In this document: positions 1 through 64,000 of the stretch, piece by piece
How the letters are laid out: each line of letters opens with the position of its first letter
How positions within the stretch are numbered: the first letter of the stretch is position 1
Virus record (IMG/VR): IMGVR_UViG_3300045988_155182
From: a virus
Lineage: Duplodnaviria; Heunggongvirae; Uroviricota; Caudoviricetes
Reading direction: 5' to 3' (one strand)
DNA length: 64,000 bases
Made by a program: the position numbers and the translations under genes
The notes under the pieces: generated by a model
What the model saw: only the letters and a program-made list of their open reading frames with translations
Told to the model about the DNA's origin: nothing
Databases searched by the model: none

Positions 1-1
1 A

Positions 2-3000
2 GCCGACGATACCGTAAATTCTCGTGCAATGGCCGCTATCCTCGATCTTCTTGGGGAAGGGGTAATTGGCGGCTTAGTAAATGGCGCAAGATCTATTTTT
101 ATCGACGATCTGCCGATTGTAAATGAAGACGGTTCCTCCAACTTCAGCGGAATCACATGGGATTTTCGCGACGGTTCACAAGACCAGACTCCAATGTCTG
201 GCTTTGATTTCGTTGAAACGCCTAAATCCGTCAATATCCAGTTAAAAAAAACACATTATGTAACGGTTTCAATCGATAACGATGAAGCTGATCGGGTTCG
301 TGTCATCATGAAGTTTCCTTCTTTGCGAAGCATAGATAAAAAAACTGGTGACACGAACGGTACGACTGTTGAGTACAAGTTCCAGATAGCAAATGGCGAC
401 TCAACATTTGTAGATGTGGTCGCTGAAGGTGAAAAAAGCGTTGGCATTAAGCTAACAGCAAAGAAGACCGGCGTTTATTACCGTAGCTATGAGCTGAAGC
501 TGCCTAAGCCTGGACGAGCATACAAGGTTCGTGTGGTCCGTATTACCGATGATAACAGTAGCCAGTATCTCTATAACGATACATGGGTGGATTCAATCGG
601 GGAAATTGTCGATACACCGATGAACTATCCAAACTCTGTTTTGGTTGGATTGAAGGTAAACTCTGAGCAATTCGGCAGCACCATGCCATCTCGCTCTTAT
701 CTGGTGCGTGGCCTAAAAATTCGAGTACCTTCAAACTATAACGAGTCCAGTAACACTTACGCTGGGGTATGGGATGGCACTTTTAAGCTGTTGTCTTCTT
801 CGAACCCCGCGTGGATTCTCTTTGATTTGCTGACCAATGCTCGATATGGCCTTGGTCAGTATGTGTCGGAATCTATGATTGACCTTGGCCAGTTGTACCA
901 GATTGGTCGATATTGTGACGAAGAGGTCGATGATGGCTTTGGTGGCAAAGAGAAACGCTTTGCAATCAATACGCAGATCACCAGTCGACAGGACGCATAC
1001 CGGCTAATTCAGGATATTGCCGGAGCATTCCGCGGCATGGTGTTTTGGGCTGGTGGGATGGTTAACATCATGCAGGATAGCCCATCAGATCCGGTAATGA
1101 TGTTTACCAACTCTAACGTCAAAGATGGATTGTTTACCTATAAAGGTTCTGCGCGTAAAGATCGCCCATCCGTTGCGCTCGTAACCTACAACAACAAGGA
1201 GGACGGTTATAAGCAAAACATCGAGTACGTCGAAGATCAGGACGCAATGCGCCGTTATGGTGAGCGTAAAACAGAAGTCGTAGCATTTGGCTGTACAAGC
1301 CGAGGGCAGGCTCACCGAGTTGGTTTGTGGCTTTTATATACCGCCAGAATGGAGTCGGATGTAATTACATTTACTGCCGGCTTAGACGCGTCATTTCTGA
1401 TGCCTGGTGAAACCGTTCTGATTCAGAACAAATATCGCGCAGGCAAACGTAACTCAGGTCGAATTGTGGCGTTTACCAAAAACAGCGTCACACTCGATGC
1501 GCCTGTGTCGTTAGCCAAAGGCGGCTGCTTTATTCGAATACTGAATCAGGAAGGCAAAATCGTTGAACGCGATGTTCTTGAAACTGGCGAAAATATAACA
1601 AAAGTTACGTTTTCAAAAGCCCTGTCTTCGGCTGAAACGCCTGTTTTGAACGGCGTCTGGACTATTACAGAACCAGACCTCGAACCTATGCGCGTTCGCA
1701 TCGTTAACATCGCGCAGGGGGAAACGCCGGGTAGCTTTGACATCACCGCTGTTGAGAACAATCCGTCTAAATATGAGGCAATCGACAATGGTGCAACGCT
1801 GATCCCGCAGAATACGACGGTATTGGACCCAACTTACTCCAAGCCATCTAATCTGCAAATCACTGAAGGGACTTATCTCTCAAGCCCGGGCAACCTGTCA
1901 GTAAAACTGACTGCAACATGGGAAGGGAAATCTCCAGAGTATTGGATCAGTTGGCGACGTTCTGATGAAAACAATGTATCGAACTGGCAATCGGCGCGTG
2001 TAACCGAAGAGCAATACGAAATCGTTAATGTCGCGGAGAATGGACGCTACGACTTCCAGCTGTATGCGGTTTCATTCAACGGTAAAAAAACAGAGATTAT
2101 CAGTACCGTTTATCAGGTGTTGGGCACAATGACACCGCCGGATGCCCCAACGTCATTAACGGCCGTTGGAGACTATCGTAATGTGATACTGAATTGGGTT
2201 AATCCAGATTCGGTAGACCTTGATCACATTAATGTTTACGCATCCCAGACCAACAATCTGGATACGGCGAAACTGATCGCAGAGTCTGCAAGCACCACCT
2301 TTACACATGCTGGTCTTGGGGATAGCGAAACGTGGTATTACTGGGTTCGAGCATCGAACAAGCGAGGTATGTTAAGTCCTCCGAACTCAAACTTGGGTAC
2401 AGAGGCGACAACTCGCGATGTACTGTCGTTCCTGACTGGCAAAATTACATCTTCCGAGCTTGGTCAGGCTCTGCTTGAGGACATCAACAGCAAAGCCTCT
2501 CAAGAAGCAGTTGACGAGTTAAATGAGCATATCAACCAGAGCGTCGAATCTTTGGAGGGGGCGGTAAACGACGTTAAGGAAGATATAGCTGAATTAGATA
2601 AGCAGTTCAGCGATAACCTCGCGGATTTTGAAATAAAATTCAACGAGCGTAGCGATGCTTTGGAGAACGCACAAACCGAGCTTAAAGGTGAGGTTTCGGC
2701 AACGATCGACAAGGTCAATGAAGCGTTTGAAAAAATTGATGCTACTGATGCTGCAATTGTTGAAATCGAAAACACCGTATCTGAACACGATAAAGCTCTC
2801 GCTAATACAGTCGAGGCAATAAAGGCTGCAAGAGATGAAGCGGCGGCTCTTATTGCTAAGGAAAGCGAGGCTCGTGTTGAAGGCGATGCTGCAAACGCTA
2901 AACAACTGGAAGTGTTGCAGTCAACGGTAGAGGAAAGCTCCGCTGCCGTTGAAGAAATGAAAAAGACGGTTGCAGAGGTCGATCGTGCCAGTGCAGAACT

Positions 3001-4636
3001 GACTACGAACATTGAGGCGTTAGCCAAAACAAATATTGACCTGGCTCTTCGTCAAGATGAAGACCAGCACAAGCAGATGGTCAATAACGCGAAGATCGCA
3101 ACAACACAGAAAACCTTTGCTGATGATATGTCTGCAATGGCCACGAAGGTTGAGGAAATTCGCGTAGAAATTGGCGAAGACATTAAGGCCAGTATTCTGG
3201 AAGAGTCCACCGCTCGTGCCGATGGCGATGAAGCGTTGGCAAAGCGTGTCACTCAGCTGCAATCTAAGTTTGAAGGAGATATCAGCGCGGCGATTAGTAC
3301 AGAGCAGGAGGCTCGTACATCTGCCGATGAAGCTCTGACGACACAGATCACTCAGCTTGAGTCGAAAGTAAGCAACGATATCGTCGCAGCCATTAAGGAA
3401 GAGCAAGAAGCCCGAGCAACGGAAGATTCGGCTCTGGCAAGCCAGATCACCCAACTTCAGGCAAAGGTTGATGATGATATTTCTGCTGCAATACGTAGTG
3501 AGCAGGAGGCCCGAGCAAGCGGGGACTCTGCGTTAGCCAAACAAATAAACCAGCTTCAGTCAAAGGTTGACGGTGATATATCCGCTGCCATCACTCAGGA
3601 GCAGGAGGCCAGAGCAAGTGCTGACCAGGCGCTCTCACGAGAAATTAACAGCCTGCGAGCACAAACCGGAACTGATATTGCCGCAGCGGTTGCTGTAGAG
3701 ACAAAAGCAAGGACTGATGCCGATAGTGCATTGTCTACCCAGATTACGTCTCTTACAGCAAAAGCTAATGATCTCGAGGCGTCTCTTGCCAGAGAAACAA
3801 CGGCTCGTGCAGATGGTGATACCGCTTTAACAAAAGAGGTTTCAAATTTAAAAGCACAGACAGCGAAAGATATTAGTGCGGCCGTTGCAGTTGAAACGCA
3901 GGCTCGAACTGATGCTGACTCGGCGTTGTCGTCTCAGATCACCAAGCTGACCTCTCAATACAAAGAGGATATTAAAGCGGCTGTAGCAACCGAAACGAAA
4001 ACGCGTACAGAGCAAGATGCTGCATTGGCGACTCAAATCACAAACTTAGAGTCTCAAACGGCAGCCAACATTTCCGCGGCGGTAACAACTGAAACGACAG
4101 CGAGAACGCAGGCAGATAATGCTCTGAGTGGGCGAATCGATACTCTGAAAGCAGAGGTGGATGGAAATACCGCGACAATTCAACAGCAGGCAACAGCTAT
4201 TGCTGATACCAACAAAAAAGTATCAACCGCGTGGACGTTGAAAATGGAGACTTCAACGAGCGGAGGGCAGAAGTATGTTGCCGGTATTGCGCTTGGTATT
4301 GACACCACTGGGCTATCTCAGTTTTTGGTTCAGGCGGACAGGTTTGGTTTGGTCAACTCTGTTAACGGGAAGATCACAACGCCATTTGTTATCGAAAACA
4401 GTATCGCCTATATGAATGGAGCGTATATCAAGGATGGCACAATCACCAATGCAAAAGTAGGCGATCTGCAATCTACCAATTTTGTTAGCGGTAGATCTGG
4501 ATGGCGGTTCGGCAAAAATGGAACGCTTGAGATCAACGGTAATAGCGGCGGCAATGGGCGATTGGTTATAAATGGTCAGCGGATTGACGTTTATGACGAT
4601 AACAACGTCCTACGAGTAAGAATTGGCCGTCTGTGA
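2..4636 (+). CDS. Central tail fibre / host-specificity protein (lambda J-like); 5' end lies upstream of the window
   Basis: Reading frame is open to the window edge, so the ATG at 29 is not the true start. N-terminal two-thirds carries J-like motifs (SEQFGS...RVPSNYN, FGCTSRGQAHRVGLWL). C-terminal third has a tandem coiled-coil repeat stalk, then a J-type distal domain (KYVAGIALGID...SQFLV). Confidence 0.85.
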   Translation, partial: ADDTVNSRAMAAILDLLGEGVIGGLVNGARSIFIDDLPIVNEDGSSNFSGITWDFRDGSQDQTPMSGFDFVETPKSVNIQLKKTHYVTVSIDNDEADRVRVIMKFPSLRSIDKKTGDTNGTTVEYKFQIANGDSTFVDVVAEGEKSVGIKLTAKKTGVYYRSYELKLPKPGRAYKVRVVRITDDNSSQYLYNDTWVDSIGEIVDTPMNYPNSVLVGLKVNSEQFGSTMPSRSYLVRGLKIRVPSNYNESSNTYAGVWDGTFKLLSSSNPAWILFDLLTNARYGLGQYVSESMIDLGQLYQIGRYCDEEVDDGFGGKEKRFAINTQITSRQDAYRLIQDIAGAFRGMVFWAGGMVNIMQDSPSDPVMMFTNSNVKDGLFTYKGSARKDRPSVALVTYNNKEDGYKQNIEYVEDQDAMRRYGERKTEVVAFGCTSRGQAHRVGLWLLYTARMESDVITFTAGLDASFLMPGETVLIQNKYRAGKRNSGRIVAFTKNSVTLDAPVSLAKGGCFIRILNQEGKIVERDVLETGENITKVTFSKALSSAETPVLNGVWTITEPDLEPMRVRIVNIAQGETPGSFDITAVENNPSKYEAIDNGATLIPQNTTVLDPTYSKPSNLQITEGTYLSSPGNLSVKLTATWEGKSPEYWISWRRSDENNVSNWQSARVTEEQYEIVNVAENGRYDFQLYAVSFNGKKTEIISTVYQVLGTMTPPDAPTSLTAVGDYRNVILNWVNPDSVDLDHINVYASQTNNLDTAKLIAESASTTFTHAGLGDSETWYYWVRASNKRGMLSPPNSNLGTEATTRDVLSFLTGKITSSELGQALLEDINSKASQEAVDELNEHINQSVESLEGAVNDVKEDIAELDKQFSDNLADFEIKFNERSDALENAQTELKGEVSATIDKVNEAFEKIDATDAAIVEIENTVSEHDKALANTVEAIKAARDEAAALIAKESEARVEGDAANAKQLEVLQSTVEESSAAVEEMKKTVAEVDRASAELTTNIEALAKTNIDLALRQDEDQHKQMVNNAKIATTQKTFADDMSAMATKVEEIRVEIGEDIKASILEESTARADGDEALAKRVTQLQSKFEGDISAAISTEQEARTSADEALTTQITQLESKVSNDIVAAIKEEQEARATEDSALASQITQLQAKVDDDISAAIRSEQEARASGDSALAKQINQLQSKVDGDISAAITQEQEARASADQALSREINSLRAQTGTDIAAAVAVETKARTDADSALSTQITSLTAKANDLEASLARETTARADGDTALTKEVSNLKAQTAKDISAAVAVETQARTDADSALSSQITKLTSQYKEDIKAAVATETKTRTEQDAALATQITNLESQTAANISAAVTTETTARTQADNALSGRIDTLKAEVDGNTATIQQQATAIADTNKKVSTAWTLKMETSTSGGQKYVAGIALGIDTTGLSQFLVQADRFGLVNSVNGKITTPFVIENSIAYMNGAYIKDGTITNAKVGDLQSTNFVSGRSGWRFGKNGTLEINGNSGGNGRLVINGQRIDVYDDNNVLRVRIGRL
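3202..4190 (+). repeat. About 10 tandem 99-nt (33-aa) coiled-coil repeats inside the J-like gene
   Basis: Repeating unit E(Q/T)(E/K)AR..AD.AL..QIT.L.(S/A)KV..DI(S/A)AA(I/V) read directly from the translation. Confidence 0.8.
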
Positions 4637-4667
4637 TGGTGGAAAAAAAATTTTATATCGGTAAAAA

Positions 4668-4686
4668 TAGGTAAGTATTTACTTAA
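4668..4686. promoter_or_regulatory. Dispersed palindrome copy (TAGGTAAGTA-TT-TACTTAA) between the J-like and stf genes
   Basis: TAAGTATTTACTTA core; the same core recurs at 23354-23375. Confidence 0.45.
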
Positions 4687-4729
4687 TGGCGGGCAAGGAT
4701 AACCCGCCAAATCAAGGAGCATATTCAAC

Positions 4730-7700
4730 ATGTGGTACAGGGAAGGTACTATCACATTTACACAGGGTAGCAATACTCTGGTTGGGGCAGGGACAGCCTG
4801 GAACGTAACAGCTAATGGTGTGTTGCCGGGGATGATCGTCATTGGCCCCGACAATAAGCTGTATGAGATCAAGCGCGTAATAAGCGATACGAATATTGTT
4901 CTCTCAGAACCTTATACCGGCGAAACTCAGTCTGAGGTTCCGTGCCGAATCATTACGACCTATGAAGGCGACTTAACACAGTTTAGCGCGCGCTTTACTG
5001 CGCTAATGTCGCGTATGTCGGCTGATTCCAAGTCCATGCGCAGTTGGTTGACTGCGCTGGATGAGGTGACAATCGAGCGTGAAGACGGTACAGAAGTAAC
5101 CGTTAAGCCGCTAATGCAGATCGTCAACGAGCACAACGAAAACGTTGAGTGGTATAAAAATAACACTGACGCGATTGATGCTGCTGGCGACAAAGCTCGT
5201 GAGGCGGCGGCCAGTGCTGCCGCAGCAGCAGAAAGCGCCAATACCGCTGGAGAAAAAGCCTCTCAAGCGTCTCAAAGTGCATCCGCTGCGGCATCCTCAC
5301 AAAGTGCCGCAAGTGCGAGTGCAACTGCTGCGAAAAAATCTGAAACGAATGCCGCAGCGTCACAACAATCAGCAGCCACTTCTGCATCCACCGCGACCAC
5401 GAAAGCGTCAGAAGCTGCCACCTCAGCCCGGGATGCGGCGGCCTCAAAAGAGGCAGCGAAATCATCAGAAACGAACGCATCCTTGAGCGCCAGTAGCGCA
5501 GCTTCCTCGGCAACGGCGGCAGGAAATTCCGCGAAGGCGGCAAAAACGTCCGAGACGAACGCCAGGTCTTCTGAGACGGCAGCGGGACAGAGCGCCTCAG
5601 CTGCGGCAGGCTCAAAAACAGCGGCTGCGTCGTCTGCCAGTGCCGCGTCAACAAGTGCCGGGCAGGCCTCAGCCAGTGCCACCGCCGCCGGAAAATCGGC
5701 AGAAAGTGCCGCATCGTCTGCTTCAACAGCCACAACGAAGGCTGGCGAAGCCACTGAACAGGCCAGCGCAGCAGCGAGGTCTGCTTCCGCAGCGAAGACA
5801 TCCGAAACGAACGCGAAAGCGTCGGAAACCAGCGCAGAATCCTCAAAAACGGCTGCCGCATCGTCCGCCAGTTCGGCGGCGTCATCGGCATCATCTGCGT
5901 CTGCTTCAAAAGATGAGGCGACCAGACAGGCGTCAGCAGCGAAGGGCAGTGCCACGACGGCATCCACGAAAGCAACAGAGGCGGCAGGCAGTGCGACGGC
6001 AGCATCTCAGAGCAAAACTGCTGCTGAATCCGCTGCGACCCGTGCGGAAGCTGCTGCTGATCGTGCTGAAGAGATTGCCGGTGCAGTTGCGATGGAAGAC
6101 GCAAGCCTTACAACTAAAGGTGTTGTGAAACTTAGCAGTGCTGTTGATAGCACCAGTGAATCGCTGGCCGCAACGCCAAAAGCAGTTAAAGCAGCCAATG
6201 ACAATGCGAATAGCAGGGTGCCATCTAACCGAAAAGTTAACGGAAAAGCACTGACTGCGGATATAACATTAACGCCGAAAGATATTGGTACTTTAAATTC
6301 AGTAACGATGTCTTTCTCTGGCGGGGCTGGGTGGTTCAAACTGGCTACGGTTACCATGCCACAAGCGAGTTCCATCGTTTACATCGCATTGATTGGTGGC
6401 GCTGGTTACAACGTCGGTTCCCCACATCAGGCAGGCATTTCAGAACTGGTTCTACGAGCAGGCAATGGAAACCCCAAAGGAATTACCGGGGCTTTGTGGA
6501 AGCGTACAGCCGTCGGATTAACGAATTTCGCCTGGATCAACACATCCGGCGATACATATGATATTTACGTTGAGATTGGCAATTATGCGACTCGTGTAAA
6601 TATCCATTGGGATTGTACTGCAAATGCGACAGTTTCTATTTATACATCGCCAACATATTCAGCGAGTAAGCCTTCCAGCGTTACCGATGGTGTTGTTTAT
6701 ACGATGTATAGCTCACATCAGAAACCGACGCCGTTAGATATTGGAGCACTGCCAACAACCGGAGGAACAGTTTCAGGTCCGTTGTCTGTTACAGGTGGAT
6801 TAACTGGTTCATTGAATGGTAATGCAAGTACAGCCACGAAATTGCAGACGGCAAGATCTATCGGTGGAGTTGTTTTCGACGGTTCTGCAAATATTAACCT
6901 TCCAGGTGTAAACACTACGGGTAATCAGAACACCACTGGTAATGCTGCAACTGCTACAAAACTTCAGACGGCAAGAACTATCGGCGGCGTGAGCTTTGAT
7001 GGTACTGCGAATATTAATTTGCCAGGTGTTAATACGACTGGTAATCAGAACACAACGGGCAACGCGGCTACTGCTACGAAGTTGCAGACTGCGCGTACTA
7101 TCAATGGGGTGTCGTTTGACGGCTCGGCAAATATTGCCTTGTCGCCAGCAAATATAGGTTGCCCGGCATCTCCTACTGGTTGGCTTGTAACAGGTGATAA
7201 TGGAGCTTCAATAACAACAGAGCAATTAGTGACTCTGCTACGAGATAATGGTGCTTTTAGTGTAAAGGCATGGATAGCGCGTTGTGCCTGGGCGTATGCA
7301 AATAGTGCATCCATACCAGACAGCGAAACAGGATGCGGCATTATTCCACTGGCTGGCGCAGTTATTGAGGTATTTAATAAAGGCAGTAGCTCAAACAATT
7401 ATACGATTCGTATAACAACGGCAACAACGACAGGTGTCTCTGGCGCACTCACTAATGCGGAGTTTGTCTATGTGTTTAATGGGACGACCTATTCACCAGG
7501 ATGGCGCAGAGCGTATAACACTAAAAACAAGCCTACTGCGGCTGATGTCGGAGCTTTACCACTATCTGGAGGGGCGTTAACTGGCGGATTAACTGCTGCT
7601 GGCGAGATAATTTCCAAATCGGCGAATGGTCTGCGCATTGCCTACGGAAACTACGGATTCTTTATCCGAAATGATGGATTGGACACATATTTCATGCTAA

Positions 7701-9181
7701 CAGCATCAGGAGACACATTAGGTTCATGGAACGGTTTGCGACCTATTACAATTAATAATACCAGCGGTTCTGTGTCCATTCGTAATGGACTCAATGTTAC
7801 TGGCGGCATCAATGGTAGTTTGAACGGTAATGCTGCAACTGCAACAAAACTGCAAACAGCACGCACAATAGGCGGAGTGTCATTCGATGGCTCCGCCAAT
7901 ATCAACCTGCCGGGTGTAAACATTGCTGGTAACCAGAACACTACCGGTAATGCAGCGACAGCGACCAAGTTGCAGACAGCATGTACTATCAACGGCGTCT
8001 CGTTTGATGGTTCTAAAGATATTGAACTTAACCCACGGTCTATAGGCACGATCAACTCCACAACAATGTCATTCAGCGGTGGTGCTGGTTGGTTCAAATT
8101 AGCAACGGTAACCATGCCACAGGCGAGTTCTGTTGTTTCAATTACGTTGATTGGTGGCTCGGGATTTAACGTGGGGTCACCTCAACAGGCAGGTATATCT
8201 GAACTTGTTTTGCGTGCAGGTAATGGTAATCCGAAGGGGATTACTGGTGCTTTATGGCAGCGCACATCGACAGGGTTTACAAATTTTGCCTGGGTCAATA
8301 CATCTGGTGATACTTACGATATTTACGTTGCAATCGGAAATTATGCGTGGCGTGTAAATATTCAATGGGATTATACCAGTAATGCCAGCGTGACGATTCA
8401 TACGTCACCAGCATATTCTGCTAATAAGCCGGAAGGGTTAACGGACGGTACAGTTTATTCACTCTATACGCCATCAGAGCAGTTTTATCCGCCTGGCGCA
8501 CCAATCCCGTGGCCATCAGATACCGTTCCGTCTGGTTATGCCCTGATGCAGGGGCAGACTTTTGACAAATCTGCCTACCCGAAACTTGCAGCCGCTTATC
8601 CGTCAGGCGTGATCCCTGATATGCGTGGCTGGACGATTAAGGGCAAACCCGCCAGTGGTCGTGCCGTATTGTCTCAGGAACAGGACGGCATTAAATCGCA
8701 CACCCACAGCGCCAGCGCATCCAGTACGGATTTGGGGACGAAAACCACATCGTCGTTTGATTACGGAACCAAATCCACGAATAACACCGGGGCGCATACC
8801 CATAGTATTAGCGGGACTGCAAATAGTGCAGGTGGGCACCAACACCATAGTTCTGGACCATATGCGAATTCTAATGATGGTGATCTCTTTCCTAACGGTT
8901 ATACCCAGGTTTCAGCCACAAACAAACCAGTTGTACCACGGCAAGGTGGCCAAGGTATGGCCCGTTTATCAGGGAAAACATCATCAGATGGAGCACATAC
9001 CCACTCGTTATCCGGTAGTGCCGCAAGCGCAGGTGCTCACGCACACACTGTTGGTATTGGTGCTCATACGCACTCCGTTGCGATTGGTTCACATGGACAC
9101 ACCATCACCGTTAACGCTGCTGGTAACGCGGAAAACACCGTCAAAAACATCGCATTTAACTATATTGTGAGGCTTGCATGA
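4730..9181 (+). CDS. stf: Side tail fibre protein (lambda Stf-like)
   Basis: 1483-aa ORF with RBS-like context. Ala/Ser-rich SETNA-type low-complexity N-terminal region, internally duplicated domains, and a C-terminus with the Stf/T4 gp37-type His boxes ([52 protein letters not shown]). Confidence 0.9.
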
Positions 9182-9978
9182 TTACGCTCATTCTTTCTGC
9201 ACCAGTAACAGAAATGGCTGAAGCATTTAAGCGGGTATTTGCAAACGCAGATAATGTGAATATTGTCGGAAAGCCATTTGAAACAATCAGAGAATTTGAC
9301 TGCATGGTAAGTGCGGCAAATAGTTTCGGCCTGATGGATGGCGGCGTTGATGCCGCCATTACCGCATTCTTCGGTACTCAGTTACAGTCCCGCGTTCAGA
9401 ATCATATTCTTCGTGAATATCTAGGCGAGCAGCCTGTAGGTTCTGCATTTGTTATTGAAACGGGGCATAATCATCACCCCTGGCTGGTACATGCGCCAAC
9501 AATGCGTGTTCCGCTGACAATTGACGGAACAGACTCTGTATATAACGCAACCTGGGCCGCTTTACTTGCCATCTTTCAGCACAATAAAAACGCAACGACA
9601 GACAGGAAAATAAAGACGGTGGTATTCCCTGCAATGGGGGCCGGATGTGGTCAGGTTCCGTTTGAAAGCGTTGCCCGGCAGATGAAGCAGGCGTGGGATA
9701 ACTTTAATAAAAAAACAGAAGCAATTAACTGGGAATATGCACAATCTCGCCAGTCGGCAGTATTTAGCACATATGCATACTGTCCAGGTAATTCTGTTTG
9801 CCGTTATGCGGATACTAAATATATTGGCTGTGGCGATTCCCGGACGTATTGCTCACGTTCAGGGCAGATCTGTATTAACCCTGAACATCAGGCTGATGAT
9901 GTACTGATACAACATCAGGCTAATAACCGGTTTCGCCCTGGTTCGCATATACACCGGATTAATCCGGAAAATACCTGA
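9178..9978 (+). CDS. Macrodomain (ADP-ribose binding/processing) protein; C-terminal tail looks like a degraded Stf 3' fragment
   Basis: ATGA overlap with the stf stop. Macro signature [19 protein letters not shown] plus [14 protein letters not shown]; the last ~14 codons ([13 protein letters not shown]) resemble the Stf His-box end. Confidence 0.65.
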
Positions 9979-10066
9979 GGCAATATCGCCACTGGCGCAT
10001 ATAATCACGGAAGGGGCATCACTGTTGGTGCTCACACCCATACACTCAATAAACAACATACTGTCT
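9937..10066 (+). pseudogene. Remnants of a side-tail-fibre 3' end (His-box coding fragments) between the macrodomain gene and tfa
   Basis: ggttcgcatatacaccgg...ggaaaatacc and ggtgctcacacccatacactc resemble the stf 3' sequence at 9036-9140 (GSHGH / GAHTH coding). Confidence 0.35.
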
Positions 10067-10088
10067 TTGATATTAAGTAGAGGTGAAC

Positions 10089-10670
10089 ATGGACTTCACA
10101 ATGAGTGAACAACCACGGACCATAAAAATTTATAATCTGTTGGCCGGAACCAATGAATTTATTGGTGAAGGTGATGCATATATTCCACCTCATACGGGGC
10201 TGCCAGCTTATTCTACGGATATAGCGCCACCGGATGTACCTGCTGGCTTCGTGGCCGTATTCAACAGCGAAAATAAATCATGGAGTCTCGTTGAAGACCA
10301 CAGGGGTAAAACGGTCTATGACGTGGAATCAGGGGACGCGTTGTTTATTTCTGAACTTGGGCCATTACCGGAAAATGTCACCTGGTTATCACCGGATGGG
10401 GAATATCAGAAGTGGGACGGCACATCCTGGGAGAAGGATGAGGAAACAGAAAAATTGTTTCAGGTACGGGAAGCGGAAGAAACAAAAAAAAGTCTGATGC
10501 AGGTAGCCAGCGAGCACATTGCGCCACTTCAGGATGCTGTAGATTTGGAGATTGCAACGGAGGAAGAAGCATCGTTGCTGACTGCATGGAAGAAGTATAG
10601 AGTTTTATTGAACCGCATTGACACATCAACGGCACCGGATATTGACTGGCCAACAATACCAGCAGAGTAA
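10089..10670 (+). CDS. tfa: Tail fibre assembly protein (lambda Tfa-like)
   Basis: AGAGG RBS 6 nt upstream of the ATG. Sequence [35 protein letters not shown]...[21 protein letters not shown] matches lambda Tfa as I recall it. Confidence 0.9.
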
Positions 10671-10803
10671 GGGGCAGATTATATCTGCATTATTAACAAC
10701 GATTAGTTTGCAAGATATATAGTAGGTAAGTACATACCTACTACAAATGGTTAAAATATGATATAAACACGCCATCCCGATTTGACTTTTCATGGAGGAA
10801 AAC

Positions 10804-11127
10804 ATGTCGAACGAGATGGCGGGAGTCACAACTGAACAGGTTGAGCGCATCGCCTCAATCGTTGCTCGGGAAGTCGTAGGCAAATTAGGTAAAGAAATAC
10901 GCGAGGAAATTGGCCAGGAGGTCAACGACCAGCTCAAAACCTACTTTGGCGATATGACGCCTTCGCAACACAGCATTCAGCACTCCAACCTGGACAAACT
11001 ACTTAATCGGCTAGACGCCATCTCCAGCGGGTTCTTTGGCGGCATTATCTCAAAGATAACGTCGTTCCTGATTACCGCGCTGCTGCTGGGTCTGGCCGCT
11101 TATGGCGTGAAGAATGGACTGCAATAA
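10804..11127 (+). CDS. Putative holin (single C-terminal transmembrane segment)
   Basis: GGAGG RBS; small protein with hydrophobic ITSFLITALLLGLAAYGV; first gene of an apparent lysis cassette. Confidence 0.45.
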   Translation: MSNEMAGVTTEQVERIASIVAREVVGKLGKEIREEIGQEVNDQLKTYFGDMTPSQHSIQHSNLDKLLNRLDAISSGFFGGIISKITSFLITALLLGLAAYGVKNGLQ

Positions 11128-11140
11128 CAGGAGATCAAGG

Positions 11141-11833
11141 ATGAAAACTCCGAGAGGCATTCGTAATAACAACCCTGGCAACCTCGACAAAGGTTCGCCG
11201 TGGCAGGGGCTAATCGACAACCCTGCCGAACCGCGCTTTTGCACGTTTAAAGACCCTGTTTGGGGGATTCGTGCGCTGGCGGTGACTCTAATTACCTACC
11301 ACGATAAACGTCGCGCAAAAGACGGCACAAGTATCGATACCATTCGTGAAGTTATTGAACGCTGGGCACCGCCGAATGAAAACAATACTGACGCCTACAT
11401 TAATGAGGTGTCTAAAGCCGTTGGTGTAACCGCAGACATGATCATCGATCTGCATGATTACGACATCCTTCGACCTTTGGTTGAGGCAATCATTCGCCAT
11501 GAGAATGGGCGAGGTCCGCTAAAAACGCTGAACACCTGGTATGCGGCAGAAGTTATTGAGGAAGGTCTGCGTCGAGCTGGCGTCGTTAAGCCGGTGAAAA
11601 CCGTGAAGGCTGTTCCTGTAACTAAAGAAACCGCAGGCGCAACTGTCACAGCAGGTATTGGTCTGGCGCAGCTGGCCGATGTTATGCCGCAGGTTTCCGC
11701 TGCTATGGATAAAGCACAAGGTCATATCTCTAGCGGGGATACAGTACGCATCATCTTCGGCATTGCCACTATTTTTGTGGCCGGATTCATTGCCTGGTCG
11801 CAGGTAAGAAGACACCAGAAAGGGATGGTCTAA
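11141..11833 (+). CDS. Putative endolysin / cell-wall hydrolase with C-terminal membrane anchor
   Basis: AGGAG RBS; conserved RGIRNNNPGN motif; sits between the holin candidate and the Rz/Rz1 pair; C-terminal hydrophobic segment. Enzymatic class not identifiable by eye. Confidence 0.45.
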   Translation: MKTPRGIRNNNPGNLDKGSPWQGLIDNPAEPRFCTFKDPVWGIRALAVTLITYHDKRRAKDGTSIDTIREVIERWAPPNENNTDAYINEVSKAVGVTADMIIDLHDYDILRPLVEAIIRHENGRGPLKTLNTWYAAEVIEEGLRRAGVVKPVKTVKAVPVTKETAGATVTAGIGLAQLADVMPQVSAAMDKAQGHISSGDTVRIIFGIATIFVAGFIAWSQVRRHQKGMV

Positions 11834-11834
11834 T

Positions 11835-12086
11835 ATGCTAGGCAGCCTGATGACAAAGCTAAAAGTTGCTTTGATTACGCTGGCTGCCGTTCTTTTCGTT
11901 CTGGTCGGCGCTTACACGATGGGCGGAAATGCGGCGCGACGAGCAATGGAAGAGAAGGCAAAACAGGAAGACAGGAAACGACTTCAAAACACAGTGAAAG
12001 TGGTGAATGAGACGAGCAGTAAAATACGTCAGAAAGATGCTTCTGCCGTTCATCGTGAGTTGTATGATAAGTGGGTGCGTCATTAA
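11835..12086 (+). CDS. i-spanin (Rz-like)
   Basis: N-terminal TM helix then charged coiled-coil region; an embedded +1-frame lipoprotein gene overlaps its 3' end. Confidence 0.6.
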   Translation: MLGSLMTKLKVALITLAAVLFVLVGAYTMGGNAARRAMEEKAKQEDRKRLQNTVKVVNETSSKIRQKDASAVHRELYDKWVRH

Positions 12087-12222
12087 ACCACAAACCACCA
12101 GCGTGTTGTTCTGCGATGGGGCTGAGCCTATCTATATCAGCAATAATGATGTAATGACTGAAGAAACCGAACGCCAAATCCTTTTTCACAATACGATGGG
12201 AGAGAGGGTTTGTGGTTGGTGA
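12007..12222 (+). CDS. o-spanin (Rz1-like outer-membrane lipoprotein), embedded in and extending beyond Rz
   Basis: Signal peptide with lipobox ISGC; classic Rz/Rz1 overlapping architecture. Confidence 0.55.
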   Translation: MRRAVKYVRKMLLPFIVSCMISGCVIKPQTTSVLFCDGAEPIYISNNDVMTEETERQILFHNTMGERVCGW

Positions 12223-12229
12223 TGTCGAA

Positions 12230-12251
12230 GTTCCCCTCAAATGAGGGGAAC
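12230..12251. terminator. Bidirectional hairpin terminator between the convergent lysis and TA genes
   Basis: gttcccctc-aaat-gaggggaac perfect stem-loop between two convergent stops. Confidence 0.55.
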
Positions 12252-12254
12252 ACA

Positions 12255-12776
12255 TTATTCTTCGAACAATTTTTCGATAGATTTTGTAGGATAGAACAAA
12301 GAACGCTCGTTGTTACCAACCAGCTGGATAAAGCCTAAACTTTTATAAAACGCCTTGGCTTTGTCATTTAACGCCTCAACGAAAAGTCCATGAATGCCTA
12401 CAGCAAGAGATGCATTGTACACAACGCGCATTGCATGTGTTACAAGCATTGAGCCAAATCCTTGACCTTGAAGGGACTTGTCCAAAGCCAGCCTACCCAA
12501 AGTAACACTTGGAACATTCCGATAAGGAACCTTCTTTTGTTTGCTTCTTGAAGGTAAGGACTCCTTTTCAAAACAACTACCTGACAAAGTGTAATATCCT
12601 AACACTTTTGGCCTTTCTTCTTGAGTGCAAAGCACATAAGCACGAAGAATTTTTCCCTCATGCTGCCTTTTTAAGTGGTTGGCTAAAAAGGCGTTTAGTG
12701 ACTCTTCGCCGCAATCAAAACCGTTTAGATCATAATCTTTCTCTCCAGAGAAAATCTCTATCGTTGTATTGCTCAC
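12255..12776 (-). CDS. GNAT-family acetyltransferase toxin (TacT/AtaT-like)
   Basis: Acetyl-CoA binding motif QGQGFGSMLV; ~170 aa; immediately downstream of a DUF1778-type small ORF with a 7-nt gap. Confidence 0.75.
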   Translation of the reverse strand: MSNTTIEIFSGEKDYDLNGFDCGEESLNAFLANHLKRQHEGKILRAYVLCTQEERPKVLGYYTLSGSCFEKESLPSRSKQKKVPYRNVPSVTLGRLALDKSLQGQGFGSMLVTHAMRVVYNASLAVGIHGLFVEALNDKAKAFYKSLGFIQLVGNNERSLFYPTKSIEKLFEE

Positions 12777-12783
12777 GAGTAAA

Positions 12784-13053
12784 CTACTCCATGCTTTTCA
12801 GACGATCAGCAGCTCGTTTCAGCTTGTCGTTCGGTGCCGGAGGATTGCTTATAGCGTCCATAACCAGATTCCAGGATTCTTCATTCAGAACTAGTCTACG
12901 GTGTTGCTCTATAACTTTCACGGCACGTTCAGATGCACTGCTAACCATAAACTGAGTAATGCTCTGGTTAGACATTGCGGCAGCTTCCTCGATGATGCTT
13001 TTATCGTCATCGGTTAATCTCAAATCGATGCGCTGCTTTTTTAGTGCTGACAT
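12784..13053 (-). CDS. DUF1778-type (RHH) antitoxin partner of the GNAT toxin
   Basis: AGGAGG RBS 5 nt upstream of the ATG at 13053; ~89 aa; operon order antitoxin then toxin. Confidence 0.65.
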   Translation of the reverse strand: MSALKKQRIDLRLTDDDKSIIEEAAAMSNQSITQFMVSSASERAVKVIEQHRRLVLNEESWNLVMDAISNPPAPNDKLKRAADRLKSME

Positions 13054-13371
13054 GTATTCCTCCTGATGGCCGTGATGTAGGAAGGCCATCAATCTCCTCT
13101 GTTCAAACTGAGTTTTCGACTCAAAAATTACTTTAAAAGGCTATAGCCCATTACGTGTGCATTATCAAATTGTGTACGGCATAACACCGTACTTGTAATA
13201 TAGAGGTCATTGTTACTTTTTTCAACAGACAAATACAAGCTATGATTGCCAATTGTTAATCACAACCTACCATTTAACCTTTACACCGCAGCCGTAGGCA
13301 TTTAGGCTATATCACATATAAGAAAACAAGTTGTTTCAGACGATAATTATATACGCAAAGGGAACTCTCCA

Positions 13372-14040
13372 ATGACCAAGATCTTTGTGGTTGGCGGCAC
13401 AAAGGGCGGGCCTGGCAAATCCACCGTTGCCCAGCAAATTGCCGTTTGCCTGAAAGTCAAAAAGAAGAAGAAGGTTTATATTACCGATATAGATATTCAG
13501 CGCACGACAACGAGCTGGTGTGAAGACCGTCGACAGAACGAAGACCTTGAGCTGATTCCTTTTGCATACGTTCAGGATGACATCATTAAGCACCTAAAAT
13601 CGCTTCAGGGTAGAGCTGAGTTTGTAGTGGTAGATGCTGGTGGCTTCGACTCCGAAATTCAGCGACAAGCGATGCTGATGGCCGACGTTATCATTATCCC
13701 GCTTCGTCCTAAGCGTCGTGATTTGAAATCTCTGCGTGATATCGATCCTATTATCGACAATGTTCGTAATGTAAACGATAAAGTGAAGGTCCGCGCGGTC
13801 ATGAACCAGTGTCCGGCTTTGCCATCACAAGTGTCTCGCATTCTGGCGGCTAAAGAGATTGTTGAGACGTTTGGCATCGAGTCTGCGCCAGTCAATCTAT
13901 ATAACCGCAACGTCTATGATGATGCGGAAGAGTCTGGTCGTTCTATCTTTGAAATGACCGGTAGCGAGCGCGACAAAAAGGCGGAAGCCGAGTTTGAAGA
14001 ATTTGTAGATTATCTGTTGAGTCTGGAGGAAAAAGAATAA
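13372..14040 (+). CDS. parA: ParA-family partition ATPase
   Basis: Deviant Walker A GGTKGGPGKST; ~220 aa; followed by a small RHH-like partner. Confidence 0.85.
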   Translation: MTKIFVVGGTKGGPGKSTVAQQIAVCLKVKKKKKVYITDIDIQRTTTSWCEDRRQNEDLELIPFAYVQDDIIKHLKSLQGRAEFVVVDAGGFDSEIQRQAMLMADVIIIPLRPKRRDLKSLRDIDPIIDNVRNVNDKVKVRAVMNQCPALPSQVSRILAAKEIVETFGIESAPVNLYNRNVYDDAEESGRSIFEMTGSERDKKAEAEFEEFVDYLLSLEEKE

Positions 14041-14399
14041 TGTCCATGAAAATGGGTGACCTAGCAAAGCGCAAAGAGCCTGATGCACCGGCTAAGAACA
14101 CAACTCCTTTGCGCCAACCAGTCAGACCACAGGGACGCCCGACTCGTGGCAAAGAGAAAATTAAAAGCCGCACAATGTCACTGGAGGACGAATACTTCGA
14201 ACTGCTGGAGATGATGAAGTTCATCCCTCGCTTCGAGAAGTTCACTCGTTCTGACGTGATTCGTGCTGCTATTTTCCATCTTGCGGAGAAGACACCGCAG
14301 GAAATCGAGGACATCGTGAAACTTAACGAGGCGATCACCGCTGCCGATGTCACGATGCGTACCGATGAAATCAAACGCGAGTTGATGAAGAAAGGTTAA
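14040..14399 (+). CDS. Small basic DNA-binding partition protein (ParG/RHH-like centromere binder)
   Basis: Start overlaps the parA stop; basic unstructured N-terminus then RHH-like SLEDEYFELLEMMKF...VIRAAIFHL. Confidence 0.5.
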   Translation: MSMKMGDLAKRKEPDAPAKNTTPLRQPVRPQGRPTRGKEKIKSRTMSLEDEYFELLEMMKFIPRFEKFTRSDVIRAAIFHLAEKTPQEIEDIVKLNEAITAADVTMRTDEIKRELMKKG

Positions 14400-14443
14400 T
14401 TTTATTGAGGTGCTGCTTGGCACCTCTTTCTATAGGTTCCCTA

Positions 14444-15163
14444 ATGCTCTACAAATATATTGGAAGTGAAGATTCGCAAAAAGTGTTACGTAACCTCAAA
14501 CGGTTTGTAGAGGACGGCACTATCTCTGCTAGCGCACCTTCTTCATTCAACGACCCATCAGAGTTCAAAGTTTCGATAACGATGGGAGGTACAGAAGTGG
14601 AGCGCCGGAAACACTTTGAAGACAATGGATGTAAGGATTTTTCCTTTGAAGACTGGGATGCTGTAGCTCCTGAAGCTGCAAAATCGTTGGCTGTGGATTT
14701 GCGGAAAGAATCATTAGGGGCTTTTGGTGTGGTGTGCTTGTCACCAAACGAAGATAACATCTTGATGTGGTCACATTACTCAGTGTCGCATAAAGGTTTC
14801 TGCATAGGCTTTGATGATGATTTTGTTACCTCTATTGAGGGGTATCACAGCTTTGATAATGTGAAATATATACCTTCTGTTCCCGTGTTCGATGAAGTTA
14901 CAGATGAGTTTAAGGTACTTTTTGATAAGCTCTTTTTCTACAAGCACGAATGCTGGAAATATGAGGAAGAACAAAGGGTTATTACTAAAAAAATAGGCGC
15001 TCAGGCATTTGATAAGAAATATATTAGAGAGATCATTCTTGGACATAACGTTTCTCCTGAAGTAGAAGAATATGCCCGGACACAGCTAGACACGAGCATC
15101 GAGGTTTACAAAATGAGTACACCTGATGATGGTTATCTTCTTGTCAAAGAAAAGCTGAAGTAG
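14444..15163 (+). CDS. DUF2971-like protein of unknown function (candidate defence/accessory gene)
   Basis: N-terminal LYKYIGSED...L...FNDPSEF signature typical of DUF2971-type proteins (from memory). Visibly A+T-rich coding compared with neighbours. Start could be TTG 14405 or ATG 14444. Confidence 0.55.
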   Translation: MLYKYIGSEDSQKVLRNLKRFVEDGTISASAPSSFNDPSEFKVSITMGGTEVERRKHFEDNGCKDFSFEDWDAVAPEAAKSLAVDLRKESLGAFGVVCLSPNEDNILMWSHYSVSHKGFCIGFDDDFVTSIEGYHSFDNVKYIPSVPVFDEVTDEFKVLFDKLFFYKHECWKYEEEQRVITKKIGAQAFDKKYIREIILGHNVSPEVEEYARTQLDTSIEVYKMSTPDDGYLLVKEKLK

Positions 15164-15229
15164 CTCCAGACTTTCCTCAAATGATTATGTTGGGCGCTTT
15201 TCTTATTGAACTGGTTAGTGAGGCTAATA

Positions 15230-16402
15230 ATGGATTTGTTCTCAACCAAAATAGCAAAAAACAAGCTGCACGAATCTTTTAAACAGATTTATCAAGATAA
15301 TACATATGCTCCAGTAAGAGAAGTGATACAGTCGTGGGGGCGTGGGTTACTGGAGCGTAGCGGTGAGCAGACTAAATTCGTTAAAGAGTTTCAGACAACC
15401 TTCAATTCCGCCTTATGGGAATTGTATCTGAACGAAATGTTTATTCGTCTCGATTATTCTGTCGACTACACAAAAGACAGTCCCGATTTCTGTGTTACTA
15501 CACCGTCAGGCTACCAGTTTAACGTCGAAGCTGTGATATCAGATCGGCCACATAATCCACCTGCAGGTGTTCTTTTTAGCGAATCAAAATTCAAACATCA
15601 ATCAACGCTAAAATTAATCGGAAAAATCAAAGACAAACATGATCTTTTTACAGGAGTTAATGGCAAAAAATTCCCGTACTCTACGATGTCTCATGTAGTT
15701 AATAAGCCGTTTGTTCTGGCGCTTGCACCCTTTGACTCCGATTTATCATTGTCTCAAAATAACACAATCATCAATCGAGTGTTGTTTGGCATTGAGGAAC
15801 CTACCACCAGAAATTTGGTGACTGGCAGCCAAACTAAAGTTACCTCAATCAAAAAGAATGAAGACGTTGAAATTCCATTAGGTATATTTACTAACGACTC
15901 ATATAAAGAAATAAGTGCGGTTATTTTCTCCACCACCGGCACTTTTGGAAAAGCCGTGGTTCAAAGCGGTATCGGTAGATATGTAAGGTCAACACGATAT
16001 CGAGCCATTGATGTGAATGATTTTATCGCCAATGAAGGGATGAAAAACGAGGGAAAGCACACACAAAGGATAGGACCTGATCATTTCATCACTACATATC
16101 GGCATTTTTTAAATAACGAAGTCACTGGTGCGGATATTGTAGTTTGTCATTCCACTGCTCATGAAGAGACGCACTTTGACGGCCTTCATATTTACTACAA
16201 TCCTTTTGCGACAGTGCCACTGGACAGAAATATTTTCTTCCCCCCAGAGATAACTCATAATTTTTACGATATGGAAAAAGAACAGTCTGTTCAGAATCAT
16301 CCTGATGGAGCGCTGGTATCTAGACAGGTTTTTGAACCAACTAGAGCACATTTTAGGTATATCATGAAACATTGGTTTCCAGGCTTTCTAAAAGATGTTT
16401 AA
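15230..16402 (+). CDS. Hypothetical 390-aa protein, partner of the DUF2971-like gene
   Basis: GAGG RBS 6 nt upstream of the ATG; co-oriented 66 nt after the DUF2971-like gene; followed by a strong terminator; no motif I can assign. Confidence 0.6.
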   Translation: MDLFSTKIAKNKLHESFKQIYQDNTYAPVREVIQSWGRGLLERSGEQTKFVKEFQTTFNSALWELYLNEMFIRLDYSVDYTKDSPDFCVTTPSGYQFNVEAVISDRPHNPPAGVLFSESKFKHQSTLKLIGKIKDKHDLFTGVNGKKFPYSTMSHVVNKPFVLALAPFDSDLSLSQNNTIINRVLFGIEEPTTRNLVTGSQTKVTSIKKNEDVEIPLGIFTNDSYKEISAVIFSTTGTFGKAVVQSGIGRYVRSTRYRAIDVNDFIANEGMKNEGKHTQRIGPDHFITTYRHFLNNEVTGADIVVCHSTAHEETHFDGLHIYYNPFATVPLDRNIFFPPEITHNFYDMEKEQSVQNHPDGALVSRQVFEPTRAHFRYIMKHWFPGFLKDV

Positions 16403-16426
16403 GCATCCTGCTGGTTGAATTTGGAA

Positions 16427-16488
16427 CCTGCTTCTGTATATAAATACTAAGTTACTTATTATTATTTATACGGAAGCAGGTCTTTTTC
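16427..16488 (+). terminator. Rho-independent terminator closing the two-gene island
   Basis: cctgcttc...gaagcagg stem followed by tcttttt; near-identical hairpin arms recur at 62040-62105. Confidence 0.7.
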
Positions 16489-16590
16489 TATGCCAACTTC
16501 CCAGACACATTCCCTTCCGTTTCCACTTCCAAAAACTGCCACCAGTCGCTATCATCCGCTCATTGCAATAAGTAAGTAACTACCTATCTG

Positions 16591-17340
16591 GTGAGCCACA
16601 TGAGCCAAATCTTTTTTGATACCATTGACAACGACCAGTACGACTTCATGACAGAGTGGAATACCGCTGTTATGGACAAGTGGGTCGCTGAAAACATTGG
16701 TTTGTCGCGCTGCAAAGACGAGGCTGAACTCTTCGAGACGAAGTGGTTTGATTACCGCGATATGCATCCTCTCATGGCCACCTGTCTGTTTACGGAGGCG
16801 TACAAACGTCAGTACTCAAATATCATGCTGACGCACGGTCGCGAACACTTTGAAACAGCTCCGTTCACCACCGGGTTAAAACGCCTGCCTTATCAGGAGT
16901 TGTCGACTGCCAATAAAACGTCGCTATGGAAAGCACGCCAGTTTGCTGATCGCTATTGCTGTTCATACGACTACTTTATCTCCACGGTTCTTTCCGCAGC
17001 TGCACGGCGTCTGTGGGACAAGTTGCCGCGCCCACAGCATTTATGGCAGCCAGAACTGATTGAGATATTCGAAGAGAAATTATCCAGACGCGCAACAACC
17101 CGTCTGGATGACTCTCTGGTTAGCTTTAAGCATATGGGAGACATGCAGTTCAACCCGATTCAGGAAAGCTATTTTGAGTGGATTCTGGAGCGTTTGCGCA
17201 CCATCCCTCGCAGCAAGCGCATACGCGCAATTTTCTCCGCTATCTGGCTAATGGAAATCGTTCCAGAGCGCCTTATTTCCGCCCACTTTCCAGAAGAACT
17301 GGAAGAAGCACGGCGGTTTATTGATCCCCTATCTAATTAA
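16591..17340 (+). CDS. Hypothetical protein
   Basis: 249-aa ORF upstream of the helicase; start codon uncertain (GTG 16591 or ATG 16600). Confidence 0.5.
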   Translation: MSHMSQIFFDTIDNDQYDFMTEWNTAVMDKWVAENIGLSRCKDEAELFETKWFDYRDMHPLMATCLFTEAYKRQYSNIMLTHGREHFETAPFTTGLKRLPYQELSTANKTSLWKARQFADRYCCSYDYFISTVLSAAARRLWDKLPRPQHLWQPELIEIFEEKLSRRATTRLDDSLVSFKHMGDMQFNPIQESYFEWILERLRTIPRSKRIRAIFSAIWLMEIVPERLISAHFPEELEEARRFIDPLSN

Positions 17341-17383
17341 CTAATACTAGAAAACAATTTGTTTAAAAAACAAAGGAAAGCAC

Positions 17384-18724
17384 ATGACCGAACTTTGCCA
17401 TACAGGACGCGGGCTGTCCGAAGAGTTTGATGAAGATTTTCAGAACAGATTGACGGCCTATTTTTGTCGTGATCACGAGTTTCTTACTCGTGCTGGAGAT
17501 CTGGTTGTACCTAGCCAATTTGCCAATGCGGCCAATGCCATATTGGTTAATATGGTTTCGGGCTATTACCGTATGTACAAGAGCGCGCCCTCTTCATCTG
17601 CGATTCTGGATATGCTTAAGCGTGCGAAACGCGATAAGACTATCCGTGAGGAACTATTCGCCGATGTTGTTGCTGCGTTTAAGCGCATCCTTGCAGAAAA
17701 ATTGTCTGATACCTCGTACATGGTTGACCAGGTATCAACCTTCGCAAAAAGCGTAGCGTTTGATGATGCTCTGATTAAGGCTGCTGAACTGAAAGAGAAG
17801 GGCGACTTTCAGGGGGCGATGGCAATCATGGCCAAGGTTCAGCAGATTGGATCGAACGAAGCGACCGGAATCTATGACTACTACACCTCCGCAAGTGAGC
17901 GATTGAAAGCGCGTGAATATGAGGCTTCAGAGGAGTATGTGCCAAACAGCATTACAACTGGACTCCCTCTGCTCGATAGGTTGCTGTACCAAAAAGGCTG
18001 GGCGAAGCGTGAAATGGTGCTCTTCATGGGGTTCGCTAAATCCGGTAAATCGACCGCAATGGGTGAGTTTTCCATAAACGCAACGCTTGCTGGCTACAAT
18101 GTTCTGTATCTCTCGCTGGAGGTTCACACCAACATTTTGTCCGACCGCTTTGATGCAAGATTGTCGGAGACGGAAATGTCCAAGCTGGTGGAACGGCGCG
18201 ATGAAGTTCATCGTAAGTTGGCAGAGTTGGGAGCCACTAAGGGGATTGGTAGTTTGTGGGTTGTTGAGCGTCCGTCAGGAAGTATGTCACCTGCAGATCT
18301 GGACCGTATGCTTAACAGTATGAAAGCCAATGGCATGGTGCCTGACATGGTTGTTGTCGACTACGCAGATTTGATGCGTGCCAGTTATGACCTTCGTGAT
18401 GATCGCGCCAATATTCGTAGTATCTACACCGATTTACGTGCTCTTTATGACAAGCATAACGTTGCTGGGATCACGGCATCGCAGACAAACCGTGAAGGTG
18501 GCGCGTCAGAAGTTGCCACAATGATGCACGCCGCCGATAACATCGAAAAAGTACGTATTGCTGACCTGGTAATAACGATCAACAAAACCGAAGAAGAAGA
18601 AGCGAAAGGAGAGGCTCGTCTCTACTTTGCTGGTTCACGTAACCAGCAGGGTGGGATCAGCATTCGCGTTAAACAAAACCTCGAACAAATGCGTTTCATT
18701 GAGCGAATCTTAGACGTTACCTAA
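17384..18724 (+). CDS. Replicative DNA helicase (DnaB-like RecA-fold domain)
   Basis: Conserved AAAGGAAAGCACATG initiation context; Walker A GFAKSGKST, Walker B VVVDYADLM, ASQTNREG motif. Confidence 0.75.
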   Translation: MTELCHTGRGLSEEFDEDFQNRLTAYFCRDHEFLTRAGDLVVPSQFANAANAILVNMVSGYYRMYKSAPSSSAILDMLKRAKRDKTIREELFADVVAAFKRILAEKLSDTSYMVDQVSTFAKSVAFDDALIKAAELKEKGDFQGAMAIMAKVQQIGSNEATGIYDYYTSASERLKAREYEASEEYVPNSITTGLPLLDRLLYQKGWAKREMVLFMGFAKSGKSTAMGEFSINATLAGYNVLYLSLEVHTNILSDRFDARLSETEMSKLVERRDEVHRKLAELGATKGIGSLWVVERPSGSMSPADLDRMLNSMKANGMVPDMVVVDYADLMRASYDLRDDRANIRSIYTDLRALYDKHNVAGITASQTNREGGASEVATMMHAADNIEKVRIADLVITINKTEEEEAKGEARLYFAGSRNQQGGISIRVKQNLEQMRFIERILDVT

Positions 18725-18805
18725 AAAATAAGCGTGGAGAACACCTCCACGCTTGATTCATTTGTGAAACAACTTTTCTTTTGCCAAACCACAAAAGAAA
18801 AACAC

Positions 18806-19984
18806 ATGAGCCTTTATGTTATATCAACATTTAGGTTGGTCACAATATTGCCTGTTAAAAGTGGAATTATCGTGAGCGAGCTGAAAGAGCTAATTGCCGA
18901 ATTAGATTTTGAACAATGGTTGGATACTGAAGGTATCGTTTATCGACGTGGAGGCGTGAGTGCTCGCGGTCGTGAAGTGAATATCAAGGAATGTCCGGTA
19001 TGCGGCAGCTCCAACTGGAAGGTATATTTCAATCTGACCAGTGGCGTCGGCAAATGCTTTGCTGGTGATCATCCCGAAGAGATTCAGTTCAATAAGCTGG
19101 TCTTCCTCAAGCACTACAGCGGCAAATCACGACGACAGTTCGAGGAATATGTGCAGAACGCCCTTCTTTCCCAGGGGTGGGCACCAAAGAAAGAAGAGAT
19201 AGTGCTTGCAAGCACAGTCGAGTTAGAGGGACCACTTGCACTCCCTCGTCATTACGAACTTCCTATAGATGGCCGTCTTCCAGACTATCTGGTTGAACGA
19301 AACATATCGCCTGAAATGGCAAAGTATTTTGACCTACGATACTGCGTCGAAGGTAAGCACGCTTATGTAGATCCGTATACAGATCAGGTTAAAGGACAGA
19401 TATTCGATATGCGAATACTGATACCGGTTTACGATCTGGATGGGGTAATGAAGACATTTCAGGGACGAGACATTACCGGTACAGCAGAACGCCGCTACCT
19501 CTTTCCTATGCAGCTTCCAGCTTCAGGTAAATTTCTCTACAACGGCCATAATGCAGTCGGCAAACAGACTGTAGTTGTCTGTGAGGGTGCGTTCGATGTT
19601 ATGGGGGTCAAACGAGCTATTTTCGACGAAGAAACATTACGTGATTACGTGGAGCCAATAGGAACGTTCGGGATGCATCTATCTGGCAACACCACTCAGG
19701 ATGCAGAAGATCAGTTGGGCGCGTTCCTGACGCTCAAAGCGCGTGGATTACGTAATGTGATCATGATGTGGGATAGTGAAAAGCAAGCTATACGTAATAC
19801 GATGGCCGCAGCCAGGCGACTGACCAGTATTGGTCTTAATGTCAAAGTGGCGTGTTTGGGCGAGGAAGGACTCGACCCGGGCGATGCAACGCCAGAGCAA
19901 ATCATCAAAGCCTATTATCGGGCAAAACCGTATACCAAGCAGTTGGAGTTACAAAGCAAGGTTTTGGGCATTAAGGCTCTATGA
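18806..19984 (+). CDS. DNA primase (zinc-ribbon + TOPRIM)
   Basis: Conserved AAAGAAAAACACATG context marks the start at 18806; CPVCGSS...C zinc motif; TOPRIM-like CEGAFDVMGV. Confidence 0.6.
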   Translation: MSLYVISTFRLVTILPVKSGIIVSELKELIAELDFEQWLDTEGIVYRRGGVSARGREVNIKECPVCGSSNWKVYFNLTSGVGKCFAGDHPEEIQFNKLVFLKHYSGKSRRQFEEYVQNALLSQGWAPKKEEIVLASTVELEGPLALPRHYELPIDGRLPDYLVERNISPEMAKYFDLRYCVEGKHAYVDPYTDQVKGQIFDMRILIPVYDLDGVMKTFQGRDITGTAERRYLFPMQLPASGKFLYNGHNAVGKQTVVVCEGAFDVMGVKRAIFDEETLRDYVEPIGTFGMHLSGNTTQDAEDQLGAFLTLKARGLRNVIMMWDSEKQAIRNTMAAARRLTSIGLNVKVACLGEEGLDPGDATPEQIIKAYYRAKPYTKQLELQSKVLGIKAL

Positions 19985-20062
19985 TAACAATCACCTTTAA
20001 AATAAGTAGATGATTACTTATCTTTCTGTGAGAATACTTTCATCTGTTAGCTAGGAGTTGGT

Positions 20063-20839
20063 ATGAAAGACGAAATTCAGAAATTAGCCTGCGACATCAT
20101 TGATAAAACTGGTTTAGAAATCAGCGAGAGCAATCGGCTAGACATCATTGAAAAAGCCGTAAAAACAGCAATGGATCATATCGCCACTCGTTTGGTCGAG
20201 ATCCCGCTACCAGGGCTACCTTATCTGAAAGTTGAGTTACACGTATGGGGTGAACCTTCTTGTTCACGGCGTTCTGCATTAGTTGTTTTTATTAGCAAAG
20301 AAAACCCGCTCAGTCTTAAAGTGCAGGTTGGTGCATGGATGGATGGAAAAGTGATCTACACAAATACCGTTTTTTGTCTTTCAAACGACGAAACTATTGA
20401 AGCGGCCATTCAAGAAGCAGTTCTAGCAATGCGCAGCAGCGGTTTGATGAAGAATAACTACGAAGAGTACTTGCGTTCGATAAGTGGTGAAAAGACATTA
20501 TCTCTGAAAGCAGATTTCGTTACCCCGAAAAATCTGTTGGAAGTCTTGCTTAATAAAGGGGCTAATGATGCCGTAAATGTAATCAGAGAGAGTGAGTATG
20601 CGTCTCTTTGCGACATGTGCAAAAGCCAGTTGGATCTGGTGCATATCGTTATTGATGCTGGGAAGGCATGTGATGGCGTAATGGCGGAATTTGCTTGGAA
20701 GGTGGTCAGGATTGCTAACGAATTACCGATGATAGAGCAAGAGGCCAAATCATACGCCACCAATCATGTCACAGAGCTTCTTGTCCCCTATCGCTTAGAA
20801 AGCAATCAGCGCAAGATGGTTAGCTGGGGAAGTTGGTAA
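20063..20839 (+). CDS. Hypothetical protein
   Basis: 258-aa ORF with AGGAG RBS. Confidence 0.5.
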   Translation: MKDEIQKLACDIIDKTGLEISESNRLDIIEKAVKTAMDHIATRLVEIPLPGLPYLKVELHVWGEPSCSRRSALVVFISKENPLSLKVQVGAWMDGKVIYTNTVFCLSNDETIEAAIQEAVLAMRSSGLMKNNYEEYLRSISGEKTLSLKADFVTPKNLLEVLLNKGANDAVNVIRESEYASLCDMCKSQLDLVHIVIDAGKACDGVMAEFAWKVVRIANELPMIEQEAKSYATNHVTELLVPYRLESNQRKMVSWGSW

Positions 20840-20894
20840 TCTCTCCGCGCGTCGTTTTTTACGCAAATAACGATAGGTAAGTACAAGATTATTT

Positions 20895-21377
20895 ATGGCG
20901 GTAGTTGTGAAAGCTGATTTGTCAAAAATCCCTTCTATTTCAGGAAATAACGGTTATTCACTTCGTTGTGAGGAAGTAAAGATAAACGGTGAGTCGGCAT
21001 ATTGCAGCTACTCCGTATGCCAGCACACCATTCTTGCCTTCAAAGAAAACCGTCTTCCTCGAACGTCTTTCCAGTCGTGCGCAACCGCTATTAAAGCAGG
21101 CAAATGCAAGGCGTTAAAAATGATGGTTGAAGAGATTCGTAAAGGAGAATCTCTGTATTTCGAAGATATGACCGCACTCATTAAGGAGGTTGAAGAACGG
21201 AATAAACAAGCCAGAACTATAAAACGAAAACGTGACAGTGTAACGATTAATAGCATGGTTAAGAAGAGCGCCACATCACAAACAGCGATCACTGACGTGT
21301 ATGCGGCGTTGATTGAAGAAACAACAAAAGAAACACATGAGCAAATCGATCAACATATGGAGGCAAAACAACAATGA
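20895..21377 (+). CDS. Hypothetical Cys-containing protein
   Basis: 160-aa ORF; stop overlaps the ligase start. Confidence 0.4.
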   Translation: MAVVVKADLSKIPSISGNNGYSLRCEEVKINGESAYCSYSVCQHTILAFKENRLPRTSFQSCATAIKAGKCKALKMMVEEIRKGESLYFEDMTALIKEVEERNKQARTIKRKRDSVTINSMVKKSATSQTAITDVYAALIEETTKETHEQIDQHMEAKQQ

Positions 21378-22696
21378 AAAAGTTGATCGCACTTAAGCAT
21401 AAGCTGGACGAAATGAAAGCTATGGGAACCAATGCAAAAAAAGAGGCATTGGCCAACATGGATGACTTCGAGCAAAGCATGGTTTCATTGATGCTCAACC
21501 CTTTCATCCGTTTTGGGGTAAAGAAATACAAAGTGGCAGAGCCGCTTAGTGAGTCCGTCCCAAGTGACGAAAAAGCCATTGATATACTGAATAAGCTGGC
21601 CTCTCGCGAGCTGACGGGGAACGCAGCAATAGCTGCTGTTGAGTCTATCGTGGCGTCAATGTGCGCCGATGGGCAGGACGTGTTCCGTCGTTTCCTCTTA
21701 AAAGATCCGAAAGCTGGCGTTGGGATTAGCCTATGCAACAAGGTTTTTGAAAATCCCATTCCGAAATTTGAGGTGCAGCTGGCGTCACCGTATAAAGAAA
21801 AAGGCGACAAATACCCCTTCAAGCCAAATCCTAAAGCCAAATGGCCGATGATTGGCAGCCTTAAGCTCGATGGTTTGCGAGTAATTTGTGAGGTTATTGT
21901 TGACGAGGAAGAGGTGAACTTCCTTTCTCGTACTGGTAATCCAATCACGTCTCTCGATCACCTAAAGCCAGCCATGCTCGAATTAGGCAAACTTTCAGGC
22001 CACAAACACATCTTCTTCGATGGTGAAGGAACAGCCGGTTCATTTAACCAGTCCGTATCTGCATTGCGCAAAAAGAACGTGCAGGCAATTGGCGCTATTT
22101 ATCATGTTTTCGACTTCTTCCTACCGGAATGGCGGGCACAGGCTAAATCCAAAGAGTATGCAAAGACAGGTATAAAGCTGAAAGAGCGCCTGGCTATGCT
22201 CGTGGCGTTGTTCAAAAACGATCGCAGTGAAGGCTACGCACAAGACATTCACCTGCATCCGTTCTACATCATCCATAGCCACGAAGACTTCATCGAACGC
22301 TTCATGAAACGCCTGGACGATAACGAAGAAGGGGAGATGGGCAAAGATCCGAACTCTGTTTACGAGTTTAAACGTACCCGCAGCTGGTGGAAGTTAAAAG
22401 ACGAAGATTCAGAAGATGGTGAAATTATCGATTTTGAGCCTGGCGACCCGGACTCTGGTTTTGCCAACACGCTTGGAAAAATTGTTATTCGTCTTGAAAA
22501 CGGCGTCATCGTTCGTGCGAGTGGCATTAAGCATAAATATCTGGACGAGATCTGGAACAACAAAGAGAAGTACCGTGGTCGTATTGTCGAGGTTCATTGT
22601 CACGAGAAAACACCTGATGGCAGCTTACGCCACCCACGACTGAAATGGCCGCGTTGCTTACGCGATACCGAAGATCGAATCGGAGATAAAGAATGA
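21374..22696 (+). CDS. ATP-dependent DNA ligase
   Basis: Adenylation motif I KLDGLR within SLKLDGLRV; ~440 aa. Confidence 0.7.
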   Translation: MKKLIALKHKLDEMKAMGTNAKKEALANMDDFEQSMVSLMLNPFIRFGVKKYKVAEPLSESVPSDEKAIDILNKLASRELTGNAAIAAVESIVASMCADGQDVFRRFLLKDPKAGVGISLCNKVFENPIPKFEVQLASPYKEKGDKYPFKPNPKAKWPMIGSLKLDGLRVICEVIVDEEEVNFLSRTGNPITSLDHLKPAMLELGKLSGHKHIFFDGEGTAGSFNQSVSALRKKNVQAIGAIYHVFDFFLPEWRAQAKSKEYAKTGIKLKERLAMLVALFKNDRSEGYAQDIHLHPFYIIHSHEDFIERFMKRLDDNEEGEMGKDPNSVYEFKRTRSWWKLKDEDSEDGEIIDFEPGDPDSGFANTLGKIVIRLENGVIVRASGIKHKYLDEIWNNKEKYRGRIVEVHCHEKTPDGSLRHPRLKWPRCLRDTEDRIGDKE

Positions 22697-22908
22697 TCGT
22701 ATTAAGTAAAAGGGAGAAAGAAACGCTTCATGAAATCAGTAAGTGGCCGGAGTTCCCTGAGTACTGGAAGCCTAAAACGCGAGCTAAGTTAGAGCGTTTA
22801 GGGTTGGTTGCAAACGTTTCTGAAACGTGGTGCTCGGCCAACTACCAGTTAACTGATAAAGGGAAAGTATTGCTACAGCAATTAGTAGAATCAGGAGTGT
22901 TAAAATGA
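22693..22908 (+). CDS. Hypothetical small protein
   Basis: ATGA-coupled to the ligase stop. Confidence 0.4.
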   Translation: MIVLSKREKETLHEISKWPEFPEYWKPKTRAKLERLGLVANVSETWCSANYQLTDKGKVLLQQLVESGVLK

Positions 22909-23057
22909 TTCCATACATCTCATTAGCTTTTATGGGTGGCTTCCTTGTCGGCTTCGGCATCTGTCGTGATTTAATTAAGCAGGAACTTAAAACCAAAACA
23001 CTGTGCATCGGAAAGCGTGTGTATCGGGTAGTTCATGAAACAAAGGTTAGAAAATGA
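22905..23057 (+). CDS. Hypothetical small membrane protein (50 aa)
   Basis: Not in the ORF track (under 60 aa). ATGA-coupled at both ends; hydrophobic core LAFMGGFLVGFGI. Confidence 0.35.
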   Translation: MIPYISLAFMGGFLVGFGICRDLIKQELKTKTLCIGKRVYRVVHETKVRK

Positions 23058-23344
23058 GCAATTTAACTTCTTGGGACTGGTGGTTGGCCACCTATTTCTT
23101 AGCGGCCGGAGTCGCATTCGCCTTTTACGTAGGTCAGTTAGTCGTAAAACTGCTGCTGATTAAATTTGCCAGTCATAAACGTATCGATGATGGTCTGTGG
23201 CGTCTTGGCACCCTGGTGGAAACTCGCTACGGGCAACTTAAGGAGAACGAAACCATTACTATCCAAGCGAAACGATTCACTGCCACCATCACAAGAACAC
23301 CTAGTCGTAGAGTGGCCTTGATCAAAAAAGTCACAACCGAATAA
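23054..23344 (+). CDS. Hypothetical membrane protein
   Basis: N-terminal hydrophobic helix WDWWLATYFLAAGVAFAFYV. Confidence 0.45.
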   Translation: MSNLTSWDWWLATYFLAAGVAFAFYVGQLVVKLLLIKFASHKRIDDGLWRLGTLVETRYGQLKENETITIQAKRFTATITRTPSRRVALIKKVTTE

Positions 23345-24122
23345 AATTACAATGATAAGTATTTACTTACTTATCTTTTATGTATAAGATGACTTTGTTT
23401 TCGTTGAGACGCGACTGTTTGAACTTAAATACAAGTGCAAACGAAGAAGTCTATCTGGCAGTAGCCTAATAAGCCAAACACCAGCGAGGTCAGTTTCCAG
23501 CCTCGTTACCGAAATGGGATACACTGAGCGAGTGTGATTACAGAACGCAGGAGGGAACATGAATGTTCCCTCCGATGAAGTAACAGAATGGGCGGTTGGT
23601 ATATTTTCAACTCCATATGACTCCCGGATTCTTAGCCACTGACCGCCCATCCTGTTACGTCATTTTGTTCAATTATGTCGTTTATACTGGGTTAAAAAGC
23701 GGCGACGTAGCCCGGCTGGTATGGTTAGCCAGCACACAACGTTGAGGCCATTACATTTTTATCAATTCTAAGGTTCTATTCACAGAGATACCGGCGAGCG
23801 TTGATATGTAACATGTTGGGCAAACATTCAATCGGAGTAGTGGCCTCAACGTTGTGAAGACAGGATTGTTGTGTAGGTTTAACCACTGTTGCCATTGGTG
23901 CCTGTTTTCACAACAAATGATTCCATACATCACATTGTATAAATTACAAAGTAGGTGCTGTCCTCAGAAACATCATCTACTTAAAGAGTTTGCCTTCTAC
24001 TATTGAGCGAAGTCGAAAGCGTCTGGCACTAACGAAAAGTGCAAGTAGCGGTGCGTTTCCTGGCAGAAACTAAACCGTCGCGATTGGCACTGTTGAGTAA
24101 TGAATACAGGCAGTGCTGAATT

Positions 24123-24197
24123 GATGGTGTAGCTCAGCGGTAGAGCAGTTGGCTGTTAACCAACTGGTCGGTGGTTCGAATCCACCCACCATCGCCA
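24123..24197 (+). tRNA. tRNA-Asn (anticodon GTT)
   Basis: Cloverleaf folded by hand: acceptor gatggtg/caccatc, D-arm gctc-agcggtag-gagc, anticodon loop ctGTTaa, T-arm ggtgg-ttcgaat-ccacc, 3' CCA encoded. Confidence 0.85.
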
Positions 24198-24199
24198 AT

Positions 24200-24275
24200 G
24201 CCGGTTTAGCTCAGTTGGTAGAGCGCCTGCCTTGTAAGCAGGATGTCAGCGGTTCGAGTCCGTTAACCGGCACCA
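24200..24275 (+). tRNA. tRNA-Thr (anticodon TGT)
   Basis: Acceptor gccggtt/aaccggc, anticodon stem cctgc/gcagg with loop ctTGTaa, T-loop ttcgagt, CCA encoded; 2 nt after tRNA-Asn. Confidence 0.85.
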
Positions 24276-24499
24276 ATACAACGATAAGATCATTACGGTT
24301 AATCGTCGTTCATGTGCACAATGACTGGTCGAAAGGTAGTGATCTTACCGTTGTGGTGGATTCGCAGACTGATGCGATAGCTTTCTTGGATGTTAGGGAA
24401 ATGCGGCCGCAAATCTTCCCTTTCGCGAGCGGTGATCGTCCGTAGTCCTAATTGGCTGCACCGTATGCCGGAGATTCAGTACCGGCCACCACAACGGCC

Positions 24500-24586
24500 G
24501 GAGAGTAGGGAGCATGGTGCTCAAGCGGTCTTGAAAACCGTCCCATTGCGCAAGCGATGATGGTTCGATTCCATTACTCTCCGCCA
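24500..24586 (+). tRNA. tRNA-Ser (anticodon TGA), class II with long variable arm
   Basis: Acceptor ggagagt/actctcc, anticodon stem gcggt/accgt with loop cttGAaa read as UGA, long variable arm, T-arm gatgg-ttcgatt-ccatt, CCA encoded. Confidence 0.7.
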
Positions 24587-24740
24587 GACACAGCGTTGAG
24601 CGGTTTGGCCTTTTAATCAACTCGATTAAGACTCCGCTAACATAAACCAGACCGCTCAACGCTGTGATAGACAATTACGGCAGACGTTCTTAACCATAGC
24701 TTGCTAACATCCTAGCAACACTTTTTTAAGCGCAAAATCC

Positions 24741-24763
24741 AAAGGGGCTTCGGCCCCTTTTTT
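24741..24763. terminator. Bidirectional rho-independent terminator (UUCG tetraloop)
   Basis: ggggc-ttcg-gcccc followed by tttttt on the plus strand; T-rich on the minus strand as well. Lies between the tRNA cluster and the convergent minus-strand ORF. Confidence 0.8.
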
Positions 24764-24764
24764 G

Positions 24765-25673
24765 TTAATGATTGCCTAGATATGATTTTAGTTCTTCTTT
24801 AATGATTAGTGAGTATTCTAAAATATCACTTAGTAAAAATTTTGCTCTGTTAAAATACCCACCAAAAGAACCTAAAATTTCAGATGGTCTTTCTAAGAGC
24901 ATCACAATATCATCTTCTTGCACTTTAGTAATGTAACTTCTAACAGCTCTTTCTCCAATAACTCTTTTCTTACCGTTTATTTCAGATTCATCTAAAACCT
25001 TATTTATAAATTTTTCTGTATCATTGAATCGTCCACTATTGTGTACTATTGTATGTCTTAGTAGTTCAATTAGCTTGATGTTAAAGCGATAGTTTTTGCC
25101 AATCTTGTTGTTTGTTTCTATCTCTTTGAAGCCAGGTATTTTATTTCTGAAAATTTTAGTTATTTTTTTCGATGGGTTACTTTTTGCTTTTAATAATCTG
25201 TAATAAACTTCCCTTTTCCCAATTTCATCATCTTCAACCTTACCAAAATCACTTGAGGACCATAAATCATTTCGAACACATACAGTATAGACATATATTG
25301 CCTCAATATAGTCTTCCAGTAACTCATAGGCTTCAGTAATAACCCACTGATATTGTTTATTTTTCAAAGTATTACACAATCTTATCTTTTCTTCTAAATC
25401 AATGGCGCTGTTACCTATCTCTAATGTTGAACCTGTATATGGGTTTGAACATAAATGGCGAGCTAACGTTGTGCCACACTTAATCTTAATAGTTTCATTA
25501 ATATTAATAATAGTATCTGGATTCTGTGCATACTCCACTTCTTTAAGAAGACGTTTTATATTTTTCTTTGTTGTATCATTTATCTGATTTAAATAGTCAA
25601 AAAGTAAAGATATTTCTTCTCTAAATTCGTTGTATTTATTTTCAATCAAAGAATCAGACAACTTACCAATCAT
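24765..25673 (-). CDS. A+T-rich hypothetical protein with HEPN-type Rx4H motif (candidate abortive-infection RNase)
   Basis: 302-aa ORF with A+T-rich codon usage unlike its neighbours; motif LLRHTIVHNSG (R-x4-H) in the C-terminal half; isolated between terminator and tRNAs. Confidence 0.5.
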   Translation of the reverse strand: MIGKLSDSLIENKYNEFREEISLLFDYLNQINDTTKKNIKRLLKEVEYAQNPDTIININETIKIKCGTTLARHLCSNPYTGSTLEIGNSAIDLEEKIRLCNTLKNKQYQWVITEAYELLEDYIEAIYVYTVCVRNDLWSSSDFGKVEDDEIGKREVYYRLLKAKSNPSKKITKIFRNKIPGFKEIETNNKIGKNYRFNIKLIELLRHTIVHNSGRFNDTEKFINKVLDESEINGKKRVIGERAVRSYITKVQEDDIVMLLERPSEILGSFGGYFNRAKFLLSDILEYSLIIKEELKSYLGNH

Positions 25674-25846
25674 TAAAACCTCTATAAAATGTACATTTCA
25701 AGGCAATCCTTACTGTAATCTATTGTCGTAATCACTTCAATTGTTTACTAGTCAATCAATAAGTTACTACATACTTATCAAAAAAATCTGTTTGTAGTAT
25801 AGTCTGATATGTTCGAATCAATATTTATAAAGGTATTTGTTAAGTT

Positions 25847-26092
25847 ATGACGATCACTATCTACGGACGAGATAACTGCTCATACTGCAAACGTGCGGTC
25901 GAGCTGGCGAAGCAACTAAAGGGACATGGCTACGGTGATTATGAGTACATCGACATCACCACTGCCGGTATCGACAAGGAAAAACTAAGTGAAATTGTTG
26001 GTAAACCGGTAGAGACTATCCCCCAGGTGCTGATCGATGGCCAGCCGATTGGCGGATACACAGAACTGGCTGCATACGTCAGCACCCTCTGA
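25847..26092 (+). CDS. Glutaredoxin (NrdC/NrdH-like redoxin)
   Basis: Active site CSYC near the N-terminus; TIPQVLIDGQPIGGYTEL motif; 81 aa. Confidence 0.85.
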   Translation: MTITIYGRDNCSYCKRAVELAKQLKGHGYGDYEYIDITTAGIDKEKLSEIVGKPVETIPQVLIDGQPIGGYTELAAYVSTL

Positions 26093-26171
26093 TTTTAACG
26101 GCTCACAGGAGCCGTTTTTATTCCCACCAAACTCACTCCCATTTCCCTTAAAATTCAAAAAACAACGTCAA

Positions 26172-26204
26172 AATGATTCCATACCTACTATGTATGGAAT
26201 CATT
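26172..26204. other. lox/dif-like recombination site candidate: 13-bp perfect inverted repeats around a 7-bp spacer
   Basis: aatgattccatac-ctactat-gtatggaatcatt, about 100 bp upstream of the tyrosine recombinase gene; half-site copies at 22904-22916 and 23916-23928. Confidence 0.5.
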
Positions 26205-26302
26205 GCTGAAAATGAGTTACTTTTACTCTTGATCCTATAAGAATCTATGCCTAATATACTGTTTACTTATACAGTGCATCGGCGTAACTCGGTGATTGTC
26301 AT

Positions 26303-27406
26303 ATGAAAAATAGCTTTGACAGAGCACGCGCTGCGGAGAACACCTCAAAAGAGGCGATAGAGTATCTCGAAAGAGCATCTCAAATGCAGGCCGTTATGAT
26401 CTCCCAGGTCAGCAATGACATGAGATTCTCGGACGCATTCATGTTATTCACTCGCTTATCTCTGCTGATAACCAGACGTCGGCCAGAGATCGCTGTTCAT
26501 TGTATTTTGATACATGTTTTGCCGCACATTGCCGATGTAAAAGTAAGTGACATTAATAGGTTCATGGTGAACCAACTGGTCAACCCACTAATACTGGATG
26601 GCAAAATTGTTATGGGCCGCCGCGTTTTCTCTCTGATGAAGCAGTTCCTTAGCTGGTGCGCCTTCCAGGGGATGATAGACGTGTCACCGTTGAACGATAT
26701 GTCACTTAACAAAGTTGCCGGTGGCGCAAAGCCCACACCTCGCGAGCGGAAGCTGACCGACGCAGAGGTATGGGTGTTCTGGAATATATGGGACTACTTC
26801 AATGTGTGTGCTGGTACAAAATGGGCGGCCAGGCTATGTCTTGTATCCGCAAGACGACCTGACGAAGTACTGCGGGCTAAAAAAAGTGAGTTCAATCTTA
26901 AGCGTGGGGTTTGGAATCAAGGCAAGAGGAACAAATCTGCCCGTGAGCATTCTCTGCCTTTAAGCTCATTAATGCGCACTTGTATTGAAGAGTTGTTCGA
27001 ATATGGTAAAGACAGCCAGTGGCTCGTGCCTTCGAATAAAAAAATCGGGAAAGACCTTCCTATGTCTAAAGTGGCAATAGCCCAGGCATTACGTCGTATT
27101 CTGGAACGACCAGAACTGATGGAGCTTGAGCCATTTACACCCCGAGATTTGCGCCGTACTGCGCGTAGTTACTTCCCAGCATTAGGCATAAGCCAGGAGG
27201 TATCACGTAAAATCATGAACCACAGTCTTGAGGGGATAGATCGGGTCTACGACCGGCACGATTATATGGACGAGATGCGAGACGCCTTAGAAAGTTTCTC
27301 GACGTACATCGCATCAATCGTAGAGCAACCGGATTTAGACGAAATTGACCACAAATTTAAGGGAGATCGTCTATCAACAGAGCTTATTCGTGTAAATTTT
27401 TCATAG
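26303..27406 (+). CDS. Tyrosine recombinase / integrase
   Basis: C-terminal catalytic region with RDLRRTARSY and HSLEGIDRVYDRHDY (H-x-x-R...Y pattern); start codon uncertain. Confidence 0.7.
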   Translation: MKNSFDRARAAENTSKEAIEYLERASQMQAVMISQVSNDMRFSDAFMLFTRLSLLITRRRPEIAVHCILIHVLPHIADVKVSDINRFMVNQLVNPLILDGKIVMGRRVFSLMKQFLSWCAFQGMIDVSPLNDMSLNKVAGGAKPTPRERKLTDAEVWVFWNIWDYFNVCAGTKWAARLCLVSARRPDEVLRAKKSEFNLKRGVWNQGKRNKSAREHSLPLSSLMRTCIEELFEYGKDSQWLVPSNKKIGKDLPMSKVAIAQALRRILERPELMELEPFTPRDLRRTARSYFPALGISQEVSRKIMNHSLEGIDRVYDRHDYMDEMRDALESFSTYIASIVEQPDLDEIDHKFKGDRLSTELIRVNFS

Positions 27407-27787
27407 AGACTTTATGGCCTCAACAACCTTTTGTGATGCGCCTTTCTCTTTACCGAATCGCTCGTTATATGCAGCAAGAACCTGTTTTTCGTCCTCGTTA
27501 AGAGGAGCAGTGCCTTCTTTGTATAAAAATGCTGCGAGTTCGGGTTGGCGTTCTTCCAGCACCATCATCATAAGACGACTTGGCTCAATGCCCAGTGCCA
27601 GCGCCAGCGGACGAACCTTATCGATAGGCAAAGGAATTTTGCCGCTTTTAATTAAAGAAAGGTTGTTGGCGTTTTTATACCCAATTGTTTTGGCTATCTG
27701 GGCCTGGCTCATAGGTGAGGATTCAATCAACCCTGCGATAAAAGCAGCGTAGCGACTTTCTATAAATTCAATCTTGTTATCAGACAT
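27401..27787 (-). CDS. XRE-family HTH transcriptional regulator (repressor-like)
   Basis: HTH SQAQIAKTIGYKNANNLSLIKSGK; convergent with the recombinase, divergent from the downstream block. Confidence 0.6.
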   Translation of the reverse strand: MSDNKIEFIESRYAAFIAGLIESSPMSQAQIAKTIGYKNANNLSLIKSGKIPLPIDKVRPLALALGIEPSRLMMMVLEERQPELAAFLYKEGTAPLNEDEKQVLAAYNERFGKEKGASQKVVEAIKSL

Positions 27788-28038
27788 GGTTACAACCTTT
27801 GCGCGTTCAATTCTCTCTGGTAAGTGCTTACCGATATTACATCAAAGGTTAGGGTTGTAAAGCTATTATCATTTTTTTCGATAGGCACTTAAAAGACCGG
27901 TTAAAGGCCATTGCACGGAGAAAAATTAGCCCAAAACAGGTAAGAAAATCAACTTGCATATGATATGAATGTATTCAGTATTGATACAAATTTTAGTAGT
28001 ATTCCTTACCATAGTATAAGTTAGAATGGATTGATTGA

Positions 28039-28251
28039 ATGAACACCACTATTTCCAGCCTAATCGCTCTTGAGATCGGACACGTACAGAAATTAGCTGA
28101 TGAGTGTGTAGCTGACATCCTCACCGATCTACCGAATGAGCAGATTCAGGTTGGTGTGAATGACACAACTGGATTTATATTCGAACTTAACAACAAACGC
28201 TTCACGCTTCTCAATACCGGCTCCGGGTCTTTAGCCGTCAGAATCTGTTAA
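28039..28251 (+). CDS. Hypothetical small protein
   Basis: 70-aa ORF divergent from the XRE regulator. Confidence 0.35.
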   Translation: MNTTISSLIALEIGHVQKLADECVADILTDLPNEQIQVGVNDTTGFIFELNNKRFTLLNTGSGSLAVRIC

Positions 28252-28349
28252 CCCCTCTTCTCCCTGCGCGAATGGCTTAGTTCCCTGTTCGCGCAGTGCT
28301 ACATTAAACACACTAGTAAATAATTTGTTTTCATAACAAAGGATTAGCC

Positions 28350-30458
28350 ATGTCTAAAAAACGTTCCATCAAAGAGGTTCAGGACTTCCGTGACAGTGTA
28401 AAACGAGTAGTCGCTCTCCTTTCAGGTAAAAACATCCCTGTTGCAGAACGAGGGGACGACGCTTATGTACGCTATAACGATGATGGAGAGCCAATTCTCG
28501 TAAACATCCCATCAATCCCGGATAACGCAACACCGGCATTGATGAATGCTGTGCGCGGATTTCTCGATCATGAGGTTGCTCACATTTTGTTTACCGATAT
28601 TCGTGTGTCCAACAAAATGAGAGAAAAAGGACGCGTTCCTTCCTGGTCGCTATGGAATGCCTTAGAAGACGTGTTCATCGAGCGAAAAATGGGTCAGGTC
28701 TTTAACGGAACAAGACGTAATCTGATGGCAACTCAGCGCCTTATAATCGAAAAAGTCTTTAAACCAAAGGCTTCAGAGGCTATTGCTTATTGTGGCAAAG
28801 ATCAGCGCGCGCTTTTTCTAAACTTCTTTCTCTGTCCGGTTGTAAGAGCCTGGGATGGCCAAGCACCGTTCGTAGACTTCATGGATGAATATTGGCCTGT
28901 CATTGAGAAACCAATTTCATTATTAAAAGAACATGGTATCGATGTGGCCGTGCGTAACATGTCTTGCACCGAGGATTGTGTAAAGGTGGCTGCGACCATA
29001 GCTAAGATCCTCAAAGACACTGAAAGTGAAAGCAAAGGTAAGGAGTCAGCTCCGGGAAAAACTTCCGATCCTTCAGACGCTGACCAGACGGATGCCTCTG
29101 GAGAAAACAATGAAGACAACGAAGATCATGAGACACCCTCATCGTTAGATAATCACAAATCTATTAAATCAGAGTCACATAGTAAGTACAAACATGATAA
29201 TAACGACAGTGATGACTCAGATAATCCTGAATCATCAGAAACAATATTCGATGATACAGAAAATGATAAAGCGGTATCAGATTCTGATGCTTCTGATAAC
29301 GCGGCGTCAGAATCATTAACCGCTGACCACGAAAAAAGAAAAACGACAGAAGACGGCTCTTCAGACATTCCAACTCCGTCAAAAATGAGTCTGGAAGAGG
29401 CTTTAGAGGAGTTGGATAGCATGGAAGATGAAGTCGGAGGCATGACAGAAGATGCGCTATCCGAAACGATTAAAAGCGAGTTAACAGAAAGCTCGAAAAG
29501 CGAATACAGGCCATACAATCGCTCATACGACTTCATCGGCTCGATTGATCAGGCAGAAGCCCATATCAAACGGCTTATTAAAACATTCTCCGATATTGAT
29601 TTAGGTGGATATCCAATCAGCCGTTATCGCATCGTTCCTGAAGGCAACCAACTCTTCGACAAATATATTGAAAAGCACCTTTCGTCAGGTGTTTCGTCGA
29701 CGCTGGCAAAAGACCTGGAACGTGCAATAGCAAGCAGAAACAGAGTTCAGTTTATACCTGGCCAGCGTCGGGGGCGCATTCATGGTTCAAGTATCTACAG
29801 ATTAACAATGAATGATGATCGCGTGTTTCGTAAAAAAGAAGAATCTAAAGCCGTTAACGCCTGTGTTCAACAAGTGATTGATTTATCGGGTTCAATGAGT
29901 GGCGAAACGATAAAACTAGCTCTTGCAAGTGCATATACCATCGCCGATGCACTTGATCGAATAAATGTTCCCAACATTATCACCGGCTTCACTACATTTG
30001 GCAGTCATATGGCAGCAGGAGAACTTAAGGCTATCAAATATGAGTTCTCTCGCTTTGAATCTTTAATGCTACCTATCATCAAAAATTGGAATGAAAAAGC
30101 AAATTCTCGCGAAGTTCGCTCACGTATGGGGTGCGTAGGCTACACATTCCCACTTCTTAATAACGTGGATGGTGAAAGCATAGCCAGCCTTGCATCGTTA
30201 TTTTCCGGTCGCTTGGAGGACAGGAAGATCATGCTTGTTCTGAGCGATGGCGCGCCGTGGGCTGTTGGGAGAGGTTTTGACGCCCATTTGCGGTCGGTTA
30301 CGAAGCAAATTGAAACGCAGACTGACATTGATTTGATGGCAATTGGCATCATGACTGATGCACCGGAGAGATTTTACGCAAATCATGCCCTGGTAACTAG
30401 TGTTGATAGTCTTGGTTCATCTGTAGTTACTGAACTATCTCGTATCATTTTGAAATAA
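28350..30458 (+). CDS. vWA-domain protein (CobT-like) with N-terminal HExxH motif and acidic linker
   Basis: MIDAS motif DLSGSMSG; HEVAH near the N-terminus; long Asp/Glu/Ser-rich low-complexity middle; paired with a downstream AAA ATPase. Confidence 0.55.
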   Translation: MSKKRSIKEVQDFRDSVKRVVALLSGKNIPVAERGDDAYVRYNDDGEPILVNIPSIPDNATPALMNAVRGFLDHEVAHILFTDIRVSNKMREKGRVPSWSLWNALEDVFIERKMGQVFNGTRRNLMATQRLIIEKVFKPKASEAIAYCGKDQRALFLNFFLCPVVRAWDGQAPFVDFMDEYWPVIEKPISLLKEHGIDVAVRNMSCTEDCVKVAATIAKILKDTESESKGKESAPGKTSDPSDADQTDASGENNEDNEDHETPSSLDNHKSIKSESHSKYKHDNNDSDDSDNPESSETIFDDTENDKAVSDSDASDNAASESLTADHEKRKTTEDGSSDIPTPSKMSLEEALEELDSMEDEVGGMTEDALSETIKSELTESSKSEYRPYNRSYDFIGSIDQAEAHIKRLIKTFSDIDLGGYPISRYRIVPEGNQLFDKYIEKHLSSGVSSTLAKDLERAIASRNRVQFIPGQRRGRIHGSSIYRLTMNDDRVFRKKEESKAVNACVQQVIDLSGSMSGETIKLALASAYTIADALDRINVPNIITGFTTFGSHMAAGELKAIKYEFSRFESLMLPIIKNWNEKANSREVRSRMGCVGYTFPLLNNVDGESIASLASLFSGRLEDRKIMLVLSDGAPWAVGRGFDAHLRSVTKQIETQTDIDLMAIGIMTDAPERFYANHALVTSVDSLGSSVVTELSRIILK

Positions 30459-30473
30459 TTAAAACAGCCTTAA

Positions 30474-30493
30474 TGATAAGTAACTACTTATCA
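30474..30493. promoter_or_regulatory. Perfect copy of the dispersed intergenic palindrome TGATAAGTA-AC-TACTTATCA
   Basis: 9-bp perfect inverted arms; lies between the vWA gene stop and the AAA gene. Confidence 0.5.
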
Positions 30494-30553
30494 TAGTTAA
30501 TGGTATATTTATATAAGAACTTGAACGCTCATTAGAGAACAAAGGAAAAGCGC

Positions 30554-31789
30554 ATGACTACTACTGCACTGCAAAATGATAAAAATCCTTCTGATTACCT
30601 TGTTTGCAAGTGGTGCGGCAAATCATTTCACTATTTTAAGTCCCATGTAGCCAATGGTAATTGCGAGGGCATTCCTGAGTCAGTAAAAAATGCCGATCCT
30701 GACACCGTACTGAAAATGTACACAACGCAGTTTCCAGATGAACCAACGCTATCGAAAAAGGCACTTGATGCAATTCAAGCTAAACGTGCCGAGCAAAAAA
30801 GCGAAATGGCGAAATCTTCTGGCTTGACCAGTAGCCCAGGCTACACAGGCACAGTTGAGTACAAGACAGATCTGGTCGCAGCTCACGAACTGCTAAACGT
30901 AACGGTGGAAGAACTCGGAACAAAACGTGGGACGCCGCTCATGGTTAGCGTCAACGTCAATACGCCGTATCCAGAGTTCGTTCCAGAAGTGAAGAAGGGC
31001 TACGTATATGGCGACTTCGAACTGATCAAAGATATTTTCATGATGCTTGAACTTGGCATACCTGGCTATTTGTGGGGTCATGCAGGAACAGGCAAATCGT
31101 CATTGCCTACACAGCTATGTGCTTTGCTCAATCGTCCGTTGATCCGTGCCCAACATACAGCATCAATGGAAGAGGCACATGTTACGGGGCAAATTCTGGC
31201 GCGTGATGGCTCTACGTATTTCGAGCCTGGCTTGCTTGCGCTCGCAATGAAGCATGGCTGGGTTTACCTCGCGGATGAATACGACTTTGCGTTTCCACAA
31301 ATTCTTGGCGTGTATCAGCCAGTGCTGGAAGGTGAGGCGTTGGTCATCAAAGAGGCAACTCCAGAATGGCGTCGCATTACTCCGCATGAACGGTTTGCTT
31401 TCATTGGCACTGGCAACACAAACGGTTCTGGTGATGAAACCGGCTTGTACCAGGGTACAAACATCCAGAACGCCGCGAACTTTTCGCGTTTTGGCATCGT
31501 TTCGAATGTGAAATACATGAGCAAAGAGGCAGAGATCAACATGTTGATAAATGCCGGTATCGTGGATGAATACGCAGAAAAGATGGTTAAGTTTGCCGGT
31601 ATCGTTCGCGATGGATACGAAGAACACCTTATCAGTCAGCCAATTGGCCCTCGTGAACTTTTGTTGTCGGCCAAGATTGGAATGATGCGAGGCGACTTTG
31701 TGACAGGTATTGAGCGTTCTTTCATTAACAAACTCCCTTCAGCTTCTGCACAAGCGGCTCGTGAAGTTGTTCAAAAAATATTTGGTTAA
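30554..31789 (+). CDS. AAA+ ATPase (CobS/MoxR-like)
   Basis: Walker A GHAGTGKSS; N-terminal Cys cluster CKWCGKS...C; conserved initiation context. Confidence 0.6.
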   Translation: MTTTALQNDKNPSDYLVCKWCGKSFHYFKSHVANGNCEGIPESVKNADPDTVLKMYTTQFPDEPTLSKKALDAIQAKRAEQKSEMAKSSGLTSSPGYTGTVEYKTDLVAAHELLNVTVEELGTKRGTPLMVSVNVNTPYPEFVPEVKKGYVYGDFELIKDIFMMLELGIPGYLWGHAGTGKSSLPTQLCALLNRPLIRAQHTASMEEAHVTGQILARDGSTYFEPGLLALAMKHGWVYLADEYDFAFPQILGVYQPVLEGEALVIKEATPEWRRITPHERFAFIGTGNTNGSGDETGLYQGTNIQNAANFSRFGIVSNVKYMSKEAEINMLINAGIVDEYAEKMVKFAGIVRDGYEEHLISQPIGPRELLLSAKIGMMRGDFVTGIERSFINKLPSASAQAAREVVQKIFG

Positions 31790-31969
31790 TCGTGCGTAAA
31801 GGATGTTTCGGCTCTCTTATCGCTGCTTCTGAAACTGGCAAGGCTTGTCTGGGGTGTCCAGACAAGCCCGATTGTCACCAATCAGCAAAAGAAGTTGCGA
31901 TTTCGATGTATGGGAAGTTCGTAGGCTTCCCCAATGACAAAATCAAAAAAACCAGAAAGGTAAAAACAC

Positions 31970-34900
31970 ATGAAGGCACTGATGGTTCGAACTGACTTCT
32001 CACTTGGGGAGTCGGCTCTAAAAGCAGAAAACGCGGTGAAGATTGCCAGAGAAGCTGGCTACACCGCTGTAATTTCAGCAGATAGCATGAATATTGCAAG
32101 TGTTATTCCACTACAACGTGCCGCTGGTGACGACATGGCGGTTATTTGTGGTGTGAAACTAAACATTGTTGATGATCCCACATACGAGCACCGGGCTAAA
32201 CTTGCTAAAGAATCTATGAGATGTATGGAATCATTAGAGCGGGGACGTAACTACTCGTTTACCGCTCTAATTAAAAATGAGCAAGGATATCGCGACATCT
32301 GCGAACTAATGACGGCGGCCAACACACGAGAACAGTTCTACTTTGTACCGCGTCTCTCGCTCGAACAGTTGGTTTCTACATATGCCAAAGGCAACATCAT
32401 CCTGCTTACTTCCGACATCGGTAGCGTGTTCCAACGCAACGATTTTGCAAAAATCATAAGCACACTGATTACAGCGGGTGGAAAAGACAACTTCTATAGT
32501 GTGGTTTATCCGCATCCTACCCCATTCTACGACCAGATTAACGTCCGGGCGATGAAAGTCGCCAGCGCATTGAAAATAGAGCCAGTGGCGTTCTATCCCG
32601 CTTATTACGAATCGATCGACGATGCAGACATTAAAGACATTGCGCACATGGTTACGAACAACATCAAAATCGACCAGCCGCATCGTCTGCGTATCCCCCA
32701 CCAGCGAGATAACGCCGTCAATGGTCGCCGCCATCTCCTTGAGGCGCTTAAAGCCTTCTCCGTTCGCATGGATGTGCCGGTAACAGCTGCAATGGCCTCA
32801 ACAACGCAGGATACCATTATCGATGCCTGCACATGGCGCTGGCATGAATTGCCGCCAGCACTGCCAAAGATGGCAGACGACGAGCCTGCAACGCTTATGA
32901 AACTGGCTGTTGCAGGGCTGCGTAAACGTCTTACCACAAAAGAGTTTGGATACACACCACCTGCTTCAGAGAACAGGGTTTATGTTGAGCGGCTAAAGTA
33001 CGAAATGGACACGCTGACTCGCCTGGGATTTTGTGGTTACTTCCTGATGGTACGCGATCTGATGAATCATAGTCGTGAAACTGGCATTCCCGTTGGGCCT
33101 GGTCGTGGTTCCTCTGCCGGTTCTCTGGTGGCGTGGTGCATAGGCATAACCAACGTCGACCCAATCCGTCACGGTCTTCTGTTTGAGCGTTTCATCAACC
33201 CTGAGCGTCTCGACTTGCCGGATGCGGACTTGGACTTCAGCCAGGCACGTCGCCATGAGGTGATCGAGTATCTGAATGAACGCTACGGCGAAGATTACGT
33301 TGCGGGTATTCCGAACTTCACCTACCTGGGCGCAGCCTCTGCACTACGTGATACCGCTCGTATTTATGGTGTGGAGTCCGCAGATATGGCGGTATCAAAA
33401 GAACTGAAGAACGCTGAGGATGATAGCCTTCCATTGGAAGAACTGCGCGAACAACTGGCAAGTCTCGACAAATACGCAACAAAATATCCTGATGCATTCA
33501 ATGCAGCCTGCAAGTTACAAAGCCTTATGCGTGGCTTTGGTAGACATGCGGCAGGGATGATCGTAGCAGGTGTTCCTCTGACAGAACGTACACCGGTTGA
33601 GCGCCGTGGTGACGCGCGTTGTATCGCATTTGACAAGCGTTACTGCGAGGCTATGGGCCTAATTAAGCTGGACGTGCTTGGCCTGGCAACTCTCGATTTG
33701 CTCGATAGTGCAAAACGCTACATAAAAGAGAACACAGGTGAAGATATCAATCTTGATGCCATTTCTCTTGAAGATCGCAAGGTGCTGGATGGTTTTGCTG
33801 CTGGGTACACTCAAGGTGTTTTCCAGCTTGAATCAGGCCCAATGCGCAAGCTGCTTAAAGATTTAGGTGGTGGAATTGAGCCAATGAGCTTTAAAACGGT
33901 CGTCGCTACAACTGCGCTCTTCCGGCCGGGGCCAATTCAATCAGGCATGTTGGATGACTATGTTTCTGTCGCCAAAGGCTTTATGACGCCGGAATCATTA
34001 CACCCCGTTCTTGATGAACTTACCGCGGAAACAAATGGCGTGATTCTCTATCAGGAACAGACGATGAACGCGACTCGATTGCTTGCCGGCTTCACAATGG
34101 CTGAAGCTGACGCTGTGCGTTCCGCAATCGGTAAGAAGAACATGGAAAAAATGAAGAGCATGGGCGAGAAGTTCATCGTTCAGGCTCAAGCTGGCTGGAT
34201 AGACGTTGAGCTGGAAGATGGCACTACACAGCGCATTCACCGTGCGGAACATTTTAAATGCGAAGACGGAACTCTGAAAACTGTCGAAGAGGCACTTGAG
34301 CACGGCGCAAAACTACCTATAAACGCAGTACGCGTTACAGCGTCACATCCAGGGCTATCAGAGATGAAAGCGAAGGAGATCTGGACCGCATTTGAGAAAA
34401 ACGGAGCCTATCAGTTCAATAAATCACACTCCGTTGCTTATTCTTTAATCAGTTATCAGTCTATGTGGCTAAAGACGCACTACCCTGCTGAGTTCTTCGC
34501 AGCTGCGCTCACCATTCTGGGCGAGGATAAGCATCAGGGGCTGGTGAAGGATGCGCTGACCTATGGCATTCGCGTATTGCCACCAGACGTTAATGTGTCA
34601 TCTAACCGAATTGAGATCCGCACACTCGAAGACGGCAGTCAGGCACTGTATGCGCCATTCTCTGCTGTGAAAGGCTGTTCTGAAAATGGTTGTCAGGCAA
34701 TTATGCGTGCGCGTGAGAAAGTTGGTGGCAAATTCGAGTCAGTGGCACAATTCGATGAAGCGGTCGAGAAGCGTGCATGTAACAGTCGTGTACGCGAGTC
34801 GCTTCATAAAGTAGGGGCTTTTGCGTCAATTGAGCCAGGCAGTCTGCCAGCAACTGATCCTGAACGACTGCGCGACCAGGCTGAGCTGATGGGCAATCTC

Positions 34901-35488
34901 ATCATTGACGCTGTTAAAGCATCACGTCCGTTCGAAATGAATCCTAAGCGTTCTGCCGAAATCAACGTACTCATGACACGTATGGCGGCTGAAATGGGCT
35001 TGGGTGAGGAGTTGATACGCCCGACTATTGGTATTAAACCCAAAATCATGATCATTCTGGACAATGCGAACGGCAATGACGCTCGTACCGGCTACTTCAT
35101 GGAGAACGGATACGACGACTTTAAGGCAAAACTACTGACAGTTGGAGATCTGCGCATGGGCGATCTTTATGTCACGGGTGTTTGTAAGAAGGTTAAGGAC
35201 AAAGAGAAAGACTATACCAAAGACGAGATAGGCCAGTTCACAGACTTTATGCGGGAAGAAATTAATCTTGTACGACCAACCTACATTTTGACGTGTGGTA
35301 GTCGTTCAACCGCACTATTTAACAATAAGAGTAAACCATCAGATCTGATTGGTCGTAAGGAGTACTTCCCAGAGCTTGATGCAACCGTCTTCTACGGATT
35401 TAACCCGAATATCCTGTACTTCCGACCGGAAGAAGGAGAGCGACTGGAGGCCATTCTGGCTGATATCGCGGAGACAATGAATAAGTAA
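31970..35488 (+). CDS. dnaE: DNA polymerase III alpha-type replicative polymerase (DnaE family, PHP + polymerase core)
   Basis: 1172 aa; signature GPGRGSSAGSLVAWCIGITNVDPI and other DnaE-like blocks; AAAGGTAAAAACACATG start context. Confidence 0.85.
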   Translation: MKALMVRTDFSLGESALKAENAVKIAREAGYTAVISADSMNIASVIPLQRAAGDDMAVICGVKLNIVDDPTYEHRAKLAKESMRCMESLERGRNYSFTALIKNEQGYRDICELMTAANTREQFYFVPRLSLEQLVSTYAKGNIILLTSDIGSVFQRNDFAKIISTLITAGGKDNFYSVVYPHPTPFYDQINVRAMKVASALKIEPVAFYPAYYESIDDADIKDIAHMVTNNIKIDQPHRLRIPHQRDNAVNGRRHLLEALKAFSVRMDVPVTAAMASTTQDTIIDACTWRWHELPPALPKMADDEPATLMKLAVAGLRKRLTTKEFGYTPPASENRVYVERLKYEMDTLTRLGFCGYFLMVRDLMNHSRETGIPVGPGRGSSAGSLVAWCIGITNVDPIRHGLLFERFINPERLDLPDADLDFSQARRHEVIEYLNERYGEDYVAGIPNFTYLGAASALRDTARIYGVESADMAVSKELKNAEDDSLPLEELREQLASLDKYATKYPDAFNAACKLQSLMRGFGRHAAGMIVAGVPLTERTPVERRGDARCIAFDKRYCEAMGLIKLDVLGLATLDLLDSAKRYIKENTGEDINLDAISLEDRKVLDGFAAGYTQGVFQLESGPMRKLLKDLGGGIEPMSFKTVVATTALFRPGPIQSGMLDDYVSVAKGFMTPESLHPVLDELTAETNGVILYQEQTMNATRLLAGFTMAEADAVRSAIGKKNMEKMKSMGEKFIVQAQAGWIDVELEDGTTQRIHRAEHFKCEDGTLKTVEEALEHGAKLPINAVRVTASHPGLSEMKAKEIWTAFEKNGAYQFNKSHSVAYSLISYQSMWLKTHYPAEFFAAALTILGEDKHQGLVKDALTYGIRVLPPDVNVSSNRIEIRTLEDGSQALYAPFSAVKGCSENGCQAIMRAREKVGGKFESVAQFDEAVEKRACNSRVRESLHKVGAFASIEPGSLPATDPERLRDQAELMGNLIIDAVKASRPFEMNPKRSAEINVLMTRMAAEMGLGEELIRPTIGIKPKIMIILDNANGNDARTGYFMENGYDDFKAKLLTVGDLRMGDLYVTGVCKKVKDKEKDYTKDEIGQFTDFMREEINLVRPTYILTCGSRSTALFNNKSKPSDLIGRKEYFPELDATVFYGFNPNILYFRPEEGERLEAILADIAETMNK

Positions 35489-35494
35489 TAAAGA

Positions 35495-35516
35495 AAACCC
35501 GCCTGTTGGCGGGTTT
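35495..35516. terminator. Hairpin terminator after dnaE
   Basis: aaacccgcc-tgtt-ggcgggttt. Confidence 0.55.
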
Positions 35517-35791
35517 ATAAAGAATTATGGCGCTTGTTGAGGAAGTCACTCCTCTTACGCACTTTGTTTTGCCATGCCGGCAGTTAGCTTCTGCCTTTGA
35601 CTATTCATGCGGCAACCCCGCATTTCGCCACAATGGGCAATTCACTTTTATGGAATAAACTGGCCGTTGTGTCGATTTAATTAGCATGGCCTTACCATGC
35701 TAATTTATTCAACTTGTACAATCCTACAAATCTATCCACTCAGGCTTACACCGTCTTCGTTATTGTAGAAATGAGGATCATCAGCGTTGAA

Positions 35792-36007
35792 TCAGCTTAG
35801 AGCAACGACATTTGCTGCTGCTGGGCCTTTAGCACCATTCTCGATAGAGAATTCGACCTGCTGGCCTTCTTCCAAAGTGCGGAAATTATTACTCTGAATT
35901 GCCGAAAAATGTACAAAAACATCTTTACTGCCATCAGCAGGAGAAATAAAGCCAAAGCCTTTATCAGAGTTAAACCATTTTACTAAACCAGTCATTTTAT
36001 TAGACAT
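35792..36007 (-). CDS. cspA: Cold-shock protein (CspA family)
   Basis: [38 protein letters not shown]... closely matches E. coli CspA from memory; AAGG RBS; the track start at 36103 is an upstream in-frame extension. Confidence 0.9.
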
Positions 36008-36311
36008 AGATATTACCTTCTTAATTTTGTGAGCCACATAGTGCGGCGAGAATTTGATCTGTATAGATTGGGACTTACTTAGGCACTTAAGGAGGAGACT
36101 CACGAAGAAGGGAAATCAGAAGATAACACTGAACTGAGACTGCTTTACTAAAACTGCTTACATAAGGTCTGTCTTGCAAACCAACGATGCTATTAACGCA
36201 TACCCCTTCTTTTCATGCAACCTTTATTTTTCAAAGATAACTAATTTTTGTCACCATTGGTTTAGTAAACGTTAACGAACCAGACGATGCCAGACACCTT
36301 TACAGAGAACA

Positions 36312-36335
36312 GATGCCCGCCAATTGGCGGGCATC
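36312..36335. terminator. Hairpin terminator downstream of the minus-strand gene pair
   Basis: gatgcccgcc-aatt-ggcgggcatc, 10-bp stem. Confidence 0.5.
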
Positions 36336-36336
36336 A

Positions 36337-36900
36337 TTATGCGCATTTCGCAATATCTTTGCGGCGTTTAATCAGTTTCTCCGCAATTTGCTCTATTTCG
36401 TTGAAATCTTTCGAGACGCTGTTTCGAAGCGCCAGATTCCATTTACTCAAAGTTCGGGCATTTTGGACAATTTGATCGCCCTCTTTAAGTCGTCCGTTAT
36501 TCATGAGCCATTCAGCCACATCAGCCCAATCCCAGAGAGGAGACTGGCCTTTTATGCGTTGTACAGGGCAAGGGAAGTCGCCGCTTCCGCGCTTACCGTC
36601 TTTGAGCAACGCCACTGCCTGGCGAGACAGGTCTGTCAGTTCCGCGATATCACTTAAGCCCACAAGAGCCGAGTCGACGGATTCAACAATTGCACCGATA
36701 CCGGCTGATTCAATATTGTCGACCGCAGATGCGATAGCTGCATCAAGTGATTGTGCTTCGCGGTCAAATTCTACATAGACGGAGTTTCCATATGCGCAAA
36801 TTAGCGCATCGTCACAGCCGTTTTGGTACAGCGCGTCTTCCAGTCCTTCCGTCTCATACGATACGCCTGAGAGCGTCAGAGTGAAGTTATAAAGCGCCAT
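36337..36900 (-). CDS. Hypothetical protein (second gene of a two-gene minus-strand cassette)
   Basis: AGGA RBS before the ATG at 36900 (MALYNFTLTL...); 187 aa. Confidence 0.5.
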   Translation of the reverse strand: MALYNFTLTLSGVSYETEGLEDALYQNGCDDALICAYGNSVYVEFDREAQSLDAAIASAVDNIESAGIGAIVESVDSALVGLSDIAELTDLSRQAVALLKDGKRGSGDFPCPVQRIKGQSPLWDWADVAEWLMNNGRLKEGDQIVQNARTLSKWNLALRNSVSKDFNEIEQIAEKLIKRRKDIAKCA

Positions 36901-36960
36901 AGTTTTCCTTTGAAGATAGTTGGACAGTTTCTGCAAAAGGCGGCTAATGCCGCCTTGAAA

Positions 36961-37185
36961 TCATTTACAACGATCAACCATTCGTTTGATCTGTTTGGCA
37001 TGGTTTTCGGGATTACCCGGAGTCGACCATACGCTCATTTGGTGAGTTTTGTGTTCACCTTCTGGATTACCGCATCGCAGTCTGCAAAAACAATGTGCAG
37101 CACCACCAGCAGCTACCCAGATCCAGCCTTTACTTAATGCATAGTCAATGGCTGCTTGAATATGCTTATTCGGATGTTGCTTCAT
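36961..37185 (-). CDS. Hypothetical Cys/His-rich small protein (first gene of the cassette)
   Basis: 74 aa with H..C.C..RCGNP...H; 24 nt upstream of the partner. Confidence 0.4.
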   Translation of the reverse strand: MKQHPNKHIQAAIDYALSKGWIWVAAGGAAHCFCRLRCGNPEGEHKTHQMSVWSTPGNPENHAKQIKRMVDRCK

Positions 37186-37439
37186 TCGCCTCCGATAATA
37201 GTATTCTATTCACAGTGTTGACATCTGTCAACGGCGACTGAATTTCATCCGTTCATGCCACACCCCCATCCATCTCATGTATGTGACCTAAAGATGGTCA
37301 GCACAGCTTACCAAAATAAGACAACTAATTATCTTCGGTGATCTCAATATTTTCCCCTGAACAAAGTTGACATGACGCCATAAACCCGTTCTCTGTTTGA
37401 TATAATTGATACAGATTTTATAAGTAGGAACCTATTAGA

Positions 37440-37871
37440 GTGAACACTGATATTTTTTCTAAAATCATGGCCGATCTGGAGTTCGACCGCGACAACCTTG
37501 AGGAAGTATGGCGTAAACAGCCACGGCTTTTAATGGAGTATGGGTCAAAACTAGCGCAGGCAGATCGAGATGTCGCAGAGGCAAAACTTAACCTTGAAGC
37601 TGTTGAAGCAAAGCTATACGACACAGAGCGTAAGAACTTGAGTATGAACGGCATTAAGTTCAACGAGTCTGTACTGGACGCTAAGGTTAAAACAAACCCA
37701 CAGTATCTGTCTAAACGGCAGAAGTTGGATGAAGCACGGCACATCGCAGACATATACAAACATGCTGTCGCCGCCTTTTCGCATCGCCGAGACATGATCG
37801 TTCAGGCGTCAAAGATGGCCATCGTTGAATTAGAGCGATTAGGCTCTGAACGCTTTATTACTCCCCGTTGA
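37440..37871 (+). CDS. Hypothetical protein
   Basis: 143-aa ORF; start uncertain (GTG 37440 or ATG 37467). Confidence 0.4.
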   Translation: MNTDIFSKIMADLEFDRDNLEEVWRKQPRLLMEYGSKLAQADRDVAEAKLNLEAVEAKLYDTERKNLSMNGIKFNESVLDAKVKTNPQYLSKRQKLDEARHIADIYKHAVAAFSHRRDMIVQASKMAIVELERLGSERFITPR

Positions 37872-37988
37872 TTTTTGATAGATAATAAGTAAGTACTGAT
37901 CTATCATTTAACAGCTCGAAAGAGCCACGAATGAACGAAAGCCCAACGCGCATAGCGCCATCGGCCAAATCACAACAAGGAGAAACAC

Positions 37989-39017
37989 ATGTCTAAGACA
38001 TTACTTGATTTGCTTAACAAAACTCGTGAAGACATTGCCGCCAAACGTGGTAACAACGTTGATCTGACTCGCTTAAAAGATGGCGTCAACTATATCCGTA
38101 TCTTCCCGAATAAGGACGACCCAAACGGTAAGTTCTTCCAGACTTTCGGTATGCACTACGTTAAGTATCAGAACGAGGACGGTAAAGAAGCCACCAACGC
38201 TTATATTTGTGAGCAACATACTCACGGTCGCGCTTGTCAGCTATGCGAAATGGTGATGGAAGGTCGCGCTCGTCACAAGGGTAACAAAGCAATGGAAGAG
38301 CGCATCGGCCAAATGCGCGCCACTCCTCGCTACCTGGTCAATGGCATTCTTTCTGCTCGTGAGGATTTCGCAGATGCTGAGAAATGCCAGTTAATCGAGC
38401 TGCCGTCTACTGTATTCGATGATATCTGCAAAGCAATCACCGAAGACATCGCTGATGATATCGGCAATCCACTGAGCAAAGAGGAAGGCTACGCATTCCT
38501 GATTAAACGTACTGGCTCTGGTCGCGATACCAAATATGACGTCTCGCCTAAGCGTAAAGTCTACAAAGGCGATATCGAAGATAAATTCTGGAACACCCAG
38601 CATGATCTGATCGCATACGCAAATCAGGCTGATGAAACTCGTCTTCTGTCGACAGTTCGCACTATGGGTCGTCTGATTGGCATCGCTGCACCAACTGCCG
38701 CAGCATCTGCACCAGCAATTTCCTCAACCGCGAAAACATCGGCTGCGGCACTACCTGGATTTGGCTCTGTCACTGGTCATACAGAAGGAGCGACGGCTGT
38801 AGCAACCGCGCACACACCGGCTTCTGAACCAACCAGTCTGGTTGATGAAGAAATCCTCCGTGCCGTTGAAACTGAATTTAAACCAGAGGCAAGTTCCGCT
38901 GCCGTTGCCGTATCAGTCAAAGAGTCTGAAGCAGTCGCAGCGACATCTGTAGCAACCGCATCTGCGACGGAAGATGAAGGTCTGGATGACCTACTGAGAG
39001 AGCTGGACTCTCTGTAA
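37989..39017 (+). CDS. Single-stranded DNA-binding protein (T4 gp32-like)
   Basis: Zn-binding His/Cys cluster CEQHTHGRACQLCEM; IRIFPNKDD block; Ala/Ser-rich linker and acidic C-terminal tail EDEGLDDLLRELDSL. Confidence 0.65.
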   Translation: MSKTLLDLLNKTREDIAAKRGNNVDLTRLKDGVNYIRIFPNKDDPNGKFFQTFGMHYVKYQNEDGKEATNAYICEQHTHGRACQLCEMVMEGRARHKGNKAMEERIGQMRATPRYLVNGILSAREDFADAEKCQLIELPSTVFDDICKAITEDIADDIGNPLSKEEGYAFLIKRTGSGRDTKYDVSPKRKVYKGDIEDKFWNTQHDLIAYANQADETRLLSTVRTMGRLIGIAAPTAAASAPAISSTAKTSAAALPGFGSVTGHTEGATAVATAHTPASEPTSLVDEEILRAVETEFKPEASSAAVAVSVKESEAVAATSVATASATEDEGLDDLLRELDSL

Positions 39018-39032
39018 TCCCATTACGTGACC

Positions 39033-39062
39033 AGTAAGGCGTCTACGGACGCCTTACTTTTT
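39033..39062 (+). terminator. Rho-independent terminator after the SSB gene
   Basis: agtaaggcgtc-tacg-gacgccttact then ttttt. Confidence 0.75.
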
Positions 39063-39077
39063 GGAAGGAATGTACCG

Positions 39078-40022
39078 GTGAATTATCTCTTCGTAGATGG
39101 CAATAGCCTGGGTTATTACCACCAACAATCTGACAAATTGCACAACGGCGAAATGGAAGTACAGGCTGCTTTCGGCTTTGTTAAGAACGTCCGTCGTTAT
39201 GCCTCCATCCTCCATGCCCGACCTATGATTCTTTGGGATGGATTTAGTGACAAGCGTCGCGACTTTTACCCGGACTACAAGGCAAATCGCGACGACGATC
39301 CTGATATGAAAAAGATGAAGGAAGGCTTTGCTATCCAGAAGCCATACATCCTCAAAATGATGACCGCGCTTGGAGTTACCCAACTCATTGCAAAAGATGC
39401 AGAAGCGGATGATCTGGCCGGGCTGCTGGTATCCCGCATGGCACCGCAGCCAACCGTTGAACACATCTATCTGTTAACAGGCGATAGCGACTGGCTTCAG
39501 TTAGTTCGCGAAAACGTAAGCTGGGTAAGCCTGCGTGAAGAAGCCAAAAACAAGCAGGTTAATTTTGAGCAATTTGCGGAGCTGACAGGATTCGCCACGC
39601 CTCGCGCATTTTTGGAAGCAAAAGCATTACAAGGCGATAACTCGGACAACATTAGCGGTGTTGGTGGCATTGGTGCTGGCGGTGCGAAAGAGCTGCTGCA
39701 TGAATGGGGAAGTGTCGCAACGATGGTACGCGGCATCAACGACGGCTCAATCGTGGTTAATAAAGGGCGTCATAAGACCGCCTTCAACAAACTAGCGAAG
39801 AATGCCTTCAACGAGAAAACAGGCTGTCGAATGCTCGAAGCGTTCAAGAGAAACATCACGCTAATGAACCTGATTGAGACGAAGTTTCCGCCTACCGAAA
39901 TCGAAACAATCAAAGGCAATCGTGACGTGAAAGCATTCGAGCAACTGTGCTACGAGCTGAATTTCCGTTCGTTCCTTGAAGACCTTGAAGTGTTTGTTCT
40001 TCCATTCGAAAGGTATTGCTAA
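39078..40022 (+). CDS. 5'-3' exonuclease / flap endonuclease (FEN, RNase H-like)
   Basis: GTG start after GGAAGGA RBS and downstream of the terminator; motifs NYLFVDGNSLGYY, TGDSDWLQLV, H3TH-like DNISGVGGIGAGGAKELL. Confidence 0.7.
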   Translation: MNYLFVDGNSLGYYHQQSDKLHNGEMEVQAAFGFVKNVRRYASILHARPMILWDGFSDKRRDFYPDYKANRDDDPDMKKMKEGFAIQKPYILKMMTALGVTQLIAKDAEADDLAGLLVSRMAPQPTVEHIYLLTGDSDWLQLVRENVSWVSLREEAKNKQVNFEQFAELTGFATPRAFLEAKALQGDNSDNISGVGGIGAGGAKELLHEWGSVATMVRGINDGSIVVNKGRHKTAFNKLAKNAFNEKTGCRMLEAFKRNITLMNLIETKFPPTEIETIKGNRDVKAFEQLCYELNFRSFLEDLEVFVLPFERYC

Positions 40023-40288
40023 TGCTTAAATCGATTATCAATGGCGCTACAACCACCCCTGCCCAACTGGCAAAAGAGATTGTCTTTTATCACGGTGAGT
40101 ACGCTGTCATCGCACTGCCGTCAATTCTAGGCGCTGCCGGAATGAAAGCGACAGATCGCGAGTTTGGATTAGTCAGCGAGCAGGTCGTAAAAATCCTCGC
40201 TCGTGTATCCAGACTCCTTAACCACGATGCGATTGTATTCGATGAATCCGCCGCTTTAAAACGAATCAACGAAACAAAAGGAGCCTGA
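40016..40288 (+). CDS. Hypothetical protein
   Basis: 90-aa ORF overlapping the FEN stop. Confidence 0.4.
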   Translation: MLMLKSIINGATTTPAQLAKEIVFYHGEYAVIALPSILGAAGMKATDREFGLVSEQVVKILARVSRLLNHDAIVFDESAALKRINETKGA

Positions 40289-40290
40289 TC

Positions 40291-41364
40291 ATGGCAAAAG
40301 GAAAATCCGCACTGGCACTTGCTCTGAAAAAGAAAATCGGTAGCAACGACGAAATTCAGAAAGTAACTCATTGGATTGATACAGGCTTTCCACCGTTAAA
40401 CAAAGCTATTTCTGGTCGTTACGATGGCGGCTTCCCATGTGGTCGTATCGTCGAAGTATTCGGTCCTCCAAGTGCAGGGAAAACGTTCCTTGCAACAGCA
40501 GCGATGATCTCCGCTCAAAAACAAGATGGTCTGGCGGTATTCCTCGATCATGAAAACAGTTTTGACGTTGGCCTGGCTGTCGCCAATGGCCTGAACGCAG
40601 ATGAGGATGACGGTCAGTGGGTATACAAGCAGCCAGATACCTTCGAAGACTCTGTAGAGTTGATCGGCACAATACTTAAATTGGTTCGTGATGAAGAGCT
40701 TATCCCTGAATCAGCACCTATCTGTATCGTGGCTGACTCTCTTGCGTCTATGGTTCCGAACTCCAAAGCCGAGAAGTTCGAAAAGATGGCTGAAGGCACT
40801 GCCAAAGACAAAGATCAGCTAAACATGAACGACAATACGGCACTGGCTCGTGCGACGAGTGCGAACTTCCCTACTCTGGCTTTGTGGGCACGCAAATACA
40901 ACGCCTGCATCATCTTCTTGAATCAGGTTCGCACAAAAATCGGTGTAATGTTTGGCGACCCTACTACGTCGCCAGGTGGAGATTCACCGAAGTTCTACGC
41001 TTCTGTACGTATCCGTCTTGGTGCATCGGTGATGAAGGATGGTAAAGAGAAGATCGGCCAGGACGTAGGCGCAGAATGCATCAAAAACAAAGTTGCACCA
41101 CCGTATGGCAAATGCACCTGGAAATTCTACTTCGATCCTACTCGTGGCCTCGACGTTATCGAATCGCTCGTCGAGTACATGCTGGAAGAAGGATACCTGC
41201 CAAAGAACGCCAGCGGGCGAGTTGAAATTGGTGACAAGAAATACACCAAATCGCAGATCGTTGAGATGTATCGGGAGAAGCCACTGGCTGAAATCATTGC
41301 GGCTTTGCAGGCAATCGACGACCGAAGAGCAAAAGACAACCCCACCGAGTCAGTAGAAGAGTAA
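40291..41364 (+). CDS. recA: RecA-family recombinase
   Basis: Walker A GPPSAGKTF; RecA core block IIFLNQVRTKIGVMFGDPTTSPGGDSPKFYASVRIRLG closely matches bacterial RecA. Confidence 0.85.
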   Translation: MAKGKSALALALKKKIGSNDEIQKVTHWIDTGFPPLNKAISGRYDGGFPCGRIVEVFGPPSAGKTFLATAAMISAQKQDGLAVFLDHENSFDVGLAVANGLNADEDDGQWVYKQPDTFEDSVELIGTILKLVRDEELIPESAPICIVADSLASMVPNSKAEKFEKMAEGTAKDKDQLNMNDNTALARATSANFPTLALWARKYNACIIFLNQVRTKIGVMFGDPTTSPGGDSPKFYASVRIRLGASVMKDGKEKIGQDVGAECIKNKVAPPYGKCTWKFYFDPTRGLDVIESLVEYMLEEGYLPKNASGRVEIGDKKYTKSQIVEMYREKPLAEIIAALQAIDDRRAKDNPTESVEE

Positions 41365-41368
41365 ACAC

Positions 41369-41393
41369 AAGGCGTCCACAGGACGCCTTTTTT
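41369..41393 (+). terminator. Rho-independent terminator after recA
   Basis: ggcgtcc-aca-ggacgcc then tttttt. Confidence 0.8.
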
Positions 41394-41408
41394 ATCTCTT
41401 GAAAATAT

Positions 41409-41424
41409 ATAAGTACTTACTTAT
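41409..41424. promoter_or_regulatory. Perfect copy of the dispersed palindrome ATAAGTA-CT-TACTTAT
   Basis: Between the recA terminator and the next gene. Confidence 0.5.
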
Positions 41425-41456
41425 TATTTTCGCATAACAACCACATAGGAAAACAC

Positions 41457-41657
41457 ATGATCAAAATCTATCTATTGGCAGTAGCCACAGGCCTTTCAGT
41501 GGCTCTCATCTACGGTTTACTGGTTCCGTCGCTGATTTCTACCAAGAGTGATTTAGCCGTCATGTTTGGAGTTATCGTTGGTTTTGGTGCTCCTGTAATC
41601 GGTCTTATTGCTGGTCGTAAGTTTATCAACTCATTAATCAAAGCAAAGGGGAAATAA
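41457..41657 (+). CDS. Small two-TM membrane protein (NfeD-like partner of the SPFH protein?)
   Basis: 66 aa with two hydrophobic helices; 4 nt upstream of the SPFH gene. Confidence 0.5.
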   Translation: MIKIYLLAVATGLSVALIYGLLVPSLISTKSDLAVMFGVIVGFGAPVIGLIAGRKFINSLIKAKGK

Positions 41658-41660
41658 GTA

Positions 41661-42491
41661 ATGAAGAAAGGTTTACTTGCAGTTGCTCTGGCGGCTATTT
41701 GCACAATGGGTCTTACTGGCTGCGATCGCGTGGAGCCTGGATACGTTGGCATCAAAGTAAACAAATTAGGTGAAGACAAAGGGATTGGTGAAGTGGTTGG
41801 CGTTGGTCGCCAATGGACAGGTCTTAACACCGAACTTTACGTATTCCCGACCTTCAAACAAATGAAGACCTACGACGAGCCGTTCACATTCCAGATGAGT
41901 GACGGTACTGCTATTGGTCACAAAATTGGCGTTGCGTATCTGGTTAATCGTGACAAGGTAACGACGGTGTTCCAGACCTATCGCAAAGGCGTAGACGATA
42001 TCACCGAATCAGATCTGCGTCAGAAAATTGCCGACTCTCTAAACCGTTTGGCCAGCCGTATGACCACTGACTCATTTATCGACGGTGGTAAGGCACAATT
42101 GCTGGACAACGCACTGAAAGATATTCAGAAAGAGATGTCTCCGGTTGGTATTGAGGTACTGAGCCTGTCATGGGTTGGAAAGCCTGATTACCCAAAAACT
42201 GTCATTGAATCTATTAACGCCAAAGTAACGGCTAACCAGCGTACTCTGCAACGTCAGCAGGAAGTTGAACAACGTAAAGCTGAGGCGAATATGCTACGTG
42301 AACAGGCTAATGGTGAAGCTGATGCTATCCGTGCTCGTGCGCAAGCAGAAGCAGACGCCATTCGTCTGCGCGGTGAAGCTCTGCGTCAAAACCCGAACGT
42401 TATGGAACTGGAAGCCATCAATAAATGGAATGGCCAGTTACCGCAGTACATGACTCAAGGGGCTAACACTCCTTTCATTACAGTGAAATAA
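41661..42491 (+). CDS. SPFH/band-7 domain lipoprotein
   Basis: Lipoprotein signal LTGC; SPFH-like core; coiled-coil ...QEVEQRKAEANMLREQANGEADAIRARAQAEADAIR...; C-terminal INKWNGQLPQYM. Confidence 0.6.
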   Translation: MKKGLLAVALAAICTMGLTGCDRVEPGYVGIKVNKLGEDKGIGEVVGVGRQWTGLNTELYVFPTFKQMKTYDEPFTFQMSDGTAIGHKIGVAYLVNRDKVTTVFQTYRKGVDDITESDLRQKIADSLNRLASRMTTDSFIDGGKAQLLDNALKDIQKEMSPVGIEVLSLSWVGKPDYPKTVIESINAKVTANQRTLQRQQEVEQRKAEANMLREQANGEADAIRARAQAEADAIRLRGEALRQNPNVMELEAINKWNGQLPQYMTQGANTPFITVK

Positions 42492-42507
42492 CTCCCCTTA
42501 AAAGTTC

Positions 42508-42532
42508 AGGCGTCCAGTTGGACGCCTTTTTT
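42508..42532 (+). terminator. Rho-independent terminator after the SPFH gene
   Basis: aggcgtcc-agtt-ggacgcct then ttttt; same stem as the terminators at 39033 and 41369. Confidence 0.8.
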
Positions 42533-42582
42533 ATCGCAATTATCTTATTAAGAAAACAATTTGTTTAAAGGGTTAAGAAAAT

Positions 42583-43008
42583 ATGACAGCTATTAAGAAA
42601 CTCTACGATGCCGCAAACGCGGCTCTGGATGTTATTGATGATGAAGTATCAAAAGGCTTTCCTGAACCTGATTGGGCGCATCAGCTACGAAACGCTATCG
42701 CCGAAATGAATCCACCAGATCCGACCACCGAGGAGACAGACTGGCAGCGATTCATCCGTATGTACGCTCAGGAAATAGGTCCAACGCCAACGGCAGAGCA
42801 GGCAATGCTGCTGAAATACTTCAAAGAGGCGGGAGAGGATTTACCAATTGATGACTCAGCATATTGGTTCCACTGCGCATGGCGTAAGTATGACGTGATA
42901 TTCACACAAGGCATGGGAAGCAAAGATATGGTTGTGTGGCATCTACTCCATATAGACACAGCCGTTGACAGAGTTATTGAACAGTTTTTCCCTAAACAAG
43001 AAGATTGA
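42583..43008 (+). CDS. Hypothetical protein
   Basis: 141-aa ORF preceded by the AAACAATTTGTTTAAA palindrome. Confidence 0.5.
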   Translation: MTAIKKLYDAANAALDVIDDEVSKGFPEPDWAHQLRNAIAEMNPPDPTTEETDWQRFIRMYAQEIGPTPTAEQAMLLKYFKEAGEDLPIDDSAYWFHCAWRKYDVIFTQGMGSKDMVVWHLLHIDTAVDRVIEQFFPKQED

Positions 43009-43063
43009 TCGCCTATTCATAACTAACAAAATAAGTAAACACTAACCACAAAAGGAAAAACAC

Positions 43064-43339
43064 ATGAGAGTTTTAGTTCGAATCGTTACCAGCACTGTCT
43101 ATGACGTGTTTCCGGTTTTTATGGTCAAAGCCGATGGCCTTAACGACGAAGAAACTGACGCGCTGATCCAGCGTATTCTCGTTGAATATACAGGTCATGA
43201 CGCTGATTCAGTGATGGTTGATGATGATGGTGTTTGTTGGCATAACGGCAACTGTTGGTACGTAGAAGAGACTCAACAAATCAGTGATGAAGATGCCGAA
43301 CATCTTGAGCGTATTTTAAGCATCAGCACTTTTGAGTGA
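43064..43339 (+). CDS. Hypothetical protein
   Basis: AAAGGAAAAACACATG start context. Confidence 0.5.
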   Translation: MRVLVRIVTSTVYDVFPVFMVKADGLNDEETDALIQRILVEYTGHDADSVMVDDDGVCWHNGNCWYVEETQQISDEDAEHLERILSISTFE

Positions 43340-43554
43340 GTTTACAGTAAAATTTATATAAGTTAGTATCTACCTATCATGAAGATTTTTATTGAATACT
43401 TGTTACTCATCGTTTCAATAGCTTTTGTCATCGACTGCATTTTCACTGGTGTCATTCGTAAAGTCTTTTCCCCGGTGCACGACGTAGTCATAAACGCTTT
43501 GGCTATCGTGCTCGTATTTAATTCAGCATTTGATGTAATCAAAGAGGTGGCAGC

Positions 43555-43890
43555 ATGAAGGCCATCCCATTCGCGCTGTTGTTCCTTTCTTCGATCGTTG
43601 TGGCCGACACCACTGTTTATCAGTGTGAAATGTCTGTAGCCGACGTTAAGAATGGCGCTCTTACCGACGTCATAAAAGCACCATATGGAGCGATGGTCGT
43701 AGACAGCGGCGACCAGTTCTATGTTGTGCGTGACGATCGAGTGTTGTCATCCCCATATCTCACAAATCGTAATGGCAAATTAACCGGCGTCGGAGAAGAC
43801 CACTTCGTATACAACAAATACAAGGGCTTCTATGGCGTTCACGCTTCTCAGCAAAGCTACCTTTTCGATGACTGCAAGGAGGTTGGATAA
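43555..43890 (+). CDS. Hypothetical secreted protein
   Basis: N-terminal signal peptide MKAIPFALLFLSSIVVA. Confidence 0.5.
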   Translation: MKAIPFALLFLSSIVVADTTVYQCEMSVADVKNGALTDVIKAPYGAMVVDSGDQFYVVRDDRVLSSPYLTNRNGKLTGVGEDHFVYNKYKGFYGVHASQQSYLFDDCKEVG

Positions 43891-44102
43891 TGGCATTAAC
43901 ACTGGCAGGTCTGGAAATCGAGAAAACAAGCGGCTACTGGCGTGCTAAGGGTTTCAAGCAGCCTGGCATTCTTGAGCGTCTGGAACGTGAAGATGGGTAT
44001 ATCGTCCACCAGCGGCGTGAATGGCGTATGTACGATCCAGAAACAGGAAAACTGACTACAAAAGCCGGAACACTTTGGGGTCTGTTGAAGAAAATACACT
44101 AA
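43890..44102 (+). CDS. Hypothetical small protein
   Basis: 70-aa ORF; start overlaps the upstream stop. Confidence 0.4.
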   Translation: MALTLAGLEIEKTSGYWRAKGFKQPGILERLEREDGYIVHQRREWRMYDPETGKLTTKAGTLWGLLKKIH

Positions 44103-44110
44103 TAGCACCA

Positions 44111-44590
44111 ACCACTGCGGTGAGTAGTCTGCTCACCGCATTCGTATCCAGCTCATTATCCACTGTAGTCAGTAACAAAACCTTCCTACATATCTGCTAA
44201 CCACTGTAGCGAGTAGACAGCCTTTCATTCGCATCAAACAACCACTATGGTGAGTATTGGAGTGAGATGTCCAGCGGGTATCCACTATGGTGAGTAAGCC
44301 TTTGCTGTTTTCAGTGGATATCCACTCGCCACAGTGGATACGCTCAAAGATGAGGGCGACAACAACCACTATAGACAGTAAATTTTCCAAGATACCCAGT
44401 GACCACTAACCTCGCAGCCCTTGTTTCATCAGTGTTAGTGATCACTAACATTTAATTCAGTATTTGCATTCTACTGCCTACAGTGGTTATCAACAGATAA
44501 CGATACTCACTATAGTGGATAGCGAATTACAGATATAAGTAAGGCTCACTACAGTGGATAGTGAGCCTTACTACTAACTACAGTGGTTGG
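44111..44590. repeat. Iteron array (about 11 copies, both orientations) downstream of repA; incA-like
   Basis: Repeated (A/T)CCACT(A/G)T(A/G)G(T/C)GAGTA at 44111, 44158, 44199, 44241, 44281, 44321, 44365; inverted copies at 44480, 44506, 44546, 44578. Confidence 0.8.
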
Positions 44591-44591
44591 G

Positions 44592-45647
44592 CTATTTGCG
44601 AGTCTTTGCCTTGCGCAACTCTTCGAGAAGCGCCAGTTCTTCTTTACTCAACATGACCATTTTGCCTTCTTTTTCGTCAGGCACAACGTCGATAATGTCA
44701 TCTTGATTCTCATCTGGGAGGCTATATTCCGTCTCATCATTATCGATTTTTGTTGATATTTGTGCCTGGCGTAACTTTGGCCGCCTATAGTGGATGACGA
44801 AGTAGACCGAGTTTCCGCGCTTAACTTCCGTGTAATCGAGATATCCTATCTCTCGCAGCTGTTCCATAGCCTTTCTTACCGTCGCATTCTGAGTAATAGT
44901 GCGACTTGTCAGATTAAGTCTGGCGCGTAAACGGGCTAGTGATATTGGTGCCGGATCAGGCGGCAAACTTTCAATAAAAGTATAAAGCGCCTGAGCGGAT
45001 TCTTTTCTTGAGAGTTCGTTTATAGCCCGGAGTTGCAGAAGAACCTTTTTGTCGAACTGGTAGAGTTCGAAAATCTTGGGATCTGCTTTCAGTTCGACCG
45101 TATCGTGCTTGACACTATATTTTGCCGTTTGCACAAGATGCGTTACGTAAAACTCATCAGAGCCTTTGCTACGGAACGAGATGGTATTTGTGGCAATACG
45201 GCTTAGCGAACTGTCCAGGCGTTTGCGTAACTTCGCTGATGACCTGGCGGTCGGAATGCCACACAGCCTTACAAACTCAACGAACGGCAACGTGACAGTA
45301 TCGCCAACGACCTTGTGTTTGGCAAACGCGTGGATTATTCCCACCCACGTTTTAAAGTCGTTATCCATATCAAGCCGAAGGCCAGAGATCCTTATGTCTT
45401 CGTACCCTTCGGCTTTTGCCAGAGACAGCTGTTTGAGTTCAGCAGAGGCATCCATAGAGACCATTTGCCCCTTTCTTCCTCTGGATGTCGATTTCAGCGT
45501 CGGAACGAAGAGGCCCAGACGCATCAAAGCAACAGGCTGAACAGTGTTATTAGTGTTAGGAACCAACGTAACAACTTCGCCTGTCTTTTTATCTGTTTCT
45601 GAAAATGCTTCAACGATCGCTATGTTTTTATTGCCGTTTTCGCTCAT
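44592..45647 (-). CDS. repA: Replication initiator protein (RepA-like, iteron-binding)
   Basis: 351-aa ORF flanked on both sides by iteron arrays; size and context typical of Rep_3-type initiators. Sequence family not verifiable by eye. Confidence 0.6.
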
Positions 45648-45694
45648 TCCAAATGTCTCTTGTTATTCGACGGCTTTGGTGGCCTTTGCTGATT

Positions 45695-45807
45695 ACAGTG
45701 GATAGTAGCACTCATCACAGCGGTTATCCTACCGTCTATAGTGGTTTTTCTCCTCTCTATAGTGGTTGCTTTGCTCCCTATAGTGGATTATTCGCTCTCT
45801 ATAGTGG
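45695..45807. repeat. Iteron array upstream of repA (incC-like): CTATAGTGG repeated at exact 21-bp spacing
   Basis: ctatagtgg at 45736, 45757, 45778, 45799, plus degenerate copies at 45697 and 45716. Confidence 0.8.
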
Positions 45808-45839
45808 ATATCGATCATGTCTGAAGGCAGATGGCACAA

Positions 45840-46310
45840 CGGTTTGAGGTGGGCGGGGATCTTATTGGGTCTTTATGGGTCTCTTTGGTTCTCTTTGTGA
45901 TCTGAATTACTGGATCGGGCCTGTGGATAAAAATCAGAGGATTTCAAGAACAGGTAACTCTACTCTTCTGTGGATATTTAAGGACATAAGAATCATGACT
46001 AAGAGTAGAGTTTAAAATATATCTATGTATATCAGTATGTTAATGAAGAATTAAGTCATTAAGTTATCCATAAAAGACAATGTGCTCTACTCTCTACAGT
46101 GGATATATACAGCTCTCCAGAGTGGTTGTTTTACTCTTCATAGCGGTTATTCAGCTCTCTACAGAGGTTTCTTTGCTCTCCATAGTGGATGGCAACACCC
46201 TTTCAGACCAGTAACCGCAACGGCTAGAGGCGATCGGGGATCTCTTTGGATCTTCTATTTGATCTTACTTGGGATCTCTTATTTGGATCTATCCAGTGGA
46301 TAACTGGGAT
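45840..46310. other. Origin-like region: DnaA boxes, a GATC cluster, A+T-rich DNA and a third iteron set
   Basis: Perfect DnaA box TGTGGATAA at 45922-45930 and 1-mismatch boxes near 45969, 46064, 46296; at least 6 GATC within 46224-46295 (mostly GGATCT). Confidence 0.6.
46094..46188. repeat. Third iteron set, five degenerate copies at about 21-bp spacing
   Basis: ctacagtgg, ccagagtgg, tcatagcgg, ctacagagg, ccatagtgg at 46094, 46117, 46138, 46159, 46180. Confidence 0.65.
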
Positions 46311-46390
46311 AAGTAAAACAGGCAAATGCAGATTAAGGTATGCCTAATGAGTTATCGTAGCATCGGCCAATAACTACTGAAAAAACGATT

Positions 46391-47035
46391 ATGGATCTAA
46401 AACGCACGCGCTGGGTTCGTCGTCTTGAGGACGGCTCCTACACTATCGAATCAAATTCCAACCTGAATAAGCAGAAGTTACTTTGTGATATCTGCGGTAT
46501 AGCGGCGAAGTGCCCGATCTACGAAACCAGAATTAAACTTGATAAGGCTGGTGTGAACTTTCATTTGAATAGTTGTATCAGGTACGTTCCATTGCTCGCA
46601 TTTCGTAAACCGATCATCGGATTGGATGCGCCCTACTTCAACACACTCCGTTCAGGAGTAACGTGGCGAGATCGTTTATCACCAGACAAACTGATTTGCC
46701 TTGTATCCGCAGATACAGGAAAAATCATTCGTTTTGGGAAAGTAGACAAGGTTTACTCAGGCCCAGTTGACGAGATGTTGCGGAAACACAGCCGGTTTAA
46801 TCACCTCTGCATGGGTGGTGAGAAAATCGAGAAGGTTGAAGAAGTGATCCGCAAATCCTACGGACACTTCCTGACCAAAGATAGCCTGCTCACTGCAATC
46901 TACATCAGACATGTAAAACGTGAGTTCGACCTTGAATACCATAGCGAAGAAGAACTGAACCTTGTCGATCCACGTCCTAAAGCTGGCGTCATAAGCATAA
47001 ATGCAGCGCGTAAAAAGCCCACTGACGCGCTGTAA
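46391..47035 (+). CDS. Hypothetical protein
   Basis: 214-aa ORF immediately after the origin region. Confidence 0.45.
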   Translation: MDLKRTRWVRRLEDGSYTIESNSNLNKQKLLCDICGIAAKCPIYETRIKLDKAGVNFHLNSCIRYVPLLAFRKPIIGLDAPYFNTLRSGVTWRDRLSPDKLICLVSADTGKIIRFGKVDKVYSGPVDEMLRKHSRFNHLCMGGEKIEKVEEVIRKSYGHFLTKDSLLTAIYIRHVKREFDLEYHSEEELNLVDPRPKAGVISINAARKKPTDAL

Positions 47036-47289
47036 CCCTCCAGATCGTATATTGGCGTAGATAGAATCTACGCCCCCTCAAAATAGCTCTCATAGCGTTC
47101 TACAGTGATCCTGTCTTATTTTTAGTCATACAGACAAGCAAAGTTGCGCCACGATAAATAGGTATATACTTACTTATAAATTTTGTATATTAAGGCGCTC
47201 GTTTCATTCCTAACATACCGTTATGCATAGTTGTTTACCTCCTCATTGCTCTTAGAATTTGTATCAAAATAACCACAAAGGAAAAACAC

Positions 47290-48375
47290 ATGACTTTGCC
47301 ATACGGCGTCATTTCTGACTGCCACTACCACAAATGGGATGCGTTCTCCACGACGAACGCTGAGGGGCTTAACTCCAGACTTGAAATACAGTTGGAAGCA
47401 ACGAAAGAAGCAGCCATCGCCATGAAGAAGGCCGGTTGTAAGTACATGTTGGTTGCCGGTGATACATTTCACGTCCGAGGAACTGTGTCCCCTTCTGTTT
47501 TGCATTACGTAACTGAAACGTACAAGTGGATTATCAACGAGCTTGATCTGACAGTAGTAATGCTGGCCGGTAATCACGATCTTGAAACCAACGATTCAGT
47601 ATATAGCGCCAACGCAGCAGCATCGCTGAGTTCTATCGGCGTGGTAATCGTATGTGGCAAGCGCCCACACTCAATAAAAATTGGCGATGTGACTGTCCAC
47701 CTGATTAGCTGGCGTAACAATCATGCGGAGCTTATCAGCGATCTGAAAGCATTACGTAAGAGCGTAGAAGGTGATAATCATGACGTTGTTATCCATACAT
47801 CCATTAACAAAGCCATTCCAACAATGCCTGACGTCGGTATCGATGCGCAGGAGTTAAAGGATATCGGCTTTCGTCTCGTGCTTAGTGGGCATTACCACAA
47901 CCACAAAGAGGTCATTCCTGGAGTTATCAGTGTCGGTGCACTGACTCATCAAAATTGGGGAGATGTTGGATCTCTGGCTGGCTACATGATCGTAAACCCG
48001 GACGGCAGTTTCAGTCACTACGAAACCAGTGCGCCTAAATTCATTAACCTGGAAGATGATGTTGCTGATGACCAAATTCGCGGCAACTACGTGCGTTTCC
48101 GCGCCGTAATTGAGAACGATGAAGAAGGCATTAAGTACCAGAACATCCTCAAAACAATGGGTGCAAAAGGTGTCGTGTGCAACTTCATCCGTAAGTCATC
48201 AATGATGGAAGGTACAGCCAGCACAACTGAAACCAGCAAAATCGATAGCCTGGGAGAGTCGGTATCTGCTTATTGCAAGATTGTCCACGATACTGACGGC
48301 GGATTTGATCTGAGCAAATTGGATATTTTGTGTCAGGAAATCCTCACCGAAGCGGAGAGTTCGGAGGCTGTGTGA
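47290..48375 (+). CDS. sbcD: SbcD/Mre11-family nuclease
   Basis: Calcineurin-like phosphoesterase motifs GDTFH, GNHD, SGHYH; AAAGGAAAAACACATG start context. Confidence 0.8.
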   Translation: MTLPYGVISDCHYHKWDAFSTTNAEGLNSRLEIQLEATKEAAIAMKKAGCKYMLVAGDTFHVRGTVSPSVLHYVTETYKWIINELDLTVVMLAGNHDLETNDSVYSANAAASLSSIGVVIVCGKRPHSIKIGDVTVHLISWRNNHAELISDLKALRKSVEGDNHDVVIHTSINKAIPTMPDVGIDAQELKDIGFRLVLSGHYHNHKEVIPGVISVGALTHQNWGDVGSLAGYMIVNPDGSFSHYETSAPKFINLEDDVADDQIRGNYVRFRAVIENDEEGIKYQNILKTMGAKGVVCNFIRKSSMMEGTASTTETSKIDSLGESVSAYCKIVHDTDGGFDLSKLDILCQEILTEAESSEAV

Positions 48376-48604
48376 AGCAAAGTCGTTATGGGAGCTTTCG
48401 AGACTTTGCCATCACGATGAAAAGACTTGAACGAGGCCAGACGGTGATGTTTCACAAGCCCTACCCGCCACAAGGAAATCCCGTAGCGTTTTATCTTGGA
48501 AGGTTAACAAGAAAAGGCGTATTGAGGCGCAGATCCTTCCCGGCGCATACGGAGTTCAGATTGAAAGAAGGCCAAAAGCTAACACACGGTATCAGAGGTG
48601 TTAT

Positions 48605-50521
48605 ATGAAGTTTTTAAAGCTCCAGGTTGAGAATTTTATGGCTATCGCCAGCGCGGAGGTCGAGTTAGATCAGCGTGGTTTAGTGCTTATTCAGGGTGTT
48701 AATAGTGATGATAGTTCCGCATCAAGTAATGGCTCTGGAAAGTCAACTCTAATGAATAGCCTGATGTGGTGTCTTTATGGCGAAACAGCTCATGGTGTGA
48801 AGGGTGACGATGTGTTGTCTACCGACCATGAAAAGAACTGTCGTGTTGCAGTAACCATCGAGGATGAAGGCAAGAGATACGCAATCATTCGTCACCGTAA
48901 ACACAAAGAGTTCAAAAATCGTCTTATCGTTCGTGGTGAAGATGGCGATATGACGAAAGGCAAAGATGCGCTGACGCAGGAGTTCGTCGAGCGTCTGATC
49001 GGTGCATCTAAAGAGGTTTTCATGGCTTCCATCTATGCGAGCCAAGAAGCTATGCCAGATTTACCTGGAATGTCCGACAAAAACCTCAAAACCATCGTAG
49101 AAGAAGCCGCTGGCGTTGACAGACTGACACGCGCCTACGCTATTGCTCGTGAGCGAGCTAATGCAGCTGCCGCACGTATGGATGTGGTTAAAACCAAATT
49201 GGAGTCGACAATCTCGACCATTGAGGCAACACAGTCAGAAATTGAGTCAGCGAAAGCCTCCTCTGAATCATGGGAGCAAGAGCGTTCTAAACGTTATGAC
49301 GATGCCCTGGCTGGGCTGGCCAGTGCCGAAGTTGAGTTAACGGAAGTTGAACTTGAGATCCGCACTCTTCCCGAACAGATACGTGATACCGAGAAGGCAA
49401 TCGAAAGTGAGCGCAAAAAGTTAGCCTCAAAAGAAGAACATGACGCCAAGTTGCTCAAAGTTCGTGGTGCGATAACTGATATTCGGGCAAGCATCAAAGC
49501 TACAGAAAATAGTCAGGCTGATGCAATGAACCGCGCGCGTAATTTTAAGACCAAAGCAGAAGAGGTTGGTACTAAAGTGGGATCACCATGCCCTACTTGT
49601 GGCAAAGCCTACTGCGAAGAAGATCTATCAACGGTGAAGGAGAGTTTCATTGAACAAGCACGTCAGGAAATTGGTCAGGCGAAGACACTTGCAGAGGCAA
49701 TGGCTAAACACAAAACGAATCTTGAGAAAGCGTTAAGCATTGAGTCTGCCCTTGTTAAAACGACACCTGATGTAACGGCTATCATTGCCCGGATTGAAGA
49801 GCTTACGAAACAACTCTCATCTTTGCGTCATCGTGAGAAGGAGGTTGTTGCTATTGAGTCTCTTGTGACTCGTGCTCGTACTGAGGTCGATCGTATATCA
49901 AAAGAGATTAATCCGTTTATTGCTCTTATCGCCAGACACGAAGATAACTTGGTATCCAGTAAGTCTACCTTCAAGTCCTTAAAAGATGAGTTGAAGGCTA
50001 TTCAGGAACAAACGTTGCTATTGGAAAAAGCTCGTCAGGTCTACTCTCCTGCCGGGGTGCGTTCTCATATTTTGACGTCTGTTACGCCTTTCCTGAATAC
50101 ACGCACTGCCGAGTATCTCAATACGTTGTCTGACGGGAATATTACTGCTGAGTGGTCGACGATGGATGTCACTAAAAAAGGTGAGTATCGCGACAAATTC
50201 AACATTAGTGTGCAGAAGAAAGGTTCAAGTAAGTCGTTCCAGACCCTCTCTGGTGGTGAGAAGCGGAAGGTTCGCATTGCGTGTTCTTTGGCATTGCAGG
50301 ATCTGGTTAGTAACCGGGCTAGTAAAAACATCGATTTGTTTATCGGCGACGAAATTGACGATGCACTCGATACAGCCGGTCTTGAACGCCTCATGGGTAT
50401 TCTGGAGTCCAAAGCTCGCGAGCGAGGTACTGTGCTGATTATCTCCCATAAAGAGATGAAGTCATGGTTCAGGGAAACTATTACGCTGGAAGTTAAAGAG
50501 GGGCGCAGCTATGTCGTTTAA
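48605..50521 (+). CDS. sbcC: SbcC/Rad50-family ATPase
   Basis: Walker A GSGKST, coiled-coil middle with CPTCGKAYC zinc hook, ABC signature LSGGEKRKV, Walker B LFIGDEIDD. Confidence 0.8.
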   Translation: MKFLKLQVENFMAIASAEVELDQRGLVLIQGVNSDDSSASSNGSGKSTLMNSLMWCLYGETAHGVKGDDVLSTDHEKNCRVAVTIEDEGKRYAIIRHRKHKEFKNRLIVRGEDGDMTKGKDALTQEFVERLIGASKEVFMASIYASQEAMPDLPGMSDKNLKTIVEEAAGVDRLTRAYAIARERANAAAARMDVVKTKLESTISTIEATQSEIESAKASSESWEQERSKRYDDALAGLASAEVELTEVELEIRTLPEQIRDTEKAIESERKKLASKEEHDAKLLKVRGAITDIRASIKATENSQADAMNRARNFKTKAEEVGTKVGSPCPTCGKAYCEEDLSTVKESFIEQARQEIGQAKTLAEAMAKHKTNLEKALSIESALVKTTPDVTAIIARIEELTKQLSSLRHREKEVVAIESLVTRARTEVDRISKEINPFIALIARHEDNLVSSKSTFKSLKDELKAIQEQTLLLEKARQVYSPAGVRSHILTSVTPFLNTRTAEYLNTLSDGNITAEWSTMDVTKKGEYRDKFNISVQKKGSSKSFQTLSGGEKRKVRIACSLALQDLVSNRASKNIDLFIGDEIDDALDTAGLERLMGILESKARERGTVLIISHKEMKSWFRETITLEVKEGRSYVV

Positions 50522-51254
50522 ATTAAGCCGCTCGCAGTTTTTGCAGGTATTTGCAGTGATGCAGTCGATAAAACTGATCAATGGGCATACTTCCAATGGT
50601 GCGGCTCCACGTATTCTGTGGGGCAGCAACAATATTGACGGAGTACAATTCGCCGCGTTGCTTGGTCTAATATCCGAGACGCCATTGATGCAAAGTTTGA
50701 AATCACTACCACCTGGATGTATTGCGCCGATCCTGATTAATCCTTTTGTTGAGGGGGGATATCTTCCCAACGTCGGGCCTGGGTTTATTGCATCCCATGA
50801 AACTGAAGATCTTAACATTAATAGCGAAGGGTTCTTTGGGGGAATGGGTGCGCATCACTGTATGGCTTTCACGAACCTTATTCGACTTGCCAATAAGCGG
50901 GTGGATAGTTTGGCATCGCCAGGTGATGCTTTTACTGGTTTCCTTATCCAAAGGAGGGATAAAAAGTACAGTGCGGACAAACTACAGTTTGTTGGTAAGT
51001 ATGGAGAAATGGTAGAAATCGAACTTCAGCTCCCTCATGTTTTAGCAAACGATAGTGCAGACAGTCGGAGGCTATTGGGCATCATGCGTCATTTCATAGC
51101 AAGTGGTGTTAAACATGCCGCAGATAAACGTGTCACGCAGGAAAATGAGTATTCAGACTTTGCAAACTATCCCCAACCAACGTTGCAAACGGCAATAGTA
51201 GCCAATTCGTTGGAGGCGAGATTATTGGAAAACCCTATATGGGGAACATGGTAA
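50511..51254 (+). CDS. Hypothetical protein
   Basis: 247-aa ORF; start overlaps the sbcC stop. Confidence 0.45.
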   Translation: MSFKLSRSQFLQVFAVMQSIKLINGHTSNGAAPRILWGSNNIDGVQFAALLGLISETPLMQSLKSLPPGCIAPILINPFVEGGYLPNVGPGFIASHETEDLNINSEGFFGGMGAHHCMAFTNLIRLANKRVDSLASPGDAFTGFLIQRRDKKYSADKLQFVGKYGEMVEIELQLPHVLANDSADSRRLLGIMRHFIASGVKHAADKRVTQENEYSDFANYPQPTLQTAIVANSLEARLLENPIWGTW

Positions 51255-51263
51255 GGAGACTAT

Positions 51264-51833
51264 ATGAGTAAAAAAATCAGCGTAGTTGGTGTTGATCCCT
51301 CAATGAGCAACTTTGGGCTTGCTGTGGGCACTTTAGACCTTGAGACGGACGAACTTGAGATTCACGGCCTTACTCTTGTTGAGACTAAAGCGGGGAGTAA
51401 CAAAAAGACCGTTCGTGTGAACAGTGACGATCTGCGCCGCGCCAGTGAAATATGGCGTGTTGCGAAGCCAATCATTGATAAGGCAAATATGGTTTTTTGT
51501 GAGCTACCGGTTGGGAGCCAAAACTCTCGTTCGCAGACGTCTTACGGTATTTGTATAGGTGTACTTGCGTGTGTGGATAAGCCATTGATCCAGGTTACTC
51601 CAAACGAAATCAAGCATTTTGTCGGCAATAAACTTACTACATCGAAAGAAGAGATTATCCAGTGGGCTACGAAAAAACACCCTAAAGCACCGTGGCTGCG
51701 TCGTAAGCAATCTGGACAGGATGTTCTCGTGAACAAAAACGAACATTTGGCTGATGCGGTGGCTGCCATCCATACCGGTATGCAAACAGATCAGTTCCGC
51801 CAGGTGCGCGATGTTCTTAAGTCTCTCATTTGA
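51264..51833 (+). CDS. RuvC-like Holliday junction resolvase (RNase H-fold)
   Basis: N-terminal VVGVDPSMSNFGLAV and C-terminal HLADAVAAIHTG resemble RuvC catalytic blocks; AAGGAG RBS. Confidence 0.55.
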   Translation: MSKKISVVGVDPSMSNFGLAVGTLDLETDELEIHGLTLVETKAGSNKKTVRVNSDDLRRASEIWRVAKPIIDKANMVFCELPVGSQNSRSQTSYGICIGVLACVDKPLIQVTPNEIKHFVGNKLTTSKEEIIQWATKKHPKAPWLRRKQSGQDVLVNKNEHLADAVAAIHTGMQTDQFRQVRDVLKSLI

Positions 51834-51906
51834 TTTCATTGATAGGTAAGTGCTTATCTATTAACATGGGCCACTATATTTAGTGGCCCTCTTTATTTGG
51901 TGATAC

Positions 51907-54222
51907 ATGATAAGCATCGTAAAACGTAACGGCCAAACAGAGCCGTTATCCGAAGAAAAATACAACCGCGTCGTAATGTATGGCGTAGAAGGCATTCGTG
52001 GTGTAAGCGCATCCGCTGTAGCAATGGGAGCTGCGGCCAGCATTTTTGATGGGATTACCACCAGCCAGTTGCATGAGGCTTTGGTTAAATCTGCCGCTGA
52101 TTTGATCTCACCAGAAGCACCAAATTACTCACAGGTGGCTGCCCGCCTGAACATTTTTAAAATCCGCAAAGATGCCTTCGGTCGTTACGACTATCCGAAC
52201 TTCTACCAACACATTGTCAAGAACGTTAACAAGGGCGTTTATGACAAGGATTTGCTGACACATTATTCGTTTGAAGAGATCGAAGAACTCGGCAATTACA
52301 TTAAGCCGAAACGTGACGATCTTTTTGGCTATGCAGCTACGGTGCAGTTGCAAAGCAAATACCTCGTTCAAAACCGTGTTACTGGTGAGATTCATGAGGG
52401 GCCGCAACATATCTATATGCTGGTAGGCATGTGTCTGTTCCAGAATTGGGAAGACGACTGCGCTGGCAAAACACGTATGGAGATGGTCAAAGGTTTCTAT
52501 GACGTTACAAGTACGTTCAAACTGTCTCTGCCCACACCAATCATGGCCGGCGTCCGTACTCCAACCCGTCAGTTCTCCAGTTGTGTGCTGATTGAGTCTG
52601 GCGATAGTCTGAAAGGGATTAGTGCAGCTTCAGCCGCAATTATCGACTACGTTTCACGTCGTGCTGGAATTGGTATTGGTTTTGGCCGTATCCGTGCGCT
52701 GGGCAGCGAGATCCGCAATGGTGAAGCCACCCATACCGGAGTTATTCCATTCCTGAAGCATTTCCAGACGGCTGTTAAATCTTGTTCGCAAGGTGGTGTT
52801 CGTGGTGGCGCAGCAACAGCGTTTTACCCGATCTGGCATCTTGAAGTTGAAAGTCTGCTGGTGGTGAAAAATAACCGTGGTATTGATGAAAACCGCGTTC
52901 GCCATCTTGATTACGGCGTCATGAGTAACCGTCTAATGTACCGTCGACTCGTCAGAAGCGAGAACATCACTCTGTTCAGCCCGCATGATGTGCCTGATAT
53001 GTACGAAGCCTTCTTCACAGACCAGGAGCTGTTTGAAAAGCTGTACCATAAATACGAAGCCGATGATTCAATTCGCAAGAAGTCAGTACCTGCCATTGAG
53101 CTGTTCTCATCTCTGATGCAGGAACGAGCGTCCACGGGCCGAATTTATATTGCGAACGTCGATCATATTAACGAGCATGGCGCTTTCATTCCTGCTCTTG
53201 CACCTGTTCGCCAGTCAAACCTGTGCATGGAGATCACTCTACCCACTCGTCCACTGGCATTTACCGACGACCCGAACGGTGAGATCGCGCTATGCACTTT
53301 ATCCGCTTTTAACCTCGGAGCCATCCGTTCACTGGAGTCTCTTAAAGAGGTGGCGTTCTATGCCGTTGCTGCACTGGATTCGTTACTGGATTATCAAGAC
53401 TATCCGATGGAGGCAGCCGAAGTGCCTGCCAAAGCTCGTCGTAGCTTGGGAATTGGTGTAACCAACTTTGCTTATTACCTGGCAAAGAATGGCGTTCGTT
53501 ATTCTGATACCGCTGGCAATAAACTGGTGCATGAAACGTTCGAAGCTATCCAGTATTACCTTCTTGATGCCAGCTGCCGACTTGCTGAAGCAAAAGGTGA
53601 GTGTGACTGGTTTGAGCAGACCAAGTACGCAATTGGTCAGTTGCCGATCGACCATTACCGTTCTTCATTAGACGAAAGTGGCGAAACCAACTTTGAGTTA
53701 AAGATGCCGTGGGAAGAACTGCGTGAACGTATTGCAAAATACGGCCTTCGCAACTCCACACTGACGGCACAAATGCCATGCGAGACTTCCAGCCAGATCA
53801 CTAATTCCACCAACGGCATCGAACCGCCTCGTGGCCCGGTGTCGGTGAAATCTTCTAAGGACGGCATCGTTAAGATGGTCGTGCCTGAGTTTGAAAAACT
53901 GAAGGAACAGTATGAATACCTGTGGGATATGCCGGACAACCGCGGCTATCTGACAAAGGTGGCGATCATCCAGAAGTTCTTTGACCAGGCTATTTCAGCC
54001 AATACCAACTATGACCCTTCTCGCTTTGAAGGCGATAAAGTCCCAATGATGACGCTACTGTCAGATTTGCTTCTCGCCTACAAGATGGGAGTTAAAACGC
54101 TTTACTACCACAACACCAGAGATGGGGCAGGAAAGCGTGATGACGACGAACCGCAGAATCCACTGACGCAAGCTGTAGCCGTCGAGCCAGAAGATGAGTG
54201 CGACGGAGCCTGCAAAATCTGA
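51907..54222 (+). CDS. nrdA: Ribonucleotide reductase class Ia large subunit
   Basis: 771 aa; ATP-cone-like N-terminus; C-terminal ...CDGACKI redox tail as in E. coli NrdA. Confidence 0.9.
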   Translation: MISIVKRNGQTEPLSEEKYNRVVMYGVEGIRGVSASAVAMGAAASIFDGITTSQLHEALVKSAADLISPEAPNYSQVAARLNIFKIRKDAFGRYDYPNFYQHIVKNVNKGVYDKDLLTHYSFEEIEELGNYIKPKRDDLFGYAATVQLQSKYLVQNRVTGEIHEGPQHIYMLVGMCLFQNWEDDCAGKTRMEMVKGFYDVTSTFKLSLPTPIMAGVRTPTRQFSSCVLIESGDSLKGISAASAAIIDYVSRRAGIGIGFGRIRALGSEIRNGEATHTGVIPFLKHFQTAVKSCSQGGVRGGAATAFYPIWHLEVESLLVVKNNRGIDENRVRHLDYGVMSNRLMYRRLVRSENITLFSPHDVPDMYEAFFTDQELFEKLYHKYEADDSIRKKSVPAIELFSSLMQERASTGRIYIANVDHINEHGAFIPALAPVRQSNLCMEITLPTRPLAFTDDPNGEIALCTLSAFNLGAIRSLESLKEVAFYAVAALDSLLDYQDYPMEAAEVPAKARRSLGIGVTNFAYYLAKNGVRYSDTAGNKLVHETFEAIQYYLLDASCRLAEAKGECDWFEQTKYAIGQLPIDHYRSSLDESGETNFELKMPWEELRERIAKYGLRNSTLTAQMPCETSSQITNSTNGIEPPRGPVSVKSSKDGIVKMVVPEFEKLKEQYEYLWDMPDNRGYLTKVAIIQKFFDQAISANTNYDPSRFEGDKVPMMTLLSDLLLAYKMGVKTLYYHNTRDGAGKRDDDEPQNPLTQAVAVEPEDECDGACKI

Positions 54223-54328
54223 CATATGGTGGGGGATATCCCCACCTTCTCTTTGATTTGTAAGCCTTGTTTAAACACATAAGATAACAACTTGTTTAAA
54301 CGCACCAAAAAAGAAAAAGGAAAAACAC

Positions 54329-55471
54329 ATGTCATATTCAACGTTCCGTTTGGGTGCTAATGATGCAACCAAAGAGCCTATGTTCCTCGGACAATCTGTC
54401 AACGTGGCACGTTACGATCAGCAAAAATACCGTGATTTTGAAAAGTTGATTGAACGTCAATTGTCTTTCTTCTGGCGGCCGGAAGAAGTTGATATTTCGA
54501 GCGATCGTATCGACTTCAACACGAAGCTGCGGGACCACGAACGTCACATTTTTCTGAGCAATCTCCGTTATCAAACGTTACTCGATTCAGTTCAGGGACG
54601 TAGTCCAAATGCAACGCTGCTGCCGCTTATCTCTATTCCTGAACTGGAAACGTGGGTTGAAACGTGGTCTTTCTCTGAGACTATCCATAGCCGCAGCTAC
54701 ACCCACATTATTCGTGGCATGGTGGACGATCCGAGCATTGTTTTTGACGGTATTGTTACGGATGAAGAAATCATCAACCGAGCGATCAGTATCTCTGCTG
54801 AATATGACAGGCTTTATGGGATGACCTGCGAGCGCCAGTCGTTAGGTGAGAAGGAGTTTGAACGTCTGTACGTAAATGAATATGGCTGGGAGCCATACCC
54901 TTTGCACCGTCAGCTTTTCCGCACGTTGGTGTCCATTAATGCGCTTGAGGCGATCCGTTTCTATGTAAGTTTTGCATGTACGTTTGCCTTTGGCGAACGG
55001 AAGTTGCTTGAGGGTAACACCAAAATTATGCGCTTTATTGCCCGTGATGAAGCTCTGCATTGCGAAGGAACTGAACGCATGATCCGCTTCATGCGTACCG
55101 GTCGCGAAGGTTTATTGTGGAAAGAGATTGCTGCTGATGAAGAAAACGTCATTTACGACACCATGAAATCAGTCGCCGAACAAGAAATGAACTGGGCAGA
55201 CTATCTCTTCAAAGACGGTTCGATGATTGGTTTAAACGCGGATATTCTCAAAACCTATGTAAAATACCGCACCAATCTGGCTATGAATCGTCTTGGCCTG
55301 AAGGCTTTATTTCCAGAGGTTACCACCGATCCGCTGGTCTGGATGAACAAGTGGTTGTTAACCGACACACTGCAAATTGCACCACAAGAGGCAGAGCAAA
55401 GCACATATCTGGTAGGTCAGATCGATTCTACCGTGGATAAGGCTTCTCTAAGCCAGTTTGCTGACCTGTAA
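54329..55471 (+). CDS. nrdB: Ribonucleotide reductase class Ia small subunit
   Basis: Long blocks match E. coli NrdB from memory ([47 protein letters not shown]). Confidence 0.95.
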
Positions 55472-55548
55472 ACCGATACAAAGCATTATGTGGCCTGGCA
55501 ACGCTGGGCCACAATGGATCACAAGAATTAAGAAGGAACAAAACTAGC

Positions 55549-56418
55549 ATGAACTTTACCAAACTGACTGACCACCTGAAACTTGCCACCGATCGACTCA
55601 TTGGATTTAAGCCAGAACCATATGAGTTGCATGAAGGTCATGGTGTAGCTACTGAAAGTATTTACAAGATGGTCGATCAGTTTCATGAACTCTTCCAGCA
55701 TCCGAGACGCGTTATGCCGACACCAGAGCTGCTTCGTCTCCGTGCAAGCCTGATTCATGAAGAAGCTGTAGTGGAAGGTATTCCAGCCGCAATGAATGGG
55801 GATATTGAGCAACTGCTGGATGCAATGGCCGACTTTTTATACGTTGGTGTTGGTACGATGGTCGCCATCAAAGGTGGTATTTCTACCGGCATGACCTATT
55901 ACACGCAGGAACAGAGCATTGATCGCTTTATGCAGACAATTTTTGTGCCTGGTAACACTGTTTTCGATGATATGGCAATGCCATTTCAGGAAGCTCGTGA
56001 GGCGTCATGTATGCTCGAAGAGCTGGCAGATAAACTTGAGAACAAGACTGTTAAGGATTCTGAGCTGATTCAGGAACTGCGCCGTGTCATGAACAAAATC
56101 TATGTGGCGTGCATGATGACCTATCGACTGGCTGATTTCCTCGGTATCAATGTAGTCGAGCTGGTTGGCGAAATTCATCGGTCTAACATGACAAAATTAT
56201 GGCCTGCTGATGTTGAGGAACGTCGCCAGGCTGTGGCCAACTGCAAATACGACTCTTCAGATCTGGGATTCCGCCATGCTGATGGCACCGATAAGATGAT
56301 CGGTTTTCGAATTTCCGATGGAAAGATTCTGAAGTCTCCAACCTATAGTGATGTCGATTTATCCTCCTTTGTTGAGCAAGCTAAAGCCTCAGCAATGTAC
56401 GGAATGATCAAAAAATAA
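55549..56418 (+). CDS. Hypothetical protein (possibly an all-alpha nucleotide pyrophosphohydrolase; uncertain)
   Basis: 289-aa ORF with good RBS inside the nucleotide-metabolism block; acidic helix motifs (EEAVVEG, EQLLDAMADF) only weakly suggestive. Confidence 0.5.
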   Translation: MNFTKLTDHLKLATDRLIGFKPEPYELHEGHGVATESIYKMVDQFHELFQHPRRVMPTPELLRLRASLIHEEAVVEGIPAAMNGDIEQLLDAMADFLYVGVGTMVAIKGGISTGMTYYTQEQSIDRFMQTIFVPGNTVFDDMAMPFQEAREASCMLEELADKLENKTVKDSELIQELRRVMNKIYVACMMTYRLADFLGINVVELVGEIHRSNMTKLWPADVEERRQAVANCKYDSSDLGFRHADGTDKMIGFRISDGKILKSPTYSDVDLSSFVEQAKASAMYGMIKK

Positions 56419-56589
56419 TTGTAGGTAGTTATCTATCTGTGTATATTGCGTTGGCGCGTTAAATTTCTGAAACAACTATTCGTTTTTGGTGGCCTATGGC
56501 CACCATTTTTTTATCTGTCTGGTCTTGTTCTCTCAATAAATGTAAACTCACGCAATGAATAAGTGGTTACTTATCTTTGTGAGGTTTTT

Positions 56590-57693
56590 GTGTCACTCCT
56601 TTTGAATCGTGAGCATACGAACGGTCAGGTAACAAACGCATCGTATGCAAAAGTTATTGAGACGGTGCTTAAAAGCGGCGTGCAGGCTGATGATCGCACA
56701 GGCACTGGTACTTTAAGCACCTGCTACGTTCCCTCTTACTACATGCTTACTGGTGGGACTGTGCCGCTTATTTCTGGAAAGGCGGTAAATCTTAAGCCAC
56801 TGCTTGTCGAACTTGAGTGGTATCTGAAAGGCACGGGCAACATCCAATTTCTCAAGGATAACGGCGTTAAGATTTGGGATGCATGGGCCGATGAGAATGG
56901 CGATTTGGGGCCGGTTTACGGTAAGCAGTGGCGTCGATGGGAAGATACCCGCATCGTGAGCCATAGTGAATATCTGAGCAAGATCGCTACTTTCCGTGAA
57001 CGCGGGTACAAAGTCGAGGGATACCTGGGTATCAGTGAAGATCGCGTAGTGCTGTCCCGTGAAATCGATCAGCTACAGCGTATTGTCGATACACTGCGCA
57101 CGAACCCTACCGATCGTCGCATCATGCTTAACGCATGGAACGTAGGCGAGCTTGAGGATATGAAACTGCCACCTTGCCACTTTGTCTTCTCTTTGTGGAG
57201 TCGTGAGCTGGATTTTGAAACCCGTTTAACGATGGCAACTGACATTGGTCTTCAACACAGTCGCCTCGGTTACGAGTCTATCTACACCAAGATGCTATAC
57301 GATCTGGAGATGGACGGCAGTGTTACTGAAGCTGAACTGGATGAACTTGGAATCCCCAAACGCATCCTCAACTCCTGCCTCGTACAGCGTAGCGTAGACA
57401 CTTTTGTTGGTATGCCATTCAATATTGCTGGCTATGGCATTCTCACTCATTTTCTCGCGAAGATTACGGGTCACATGGCCGGTGCATTTGTGCATTTTGG
57501 CTTTGACGTGCATTTGTACAACAACCACATGGAAGGTGTGTGTGAGCTAATGAAACGACAGGCTCCAGAGCATTCAGATCCGGTCGTTATTTTCCCTCAT
57601 GAATGGTCAGAGTTGGATGATTTCAAATGGGACGAGGTTTTAATTCTTGGCTATGACCCTCTATCGTGGATCAAGGTTCCAGTGGCGGTGTGA
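56590..57693 (+). CDS. thyA: Thymidylate synthase (ThyA family) with an internal ~55-aa insertion
   Basis: DRTGTGT, WADENGDLGPVYGKQWR, DRRIMLNAWNVGEL, LPPCH, GMPFNIAGY blocks; start probably GTG 56590 after GAGG. Confidence 0.85.
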   Translation: MSLLLNREHTNGQVTNASYAKVIETVLKSGVQADDRTGTGTLSTCYVPSYYMLTGGTVPLISGKAVNLKPLLVELEWYLKGTGNIQFLKDNGVKIWDAWADENGDLGPVYGKQWRRWEDTRIVSHSEYLSKIATFRERGYKVEGYLGISEDRVVLSREIDQLQRIVDTLRTNPTDRRIMLNAWNVGELEDMKLPPCHFVFSLWSRELDFETRLTMATDIGLQHSRLGYESIYTKMLYDLEMDGSVTEAELDELGIPKRILNSCLVQRSVDTFVGMPFNIAGYGILTHFLAKITGHMAGAFVHFGFDVHLYNNHMEGVCELMKRQAPEHSDPVVIFPHEWSELDDFKWDEVLILGYDPLSWIKVPVAV

Positions 57694-57694
57694 T

Positions 57695-58108
57695 ATGGCA
57701 AGAGGTATGTATGTCTTATGCGAAATTGAAGGTGTGCTGGCAAATGCCAGCCATCGTAAATCAGTATCTGACGCGGATGCAGGCCAGCTCATTGCCGGTG
57801 ATGAACTCATTTTCCCCACCAGCCGTATGTTGCGTGGTTTTGCTCGCTCAGGGGCTGAAGTGGTGCTTATCAGTAGCCGCTCTGAAACTCTTGAAGCGCC
57901 AACTAAACGATGGCTGAAAGATTTTGGCGTTGATTATGACTGGCTTCATCTCGTACCGAATGGCACCAGTTATGAGAAGCATATTAAGCGCACATTAGCG
58001 GAGCATAAAGGCGATCTGCTTATCGCTGCGCTGGTGCACGATCCTCGACTCCGTGCCGCTTTAGCCGACTCTCACCATCGACCGGTCATCTATGAGGTGA
58101 GCAAATGA
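57695..58108 (+). CDS. Hypothetical protein
   Basis: ORF between thyA and the DHFR gene; start uncertain (57695 or 57707). Confidence 0.4.
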   Translation: MARGMYVLCEIEGVLANASHRKSVSDADAGQLIAGDELIFPTSRMLRGFARSGAEVVLISSRSETLEAPTKRWLKDFGVDYDWLHLVPNGTSYEKHIKRTLAEHKGDLLIAALVHDPRLRAALADSHHRPVIYEVSK

Positions 58109-58581
58109 AGATGATCGCTGCTGTTGGCCGTAACTATGAGATCGGCATAGCGAATGAACTCCCCTGGCGTTGTTCTACCGATCTGAAGCTATTTAAGAGA
58201 CTCACCAAAAACGCCACTGTCGTTATGGGGCGTAAAACGATGGAAAGTCTCAAACGCCCTCTTCCAGAGCGTCATAACCTCGTTTTGACGCGCTCTCATG
58301 GCTTTGTACCAAATGGATTCTACCCTGCTGGTGTGGATGATGTGTTGCGATTACCAGAGCCTGTGTGGGTGATTGGCGGGGAACAAATTTACTCGCTATT
58401 CATGCCGCATGTTGAAGAGATTTGGCTCTCCCACATCGGCGTTGATGTGCCAAACGCCGATGCATTCTTCCCGGCAAGCATGATGCGTAATTTAGGCTTT
58501 GTGCCTGTTGAAACAGCTTATACCCAACGAGCCAGCGAGGAAGAGCCTGGCTTTTCGCAGATCGTATACAGAAGGTCGTAA
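58105..58581 (+). CDS. folA: Dihydrofolate reductase
   Basis: MKMIAAVGRNYEIGIANELPW...VMGRKTMESL...VIGGEQIY pattern matches DHFR. Confidence 0.85.
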   Translation: MKMIAAVGRNYEIGIANELPWRCSTDLKLFKRLTKNATVVMGRKTMESLKRPLPERHNLVLTRSHGFVPNGFYPAGVDDVLRLPEPVWVIGGEQIYSLFMPHVEEIWLSHIGVDVPNADAFFPASMMRNLGFVPVETAYTQRASEEEPGFSQIVYRRS

Positions 58582-59225
58582 TGGATTACCGGATTGGGAT
58601 CACTGGTGCTCAGGGCAGTGGGAAAACAACCCTGGCTAAATATATCGACAAACATTACGGAATCCCTTACGTGGATGCTGGTGTCGGAAGTTTGATGAGC
58701 CGCCTCGGTGTTCGAGTAGGTGATTCTATGCCTCTATATGAGCGGCTTCAGATTCAAATGGAAATAGCAAAGCATATAGAGCTACTTACGCGTGGTGTTG
58801 AAGGCTTTGTTATCGATCGCACACCTGCTGATGTTATGGCCTACACGTTGGATTTGGTCGGCCATACAAATGAAGATCGGTGTATTGAGTTAGCCCTCGA
58901 TATCGAAAAGTTTTGCCACAAAACTGCTATTTCAAACTTTAACGCCATTGCTGGCTTACGCCCGGGAGTCGCTCTCTCAGAGCGAGATTACTTGCGATCA
59001 CAACGAGCATCATTAGACCGTCTGTATGTCGCTCGTATTGATGCGTTGATGTGCGGGGAACTGACAAAAATTCACCTGCATCCGCAAAGGGGAGATCTGC
59101 AAACCTTCGTCGTTTCCAACCGATATCGCACGGTTGAAGCAAGAGCCAGATCAGTAATGAGAATGCTAGATAACGCTGTAGAAAAGATAGAAAACCGGTT
59201 CTGTGGCCGAGTGACCGTTCATTAG
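58581..59225 (+). CDS. P-loop kinase (putative (d)NMP kinase)
   Basis: Walker A GITGAQGSGKTTLA at the N-terminus; within the nucleotide-metabolism operon. Confidence 0.5.
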   Translation: MDYRIGITGAQGSGKTTLAKYIDKHYGIPYVDAGVGSLMSRLGVRVGDSMPLYERLQIQMEIAKHIELLTRGVEGFVIDRTPADVMAYTLDLVGHTNEDRCIELALDIEKFCHKTAISNFNAIAGLRPGVALSERDYLRSQRASLDRLYVARIDALMCGELTKIHLHPQRGDLQTFVVSNRYRTVEARARSVMRMLDNAVEKIENRFCGRVTVH

Positions 59226-59286
59226 AAATTGTTCGCCTCTTCGACATTGCGACAATAAAACTCTCAAAATGGGTTAAGGATAAAAA

Positions 59287-59706
59287 ATGTTTAGTGAAAT
59301 GTTGCTTGAAGATGAACTGGATCGGAAAACAACAGAGGCTTTGATTCGTGTAGCGGACGAACATTCCCGGTCGCTTATGAGCGATCGAGAGGCTCGTCTG
59401 GCTATTCGTGCCATATTCGAAACTGCGCAGGGGCTTGTTGGTACACAAGTGGGTGAAGCCATTAACATCGCCATGTCTCAGTTCAGTGAAGGCAGTAAAA
59501 AGCCTCTGTTTCCTATGCATTTGATGCTGGCTGGTGGCACGGTGCTTTATATCTCTGTTTGTCTGGATAGCAACCAAATCAATATTCTCAACACTGTGTC
59601 AGGTAAGTGGAAAGATCCGATTGTCTGTGAAACCAGTGAAGAAACTTTGAAAAAAGCGGCTCAATTTGTACGTAGCGCACTACTTAAGGGCGCTAAGAAG
59701 TTGTAA
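59287..59706 (+). CDS. Hypothetical protein
   Basis: 139-aa ORF with AAGGA RBS. Confidence 0.45.
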   Translation: MFSEMLLEDELDRKTTEALIRVADEHSRSLMSDREARLAIRAIFETAQGLVGTQVGEAINIAMSQFSEGSKKPLFPMHLMLAGGTVLYISVCLDSNQINILNTVSGKWKDPIVCETSEETLKKAAQFVRSALLKGAKKL

Positions 59707-59715
59707 GGAGTTCTG

Positions 59716-60273
59716 ATGACAACGATTGTTGCAGGCATCGATATCGAGTCTACGGGACTGGATTTCCTTGCTGGTCATAAAATTATTGAAATCGCAATTA
59801 CCCGCTATGAACTGGAGACACAGAGACATATTGATAGTCTGGAGATGCGTTTTAACCCTCGCAGAAACATAGATCCGAAAGCTCAAGCCGTTCATGGCAT
59901 TTCATTGGAACAGCTCGCAGCTGAACCTTTGTTGTCAAATCATGCCAGCGAAATTGGCGCTTATATGGGGGCATGTAGTGTGTGGGTTGCTCATAACGGC
60001 GAAGCATTTGATATACCATTTATTCGACACGAGTTTTCAGGGTATGGAGTAAGACTGCCAGAAGTTCCTGTTATAGATACTATGTTATCGGGATTGTGGG
60101 CCACAGAAGACGGTAAACGTCCCCGCCTTGAAGAGTTGGCCTTCTCTCTTGGCTTTATATACGATCATGCCAAAGCACATAGTGCCTTATATGACACAAA
60201 CTTAATGATGCAATGCTTCTTTAAGGCACGTAATAAGTACGGATTTTTTAAATTACCCTCTGAAATTGTGTAA
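59716..60273 (+). CDS. dnaQ: DEDD-family 3'-5' exonuclease (DnaQ/epsilon-like proofreading subunit)
   Basis: Exo I GIDIESTG, Exo II VAHNGEAFDIPF, Exo III HSALYD; AAGGAG RBS. Confidence 0.8.
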   Translation: MTTIVAGIDIESTGLDFLAGHKIIEIAITRYELETQRHIDSLEMRFNPRRNIDPKAQAVHGISLEQLAAEPLLSNHASEIGAYMGACSVWVAHNGEAFDIPFIRHEFSGYGVRLPEVPVIDTMLSGLWATEDGKRPRLEELAFSLGFIYDHAKAHSALYDTNLMMQCFFKARNKYGFFKLPSEIV

Positions 60274-60277
60274 AACA

Positions 60278-60315
60278 AAAGCCTACTTTAAAAAGTTTAA
60301 AGTAGGCTTTCTTTT
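60278..60315 (+). terminator. Rho-independent terminator
   Basis: aaagcctactttaa-...-ttaaagtaggcttt stem followed by a T-rich tract. Confidence 0.75.
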
Positions 60316-60431
60316 AAAGAACAGTCGCCTTTTAATCATTTCCTGCCTGTATTTAATACTTTTCCGCCTGATAGGTTTAGTCAAAATGTAGCCATCGAAA
60401 CGCAAATGTAACCAAACAGAAGGAGACTTAC

Positions 60432-61241
60432 ATGAGTTCGGTTGAAAATGTAATGACAAATGATGATCTGGACGAGCTGACAGCCATGTTGCAATCACTT
60501 GATGAACCAGTAAAAAAAGCTGCACAGGTTGAAAATACTGATGATATTGACGATCTGCTGCTCGGCCTAGATGCTGGCGTAGCCATGAGTTCTGATGATG
60601 TTGCCGAAGAACTGTTCAATGAAGAAAAAGCAGGTGATTTCAGCTCTGCTTTAAATGAGTTGGAGTTAGCGCATGAGCCTATAAACGTAATTAACGCTGA
60701 AAGTGTTGAAGCTGCCGAAAACGAGCCAGAACAATTGGGATTTATTGAGGTTGAAGAGTGTGTTGAGGTTAATGATGAATTAAAAGTTCAACAGTCAAAT
60801 GATAGCAATACAAATAAAAAAGCTCGTACTGCAAGAGGTCCTCGTTTTACTTTAAGTGATAAAGATGATTCGTTTTTCAATAAAGCGGGCTTAGAAAAAG
60901 ATATTTTCTTAGACGCTTACGATAACGCGCCTGTCAAAGCAAAGGATAAGATATTAAACCTTCTTAATTGGTTTAGCGGAGGTCCAGATATTAGTGTTTA
61001 CACGGTAATTTCCATGAGACACCTTCTCACAGAAAAGAAGGCTACAAGTAATAGTATTAAGATTGCTTTAATGAGCAATCCAGAAAAACCGTATCCGCTT
61101 AACACTGCGTCAACTCAGGCTGGGCAAATGATGGCTGTATTTCCAGCGACAGGAATTGCCGTTAGAGACGGTGGAAATCTAACATTGAACGAAGAATCAC
61201 CGATCGTTAAGAAGTTTGTCGCGGAGTACACTATTGGATGA
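60432..61241 (+). CDS. Hypothetical acidic protein
   Basis: 269-aa ORF with AGGAG RBS and a strongly acidic N-terminal third. Confidence 0.5.
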   Translation: MSSVENVMTNDDLDELTAMLQSLDEPVKKAAQVENTDDIDDLLLGLDAGVAMSSDDVAEELFNEEKAGDFSSALNELELAHEPINVINAESVEAAENEPEQLGFIEVEECVEVNDELKVQQSNDSNTNKKARTARGPRFTLSDKDDSFFNKAGLEKDIFLDAYDNAPVKAKDKILNLLNWFSGGPDISVYTVISMRHLLTEKKATSNSIKIALMSNPEKPYPLNTASTQAGQMMAVFPATGIAVRDGGNLTLNEESPIVKKFVAEYTIG

Positions 61242-61424
61242 CGTTCCCCTACTGAAAATAAAGCCCATAGAGAGCTTTATAGTGCTGGGCAAGCCAATCA
61301 CATACCCAGCACCACAAAAACGCGCCAGAGAGCTTCTCGTTTGCATTTCTGGCGTGTTTTATTTGATTGCCAGACATAAAATCAAATGCAAAAATAGGTA
61401 TTTACTTACCTATCGAGAAAGAAG

Positions 61425-62018
61425 ATGATTGCAGCCGAAAAAATCAAACAGCGAAAGCGCGACAACTCTCTTCGTGACCTCTGGAGAACACCTGACTGGC
61501 TGTTTTCTGCCATTCAACGTTATCTTGGGGTGACATTTGATGTTGACGTTGCCTGCAACAAGGACAATGCAAAGCTGCCTAATTTCATAGGCGTTGAGCG
61601 TGATGCTTTGAAATCTGAATGGGGACAGCCAGGTACAATTGCCTTCCTCAATCCCCCCTACTCCAAAATCTCCCCCTGGATTGATGCGGCTATACGTGAG
61701 CAGGCTCGCGGAGTTACAACAGTGATGCTAATTCCTCAATCCCTAGATACAAAGTGGTATGAGCGTGCAACAGAGTGTGCGAATGAGACGATTATTCTGT
61801 CTGGTGGCCGCGTAGCGTTTGTCGAGCCTGACGTCAATCTGGGTCAGGTAGAAGTAAACATCAACCCAGGTGGCAGTATGCTCGTTGTTTTTCGAGGATT
61901 CTGTCAGGACGCTGGGCACTCTATAAGCAAGATCCCTTTGGACGTCATGAAAAGTCTGGGAGGGTATGATCCTGCGAATGTGATCAGGAAAAAAAGACCA
62001 TCAAAGAAGGCTGCTTAG
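61425..62018 (+). CDS. DNA N6-adenine methyltransferase (phage Dam-like)
   Basis: Catalytic NPPY motif (LNPPYS) and WRTPDWLF block. Confidence 0.7.
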   Translation: MIAAEKIKQRKRDNSLRDLWRTPDWLFSAIQRYLGVTFDVDVACNKDNAKLPNFIGVERDALKSEWGQPGTIAFLNPPYSKISPWIDAAIREQARGVTTVMLIPQSLDTKWYERATECANETIILSGGRVAFVEPDVNLGQVEVNINPGGSMLVVFRGFCQDAGHSISKIPLDVMKSLGGYDPANVIRKKRPSKKAA

Positions 62019-62039
62019 TTTGTTCTGGCGTCTGTAATT

Positions 62040-62105
62040 AGCCTGCTTCTGTATATATAAATAACTACATATTAATTATTAATATACGGAAGCAGGCTGT
62101 TTTGT
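62040..62105 (+). terminator. Rho-independent terminator; stem nearly identical to the one at 16427
   Basis: agcctgcttc...gaagcaggct followed by gttttgt. Confidence 0.7.
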
Positions 62106-62203
62106 ATCAGAGACTCCAGACCTGAACATCACTACAGAATCCACTAGAACCCCTTCCCAGACGCTTTAAAATCGATTTTATGAATCACTTTAAGGAAACT
62201 AAC

Positions 62204-62434
62204 ATGTCATACCCGACTAATGTCGTTGCGCTCGTAGAGAGCGATTTTCTGGCCCAGGCCCGTGAAATGATGAAAGATCGCGAGCAGGCTTTCAACTTGT
62301 ACGAATGGGCAATTAAGTGCTTGCATCTTGGGGAGCATCGCGAACTTGTTGAACAGCTTTTAGGTGAGTTGATCAACGAGGTGTTTGCCTTGAATGTTCA
62401 ACTACATGGTCGAGAAAATAATCAATCGAAATGA
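62204..62434 (+). CDS. Hypothetical small protein
   Basis: AAGGA RBS 7 nt before the ATG at 62204. Confidence 0.4.
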   Translation: MSYPTNVVALVESDFLAQAREMMKDREQAFNLYEWAIKCLHLGEHRELVEQLLGELINEVFALNVQLHGRENNQSK

Positions 62435-63018
62435 TAGATAAGTACAAACTATTCATAAAGTGAATTGTAAGTGCTAAGATCTGATAGTTTCCAGTCGTAG
62501 ACTGGAGACTCGACCTGATGGGTGGGGGTAAGCGTCACTGGCGTCAGGTTTAAAAAAGCTCACTACCAGCGTAGAACCGGTGCCGTTTAGGTGTCGGGGA
62601 AGGGGGAACCAAAGTGAGCGGAGACAAGGGTCACTTTATGATTGTCGAGTCTGGGGTGTTTCGAGAGGTTGAATCCAGTACTCCCCTTCATAAAGTGTGG
62701 GAAGATCTCGGTTCTGGGGTGCTGTCATCCATAACTTCCCAAGTCTAAGCTGGCAGTAGACTTAGGCCATAACTTTTTCAGGTTATGAAACGACCAGGTT
62801 GGTGAGGGATTTTTATACTCACCTCCCTGGGAGAGTATTACCTGAAAAGACAACCTCTCACTTCGTTCGAGGTGAACTTCACTCACTTCGTTCGTTCAGT
62901 TCAGGTTTATAAAAACCTGTTCTGGGAAGTAATTTGTTTATTTTAATAATTATTAACACGCACGCGTGTGCGCACGCGCGAGGAAAAAATCGGCGCGGCG
63001 CTTGATTCAGGAGTTTAT

Positions 63019-63609
63019 ATGACGACGAAGACACCAGCCCGATCGCAAGAAAAAACTCGCAAAAAAGCCAAAAACAAAAATTCTCCCCGCACCAATTCCA
63101 CAACGCCTGTCGTAGAGTTCAATCCCCAGCTTAAAACCGTGAAAATCTTCAGTGATGGCTCTTGCCTTAAAAATCCGGGTGGCCCGGGCGGTTACGGTAT
63201 AGTTCTCCAGTATCGTGGTGAGGAACGCGAGTTCTCAGATGGTTTTCATAGCACCACCAATAACCGCATGGAGATGATGGGGGCACTTATCGGGCTGGAG
63301 CGTTTGAAATATCCATGCAACGTTATTTTGCACTCTGATAGCCAGTATCTGAAAAACGGCATGACACAGTGGATGAAATGGTGGAAACGCAATGGATGGG
63401 TGACTTCTGACAAAAAACCGGTAAAGAATGTTGATCTGTGGAAGCGTCTGGATGAGGCCGCAAGTCGACATAATGTTCGCTGGAAGTGGGTTAAAGGCCA
63501 CGCCGGGCATCGTGAAAATGAAATATGTGATCGACTCGCGAAGATCGCAGCTTTTTCCGCAGCAGATATGCCTCACAAGAAAGATATTGGTTTTGTTTAT
63601 AACAAATAG
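63019..63609 (+). CDS. rnhA: Ribonuclease HI
   Basis: AGGAG RBS before the ATG at 63019; [17 protein letters not shown]...[11 protein letters not shown]...SDSQYL...[15 protein letters not shown] matches RNase HI catalytic blocks. Track start at 62968 is an in-frame extension through an alternating Pu-Py tract. Confidence 0.9.
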
Positions 63610-63757
63610 TAAGTAAGTGTTTACCTATCATTTTAAATCATGTATCTTATCGGCGTCAGGATGACAATGTGTCGGTAAGACACAGTTCCAGGATGGAACG
63701 AGAAAGGCGGCTGGCAATCGCCAGCCGCAACTCTTTCTGACACTGGATGGAGTCCAC

Positions 63758-64000
63758 ATGGCACGTCAAACCTATTTCACTTCTGCAACTAAACGTCCTC
63801 GTTCTTTACGTCAAATTTTGGCCGAATTGTTTAGCGGTCGTGTTATGTCACGTCTTGATGAACTAGAGACTACCGTTCGGTTGCTGAATGAACGTTTAGA
63901 TAATCAAGCGTCAGTTGTTGCGAACGTGGGGGCGATTGTTGCCTCTGGTTCTTCACGCGAAGCGAAAAGTACACGGCCTTTAGTGAAGGAGAAAAACAAC
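63758..64000 (+). CDS. Hypothetical protein, 3' end beyond the window
   Basis: ATG at 63758 opens a frame that runs to the window edge. Confidence 0.3.
   Translation, partial: MARQTYFTSATKRPRSLRQILAELFSGRVMSRLDELETTVRLLNERLDNQASVVANVGAIVASGSSREAKSTRPLVKEKNN

Follow-up and report, generated by a model that had tools for sequence, protein, structure and literature searches.

Introduction

Iyer et al. 2021 (PMC7824862) have already described phage gene pairs of the kind studied here, under the name 'MoxR–vWA with N-terminal metallopeptidase'. These pairs correspond to what Liu et al. 2021 (PMC8651126) call 'viral cobST' and to the cyanophage core genes 'peptidase' and cobS. In T4-like cyanophages viral cobS and cobT belong to the core genes, and virome studies routinely count them as cobalamin 'auxiliary metabolic genes'. 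In the literature on viral cobS/cobT we found no usable transcript timing and no experiment on any viral member.

The window analysed here, a stretch of DNA of 64,000 nucleotides, is an SSU5-type phage-plasmid with 99.7% identity to annotated E. coli plasmids, and a 95%-identical phage propagates on E. coli K-12. It carries an ATPase of the AAA_5/MoxR-chelatase clade adjacent to a vWA gene with a complete MIDAS, a combination expected of MoxR-class AAA+/vWA motor–adaptor pairs. As in the 'viral cobST', the element is a tailed virus and the vWA protein next to the MoxR/CobS-like ATPase has a predicted zincin N-domain with an HExxH motif. Structural relatives are spread across tailed viruses. 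The gene pair is already annotated, and the locus is an ordinary member of the known 'viral cobST' class.

Architecture of the CobT-like protein

Both open reading frames of the pair were found exactly where the preliminary description had placed them, with the cobT-like gene (28350..30458, plus strand, 702 aa) preceding the cobS-like gene (30554..31789, plus strand, 411 aa) and a spacer of 95 nt between them. This spacer contains a perfect 9-bp inverted repeat, ATGATAAGT-AACT-ACTTATCAT (30473..30494, no strand assigned), which was noticed in the sequence and then confirmed with a script. The assignment of the two products to the CobT/CobS-like family holds in view of their Pfam, PDB and NCBIfam matches. 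The CobT-like protein, which we refer to as the adaptor, is made up of a predicted zincin N-domain, an acidic linker, a shaft segment and a vWA domain with its MIDAS. It matches Pfam CobT over aa 9-292 (E 6e-27), CobT_C/vWA over aa 492-701 (E 6e-83) and phrog_1576 (E 5e-301), and its AlphaFold2 model has a pLDDT of 84.7. The HEVAH motif at aa 74-78, the acidic stretch and the vWA MIDAS sequence DLSGSMSG, located at aa 511-518, were all recovered as claimed beforehand.

The linker (aa 229-345; 29034..29384, plus strand) is acidic, Ser-rich and predicted to be disordered, as judged from its composition, its pLDDT and its variation in length. Its 117 aa comprise 47% D/E/S, with 33 D+E versus 12 K+R, and the AlphaFold2 pLDDT falls below 50 over aa 243-337. 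Among 128 homologues, the length of the linker ranges from 27 to 255 aa (median 134), while the flanking domains remain constant. In true CobT the linker has about 90 aa (bioRxiv 10.64898/2026.07.21.739949). An acidic linker is a feature of the whole CobT family and, therefore, the long acidic stretch emphasised in the preliminary description is present but is no peculiarity of this locus.

The segment comprising aa 463-502 (29736..29855, plus strand) aligns with the 'shaft' of Brucella CobT (9uka_G), which corresponds to Q373-R413 and inserts into the CobS ring pore (bioRxiv 10.64898/2026.07.21.739949). In the family alignment, the conserved positions of this segment are G471, G475, position 482, D489, R491 and F493. 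The vWA domain (29859..30452, plus strand) has a complete MIDAS, whose five residues (D511, S513, S515, N605 and D633) are each at least 99% conserved in 128 full-length homologues and align to Brucella D422, S424, S426, N518 and D546, respectively. The best Foldseek matches for the vWA model were the NorD vWA in NorQD complexes and the MIDAS domain of midasin (MDN1). Since a Foldseek search with the whole chain was swamped by the vWA domain, a separate model of the N-domain was used.

The N-terminal domain and its putative zinc site

The N-terminal domain (aa 1-230; 28350..29039, plus strand) is predicted to adopt an M48-like zincin fold with HExxH and Glu, and no sequence-profile match of this domain to any Pfam peptidase family was obtained. 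Its putative zinc-binding or catalytic motif, HEVAH (H74, E75, H78; 28569..28583, plus strand), is preceded by the invariant D73. A candidate third zinc ligand is provided by NALEDVFIE (N103, E106, D107, E111; 28656..28682, plus strand), a 'glutamate helix' that falls within helix 97-117 of the model, the next helix after HEVAH. In the 128 full-length homologues, conservation reached 100% for D73, H74, E106 and E111, 99% for E75, H78 and D107, and 96% for N103.

A lack of conservation of HExxH in homologues, which would have spoken against the preliminary description, was not borne out, since almost all members of the phage class retain the motif, so that a chance pattern can be excluded. It is kept in 120/120 close relatives and in 148 of the 150 family representatives (33-73% identity), the two downstream Glu being near-invariant along with it, and it is also present in ICP2, cyanophage P-HM1, CRP-810 and RHEph10. 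The 'peptidase' of P-HM1, which adjoins cobS, contains HEVGH and DWSGS. A family-alignment search for related loci gave only close SSU5-type loci; its search pattern included DHEV, and it was not used for motif frequency. By contrast, the zinc motif was absent in all six cellular proteins checked, including the crystallised one, namely CobT of S. meliloti, Cereibacter, Pandoraea and Brucella and the CobT-like proteins of Caballeronia and Photobacterium. The cellular counterparts of the HEVAH region read DSMALR, DAFALR, DAAALQ, DASALR and DAISLR, and true CobT replaces H74 by S/A, E75 by M/F/A and H78 by R/Q.

Zinc ligands have also been lost in nickie (DSEISK), in Acinetobacter phage-plasmids (DQEVAK) and in P0266 (HQVAL), where the gene pair and the locus layout persist. 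Proteolysis is therefore dispensable in these lineages and not indispensable to the class, and the conserved core role of the phage class may be purely mechanical. The possibility of a metalloprotease-like activity, raised earlier, is in line with the near-invariance of HExxH in the phage class and with the predicted fold, but such an activity would not extend to the lineages without ligands.

The CobS-like ATPase

The second protein of the pair is a MoxR-class AAA+ ATPase, with matches to Pfam AAA_5 over aa 173-293 (E 2e-15) and to phrog_249 (E 2e-106). Among solved structures, the best match was CobS from Brucella (9ujv), aligned over aa 142-411 with E 1.8e-25, and NorQ and CbbQ are detectable relatives at the sequence level. 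Alignment with true CobS showed that Walker A (GHAGTGKS, aa 175-182; 31076..31099), Walker B (ADEYD, aa 240-244; 31271..31285), the sensor-1 N in GTGNTNG (31406-31426), the Arg finger in FSRFG (31481-31495) and the sensor-2 R in GPRELL (31646-31663), all on the plus strand, are intact; the roles of these residues were taken from bioRxiv 10.64898/2026.07.21.739949.

The N-terminal Cys cluster attributed to this ATPase was likewise found, in the form C18-x2-C21-x4-H26-x4-H31-x5-C37 (30605..30664, plus strand). This zinc-finger-like element belongs to an N-terminal extension (about 90 aa) for which true CobS has no counterpart, and no Pfam family matched the element. SSU5-type relatives and nickie keep it, RHEph10 has a degenerate form of it, and ICP2 and true CobS lack it. 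The phage ATPase further differs from true CobS by a shorter helix-2 insert and by the absence of the last ~16 residues (C-terminal helix alpha10), which in Brucella contribute to the contact between CobS and CobT_N, so that docking may differ here. The interface residues E308/Q311/R312 of true CobS align with E404/Q407/K408 of the phage ATPase. A distant homologue of the ATPase in Kayvirus (Staphylococcus) has no obvious CobT-like partner nearby.

Gene neighbourhood

From ORF calls, Pfam and phrog matches, an upstream control region (27401..28251, no strand assigned) was delimited. It consists of an XRE/HTH regulator on the minus strand (27401-27787), a divergent intergenic region of 251 nt and a 70-aa ORF on the plus strand (28039-28251) that leads into the cobT-like gene. 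The same layout is shared with an Acinetobacter phage-plasmid, and this upstream region may control the pair. Directly downstream of the pair the phage DnaE is encoded, and NrdAB belong to the same module.

Three unrelated phage lineages have the pair (T before S) within the DNA-replication module. This was the arrangement in the supergroup formed by SSU5, RHEph10, nickie and metagenomic siphoviruses, and it was also seen in the podovirus ICP2 and in the T4-like cyanophage P-HM1. Given the repressor-flanked divergent region upstream, DnaE downstream and the replication module in three lineages, the pair would therefore act early, in the replication phase. A match in Xanthomonas phage JGB6 was left out, its annotation being fragmented and probably frameshift-ridden.

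The position in the replication module may only mirror early/middle expression timing, and three lineages are a small sample. Replication and nucleotide genes fill roughly one third of a phage genome, which weakens the argument from this module.

Relation to cobaltochelatase

The AAA+ core of the cobaltochelatase subunit CobS (CobNST, EC 6.6.1.2; Brucella 9uka/9ujv) shares all catalytic residues with the phage ATPase, and true CobT and the phage adaptor follow the same plan, with an M48-like N-domain (predicted for the phage protein), a disordered acidic linker and a shaft plus vWA with MIDAS. The CobT_N–CobS salt-bridge residues also align with conserved phage residues, R76/D80 of Brucella CobT corresponding to R69/D73. 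However, cobaltochelatase has CobN as a partner, its genes are ordered S then T instead of T then S, and its CobT shows S/A-x-x-x-R/Q where the phage HExxH is intact. The scores obtained with the NCBIfam models were 68.8 bits for CobT (TIGR01651, equivalog cut-off 759) and 84.8 bits for CobS (TIGR01650, equivalog cut-off 559), i.e., ~10-fold and ~7-fold under the respective cut-offs.

No CobN or cobalamin gene was found in the window, nor among the PLSDB-listed genes of the 99.7%-identical complete plasmid, whose gene table is incomplete. The element encodes no B12-dependent enzyme, and its RNR is of class Ia; the statement that such phage pairs occur without a cobalamin pathway thus applies to this element. 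To our knowledge, E. coli K-12 lacks both CobN and de novo corrin synthesis, and CobN is missing as well from the hosts of this element (E. coli in general, Salmonella and Klebsiella) and from V. cholerae, the host of ICP2. As neither CobN nor a B12-dependent enzyme is encoded and both scores fall short of the cut-offs, we rejected the chelatase reading for this element. The third chelatase subunit is missing and a putative protease-type zinc site is kept and, therefore, the pair almost certainly has a different job. Taken together, the absence of CobN from these hosts, the growth of a closely related phage on E. coli K-12 and the loss of the zinc motif in all six cellular CobT or CobT-like proteins speak for a mistaken cobalamin annotation, at least in this large group.

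Possible functions of the pair

We consider it moderately probable that the pair is a phage motor–adaptor remodeller of the MoxR class, homologous to CobS/CobT but not a chelatase in this element, and possibly a protease. By homology to the solved CobST/CobSTN structures, six CobS-like ATPases would form a ring whose pore would receive the pre-vWA shaft (aa 463-502) of the CobT-like protein, and the N-domain of the latter would dock on the small subdomain of an ATPase, with D73/R69 at the positions of Brucella D80/R76. The flexible acidic linker would tether the two halves of the adaptor, and a client protein would sit between the vWA MIDAS face and the N-domain, at the site taken by CobN in the chelatase. 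ATP hydrolysis would then do mechanical work on the client. Since a complete putative zinc site (HExxH + Glu) is kept, the adaptor N-domain would probably cut the captured client or at least bind it via metal.

A rather unlikely extension of this scheme is an ATP-driven 'clamp-and-cut' protease, in which the MIDAS face and the zincin domain would grip a specific host protein, for instance a defence effector or a factor that sits on DNA and blocks phage replication, the AAA+ ring would pull via the shaft and HExxH would cleave. If this were true, CobT of the genuine cobaltochelatase would count as a pseudo-protease related to this machine, and the 'cobS/cobT auxiliary metabolic genes' that abound in marine and gut viromes would be misassigned. 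As another candidate, an ImmA-like protease cleaving the adjacent XRE repressor was rejected as a general explanation, the pair being also present in the strictly lytic ICP2 and in T4-like cyanophages, which have no such repressor.

Counter-defence or host takeover, in which the machine would capture a host protein at the start of lytic replication and inactivate it by unfolding or cleavage (a defence effector or a host factor bound to DNA, for example), seems unlikely to us. Anti-defence genes tend to be accessory, whereas this pair is part of the conserved core in several phage groups. Moreover, V5-like phages showed no homologue of the CobS-like ATPase at E up to 0.01, and gp004 of rV5, the candidate orthologue, is a generic AAA protein that neither shows similarity to this ATPase (BLASTP E 3.4) nor has a vWA gene beside it as partner. 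The link to the MoxR anti-defence gene of Bas54 (bas54_0063) was kept only as an analogy, as the orthology of gp004 to bas54_0063 was not confirmed. PADLOC gave only a marginal DrmE match (E 7e-4, 16 bits, aa 340-533, starting within the low-complexity linker) and nothing for the ATPase; membership in a defence system was dropped for want of such support.

Iyer et al. 2021 (PMC7824862) proposed that such pairs act in virion morphogenesis, by analogy with the MoxR/vWA pair that serves tail development in the Acidianus two-tailed virus. A chaperone would then assist head or tail assembly and the peptidase would process structural proteins. The architecture described there is identical to that found here, and a precedent for a viral MoxR–vWA pair in tail assembly is cited (PMC7824862, PMC7159879). 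Nevertheless, we regard this role as quite improbable here, because the pair lies in the replication/early arm in every lineage examined, away from the structural genes. All structural genes of ICP2 are on the other strand, in the near-identical complete plasmid NZ_CP020118 the head/tail genes are ~20-45 kb away, and in the window the tail-tip and tail-fibre ORFs (29-9181) are ~19-28 kb upstream.

Equally improbable is a chaperone that would insert a metal cofactor into a phage enzyme of replication or nucleotide metabolism, for example NrdB (di-iron centre) or DnaE (PHP metal site), with HExxH/Glu handling the metal instead of cutting peptide bonds. This idea draws on the parallels with NorQD, CoxDE and CobST, many MoxR–vWA pairs being metal-insertion factors (bioRxiv 10.64898/2026.07.21.739949), on the structural similarity of the vWA domain, which is greatest to NorD, and on the gene neighbourhood, with DnaE adjacent and NrdAB within the module of the pair. 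On the other hand, ICP2 carries the pair without RNR, DnaE or any other annotated metalloenzyme, which weakens a dedicated RNR/DnaE maturation factor, and T4-like cyanophages use a different polymerase; therefore, no phage metalloenzyme is common to all carriers. Finally, a genuine cobaltochelatase motor, in which viral CobST would dock on host CobN or a host CobN/ChlH-like protein and boost cobalamin synthesis in favour of phage replication (Liu et al. 2021, PMC8651126), is very improbable in this element despite the homology in shaft, MIDAS and interface residues, although it is plausible for phages of CobN-bearing hosts (Rhizobium, Roseobacter, cyanobacteria, haloarchaea).

As an E. coli element open to genetic work, the locus is a suitable test case for what these genes actually do, and what is gained is a sharper, testable question and not a new kind of system.

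Comparison with known systems

The phage MoxR–vWA–metallopeptidase pair has the same architecture, the same T-then-S order and phage carriers, as at this locus. The published proposals for it, virion assembly and hijacking of host CobN, fit poorly here, where the pair is in the replication module and the hosts lack CobN, and the SSU5-type ATPase has a zinc-finger-like extension beyond the published phage class. NorQ/NorD, CbbQ/CbbO, RavA/ViaA and midasin share the motor–adaptor–client logic with the phage pair, but their adaptors lack a peptidase-like N-domain, and the clients that they serve are known: NorB, Rubisco, fumarate reductase and pre-60S factors. Compared to the M48 metallopeptidases (Ste24/ZMPSTE24, HtpX, BepA) and the gluzincins, the phage protein is soluble and not membrane-embedded, is fused to a vWA domain and is partnered with an AAA+ ATPase.

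A CobT/CobS-Like Pair on an SSU5-Type Phage-Plasmid

The two open reading frames of the preliminary description are real and lie at precisely the coordinates given there. The cobT-like gene (28350-30458, +) codes for a protein of 702 aa, hereafter the adaptor, which matched Pfam CobT at aa 9-292 (E 6e-27) and CobT_C/vWA at aa 492-701 (E 6e-83), while the cobS-like gene (30554-31789, +) codes for an ATPase of 411 aa matching AAA_5 at aa 173-293 (E 2e-15). The motifs that had been claimed, HEVAH (aa 74-78), DLSGSMSG (aa 511-518) and the Cys cluster of the ATPase, were all found. In PHROGs, the adaptor corresponds to phrog_1576 (E 5e-301), with function unassigned there, and the ATPase to phrog_249, labelled 'porphyrin biosynthesis'. 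The nearest solved relatives were Brucella CobT (9uka, E 4e-17), for the C-terminal half of the adaptor only, and Brucella CobS (9ujv, E 1.8e-25).

The window is an SSU5-type phage-plasmid. Many E. coli plasmids of ~110 kb were 99.7% identical to it over 8 kb, and the Escherichia phages Cyrano, CMS-2020a and PhiR41_1, the last with E. coli K-12 MG1655 as its host on record, showed 95-97% identity. Related records carry the annotations 'cobalamin biosynthesis protein CobT' and 'AAA family ATPase', or 'porphyrin biosynthesis protein'; both the annotation of the pair and the description of its class precede this work, and its novelty is low. The near-identical complete plasmid NZ_CP020118.1 also bears, at 2594-5885 and outside the window, apbC, for an iron-sulfur cluster carrier, and metG, for methionyl-tRNA synthetase, an unusual host-like cargo for a phage-plasmid.

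The pair in this element is very probably not a chelatase. The scores against the NCBIfam equivalogs were 68.8 bits for CobT, versus a cut-off of 759, and 84.8 bits for CobS, versus a cut-off of 559. The window contains neither CobN nor any other cobalamin gene, and none appears among the genes listed for NZ_CP020118.1; of the two giant ORFs, one encodes the tail-tip J protein and the other a tail fibre. The ribonucleotide reductase (RNR) of the element is of class Ia. CobN is not known from E. coli, Salmonella and Klebsiella, nor from V. cholerae, the host of phage ICP2. Gene order differs too, with the adaptor gene first in the phage pair and the ATPase gene first in the bacterial operons examined. 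The earlier interpretation as a CobT/CobS-like pair is sound, given the homology, the conservation of HExxH and the lack of any cobalamin gene in the window.

Conservation and Loss of the Putative Adaptor Zinc Motif

An AlphaFold2 model of the adaptor, built with 75 homologues (pLDDT 84.7), shows three parts: an N-terminal domain (aa 1-230), a disordered segment (aa 243-337, pLDDT <50) and a C-terminal domain (aa 340-702). The best structural matches of the C-terminal domain were the vWA domain of NorD, as seen in NorQD complexes, and the MIDAS domain of midasin. Its MIDAS residues D511, S513, S515, N605 and D633 aligned to Brucella D422, S424, S426, N518 and D546 and were at least 99% conserved among 128 homologues, and aa 463-502 aligned, with several residues conserved, to the Brucella 'shaft' (Q373-R413) that inserts into the pore of the CobS ring. 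Across 128 homologues, the acidic linker had a median length of 134 aa (range 27-255 aa) and an Asp+Glu content of 42%, while the lengths of the flanking domains were constant. True CobT likewise has a disordered linker, of ~90 aa, and the acidic stretch is most plausibly a flexible charged tether, a generic feature and no peculiarity of the cobT-like locus.

The preliminary description had named a lack of HExxH conservation in homologues as a finding that would refute its reading. When the N-terminal domain was used as a query against 1.8 billion representative proteins, 1138 relatives were obtained, and the motif was present in 148 of the best 150 (33-73% identity). Among 128 full-length members, D73, H74, E106 and E111 were conserved in 100%, E75, H78 and D107 in 99% and N103 in 96%, and all 120 close relatives carried DHExxH. 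The motif is also kept in the distant phages RHEph10, ICP2 (HECYH), P-HM1 (HEVGH, in a 'peptidase') and CRP-810 (HEAGH). In contrast, true CobT reads DSMALR in S. meliloti, DAFALR in Cereibacter and DAAALQ in Pandoraea at this position, the crystallised Brucella CobT has D80-S-M-A-L-R85, and the cellular CobT-like proteins of Caballeronia and Photobacterium have DASALR and DAISLR. The predicted zinc motif is the true point of difference between the phage adaptor and cellular CobT. In the majority of lineages, the zinc site of the adaptor is likely to be active.

Ligands were, however, lost in Pseudomonas phage nickie (DSEISK), in Acinetobacter phage-plasmids (DQEVAK) and in P0266 (HQVAL), a representative protein without genomic context; despite the loss, nickie and the Acinetobacter element retain the pair in an unaltered locus layout. 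These cases imply that catalysis or metal binding, though strongly selected in most lineages, would be dispensable.

The CobT-like proteins of nickie (locus L086, 5732-7816) and of the Acinetobacter plasmid pAba10324c (locus L098, 4912-6834) lack the HExxH His ligands and keep E75, the downstream Glu, the MIDAS and the adjacent ATPase. As natural 'zinc-site-dead' variants, they can help to part a mechanical from a catalytic role.

The ATPase and Its Probable Docking to the Adaptor

Alignment to true CobS showed an intact catalytic set in the ATPase, comprising the Walker A motif GHAGTGKS (aa 175-182), the Walker B motif DEYD, the Asn of sensor 1, the Arg finger and the Arg of sensor 2. Compared with true CobS, its helix-2 insert is smaller, and it lacks an equivalent of the final ~16 residues, which in Brucella CobS make up helix alpha10 and contribute a hydrophobic patch to the interface with CobT_N. 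It possesses, on the other hand, ~90 additional N-terminal residues with a C-x2-C-x4-H-x4-H element missing in true CobS (cluster C18, C21, H26, H31 and C37). This element matched no Pfam family; the SSU5-type relatives and nickie conserve it, RHEph10 has a degenerate form, and ICP2 lacks it. As D73 and R69 of the adaptor aligned to Brucella D80 and R76, which form salt bridges to the small subdomain of CobS, and E404, Q407 and K408 of the ATPase to CobS E308, Q311 and R312, the CobT_N-CobS docking mode has probably been retained in the phage pair.

The Pair Lies in a Replication Module

The pair sits within the replication module of the window, preceded in order by genes for a DnaB-like helicase, primase, ligase, glutaredoxin, integrase, an XRE regulator (-) and a 70-aa ORF, and followed by a 67-aa ORF, DnaE-UDG (family-4), a gp32-like SSB, a 5'-3' exonuclease, RecA-like and SbcCD-like proteins, NrdAB and ThyA. 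It is probably expressed together with the replication genes. DnaE-UDG (31970-35488, +) combines PHP, Pol III alpha, finger and HHH domains with a family-4 UDG-like C-terminus (aa ~1053-1168), a fusion also found in RHEph10 and metagenomic relatives. Adaptor and ATPase genes, small ORFs or a sigma factor, DnaE-UDG, gp32 and exonuclease are shared, in this order and at ~30-40% protein identity, with RHEph10 (Rhizobium), nickie (Pseudomonas) and two metagenomic contigs; the Acinetobacter phage-plasmid has the pair and the sigma factor, the stretch retrieved not including DnaE. All these elements probably share one ancestral module with the SSU5 type.

Two independent lineages also associate the pair with replication genes. 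In the podovirus ICP2, adaptor, ATPase, three small ORFs, primase, helicase and a family-A polymerase lie on the strand opposite to the structural genes, and in the T4-like cyanophage P-HM1 the order is gp47, gp46, 'peptidase', cobS, one ORF, gp45, gp44 and gp62. Roseophage CRP-810 has the ATPase gene before the adaptor gene in its early region. Structural relatives combining the N-terminal domain and vWA occur in siphoviruses, podoviruses, myoviruses, haloarchaeal tailed viruses and actinophages. A dedicated role in the maturation of RNR or DnaE is not general, because ICP2 encodes neither.

Upstream, the XRE/HTH regulator (-, within 27401-28349) adjoins the integrase gene and faces a 251-nt divergent region with an 8-bp inverted repeat (27794-27801/27843-27850), followed by the 70-aa ORF (phrog_2627); a 9-bp inverted repeat, CTGCGCGAA/TTCGCGCAG (28264-28296), lies between this ORF and the cobT-like gene. 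Region 27401-28349 is possibly a lysis-lysogeny switch governing the cobT-cobS-dnaE block, and the layout of regulator and divergent region is identical in the Acinetobacter phage-plasmid. The 95-nt cobT-cobS spacer holds a perfect 9-bp palindrome, ATGATAAGT AACT ACTTATCAT (30473-30494), not listed by the repeat tool and confirmed by a script, which may serve as an operator, form an RNA hairpin or mark a processing site.

The 67-aa Cys-rich ORF (31792-31995, +; C5, C19, C22, C28) has a GTG start 3 nt past the cobS-like stop and overlaps the dnaE start (31970) by 26 nt. Its entire length matched phrog_6337 (E 3e-46). It lacks an obvious Shine-Dalgarno sequence and is missing from the gene table of NZ_CP020118.1; other lineages have a sigma-70-like gene or other small ORFs at this spot.

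A 302-aa ORF (24765-25673, -) with no Pfam or PADLOC match lies in the stretch of the window with the lowest GC content (0.384). NZ_CP020118.1 has a different, 420-aa hypothetical gene there, a difference that points to a hotspot of variable cargo in the interval from the ligase gene to the glutaredoxin/integrase genes.

Comparison with Related Systems

The viral cobST cluster has been described as widespread, with a proposed hijack of host CobN and the cyanophage 'peptidase' annotation deemed mistaken (Liu et al. 2021, PMC8651126), and a phage MoxR-vWA pair with an N-terminal metallopeptidase has been proposed to act in virion assembly and proteolytic processing (Iyer et al. 2021, PMC7824862). 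Our literature search found no experimental work on viral cobS/cobT-like members. In a transposon study, the MoxR ATPase of the V5-like phage Bas54 was required against a predicted defence system (bioRxiv 10.1101/2025.11.20.689424); as no relationship between V5-like phage proteins and the cobS-like ATPase was detected, this parallel is an analogy only.

A cellular AAA ATPase and CobT-like pair was observed on Caballeronia pNK83 (locus L096, 4127-7734), in ATPase-first order, without HExxH and adjoining a convergent 'GTP-binding protein' gene and an amidohydrolase gene, not cobalamin genes; it may be one more case in which bacteria employ the CobST scaffold for something other than chelation. 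In Kayvirus and Listeria A511-like myoviruses, the ATPase has a distant homologue (~25% identity, E ~1e-7), encoded among early genes of nucleotide metabolism, with no evident CobT-like partner there; in Staphylococcus phage S25-3, where this homologue lies at 6704-7822 of locus L101, a 682-aa 'PcfJ domain' protein is encoded ~1.7 kb upstream.

The best-supported reading is that of a motor-adaptor machine built like CobST and acting on a different protein client, which may be a factor of the host, a protein of a defence system or one of phage origin. Counter-defence, virion morphogenesis, a metal-insertion chaperone and a true chelatase each have some support, but each also meets specific counter-evidence. 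The interest of the pair lies in its consistent placement in replication modules across lineages, in an E. coli system at hand to settle the role of 'viral cobST', and in a putative zinc site that is intact in phages, whereas each of the six cellular CobT and CobT-like proteins examined lacks it.

Follow-up and report, generated by a model that had tools for sequence, protein, structure and literature searches.

Why would a tailed phage carry two membrane protein genes, set apart from their neighbours by a pair of matching terminators? The question is raised by the 64-kb stretch of DNA analysed here (the window), whose source is an SSU5-like E. coli phage-plasmid with 98% identity to phage Cyrano. 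An earlier note, made from the sequence of the window, described an operon of a small protein with two transmembrane (TM) helices and an SPFH/Band-7 lipoprotein, and proposed that it is lysogenic-conversion cargo. The operon is there as described, with both open reading frames on the + strand, and the cassette is an autonomous two-gene unit of the phage-plasmid. The best explanation overall, to which an even chance may be given, is that the cassette encodes an SPFH cage pair of the inner membrane that is regulated with the lytic programme and can be excised.

The cassette is phage-encoded, as had been supposed. In this region, identity is 94-99% to the Escherichia phages CMS-2020a, PhiR41_1 and Cyrano, whereas Salmonella phage SSU5 is 78% identical. 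SSU5 and Cyrano have orthologues of both genes in the corresponding place, and SSU5-like plasmids of Yersinia pestis (about 100-137 kb) and Salmonella (about 106 kb) also carry the cassette. Because its GC content is like that of its flanks, and because the orthologous SSU5 cassette has diverged as the flanks have, a recent foreign import is ruled out. This counts against one rival explanation, in which the cassette is a moron, that is, cargo which lies outside the phage programme, is expressed from the resident plasmid prophage and alters the host through superinfection exclusion or some further conversion trait. Superinfection exclusion, or interference with a membrane-associated defence, is a possible effect of the cassette. 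The models of PADLOC-DB 2.0 match neither of the two cassette proteins nor the two downstream proteins (0 families), so known exclusion and defence families give this effect, and the moron explanation, no support. An Rfam scan of the cassette region for structured RNA gives one sub-threshold match only.

The larger gene (41661-42491, + strand) encodes a 276-aa SPFH/Band-7 lipoprotein. A signal peptide (residues 1-20) ends in the lipobox L-T-G-C21 (MKKGLLAVALAAICTMGLTG-C21), which fits the pattern [LVI][ASTVI][GAS]C and from which lipidation is predicted. Cys21 is followed by Asp, and the remainder of the protein consists of the SPFH domain (21-176), a 65-residue helix (179-243) and a C-terminal tail. 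The Pfam model Band_7 (PF01145) scores 106.2 bits over residues 23-209 (gathering cut-off 23.6 bits, E=2.6e-30), so the SPFH domain expected by the earlier note is present. In the AF2 model (pLDDT 84.7), strands and helices occupy residues 21-176 and the long helix residues 179-243. The first SPFH strand starts at residue 21, which is the lipobox Cys itself. Since the domain begins right after the predicted lipid anchor, with no tether between them, it would lie flat against the inner membrane, on the periplasmic side.

In E. coli, Asp at position +2 is the signal that retains lipoproteins in the inner membrane. The window protein reads 'CDR' at this point. Of 135 homologues, at least 90% have the lipobox Cys, and every one of the 14 enterobacterial homologues that retain this Cys continues with 'DRV'. 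The protein would then be exported, anchored by lipid at Cys21 and held in the inner membrane by the Asp. Most non-enterobacterial homologues read 'CSK'. Under the E. coli rule, their Ser at +2 would lead to sorting to the outer membrane, which counts against the inner-membrane model.

By direct membership, the SPFH protein belongs to PHROG 200 ('lipoprotein'; 3e-108) and its neighbour to PHROG 1130 ('membrane protein'; 2.1e-25), families that are annotation labels only. PHROG 200 proteins are labelled 'SPFH domain-containing protein' in SSU5, Cyrano, P88, phiP27 and Stx2 phages. Several phage records bear the labels 'serine protease' and 'transposase fusion'; Pfam and PHROG find no protease or transposase domain, and these labels are therefore treated as annotation artefacts. 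Full-text literature searches turned up no work on the function of a phage SPFH lipoprotein (a seeming 'prohibitin' match in the CRISPRi-ART paper is the word 'prohibiting'), and a 2026 paper calls the role of phage SPFH proteins unclear (PMC13239085).

The smaller gene (41457-41657, + strand) encodes a protein of 66 aa. Two of its segments are hydrophobic (residues about 3-27 and 33-53), and it further has a short loop of sequence STKSD and a basic C-tail. It is predicted to be a two-TM protein of the inner membrane with both ends inside (N-in/C-in), and it is a candidate partner subunit of the SPFH protein. The two genes adjoin, with a gap of 3 nt here and a stop/start overlap in many relatives, and a Shine-Dalgarno-like purine run is found before each. 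Pfam (E<=0.01), NCBIfam and PADLOC give no match to the 66-aa protein. An NfeD-like domain (PF01957), which had been thought likely alongside the SPFH domain, is rejected on these grounds, and 66 aa are too short for an OB domain.

Comparison of hydrophobicity and motifs in 15 phage lineages gives the 66-aa protein the motif P24-x-L-I-S28...G38. In the two-TM partners at 15 loci, Pro24 is invariant, and Ser28 and Gly38 are nearly so. The conserved turn, P-x-[LM]-[IV]-S-x-x-[DS], is predicted to be periplasmic. Sequence searches with the 66-aa protein were of little use for finding distant partners: tblastn returned the SSU5 group only, a word-based search gave only relatives with at least 73% identity, and a profile search yielded 13 matches among 1.84 billion representatives. 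The partner family was for this reason traced by synteny.

Traced in this way, the pair is widespread. There are 413 phage records with an SPFH homologue, many of them of virulent phages, and 14% of complete E. coli genomes have a phage SPFH homologue. At 15 of 18 independent loci, an open reading frame for a two-TM protein of 58-75 aa lies directly upstream of the SPFH gene and usually overlaps its start. The pair can be found in SSU5, P2-like P88, P1-like, phiP27, N4-like, rV5-like and T7-like phages, in phages of Vibrio, Burkholderia and Stenotrophomonas, in an alphaproteobacterial prophage and in three metagenomic phage contigs. A recognisable partner is absent at the other three loci (TL, phiEa104 and phiCbK). 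In P0021, the two proteins are joined in a natural read-through fusion. No description of the pairing or of the partner motif was found in the literature searched.

The neighbours of the pair are genes for polymerase, helicase, RecA, exonuclease and dUTPase. The cassette in the window is thus one copy of a gene pair that is present in many unrelated tailed phages of Proteobacteria, amid early, replication and recombination genes. Strictly virulent phages (N4-like, T7-like, rV5-like and others) commonly carry it. In P88, phiP27 and virulent phages it lies within early operons, another point against a moron. The SPFH proteins of unrelated enterobacterial phages are 62-79% identical, which argues for a host-directed role that is independent of the type of phage.

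Could the pair serve to time lysis? Class II holins are small two-TM proteins with an N-in/C-in topology and a charged C-terminus, and SPFH cages sequester membrane proteins. The 66-aa protein has this format, and it might be a class II holin or antiholin-like protein whose membrane lesions are timed by the SPFH cage. However, lysis genes are found beside the pair at none of the 18 loci inspected. The phage has a canonical lysis set (holin-endolysin-Rz/Rz1) located away from the cassette, corresponding to CYRAN_22-25 in its 98% relative Cyrano, and the conserved feature of the small protein is the periplasmic turn rather than a holin-like TM face. A lysis-timing device is accordingly very improbable.

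Among the closest known systems are cellular ones. A Foldseek search with the AF2 model gives full-length matches to HflC/HflK, erlin, prohibitin, stomatin, flotillin and QmcA (E 1e-14 to 1e-8), and the top match is HflC in the HflK/C complex. Like the phage protein, HflK and HflC in the HflK/HflC-FtsH complex of E. coli (PDB 7vhp, 7vhq, 7wi3, 9cz2) have an SPFH1/2 region, a long coiled-coil helix and a C-terminal segment. A periplasmic orientation at the inner membrane is likewise predicted for the phage protein, and the complex is its top structural match and a weak sequence match. There are differences as well. The phage protein has a lipid anchor where HflK/C have an N-terminal TM helix, one SPFH gene stands instead of a K/C pair, and the partner is the 66-aa two-TM protein.

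The prohibitin/HflKC branch is the SPFH branch known to partner AAA proteases. A periplasm-facing SPFH assembly of the phage might bind or enclose host FtsH, or displace HflK/C, and so alter how fast membrane or regulatory proteins are turned over, such as CII-like factors, phage membrane proteins or LpxC. The topology suggested by the lipobox and Asp+2, a periplasmic SPFH domain at the inner membrane, is the same as that of HflK/C, and HflC and HflK are among the best NCBIfam and PDB sequence matches. Yet the scores are far under the equivalog cut-offs, with 30.2 bits against 134.4 for HflC (TIGR01932) and 18.7 bits against 159.4 for HflK (TIGR01933). A profile search against the PDB places QmcA best, above HflK, and does not discriminate among QmcA, HflK, PHB2 and HflC, so there is no specific affinity to HflK/C. 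Membership in HflK/HflC is rejected, and the likeness is kept as an analogy. The phage protein moreover lacks a TM helix, and the pair is frequent in virulent phages, which have no lysis-lysogeny decision. A mimic of HflK/C is for these reasons unlikely.

A second likeness is to SPFH-NfeD operons such as QmcA-YbbJ (PDB 8z5g). There too, the gene for a small membrane protein lies directly upstream of the SPFH gene and is co-transcribed with it, and QmcA is the best profile-to-PDB sequence match of the phage SPFH protein. In contrast, the phage partner has no NfeD/OB domain and consists of two TM helices only. QmcA faces the cytoplasm, whereas the phage protein is predicted to be an exported lipoprotein, and the pair is phage-borne.

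The cassette lies between two strong intrinsic terminators. The upstream one (41369-41397, + strand) follows recA. It reads AAGGCGTCC-aca-GGACGCCTT with T6 at 41369-41389, and its stem is AGGCGTCC / GGACGCCTTTTTTATC around the loop 'aca'. The downstream one (42508-42535, + strand) is the terminator of the cassette itself and reads AGGCGTCC-agtt-GGACGCCT with T6 at 42508-42527. Their fold energies are -14.7 kcal/mol (z = -6.6) and -15.1 kcal/mol (z = -5.1). The earlier note had pointed out their identical stems, and these are confirmed: the pattern GGCGTCC-N3-6-GGACGCC has only two sites in the 64 kb, both of them these terminators, where 0 are expected.

Alignment with each other and with relatives indicates that the two terminators form direct repeats, so positioned that recombination between them would excise the cassette precisely. 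Plasmid A of E. coli D4 lacks exactly 1139 bp, which is one repeat unit, and retains one hybrid terminator; plasmid A of E. coli D9 is a single-terminator variant as well (D4/D9: NZ_CP010144/CP010153). The empty site is found in 8 of 206 E. coli genomes that have this plasmid region. In the Enterobacter and Klebsiella relatives there is likewise one terminator each, with the crossover at other points, and most Klebsiella relatives are without the cassette. Judging by these natural precise deletions in otherwise intact relatives, the cassette appears dispensable.

Sliding and per-gene identities reveal a mosaic patch (41270-41657, no strand assigned) made up of the 3' end of recA, the terminator, the promoter and the small gene. 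The patch is about 78% identical to Cyrano, and the DNA on either side is 98-100% identical. Among otherwise identical elements, the small protein has two alleles and recombinants of these.

Directly 3' of the first terminator is a sigma70-like promoter (41399-41427, + strand; TTGAAA-17-TATTAT, 10/12 matches), the sequence of which is kept in SSU5 and Cyrano. Its spacer and -10 element are covered by a perfect 16-bp palindrome, ATAAGTA-CT-TACTTAT (41409-41424, no strand assigned). With up to 3 mismatches, the 16-mer has 12 matches against 0.3 expected. The palindrome motif has 28 overlapping matches (about 20 sites) against about 3 in shuffled sequence, and 27 of the 28 are intergenic and upstream of + strand operons. 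The palindrome thus appears to be a dispersed motif of operator or promoter type, and its position and distribution, on which this view depends, would suit a repressor-operator role, with the CYRAN_45 orthologue as the putative repressor. It is also found ahead of structural and replication operons that the lysogen keeps silent.

Expression data from Cyrano are consistent with this. In an LB overnight culture, the orthologues of the pair, CYRAN_56/57, are at background, with zero reads for the small gene, and they are not among the 13 morons that Cyrano expresses in the lysogen (PMC9928086, Table 1 and S1). The 10 motif-proximal genes for which a downstream gene could be identified are all at background in LB too. 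Virion production is blocked inside macrophages, yet at 6 h there CYRAN_56/57 reach log2 values of 7.3-7.7. The flanking recA and CYRAN_58 are at about 4.0, so the pair is roughly 10-fold higher (PMC9928086 S1). This difference points to a transcription start of their own. The claim that the operon is terminator-insulated therefore holds: it has its own promoter between the terminators, and transcription of the pair in Cyrano does not depend on that of the adjoining genes. Because motif-bearing operons vary in their induction in macrophages, with the SSB operon low, the palindrome alone is insufficient for the expression pattern, and its link to macrophage induction is only partial.

The usual receptor of lipoproteins is TLR1/2. 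Pmorf0222 (PM0222), an HflK/C-like protein of a Pasteurella multocida prophage, is reported to be a virulence factor and to signal through TLR1/2 (PMC9872710). By its description it resembles the protein studied here in being a prophage-borne SPFH protein, but its reported role is in host inflammation and is silent on phage biology. This protein is one point in favour of a moron. The others are the cassette's own promoter and terminator, its precise dispensability and its absence from most Klebsiella relatives, its expression above flanking lytic genes inside macrophages, and the two alleles of the small gene. Against these stand the silence of the pair in LB, and a promoter palindrome that it has in common with lysogen-silent structural and replication operons. 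A moron is on balance rather improbable, somewhat less so than an HflK/C mimic. Of the proposal that the operon is lysogenic-conversion cargo, the autonomous and dispensable nature of the cassette stands. The silence of the Cyrano pair in LB, the palindrome and the frequency of the pair in virulent phages speak against the remainder, and the cassette behaves as lytic-programme genes do rather than as a classic lysogenic-conversion gene.

The preferred explanation remains a lytic-programme SPFH cage pair, for which we infer the function of a periplasm-facing membrane cage that acts on the host inner membrane. The long helix of the SPFH protein would probably drive assembly into a ring or cage, by analogy with HflK/C, prohibitin, erlin, stomatin, flotillin and QmcA. 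The translationally coupled 66-aa protein would be its membrane-embedded partner, filling the role of the N-terminal TM helix in HflK/C, or of NfeD's TM part in QmcA-YbbJ. Together, the two proteins may fence patches of the host inner membrane. Transcription would start from the cassette's own promoter, whose palindrome is common to about 20 lytic-phase operons. The cassette would be shut off while the lysogen is at rest. Partial derepression or stress would turn it on, and early lytic growth presumably would too.

What such a cage would do for the phage can be stated tentatively. The likeliest effect, though it falls well short of an even chance, is that the inner membrane of the infected cell is insulated against further DNA entry or periplasmic attack, following the logic of Imm and Sp in T4 superinfection exclusion. 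Imm is a two-TM protein of the inner membrane and Sp is periplasmic, and the analogy lies in this layout, in the early timing and in the presence of the pair in virulent phages. Imm and Sp have no relation to the phage pair in sequence or fold, they are not SPFH proteins, and their genes are not adjacent. Two alternative effects are less probable, and equally so: a modulation of FtsH-type membrane quality control, and membrane or respiration homeostasis under stress.

A broader conjecture, also unlikely as it stands, is that the pair is an unrecognised and near-universal 'membrane-cage' device of phages, both temperate and virulent. Early in infection, it would wall off patches of the inner membrane and so block the entry of competitor genomes or blunt host suicide effectors that target the membrane. 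If this is true, phages possess a general host-directed means of exclusion or anti-defence on an SPFH scaffold, with a fast-evolving small subunit that sets its specificity.

The new findings here are the excision of the cassette as a repeat unit, the pairing across phages together with the partner motif, the recurring promoter palindrome and the expression pattern of the pair in Cyrano. They have medical reach, since the cassette is found in SSU5-like plasmids of Yersinia pestis and Salmonella and is on inside macrophages in an adherent-invasive E. coli. The structures of SPFH cages (HflK/C, prohibitin, stomatin, flotillin and erlin) are now understood. The cassette is small and complete in itself, and near-identical phage-plasmids occur in nature with and without it, so it offers an unusually clean system for the role of such cages. 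Finally, the spread of phage SPFH homologues over so many phage records and E. coli genomes suggests that tailed phages share a need at the inner membrane of their hosts.

Directly 3' of recA (40291-41364, Pfam RecA 2.2e-42) lies a two-gene cassette; recA and all the cassette's elements are on the + strand. A strong intrinsic terminator follows recA (stem 41369-41389, then T6), and behind it stands a near-consensus sigma70-type promoter, TTGAAA-17-TATTAT (41399-41427). A Shine-Dalgarno-like AGGAAA precedes a 66-codon ORF (41457-41657) for a small two-TM protein. Three nucleotides past it, with AAGGGGA ahead, begins the 276-codon ORF of an SPFH lipoprotein (41661-42491), and a second intrinsic terminator closes the unit (stem 42508-42527, then T6). 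The upstream and downstream hairpins reach -14.7 and -15.1 kcal/mol (z = -6.6 and -5.1 against shuffled sequence), and within the 64 kb the pattern GGCGTCC-N3-6-GGACGCC occurs only at these two terminators, with 0 expected. An earlier note had described a small two-TM plus SPFH lipoprotein operon between identical-stem terminators, and the ORFs, the terminators and the motif counts bear this out. An Rfam search of the cassette region found no family at threshold. The GC content of the cassette is similar to that of its flanks.

The region shares 94-99% identity with the Escherichia phages CMS-2020a, PhiR41_1 and Cyrano; its identity to Salmonella phage SSU5 is 78%. By these identities, the window is an SSU5-like phage-plasmid. 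The SSU5 orthologues of the pair, SSU5_061 and SSU5_062, are in unchanged position, and the same gene arrangement is also found in plasmids of Yersinia pestis (~100-137 kb) and Salmonella (~106 kb). This instance of the cassette is itself an orthologue that is already annotated. The cassette is orthologous in the window and SSU5, with flank-like divergence: amino acid identity is 94% for the SPFH protein, 95% for RecA and 92% for the exonuclease.

HMM searches confirm the SPFH assignment of the larger protein, which scores 106 bits against Pfam Band_7 (cut-off 23.6) and 3e-108 against PHROG 200. Its N-terminus consists of a signal peptide and the lipobox LTG-C21, followed by Asp. Aspartate at this +2 position is present in 14 of 14 enterobacterial homologues in which the lipobox cysteine is conserved, while 'CSK' is found elsewhere. 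In an AlphaFold2 model (pLDDT 84.7, from an alignment of 135 homologues), the first SPFH strand starts at the predicted lipidated cysteine, so there is no tether. An alpha/beta domain extends to residue 176 and is followed by one helix (179-243), then a short helix and tail. In Foldseek the entire chain aligns with HflC/HflK, erlin1/2, prohibitin, stomatin, flotillin and QmcA (E 3e-14 to 6e-8), proteins that each assemble into rings or cages on membranes. A weaker match (~2e-7) is to the major vault protein, which builds the cytoplasmic vault particle. Membership of HflK/HflC can be ruled out, with 30 bits for HflC against a cut-off of 134 and 19 for HflK against 159. In a PDB profile search, QmcA, HflK, PHB2 and HflC all fall within two orders of magnitude. 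Judged by its sequence, the protein is a separate subfamily.

The small protein matches PHROG 1130 (2.1e-25) and no model of Pfam, NCBIfam or PADLOC. An NfeD-like partner had been expected, but the missing Pfam and NCBIfam matches rule out an SPFH-NfeD pair; the missing PADLOC match likewise rules out a known defence system. Its two hydrophobic helices, short loop and basic C-tail predict an N-in/C-in topology. Across 15 aligned loci the core is gap-free, Pro24 is invariant, Ser28 and Gly38 are nearly so, and the turn has the consensus P-x-[LM]-[IV]-S-x-x-[DS].

The pair is a pan-phage module. A tblastn search with the SPFH protein gives matches in 413 phage records. Temperate carriers include SSU5, P2-like P88, P1-like phages, phiP27 and Stx2 phages; many carriers are virulent (N4-like, rV5-like, FelixO1-like, LUZ24-like, T7-like, phiCbK-like), and jumbo phages and Lak megaphages are also found. 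Identity across unrelated enterobacterial phages is 62-79%. A two-TM ORF of 58-75 aa lies directly 5' of the SPFH gene in 15 of 18 independent loci, mostly with overlapping stop and start: the window, SSU5, P88, P1-like 813R1, phiP27, N4-like KpCHEMY26 and Paxi, 4MG, T7-like ProddE, Vibrio CKB-S1, Burkholderia vB_PR1, an Epibacterium prophage and three metagenomic phage contigs. In rV5-like 4MG one ORF separates the two genes. Among the 18 loci inspected, TL and phiEa104 have no such partner at the locus, and phiCbK is ambiguous. The phiP27 partner (NC_003356; L005:2140-2500), missed by the reference annotation, is a 62-aa two-TM ORF with the motif …GLLVPFLISMKDT… directly 5' of the SPFH lipoprotein L05. 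In P0021, a protein from a P1-like plasmid contig, partner and SPFH lipoprotein form a natural read-through fusion (347 aa, 8 member sequences). The pair's neighbours are nearly always replication, recombination or nucleotide-metabolism genes. Among 5,426 complete E. coli genomes, 760 have an SPFH homologue, about half chromosomal and half plasmid-borne, and 195 of the 760 carry the full SSU5-type cassette.

The terminators form direct repeats on either side of a cassette that can be excised; both contain AGGCGTCC and GGACGCCTTTTTTATC, and only their loops differ. E. coli D4 plasmid A, 98.7% identical overall, lacks exactly 1139 bp, which is the repeat period; its single terminator fuses the upstream flank and loop ('aca') to the downstream flank. 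In an Enterobacter relative of the SSU5 lineage, the sole terminator combines the upstream flank with the loop of the downstream copy ('actt'), and in Klebsiella relatives an upstream-type loop ('att') is fused to the downstream flank. Because the crossover points differ between relatives, the junctions argue for independent losses through recombination between the terminator repeats; insertion, the reverse direction, is less likely. The cassette is dispensable. It is absent from both Klebsiella relatives checked in sequence or annotation, and for most Klebsiella relatives in a plasmid search the match is restricted to the recA part of the query. It is mostly kept in E. coli, since the empty site is seen in only 8 of the 206 complete genomes that carry this plasmid region; all 8 share one identical junction.

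The interval from recA to cra is a variable region in SSU5-like elements. From the SPFH gene through the four genes after it, the DNA is 100% identical to Cyrano. A patch of ~390 bp (41270-41657), which takes in the 3'-terminal ~90 nt of recA together with the terminator, promoter and small gene, is only ~78% identical, against 98-100% for the surrounding DNA. The patch stops exactly at the stop codon of the small gene, and the small protein is 73% identical. E. coli has two small-protein alleles and recombinants between them. Codon differences from Cyrano in the small gene (16 synonymous, 18 non-synonymous) point to relaxed purifying rather than positive selection.

Other variation adjoins the cassette. 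The window's recA encodes 357 aa and is intein-free, and recA of Cyrano and many related plasmids is ~2340 nt long with a LAGLIDADG intein or homing endonuclease (for example L001:3724-6063, L011 and L012, loci of relatives). Downstream, a DUF7238 gene (42583-43008) and a 91-aa gene (43064-43339) also vary. DUF7238 is reduced to a truncated N-terminal remnant in Klebsiella relatives (compared loci include L003:5533-5709), and SSU5 has an additional DUF2591 gene. P0018, from a 9.7-kb contig, is a deletion chimera of SPFH residues 1-226 and the C-terminal part of the DUF7238 protein.

A perfect palindrome, ATAAGTA-CT-TACTTAT (41409-41424), spans the spacer and -10 element of the promoter. Allowing up to 3 mismatches, this 16-mer occurs 12 times (0.3 expected). 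The pattern ATAAGTA-NN-TACTTAT gives 28 overlapping matches, or ~20 sites (~3 in shuffles), for example at 4671, 16572, 23355, 30476 (perfect), 37885, 41409 (perfect), 47158, 51842, 56559 and 61394. All but one of the 28 are intergenic, 30-130 nt upstream of + strand operons of the structural, replication and nucleotide-metabolism classes, including tail fibre, UvsY, SSB, SbcD and ribonucleotide reductase. Of the motif-proximal Cyrano genes, all 10 for which a downstream gene is identifiable are at background in LB lysogens in a published RNA-seq table, and the palindrome is absent from every lysogen-expressed moron. The dispersed palindrome looks like an operator or promoter element of the phage lytic regulon, with a layout resembling the scattered C1 operators of P1; we infer that it binds a repressor.

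In RNA-seq of LF82/Cyrano (log2(fpkm+5); PMC9928086), CYRAN_56, the small gene, is at the floor after LB overnight (2.32 / 2.32) and reaches 7.6 / 7.7 in macrophages at 6 h; CYRAN_57, the SPFH gene, rises from 4.3 / 3.0 to 7.25 / 7.42. The flanking recA and CYRAN_58 are at ~4.0 each in macrophages, and neither CYRAN_56 nor CYRAN_57 is among the 13 morons listed there. Given this expression and the palindrome's distribution, the cassette is an autonomous transcript, off in the resting lysogen as sampled in LB, wired as lytic-phase operons are, and conditionally on. CYRAN_60-62 (window 43379-44102; 59 aa, 111 aa and a Cra-like protein) also rise in macrophages at 6 h (log2 8.3-9.0), while the genes between remain low, which suggests that the resident plasmid holds a small set of co-induced units.

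A mechanism can be proposed around the established anatomy, fold class, lipobox, conserved partnership, dispensability, autonomous transcription and silence in LB. With its Asp+2 the lipoprotein may be retained at the inner membrane, on the side that faces the periplasm, although homologues outside the enterobacteria have 'CSK'; it would oligomerise as other SPFH proteins do. The two-TM partner may dock through its periplasmic turn, contributing the membrane-embedded part, and, early in the lytic programme, the assembly would wall off patches of inner membrane. Relatedness of the SPFH protein follows host clade, not phage type; therefore it should act on a host component or on the membrane itself. 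The effect could, tentatively, be to insulate the infected cell from additional DNA entry or from attack in the periplasm, by the logic of T4 Imm/Sp. Modulation of FtsH is somewhat less likely, and so, to the same degree, is membrane or respiration homeostasis under stress. Lysis timing is very improbable; no lysis genes stand beside the pair across the inspected loci.

By its profile matches the pair is assigned to the SPFH superfamily, PHROG 200 and PHROG 1130. The literature yielded no functional study of a phage SPFH lipoprotein, and the presence of the SPFH gene in phages is still called unexplained in a 2026 paper (PMC13239085). What can be rated as new here is a phage-spread SPFH operon that combines a lipid anchor, a predicted periplasmic orientation and a minimal, non-NfeD partner. 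Through its generality, its clean natural presence/absence variants and its macrophage-specific expression, the pair offers a good experimental handle on this question.

Follow-up and report, generated by a model that had tools for sequence, protein, structure and literature searches.

Does the group of repeats around a single minus-strand gene in this phage DNA constitute a plasmid replicon, to which family would such a replicon belong, and which of its parts would serve as the origin? The window, that is the whole stretch of 64,000 nucleotides analysed, had been given a first-pass annotation in which this locus was read as a P1-like plasmid replicon. The homology of its initiator, a layout matching that of P1 and its occurrence on plasmids all bear this reading out. 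The segment 44103-46390 is very probably the replicon by which an SSU5/pLF82-type phage-plasmid persists as a plasmid prophage; it would belong to the iteron-controlled theta replicons with a RepA of the RepFIB/P1 family.

Over positions 44000-46400 the sequence matches that of Escherichia phage Cyrano, which is pLF82 of E. coli LF82, at 100% identity. The replicon, with its initiator, repeats and origin, is already known: it is the typing reference 'IncFIB(pLF82-PhagePlasmid)' in PlasmidFinder, and MOB-suite types it as IncFIB. Identity of the window with OV696614 over its entire length was also considered and was rejected, as coordinates drift outside the replicon region. The one part of the replicon for which we could find no description, in a literature search whose scope ended before the primary pMT1/pFra and D6/SSU5 replicon papers, is a tandem doubling of the origin; the remainder is catalogued. 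The pMT1 replicon has reportedly been likened to RepFIB, P1 and P7, by Hu in 1998, Lindler in 1998, Golubov in 2004, and Gilcrease and Casjens in 2018. A preprint of 2026 describes phage-plasmid mutants with altered copy number linked to RepA, but was not relevant, the family being unrelated.

The initiator and the repeats around it

The 351-aa initiator candidate named in the first-pass annotation is an intact open reading frame on the minus strand, and Pfam HMMs place its product in the Rep_3 family (WH1-WH2; PF01051 and PF21205). Rep3_N matched residues 115-225 with 42.2 bits against a cut-off of 22.4 (E 1.3e-10), passing the gathering score. Rep3_C matched residues 236-281 with 22.6 bits against a cut-off of 21.1 (E 1.3e-4), a marginal pass that is strengthened by the 49-60% identity of the protein to P1 RepA and F RepFIB Rep. 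Identity to the F-plasmid RepFIB initiator is 60% over 329 aa (E 5e-143) and includes the C-terminal tail; identity to P1 RepA is 49% over 267 aa (E 5e-93). The acidic tail of about 58 aa has no counterpart in P1 RepA. Two matches above curated cut-offs, together with this level of identity to characterised initiators, settle the family of RepA, and the initiator homology that the annotation had made a point to be checked is therefore present. A sequence search of the PDB gave no match at E <= 1, and a comparison with NCBIfam gave no meaningful match. On direct reading of the sequence, the Shine-Dalgarno region upstream of repA is weak.

The coordinates of repA and of the other features are collected in Table 1.

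Table 1. Features of the replicon (positions in the window)
Feature	Position	Strand	Basis	Remarks
Whole replicon cassette	44103-46390			2.3 kb; control array, repA and two origin modules
Downstream iteron array	44110-44588			incA / RepFIB E-K equivalent; presumed copy-number control (handcuffing)
Downstream array, cores 1-8	44110, 44158, 44199, 44240, 44280, 44309, 44329, 44364	-, -, -, -, -, +, +, -
Downstream array, cores 9-12	44478, 44510, 44549, 44578	+, +, +, +
Conserved block within control array	44391-44460		Alignment	No full iterons
repA	44592-45647	-	Pfam and homology	Predicted iteron-binding replication initiator, 351 aa, WH1 + WH2
Exact iteron core within repA	44785-44795	+	Core scan	Encodes I-H-Y-R
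Module A iteron array	45686-45812	+		6 copies; cores at 45693, 45715, 45736, 45757, 45778, 45799; presumed repA operator/promoter region, incC equivalent
Module A heptamer region	45854-45917			Six G(A/G/T)TC(T/G) units about 10 bp apart
Module A DnaA box	45922-45930	-	Box scan	TTATCCACA, perfect
Spacer between modules	45936-46085		Alignment, box and promoter scans	29% G+C
Module B iteron array	46086-46192	+	Core scan and alignment	5 copies; cores at 46094, 46117, 46138, 46159, 46180
Module B GATC cluster	46229-46290			Six Dam sites at 46232, 46239, 46249, 46261, 46273, 46286; equivalent of P1 oriR methylation/opening region
Module B tandem DnaA-box-like sites	46291-46314	-	Box scan	Position as P1 oriR DnaA site

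The iteron core CTAYAGTGGWT has 13 exact matches in the 64-kb window, and all 13 lie within 44158-46104; about 0.1 would be expected by chance (hand estimate). When up to two mismatches were allowed, 60 cores were found compared with 40.9 +/- 6.2 in shuffled sequences, and the excess was concentrated in the replicon. The repeats adjoin repA, as binding sites of its product should; 23 are grouped into three arrays, and one more lies inside the gene. The predicted RepA binding sites are about 19 bp long, with a consensus of about TACTCnCTAYAGTGGWTA, and in both upstream arrays they recur at two helical turns. The copy inside repA is invariant in six relatives. F encodes the same IHYRRP motif by different codons, without resemblance to an iteron; the position corresponds to the end of repA in P1, where the last iteron of incA is located.

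Downstream of repA, an 11-copy array in both orientations had been described at 44111-44590. The array and the two orientations stand; the count does not, since we find 12 copies at 44110-44588, of which two (44110 and 44309) are weak. Six of the eight distal copies share one orientation, and the other two, with the four nearest repA, have the opposite one. P1 incA is oriented in the same way, its proximal copies running in the direction of the origin iterons and its distal copies inverted. In five relatives the cores of the downstream array are invariant; what changes there is the spacers and the number of copies. Downstream iterons of FIB replicons have a control role (PMC11983097). The block without full iterons inside the array is nearly invariant across six aligned sequences and carries ACCACTAAC twice, at 44404-44412 and 44441-44449. 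An Rfam scan of 43800-46500 at E <= 1 returned no match, and hence no evidence of a known antisense or control RNA.

Upstream of repA, the annotation had listed four iterons at exact 21-bp spacing, a perfect DnaA box, several boxes with one mismatch, five further iterons and at least six GATC sites within about 75 bp. All of these are present. Its picture of one origin with boxes beyond it does not hold: with the five iterons and the GATC cluster, the entire origin module is present a second time. Segments 45680-45985 and 46075-46330 align with a mean column identity of 76%, and form a tandem pair that we refer to as module A (repA-proximal) and module B (repA-distal).

In module A the four regularly spaced iterons (45736 to 45799) are joined by two more, giving spacings of 22, 21, 21, 21 and 21 bp. 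They are nearer the consensus than those of module B, five of six cores having 0-1 mismatch, and 82% of the columns of the array are invariant in six relatives. In most lineages the distance from the rep start up to the beginning of the array is about 44-45 nt; exceptions are 26-41 nt, or 103 nt in Phytobacter. Half of the six heptamers are still GATC (45858, 45899 and 45913), and one extra GATC lies at 45813. The eroded units, GGTCT or GTTCT, are invariant in all six relatives. Five relatives carry TTATACACA at the position of the DnaA box, so the perfect box is specific to this lineage. Boxes with one mismatch were found at 45969-45977 (-) and 46064-46072 (+), both in the spacer, and at 46295-46303. 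Four of the 19 DnaA-box matches in the window fall in a 382-bp part of the replicon, compared with about 0.1 expected pro rata; over the whole window the count is not above chance.

Conservation is lowest in the spacer between the modules, with 53% invariant columns; in pHCM2 its G+C content is 43%. The spacer contains a promoter-like site directed to repA (TTAACA-16-TATATT, 46043 to 46016). A consensus scan for promoters and terminators gave only weak, unconserved sites for the repA promoter, and its one 'terminator' call was rejected as it consisted merely of GATC repeats. A further candidate, CTGTGA-17-TGTAAT over iterons A2/A1, is conserved as judged by eye. Because it fits just 8 of 12 consensus positions, we have left the repA promoter unplaced.

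The iterons of module B, at 46094-46190, are spaced by 23, 21, 21 and 21 bp and are more degenerate than those of module A. Their array has 83% invariant columns, or 95% among the five non-window relatives. The six GATC sites lie in 58 bp (46232-46289), the sole 100-bp stretch of the window with six; the window mean is 4 per kb. This cluster is 98% invariant among the five non-window relatives and aligns with the Dam sites of P1. It is followed by the boxes TTATCCACT (46295-46303, one mismatch) and TTATCCCAG (two mismatches).

Comparison with known replicons

The incC-repA-incA/oriR layout that had been proposed for the locus agrees feature by feature with the curated features of P1. The P1 replicon (oriR/incC-repA-incA; IncY) is likewise the maintenance replicon of a phage-plasmid, and has the same order of parts. 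A P1-type origin, with DnaA box(es), GATC heptamers and about five iterons at 21 bp, is found twice in the window, and the incA-like downstream array, with copies in both orientations, once and in 12 copies. The 20-mer TGGATCTATCCAGTGGATAA in the GATC/DnaA part is identical to P1 oriR. P1 also shares an iteron spacing of 22, 21, 21 and 21 bp, a distance of about 40 bp from the last iteron to the first GATC, and a GATC region of 55-58 bp followed by tandem DnaA boxes. The iteron sequence, in contrast, is unrelated (core CAGCACACAT in P1, CTAYAGTGGWT here). P1 further differs in having nine downstream iterons and not 12, a single origin module, and parAB after incA, whereas the ParA gene here is about 30 kb away. 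With iterons that are not those of P1, the window replicon appears to be P1-like in its working and not a member of IncY.

Among the classical replicons RepFIB, and not P1, is the nearest. In the RepFIB replicons of F, P307 and pO157, upstream origin iterons and downstream control iterons flank rep as they do here (PMC11983097), and in F the GATC cluster and DnaA boxes are again distal to the upstream iterons. The iterons too are homologous: the best pair, TATAAGCTGTAGTCAGTAA of F RepFIB and TATCCACTGTAGTCAGTAA of the window, is identical at 16 of 19 positions. Three iteron core positions differ together, CCA versus AAG, and because of this difference cross-incompatibility with F-FIB is not assured. 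F has a single upstream region (repeats BCDD') where the window has two modules, and the host element here is a tailed phage.

Closer still are pMT1/pFra of Y. pestis, pHCM2 of S. Typhi and SSU5, which have the same replicon subtype. Their RepA proteins are about 91% identical to that of the window, and their upstream regions, with both modules, are 80-81% identical. The downstream array is homologous but differs in its number of iterons, the DnaA-box sequence differs at one position per module, and the inter-module spacer is AT-rich in the window alone. Large Pantoea plasmids (for example P. agglomerans AB378 unnamed2; MOB-suite rep_cluster_807), with a Rep that is 69% identical, have the same core and again a tandem pair of modules upstream, in each of which iterons are combined with a GATC cluster and a DnaA box. 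Unlike the window, AB378 unnamed2 is a 184-kb plasmid outside the phage collection, and its proximal module keeps 4-5 GATC sites.

By analogy with the literature on P1, F-FIA and F-FIB, RepA monomers bound to the origin iterons would act with host DnaA to open the adjacent Dam-methylated heptamers and load the host replisome. Hemimethylated GATC sites would be sequestered once the origin has fired. RepA on the proximal iterons would repress its own promoter, and the downstream array would titrate RepA and handcuff the origin iterons, giving a low copy number. Judged from its sequence, the 2.3-kb fragment would be expected to replicate autonomously and to depend on DnaA or Dam.

Two upstream modules and their relatives

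The two upstream modules of the window compare with one in F, P1 and PhiR41_1. Two modules are the rule in relatives with a RepA of 67-100% identity, among them Pantoea, Cedecea, Yersinia pMT1 and Salmonella pHCM2. Both are kept in SSU5, pMT1, pHCM2, Enterobacter and E. coli AH04, with 82-84% invariant columns compared with 53% in the spacer. An automatic count gave about 19 species-level loci with two arrays, and pHCM2-type loci likewise have both. The comparative set came from a pattern scan that demanded two good iterons 21 bp apart, and is therefore biased to loci with well-kept arrays. Pairwise identities between the Pantoea modules and those of the window are all 0.58-0.70, values that do not separate shared from recurrent duplication. 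A partial match in pTB212 was rejected as a natural deletion of module A; it reflects the arbitrary start of a circular record.

Among the species-level loci mapped, 5-7 GATC sites and one or more DnaA boxes come after each distal array that is complete. Proximal GATC sites number 0 in Pseudescherichia and Phytobacter, 1 in Entomohabitans and Ca. Pantoea haifensis, and 3 or 4-5 elsewhere. Thus among the lineages examined there was no loss of the distal GATC cluster, while the proximal one was lost repeatedly. From these comparisons we infer that the origin was probably doubled in tandem in an ancestor of this subfamily, that module B (46086-46314) is probably the indispensable origin proper, and that module A (45686-45930) would survive chiefly to provide the operator of repA or additional control iterons, its GATC/DnaA part decaying. 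A more far-reaching reading, which we put forward only tentatively, is that a P1-type oriR was duplicated in tandem long ago and that its copies divided the labour: the proximal copy would keep its iterons for operator or control purposes and erode variably elsewhere, and the distal copy would be the Dam/DnaA-dependent origin. It would apply to the subfamily of pMT1, pHCM2, SSU5, pLF82 and the large Pantoea plasmids.

It is also possible, though we consider it somewhat doubtful, that both upstream modules are independent functional origins, perhaps condition-dependent, with for example one strongly regulated by Dam/SeqA and the other less so. Each module has the full list of parts (iterons at 21-bp spacing, repeated heptamers and a DnaA box), both are much better conserved than the spacer, and most Pantoea species and Cedecea keep 4-6 GATC sites in both. 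The non-GATC heptamers of module A are invariant in six relatives, which speaks for continued constraint and against simple decay, and module A may retain origin activity. Several lineages, however, have no proximal GATC or nearly none and keep the proximal iterons, so that the proximal opening region appears to be dispensable in them; and the single-module relatives F and P1 manage with one.

The reverse assignment, in which module A is the working origin, like P1 incC, and module B supplies copy-number damping iterons (control or handcuffing) or is a relic, seems unlikely. It would accommodate the better match of the module A iterons to the consensus, the location there of the sole perfect DnaA box, and the fact that the origin iterons of P1 adjoin repA. 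It would not explain why module B retains its six well-conserved GATC sites, or why it is the proximal cluster and never the distal one that has been lost in the lineages examined. The homology to the P1, F and pKpn-type origins also falls in the distal GATC/DnaA segment.

Cassette borders and plasmid state

The backbone of PhiR41_1 agrees with the window at 100% identity up to 44102 and, as read from the alignment, at about 96% from 46391 on. Between these borders it carries another replicon, the RepA of which is 48.8% identical. The cassette is bordered by the stop codon of a cra-like gene on one side and the start codon of an ASCH-domain gene on the other, and repA is the sole minus-strand gene in the neighbourhood. 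The replicon appears to be a cassette with clean borders that is exchanged whole between phage backbones which are nearly identical in other respects.

Maintenance as a low-copy plasmid in lysogens had been suggested from the sequence. It is supported by the identity to Cyrano, for which about 5.5 plasmid copies per cell were measured and virions were produced (PMC9928086), and by 461 matching plasmid records in PLSDB, 174 of them with at least 99% identity over the region. Integration, which would have spoken against a plasmid state, was looked for among complete E. coli genomes; in 5,426 of these, 172 places hold the cassette, none of them chromosomal. On these three grounds (Cyrano identity, copy number with virions, and 0/172 chromosomal), the element displays the extrachromosomal maintenance of a tailed-phage genome by which the SSU5 supercommunity is recognised.

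That the RepA-iteron unit is the lytic (vegetative) origin of the phage, and not a plasmid-maintenance replicon, is very improbable. The unit does lie within a long same-strand block of genes for replication, recombination and nucleotide metabolism, but repA alone is on the minus strand locally, and the cassette is exchanged as a whole between near-identical backbones. Its initiator is a homologue of those that P1 and F use in plasmid mode, Pantoea plasmids of 184-558 kb and Y. pestis pMT1 are maintained by the same type of replicon, and for lytic growth the element encodes a helicase, a primase and a polymerase of its own. Hardly credible is a chance collection of repeats and boxes, or a decayed, non-functional replicon with maintenance by something else: the FIB replicon of the F plasmid is crippled by a weak ribosome-binding site (PMC11983097) and the Shine-Dalgarno upstream of the window repA is weak too, but the iteron, DnaA-box and GATC statistics exceed chance, the iteron cores are conserved where spacers drift, RepA is intact and near-identical in many of the 461 plasmid records, and IncFIB is the sole replicon type listed in the non-conjugative records opened.

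As a replicon, the locus repeats what is known: the RepA replicon of SSU5-like phage-plasmids is of the IncFIB type. The importance of the group, which includes Y. pestis pMT1 and S. Typhi pHCM2, is already appreciated, and some SSU5-like elements carry resistance genes, for example CTX-M-15 (pECOH89). What the locus adds is modest and concerns its fine anatomy, namely the swapped 2.3-kb cassette, the doubled origin and the graded loss of Dam sites in one copy. This graded loss provides an inexpensive comparative handle on the origin parts needed for function and for copy-number control, and the fine anatomy also bears on the design of curing or incompatibility cassettes against this plasmid group. 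A duplication with divided labour, if true and undescribed, would offer a natural series of intermediates for the parts that an iteron plasmid origin needs.

Remarks in the first-pass annotation on ParA, a toxin-antitoxin module and a lytic replisome are consistent with the deposited annotation of Cyrano. In our own Pfam scan of selected proteins, ParA was the sole match bearing on these remarks. The same scan identified a tyrosine recombinase and a Dam-family methylase.

Initiator, iterons and family

The minus-strand open reading frame proposed in the first-pass annotation as a 351-aa initiator was located, and its product matched Pfam Rep3_N (42.2 bits; cut-off 22.4) and Rep3_C (22.6 bits; cut-off 21.1). 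RepA was 60% identical to the plasmid F RepFIB initiator over 329 residues that include the acidic C-terminal tail (E 5e-143), and 49% identical to P1 RepA over 267 residues (E 5e-93); identities to SSU5 RepA and to the Rep of a 184-kb Pantoea agglomerans plasmid were 91% and 69%. RepFIB is therefore the closest classical family; P1 RepA belongs to the same lineage at a greater distance. This placement agrees with published typing: most SSU5-supercommunity phage-plasmids type as IncFIB (PMC7969092), the SSU5 (IncFIB) replication gene is included in typing tools (bioRxiv 10.1101/2025.09.12.675607), and 'IncFIB(pLF82-PhagePlasmid)' is routinely used under that name as a replicon type.

Exact matches to the 11-nt iteron core CTAYAGTGGWT numbered 13 in the 64-kb window, all within 44158-46104, against a chance expectation estimated at ~0.1. 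Downstream of repA, the predicted array of repeats in both orientations was present, but with 12 copies and not 11; six of the eight distal copies share one orientation, and the other two and the four nearest repA have the opposite one. Among relatives the copy number of this array differs and its cores are invariant, the behaviour expected of a tunable control locus. Upstream, the four copies reported at exact 21-bp spacing were all found, as part of a six-copy array (spacing 22, 21, 21, 21 and 21), and the further five iterons followed at spacings of 23, 21, 21 and 21. The perfect DnaA box was recovered, with three one-mismatch boxes in the next 380 bp, as was the GATC cluster, six sites in 58 bp, a density not matched elsewhere in the window. 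The sequence observation is confirmed.

Features of the replicon and of other genes in the window
Feature	Position	Strand	Remark
Small ParA ATPase	13372-14040		13266 in OV696614
119-aa ORF	14040-14399	+	abuts ParA stop
Tyrosine recombinase	26303-27406		25049 in OV696614
Replicon cassette	44103-46390		2.29 kb
Block within downstream array	44391-44460		~70 bp
repA	44592-45647	-	351 aa
Iteron core within repA	44785-44795		codes I-H-Y-R
Module A iterons	45686-45812		six copies
Perfect DnaA box	45922-45930	-	module A
Module B	46086-46314		distal
Module B iterons	46094-46190		five copies
GATC cluster	46232-46289		module B
Module B DnaA-box end	46284-46314		columns 640-670 of alignment A3
Dam-family methyltransferase	61425-62018	+	Pfam PF05869, E 2.5e-38

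In the curated P1 record the order toward repA is a DnaA site, five Dam sites in 55 bp, a ~40-bp gap and five incC iterons, spaced 22/21/21/21 bp, within which the repA promoter lies, followed by repA and nine incA iterons. The order of parts in the window is identical and the distances are nearly so. Orientation also agrees, since the three incA copies nearest repA are oriented like the origin iterons and the six distal ones are inverted, the same pattern as in the window's downstream array. P1 oriR moreover aligns in sequence with the GATC/DnaA segment of the distal origin module, sharing an identical 20-mer, TGGATCTATCCAGTGGATAA. The P1-type layout proposed earlier therefore describes correctly how the replicon operates, but by sequence comparison its membership is of the RepFIB lineage, not IncY. 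P1 iterons are unrelated in sequence to those of the window, whereas F RepFIB iterons are clearly homologous (best pair 16/19 positions, the three differences adjacent).

Two smaller observations concern repA and its downstream array. An exact iteron core within repA is invariant in six relatives; F has the same protein motif, but in codons unlike an iteron, and given the motif we estimate the chance of the core by codon choice at ~1/18, so it may be a chance match. Its position corresponds to the point at which P1 repA stops and the last incA iteron starts, and the C-terminal tail of ~58 aa may thus lie over what was once control-array DNA. The block that separates the inverted half of the downstream array from the direct half is near-invariant in six relatives and carries ACCACTAAC twice, which is not an iteron. 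The block had no Rfam match, and two RefSeq records annotate a hypothetical 46-aa protein in this part of the array.

A doubled origin upstream of repA

The upstream region consists of two origin modules, a doubling that the first-pass annotation overlooked. Positions 45680-45985 and 46075-46330 align at 76%, and each module has an iteron array, a ~40-bp spacer, six heptamer units ~10 bp apart and a DnaA box. GATC is present in 6/6 heptamer units of the distal module (B) and in 3/6 of the repA-proximal module (A), where the rest read GGTCT or GTTCT. F RepFIB, in contrast, has a single module, as do P1 and PhiR41_1, with upstream regions of ~320 bp. The two modules are both conserved in SSU5, Y. 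pestis pMT1 and S. Typhi pHCM2, in a plasmid of Enterobacter hormaechei and in a less closely related E. coli plasmid; invariant columns make up 82-84% of the iteron and heptamer parts, compared with 53% of the inter-module spacer. The eroded heptamers of module A are themselves invariant among these relatives. The perfect DnaA box is confined to the window lineage, and the other relatives carry TTATACACA.

One genome per species was scanned for two iteron cores 21 bp apart, and each of the 77 loci returned (~30 from Enterobacterales) was mapped for rep, iterons, GATC sites and DnaA boxes. Reps 67-100% identical to that of the window came from many Pantoea species, Cedecea, Phytobacter, Pseudescherichia, Entomohabitans, an Erwiniaceae isolate, Kluyvera, Yersinia, Salmonella and Escherichia. 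In these loci two upstream arrays are the rule where sequence extent suffices, and beyond every complete distal array lie 5-7 GATC sites and one or more DnaA boxes. GATC sites at the proximal array number 0 in Pseudescherichia and Phytobacter, 1 in Entomohabitans and Ca. Pantoea haifensis, 3 in further loci, and 4-5 in most Pantoea and Cedecea, with 3 plus 1 in the window group. A single module is present in a more remote group that shares the iteron core (Rep 44% identical).

Pantoea agglomerans AB378 plasmid unnamed2 (300-2600) and further Pantoea loci share the iteron type and the origin doubling, with a Rep ~69% identical. The Pantoea plasmids bearing it are large (184-558 kb), so this phage-plasmid replicon lineage also serves large plasmids outside the phage collection.

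The DnaA-box end of module B (TGGATCTATCCAGTGGATAA) has the P1 oriR sequence in the window lineage, where SSU5, pMT1 and pHCM2 have TGGATCGGTCCTGTGAATAA. The inter-module spacer beside module B is replaced by AT-rich sequence in the window lineage only. Together these features suggest a short recombination tract with another replicon.

Roles of the modules and proposed mechanism

On the comparative patterns of loss, the indispensable origin, dependent on Dam and DnaA, is probably the distal module. The array nearer repA would have been kept for its iterons, most plausibly to serve as an autoregulated repA promoter/operator and an extra pairing partner. The invariance of module A's eroded heptamers in the pMT1/pHCM2/SSU5 group counts against simple decay, and keeps alive the alternative that both modules are working origins. 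Origin doubling and its graded erosion among relatives add a modest detail, one perhaps not yet described, judged from literature exclusive of the primary pMT1 and SSU5 replicon papers; this detail would gain somewhat more interest if new and functional.

Initiator homology, phased iteron arrays, GATC and DnaA-box content and an extrachromosomal state are all demonstrated here, and work on P1, mini-F and FIB replicons suggests how they might act together. One basis is the handcuffing model, reportedly that of Chattoraj. RepA monomers bound to the origin iterons would act with host DnaA to open the methylated heptamer region, and hemimethylation after firing would hold back re-initiation. RepA bound at the promoter-proximal iterons would repress repA, and the 12-copy downstream array would titrate RepA and handcuff the origin, giving low copy number. 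Dissection of the FIB replicon provides another basis (PMC11983097).

The element also encodes a Dam-family N6-adenine methyltransferase. If GATC-methylating, this enzyme could modify the origin Dam sites independently of the host.

Plasmid state and exchange of the replicon

PhiR41_1 and the window share a 100% identical backbone as far as the stop codon of a cra-like gene (44102), and ~96% identity resumes at the start codon of an ASCH-domain gene (46391). Between these flanks PhiR41_1 carries a different RepFIB-family replicon (locus L004, 2048-3955); its Rep is 48.8% identical, its iterons differ, and it has a single module. The replicon is therefore an exchangeable cassette, and it holds the sole minus-strand gene of a long plus-strand block.

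Positions 44000-46400 of the window match Escherichia phage Cyrano (OV696614) at 100% identity and Salmonella phage SSU5 at 83%. This 2.4-kb sequence recurs in 461 PLSDB plasmid records (Escherichia, Enterobacter, Yersinia, Salmonella, Citrobacter and others), of which 437 are non-mobilizable; those inspected individually type as IncFIB. Cyrano is plasmid pLF82 of adherent-invasive E. coli strain LF82, an SSU5-like phage-plasmid present at 5.5 plasmid copies per cell by qPCR on repA, whose virions are produced spontaneously and induced by ciprofloxacin (PMC9928086). Outside 44000-46400 the window and OV696614 are not collinear, with coordinates that shift from gene to gene and an offset of 1 bp near 61425. 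It follows that the window derives from a close relative carrying indels and not from the Cyrano record itself, and LF82 need not be its source.

Among 5,426 complete E. coli genomes the cassette occurred in 129, at 172 places, all in plasmid records and none in chromosomes. This distribution and the copy number measured for Cyrano (PMC9928086) bear out maintenance as a low-copy plasmid, and answer the possibility that the element integrates rather than replicating as a plasmid. The earlier interpretation is thus supported. At that level the replicon is already known: its RepA is annotated, its type is named, and its plasmid state has been measured experimentally. The finding as submitted is of low interest.

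The remark that a lytic replisome is also encoded agrees with the Cyrano annotation, which has helicase, primase, ligase, Pol III alpha and epsilon, and SSB. The 119-aa ORF beside ParA is annotated in Cyrano as 'RelE/ParE putative toxin' and had no Pfam match at E <= 0.01; from its position it may be a partition adaptor, the 'RHH' partner named earlier, rather than a toxin.
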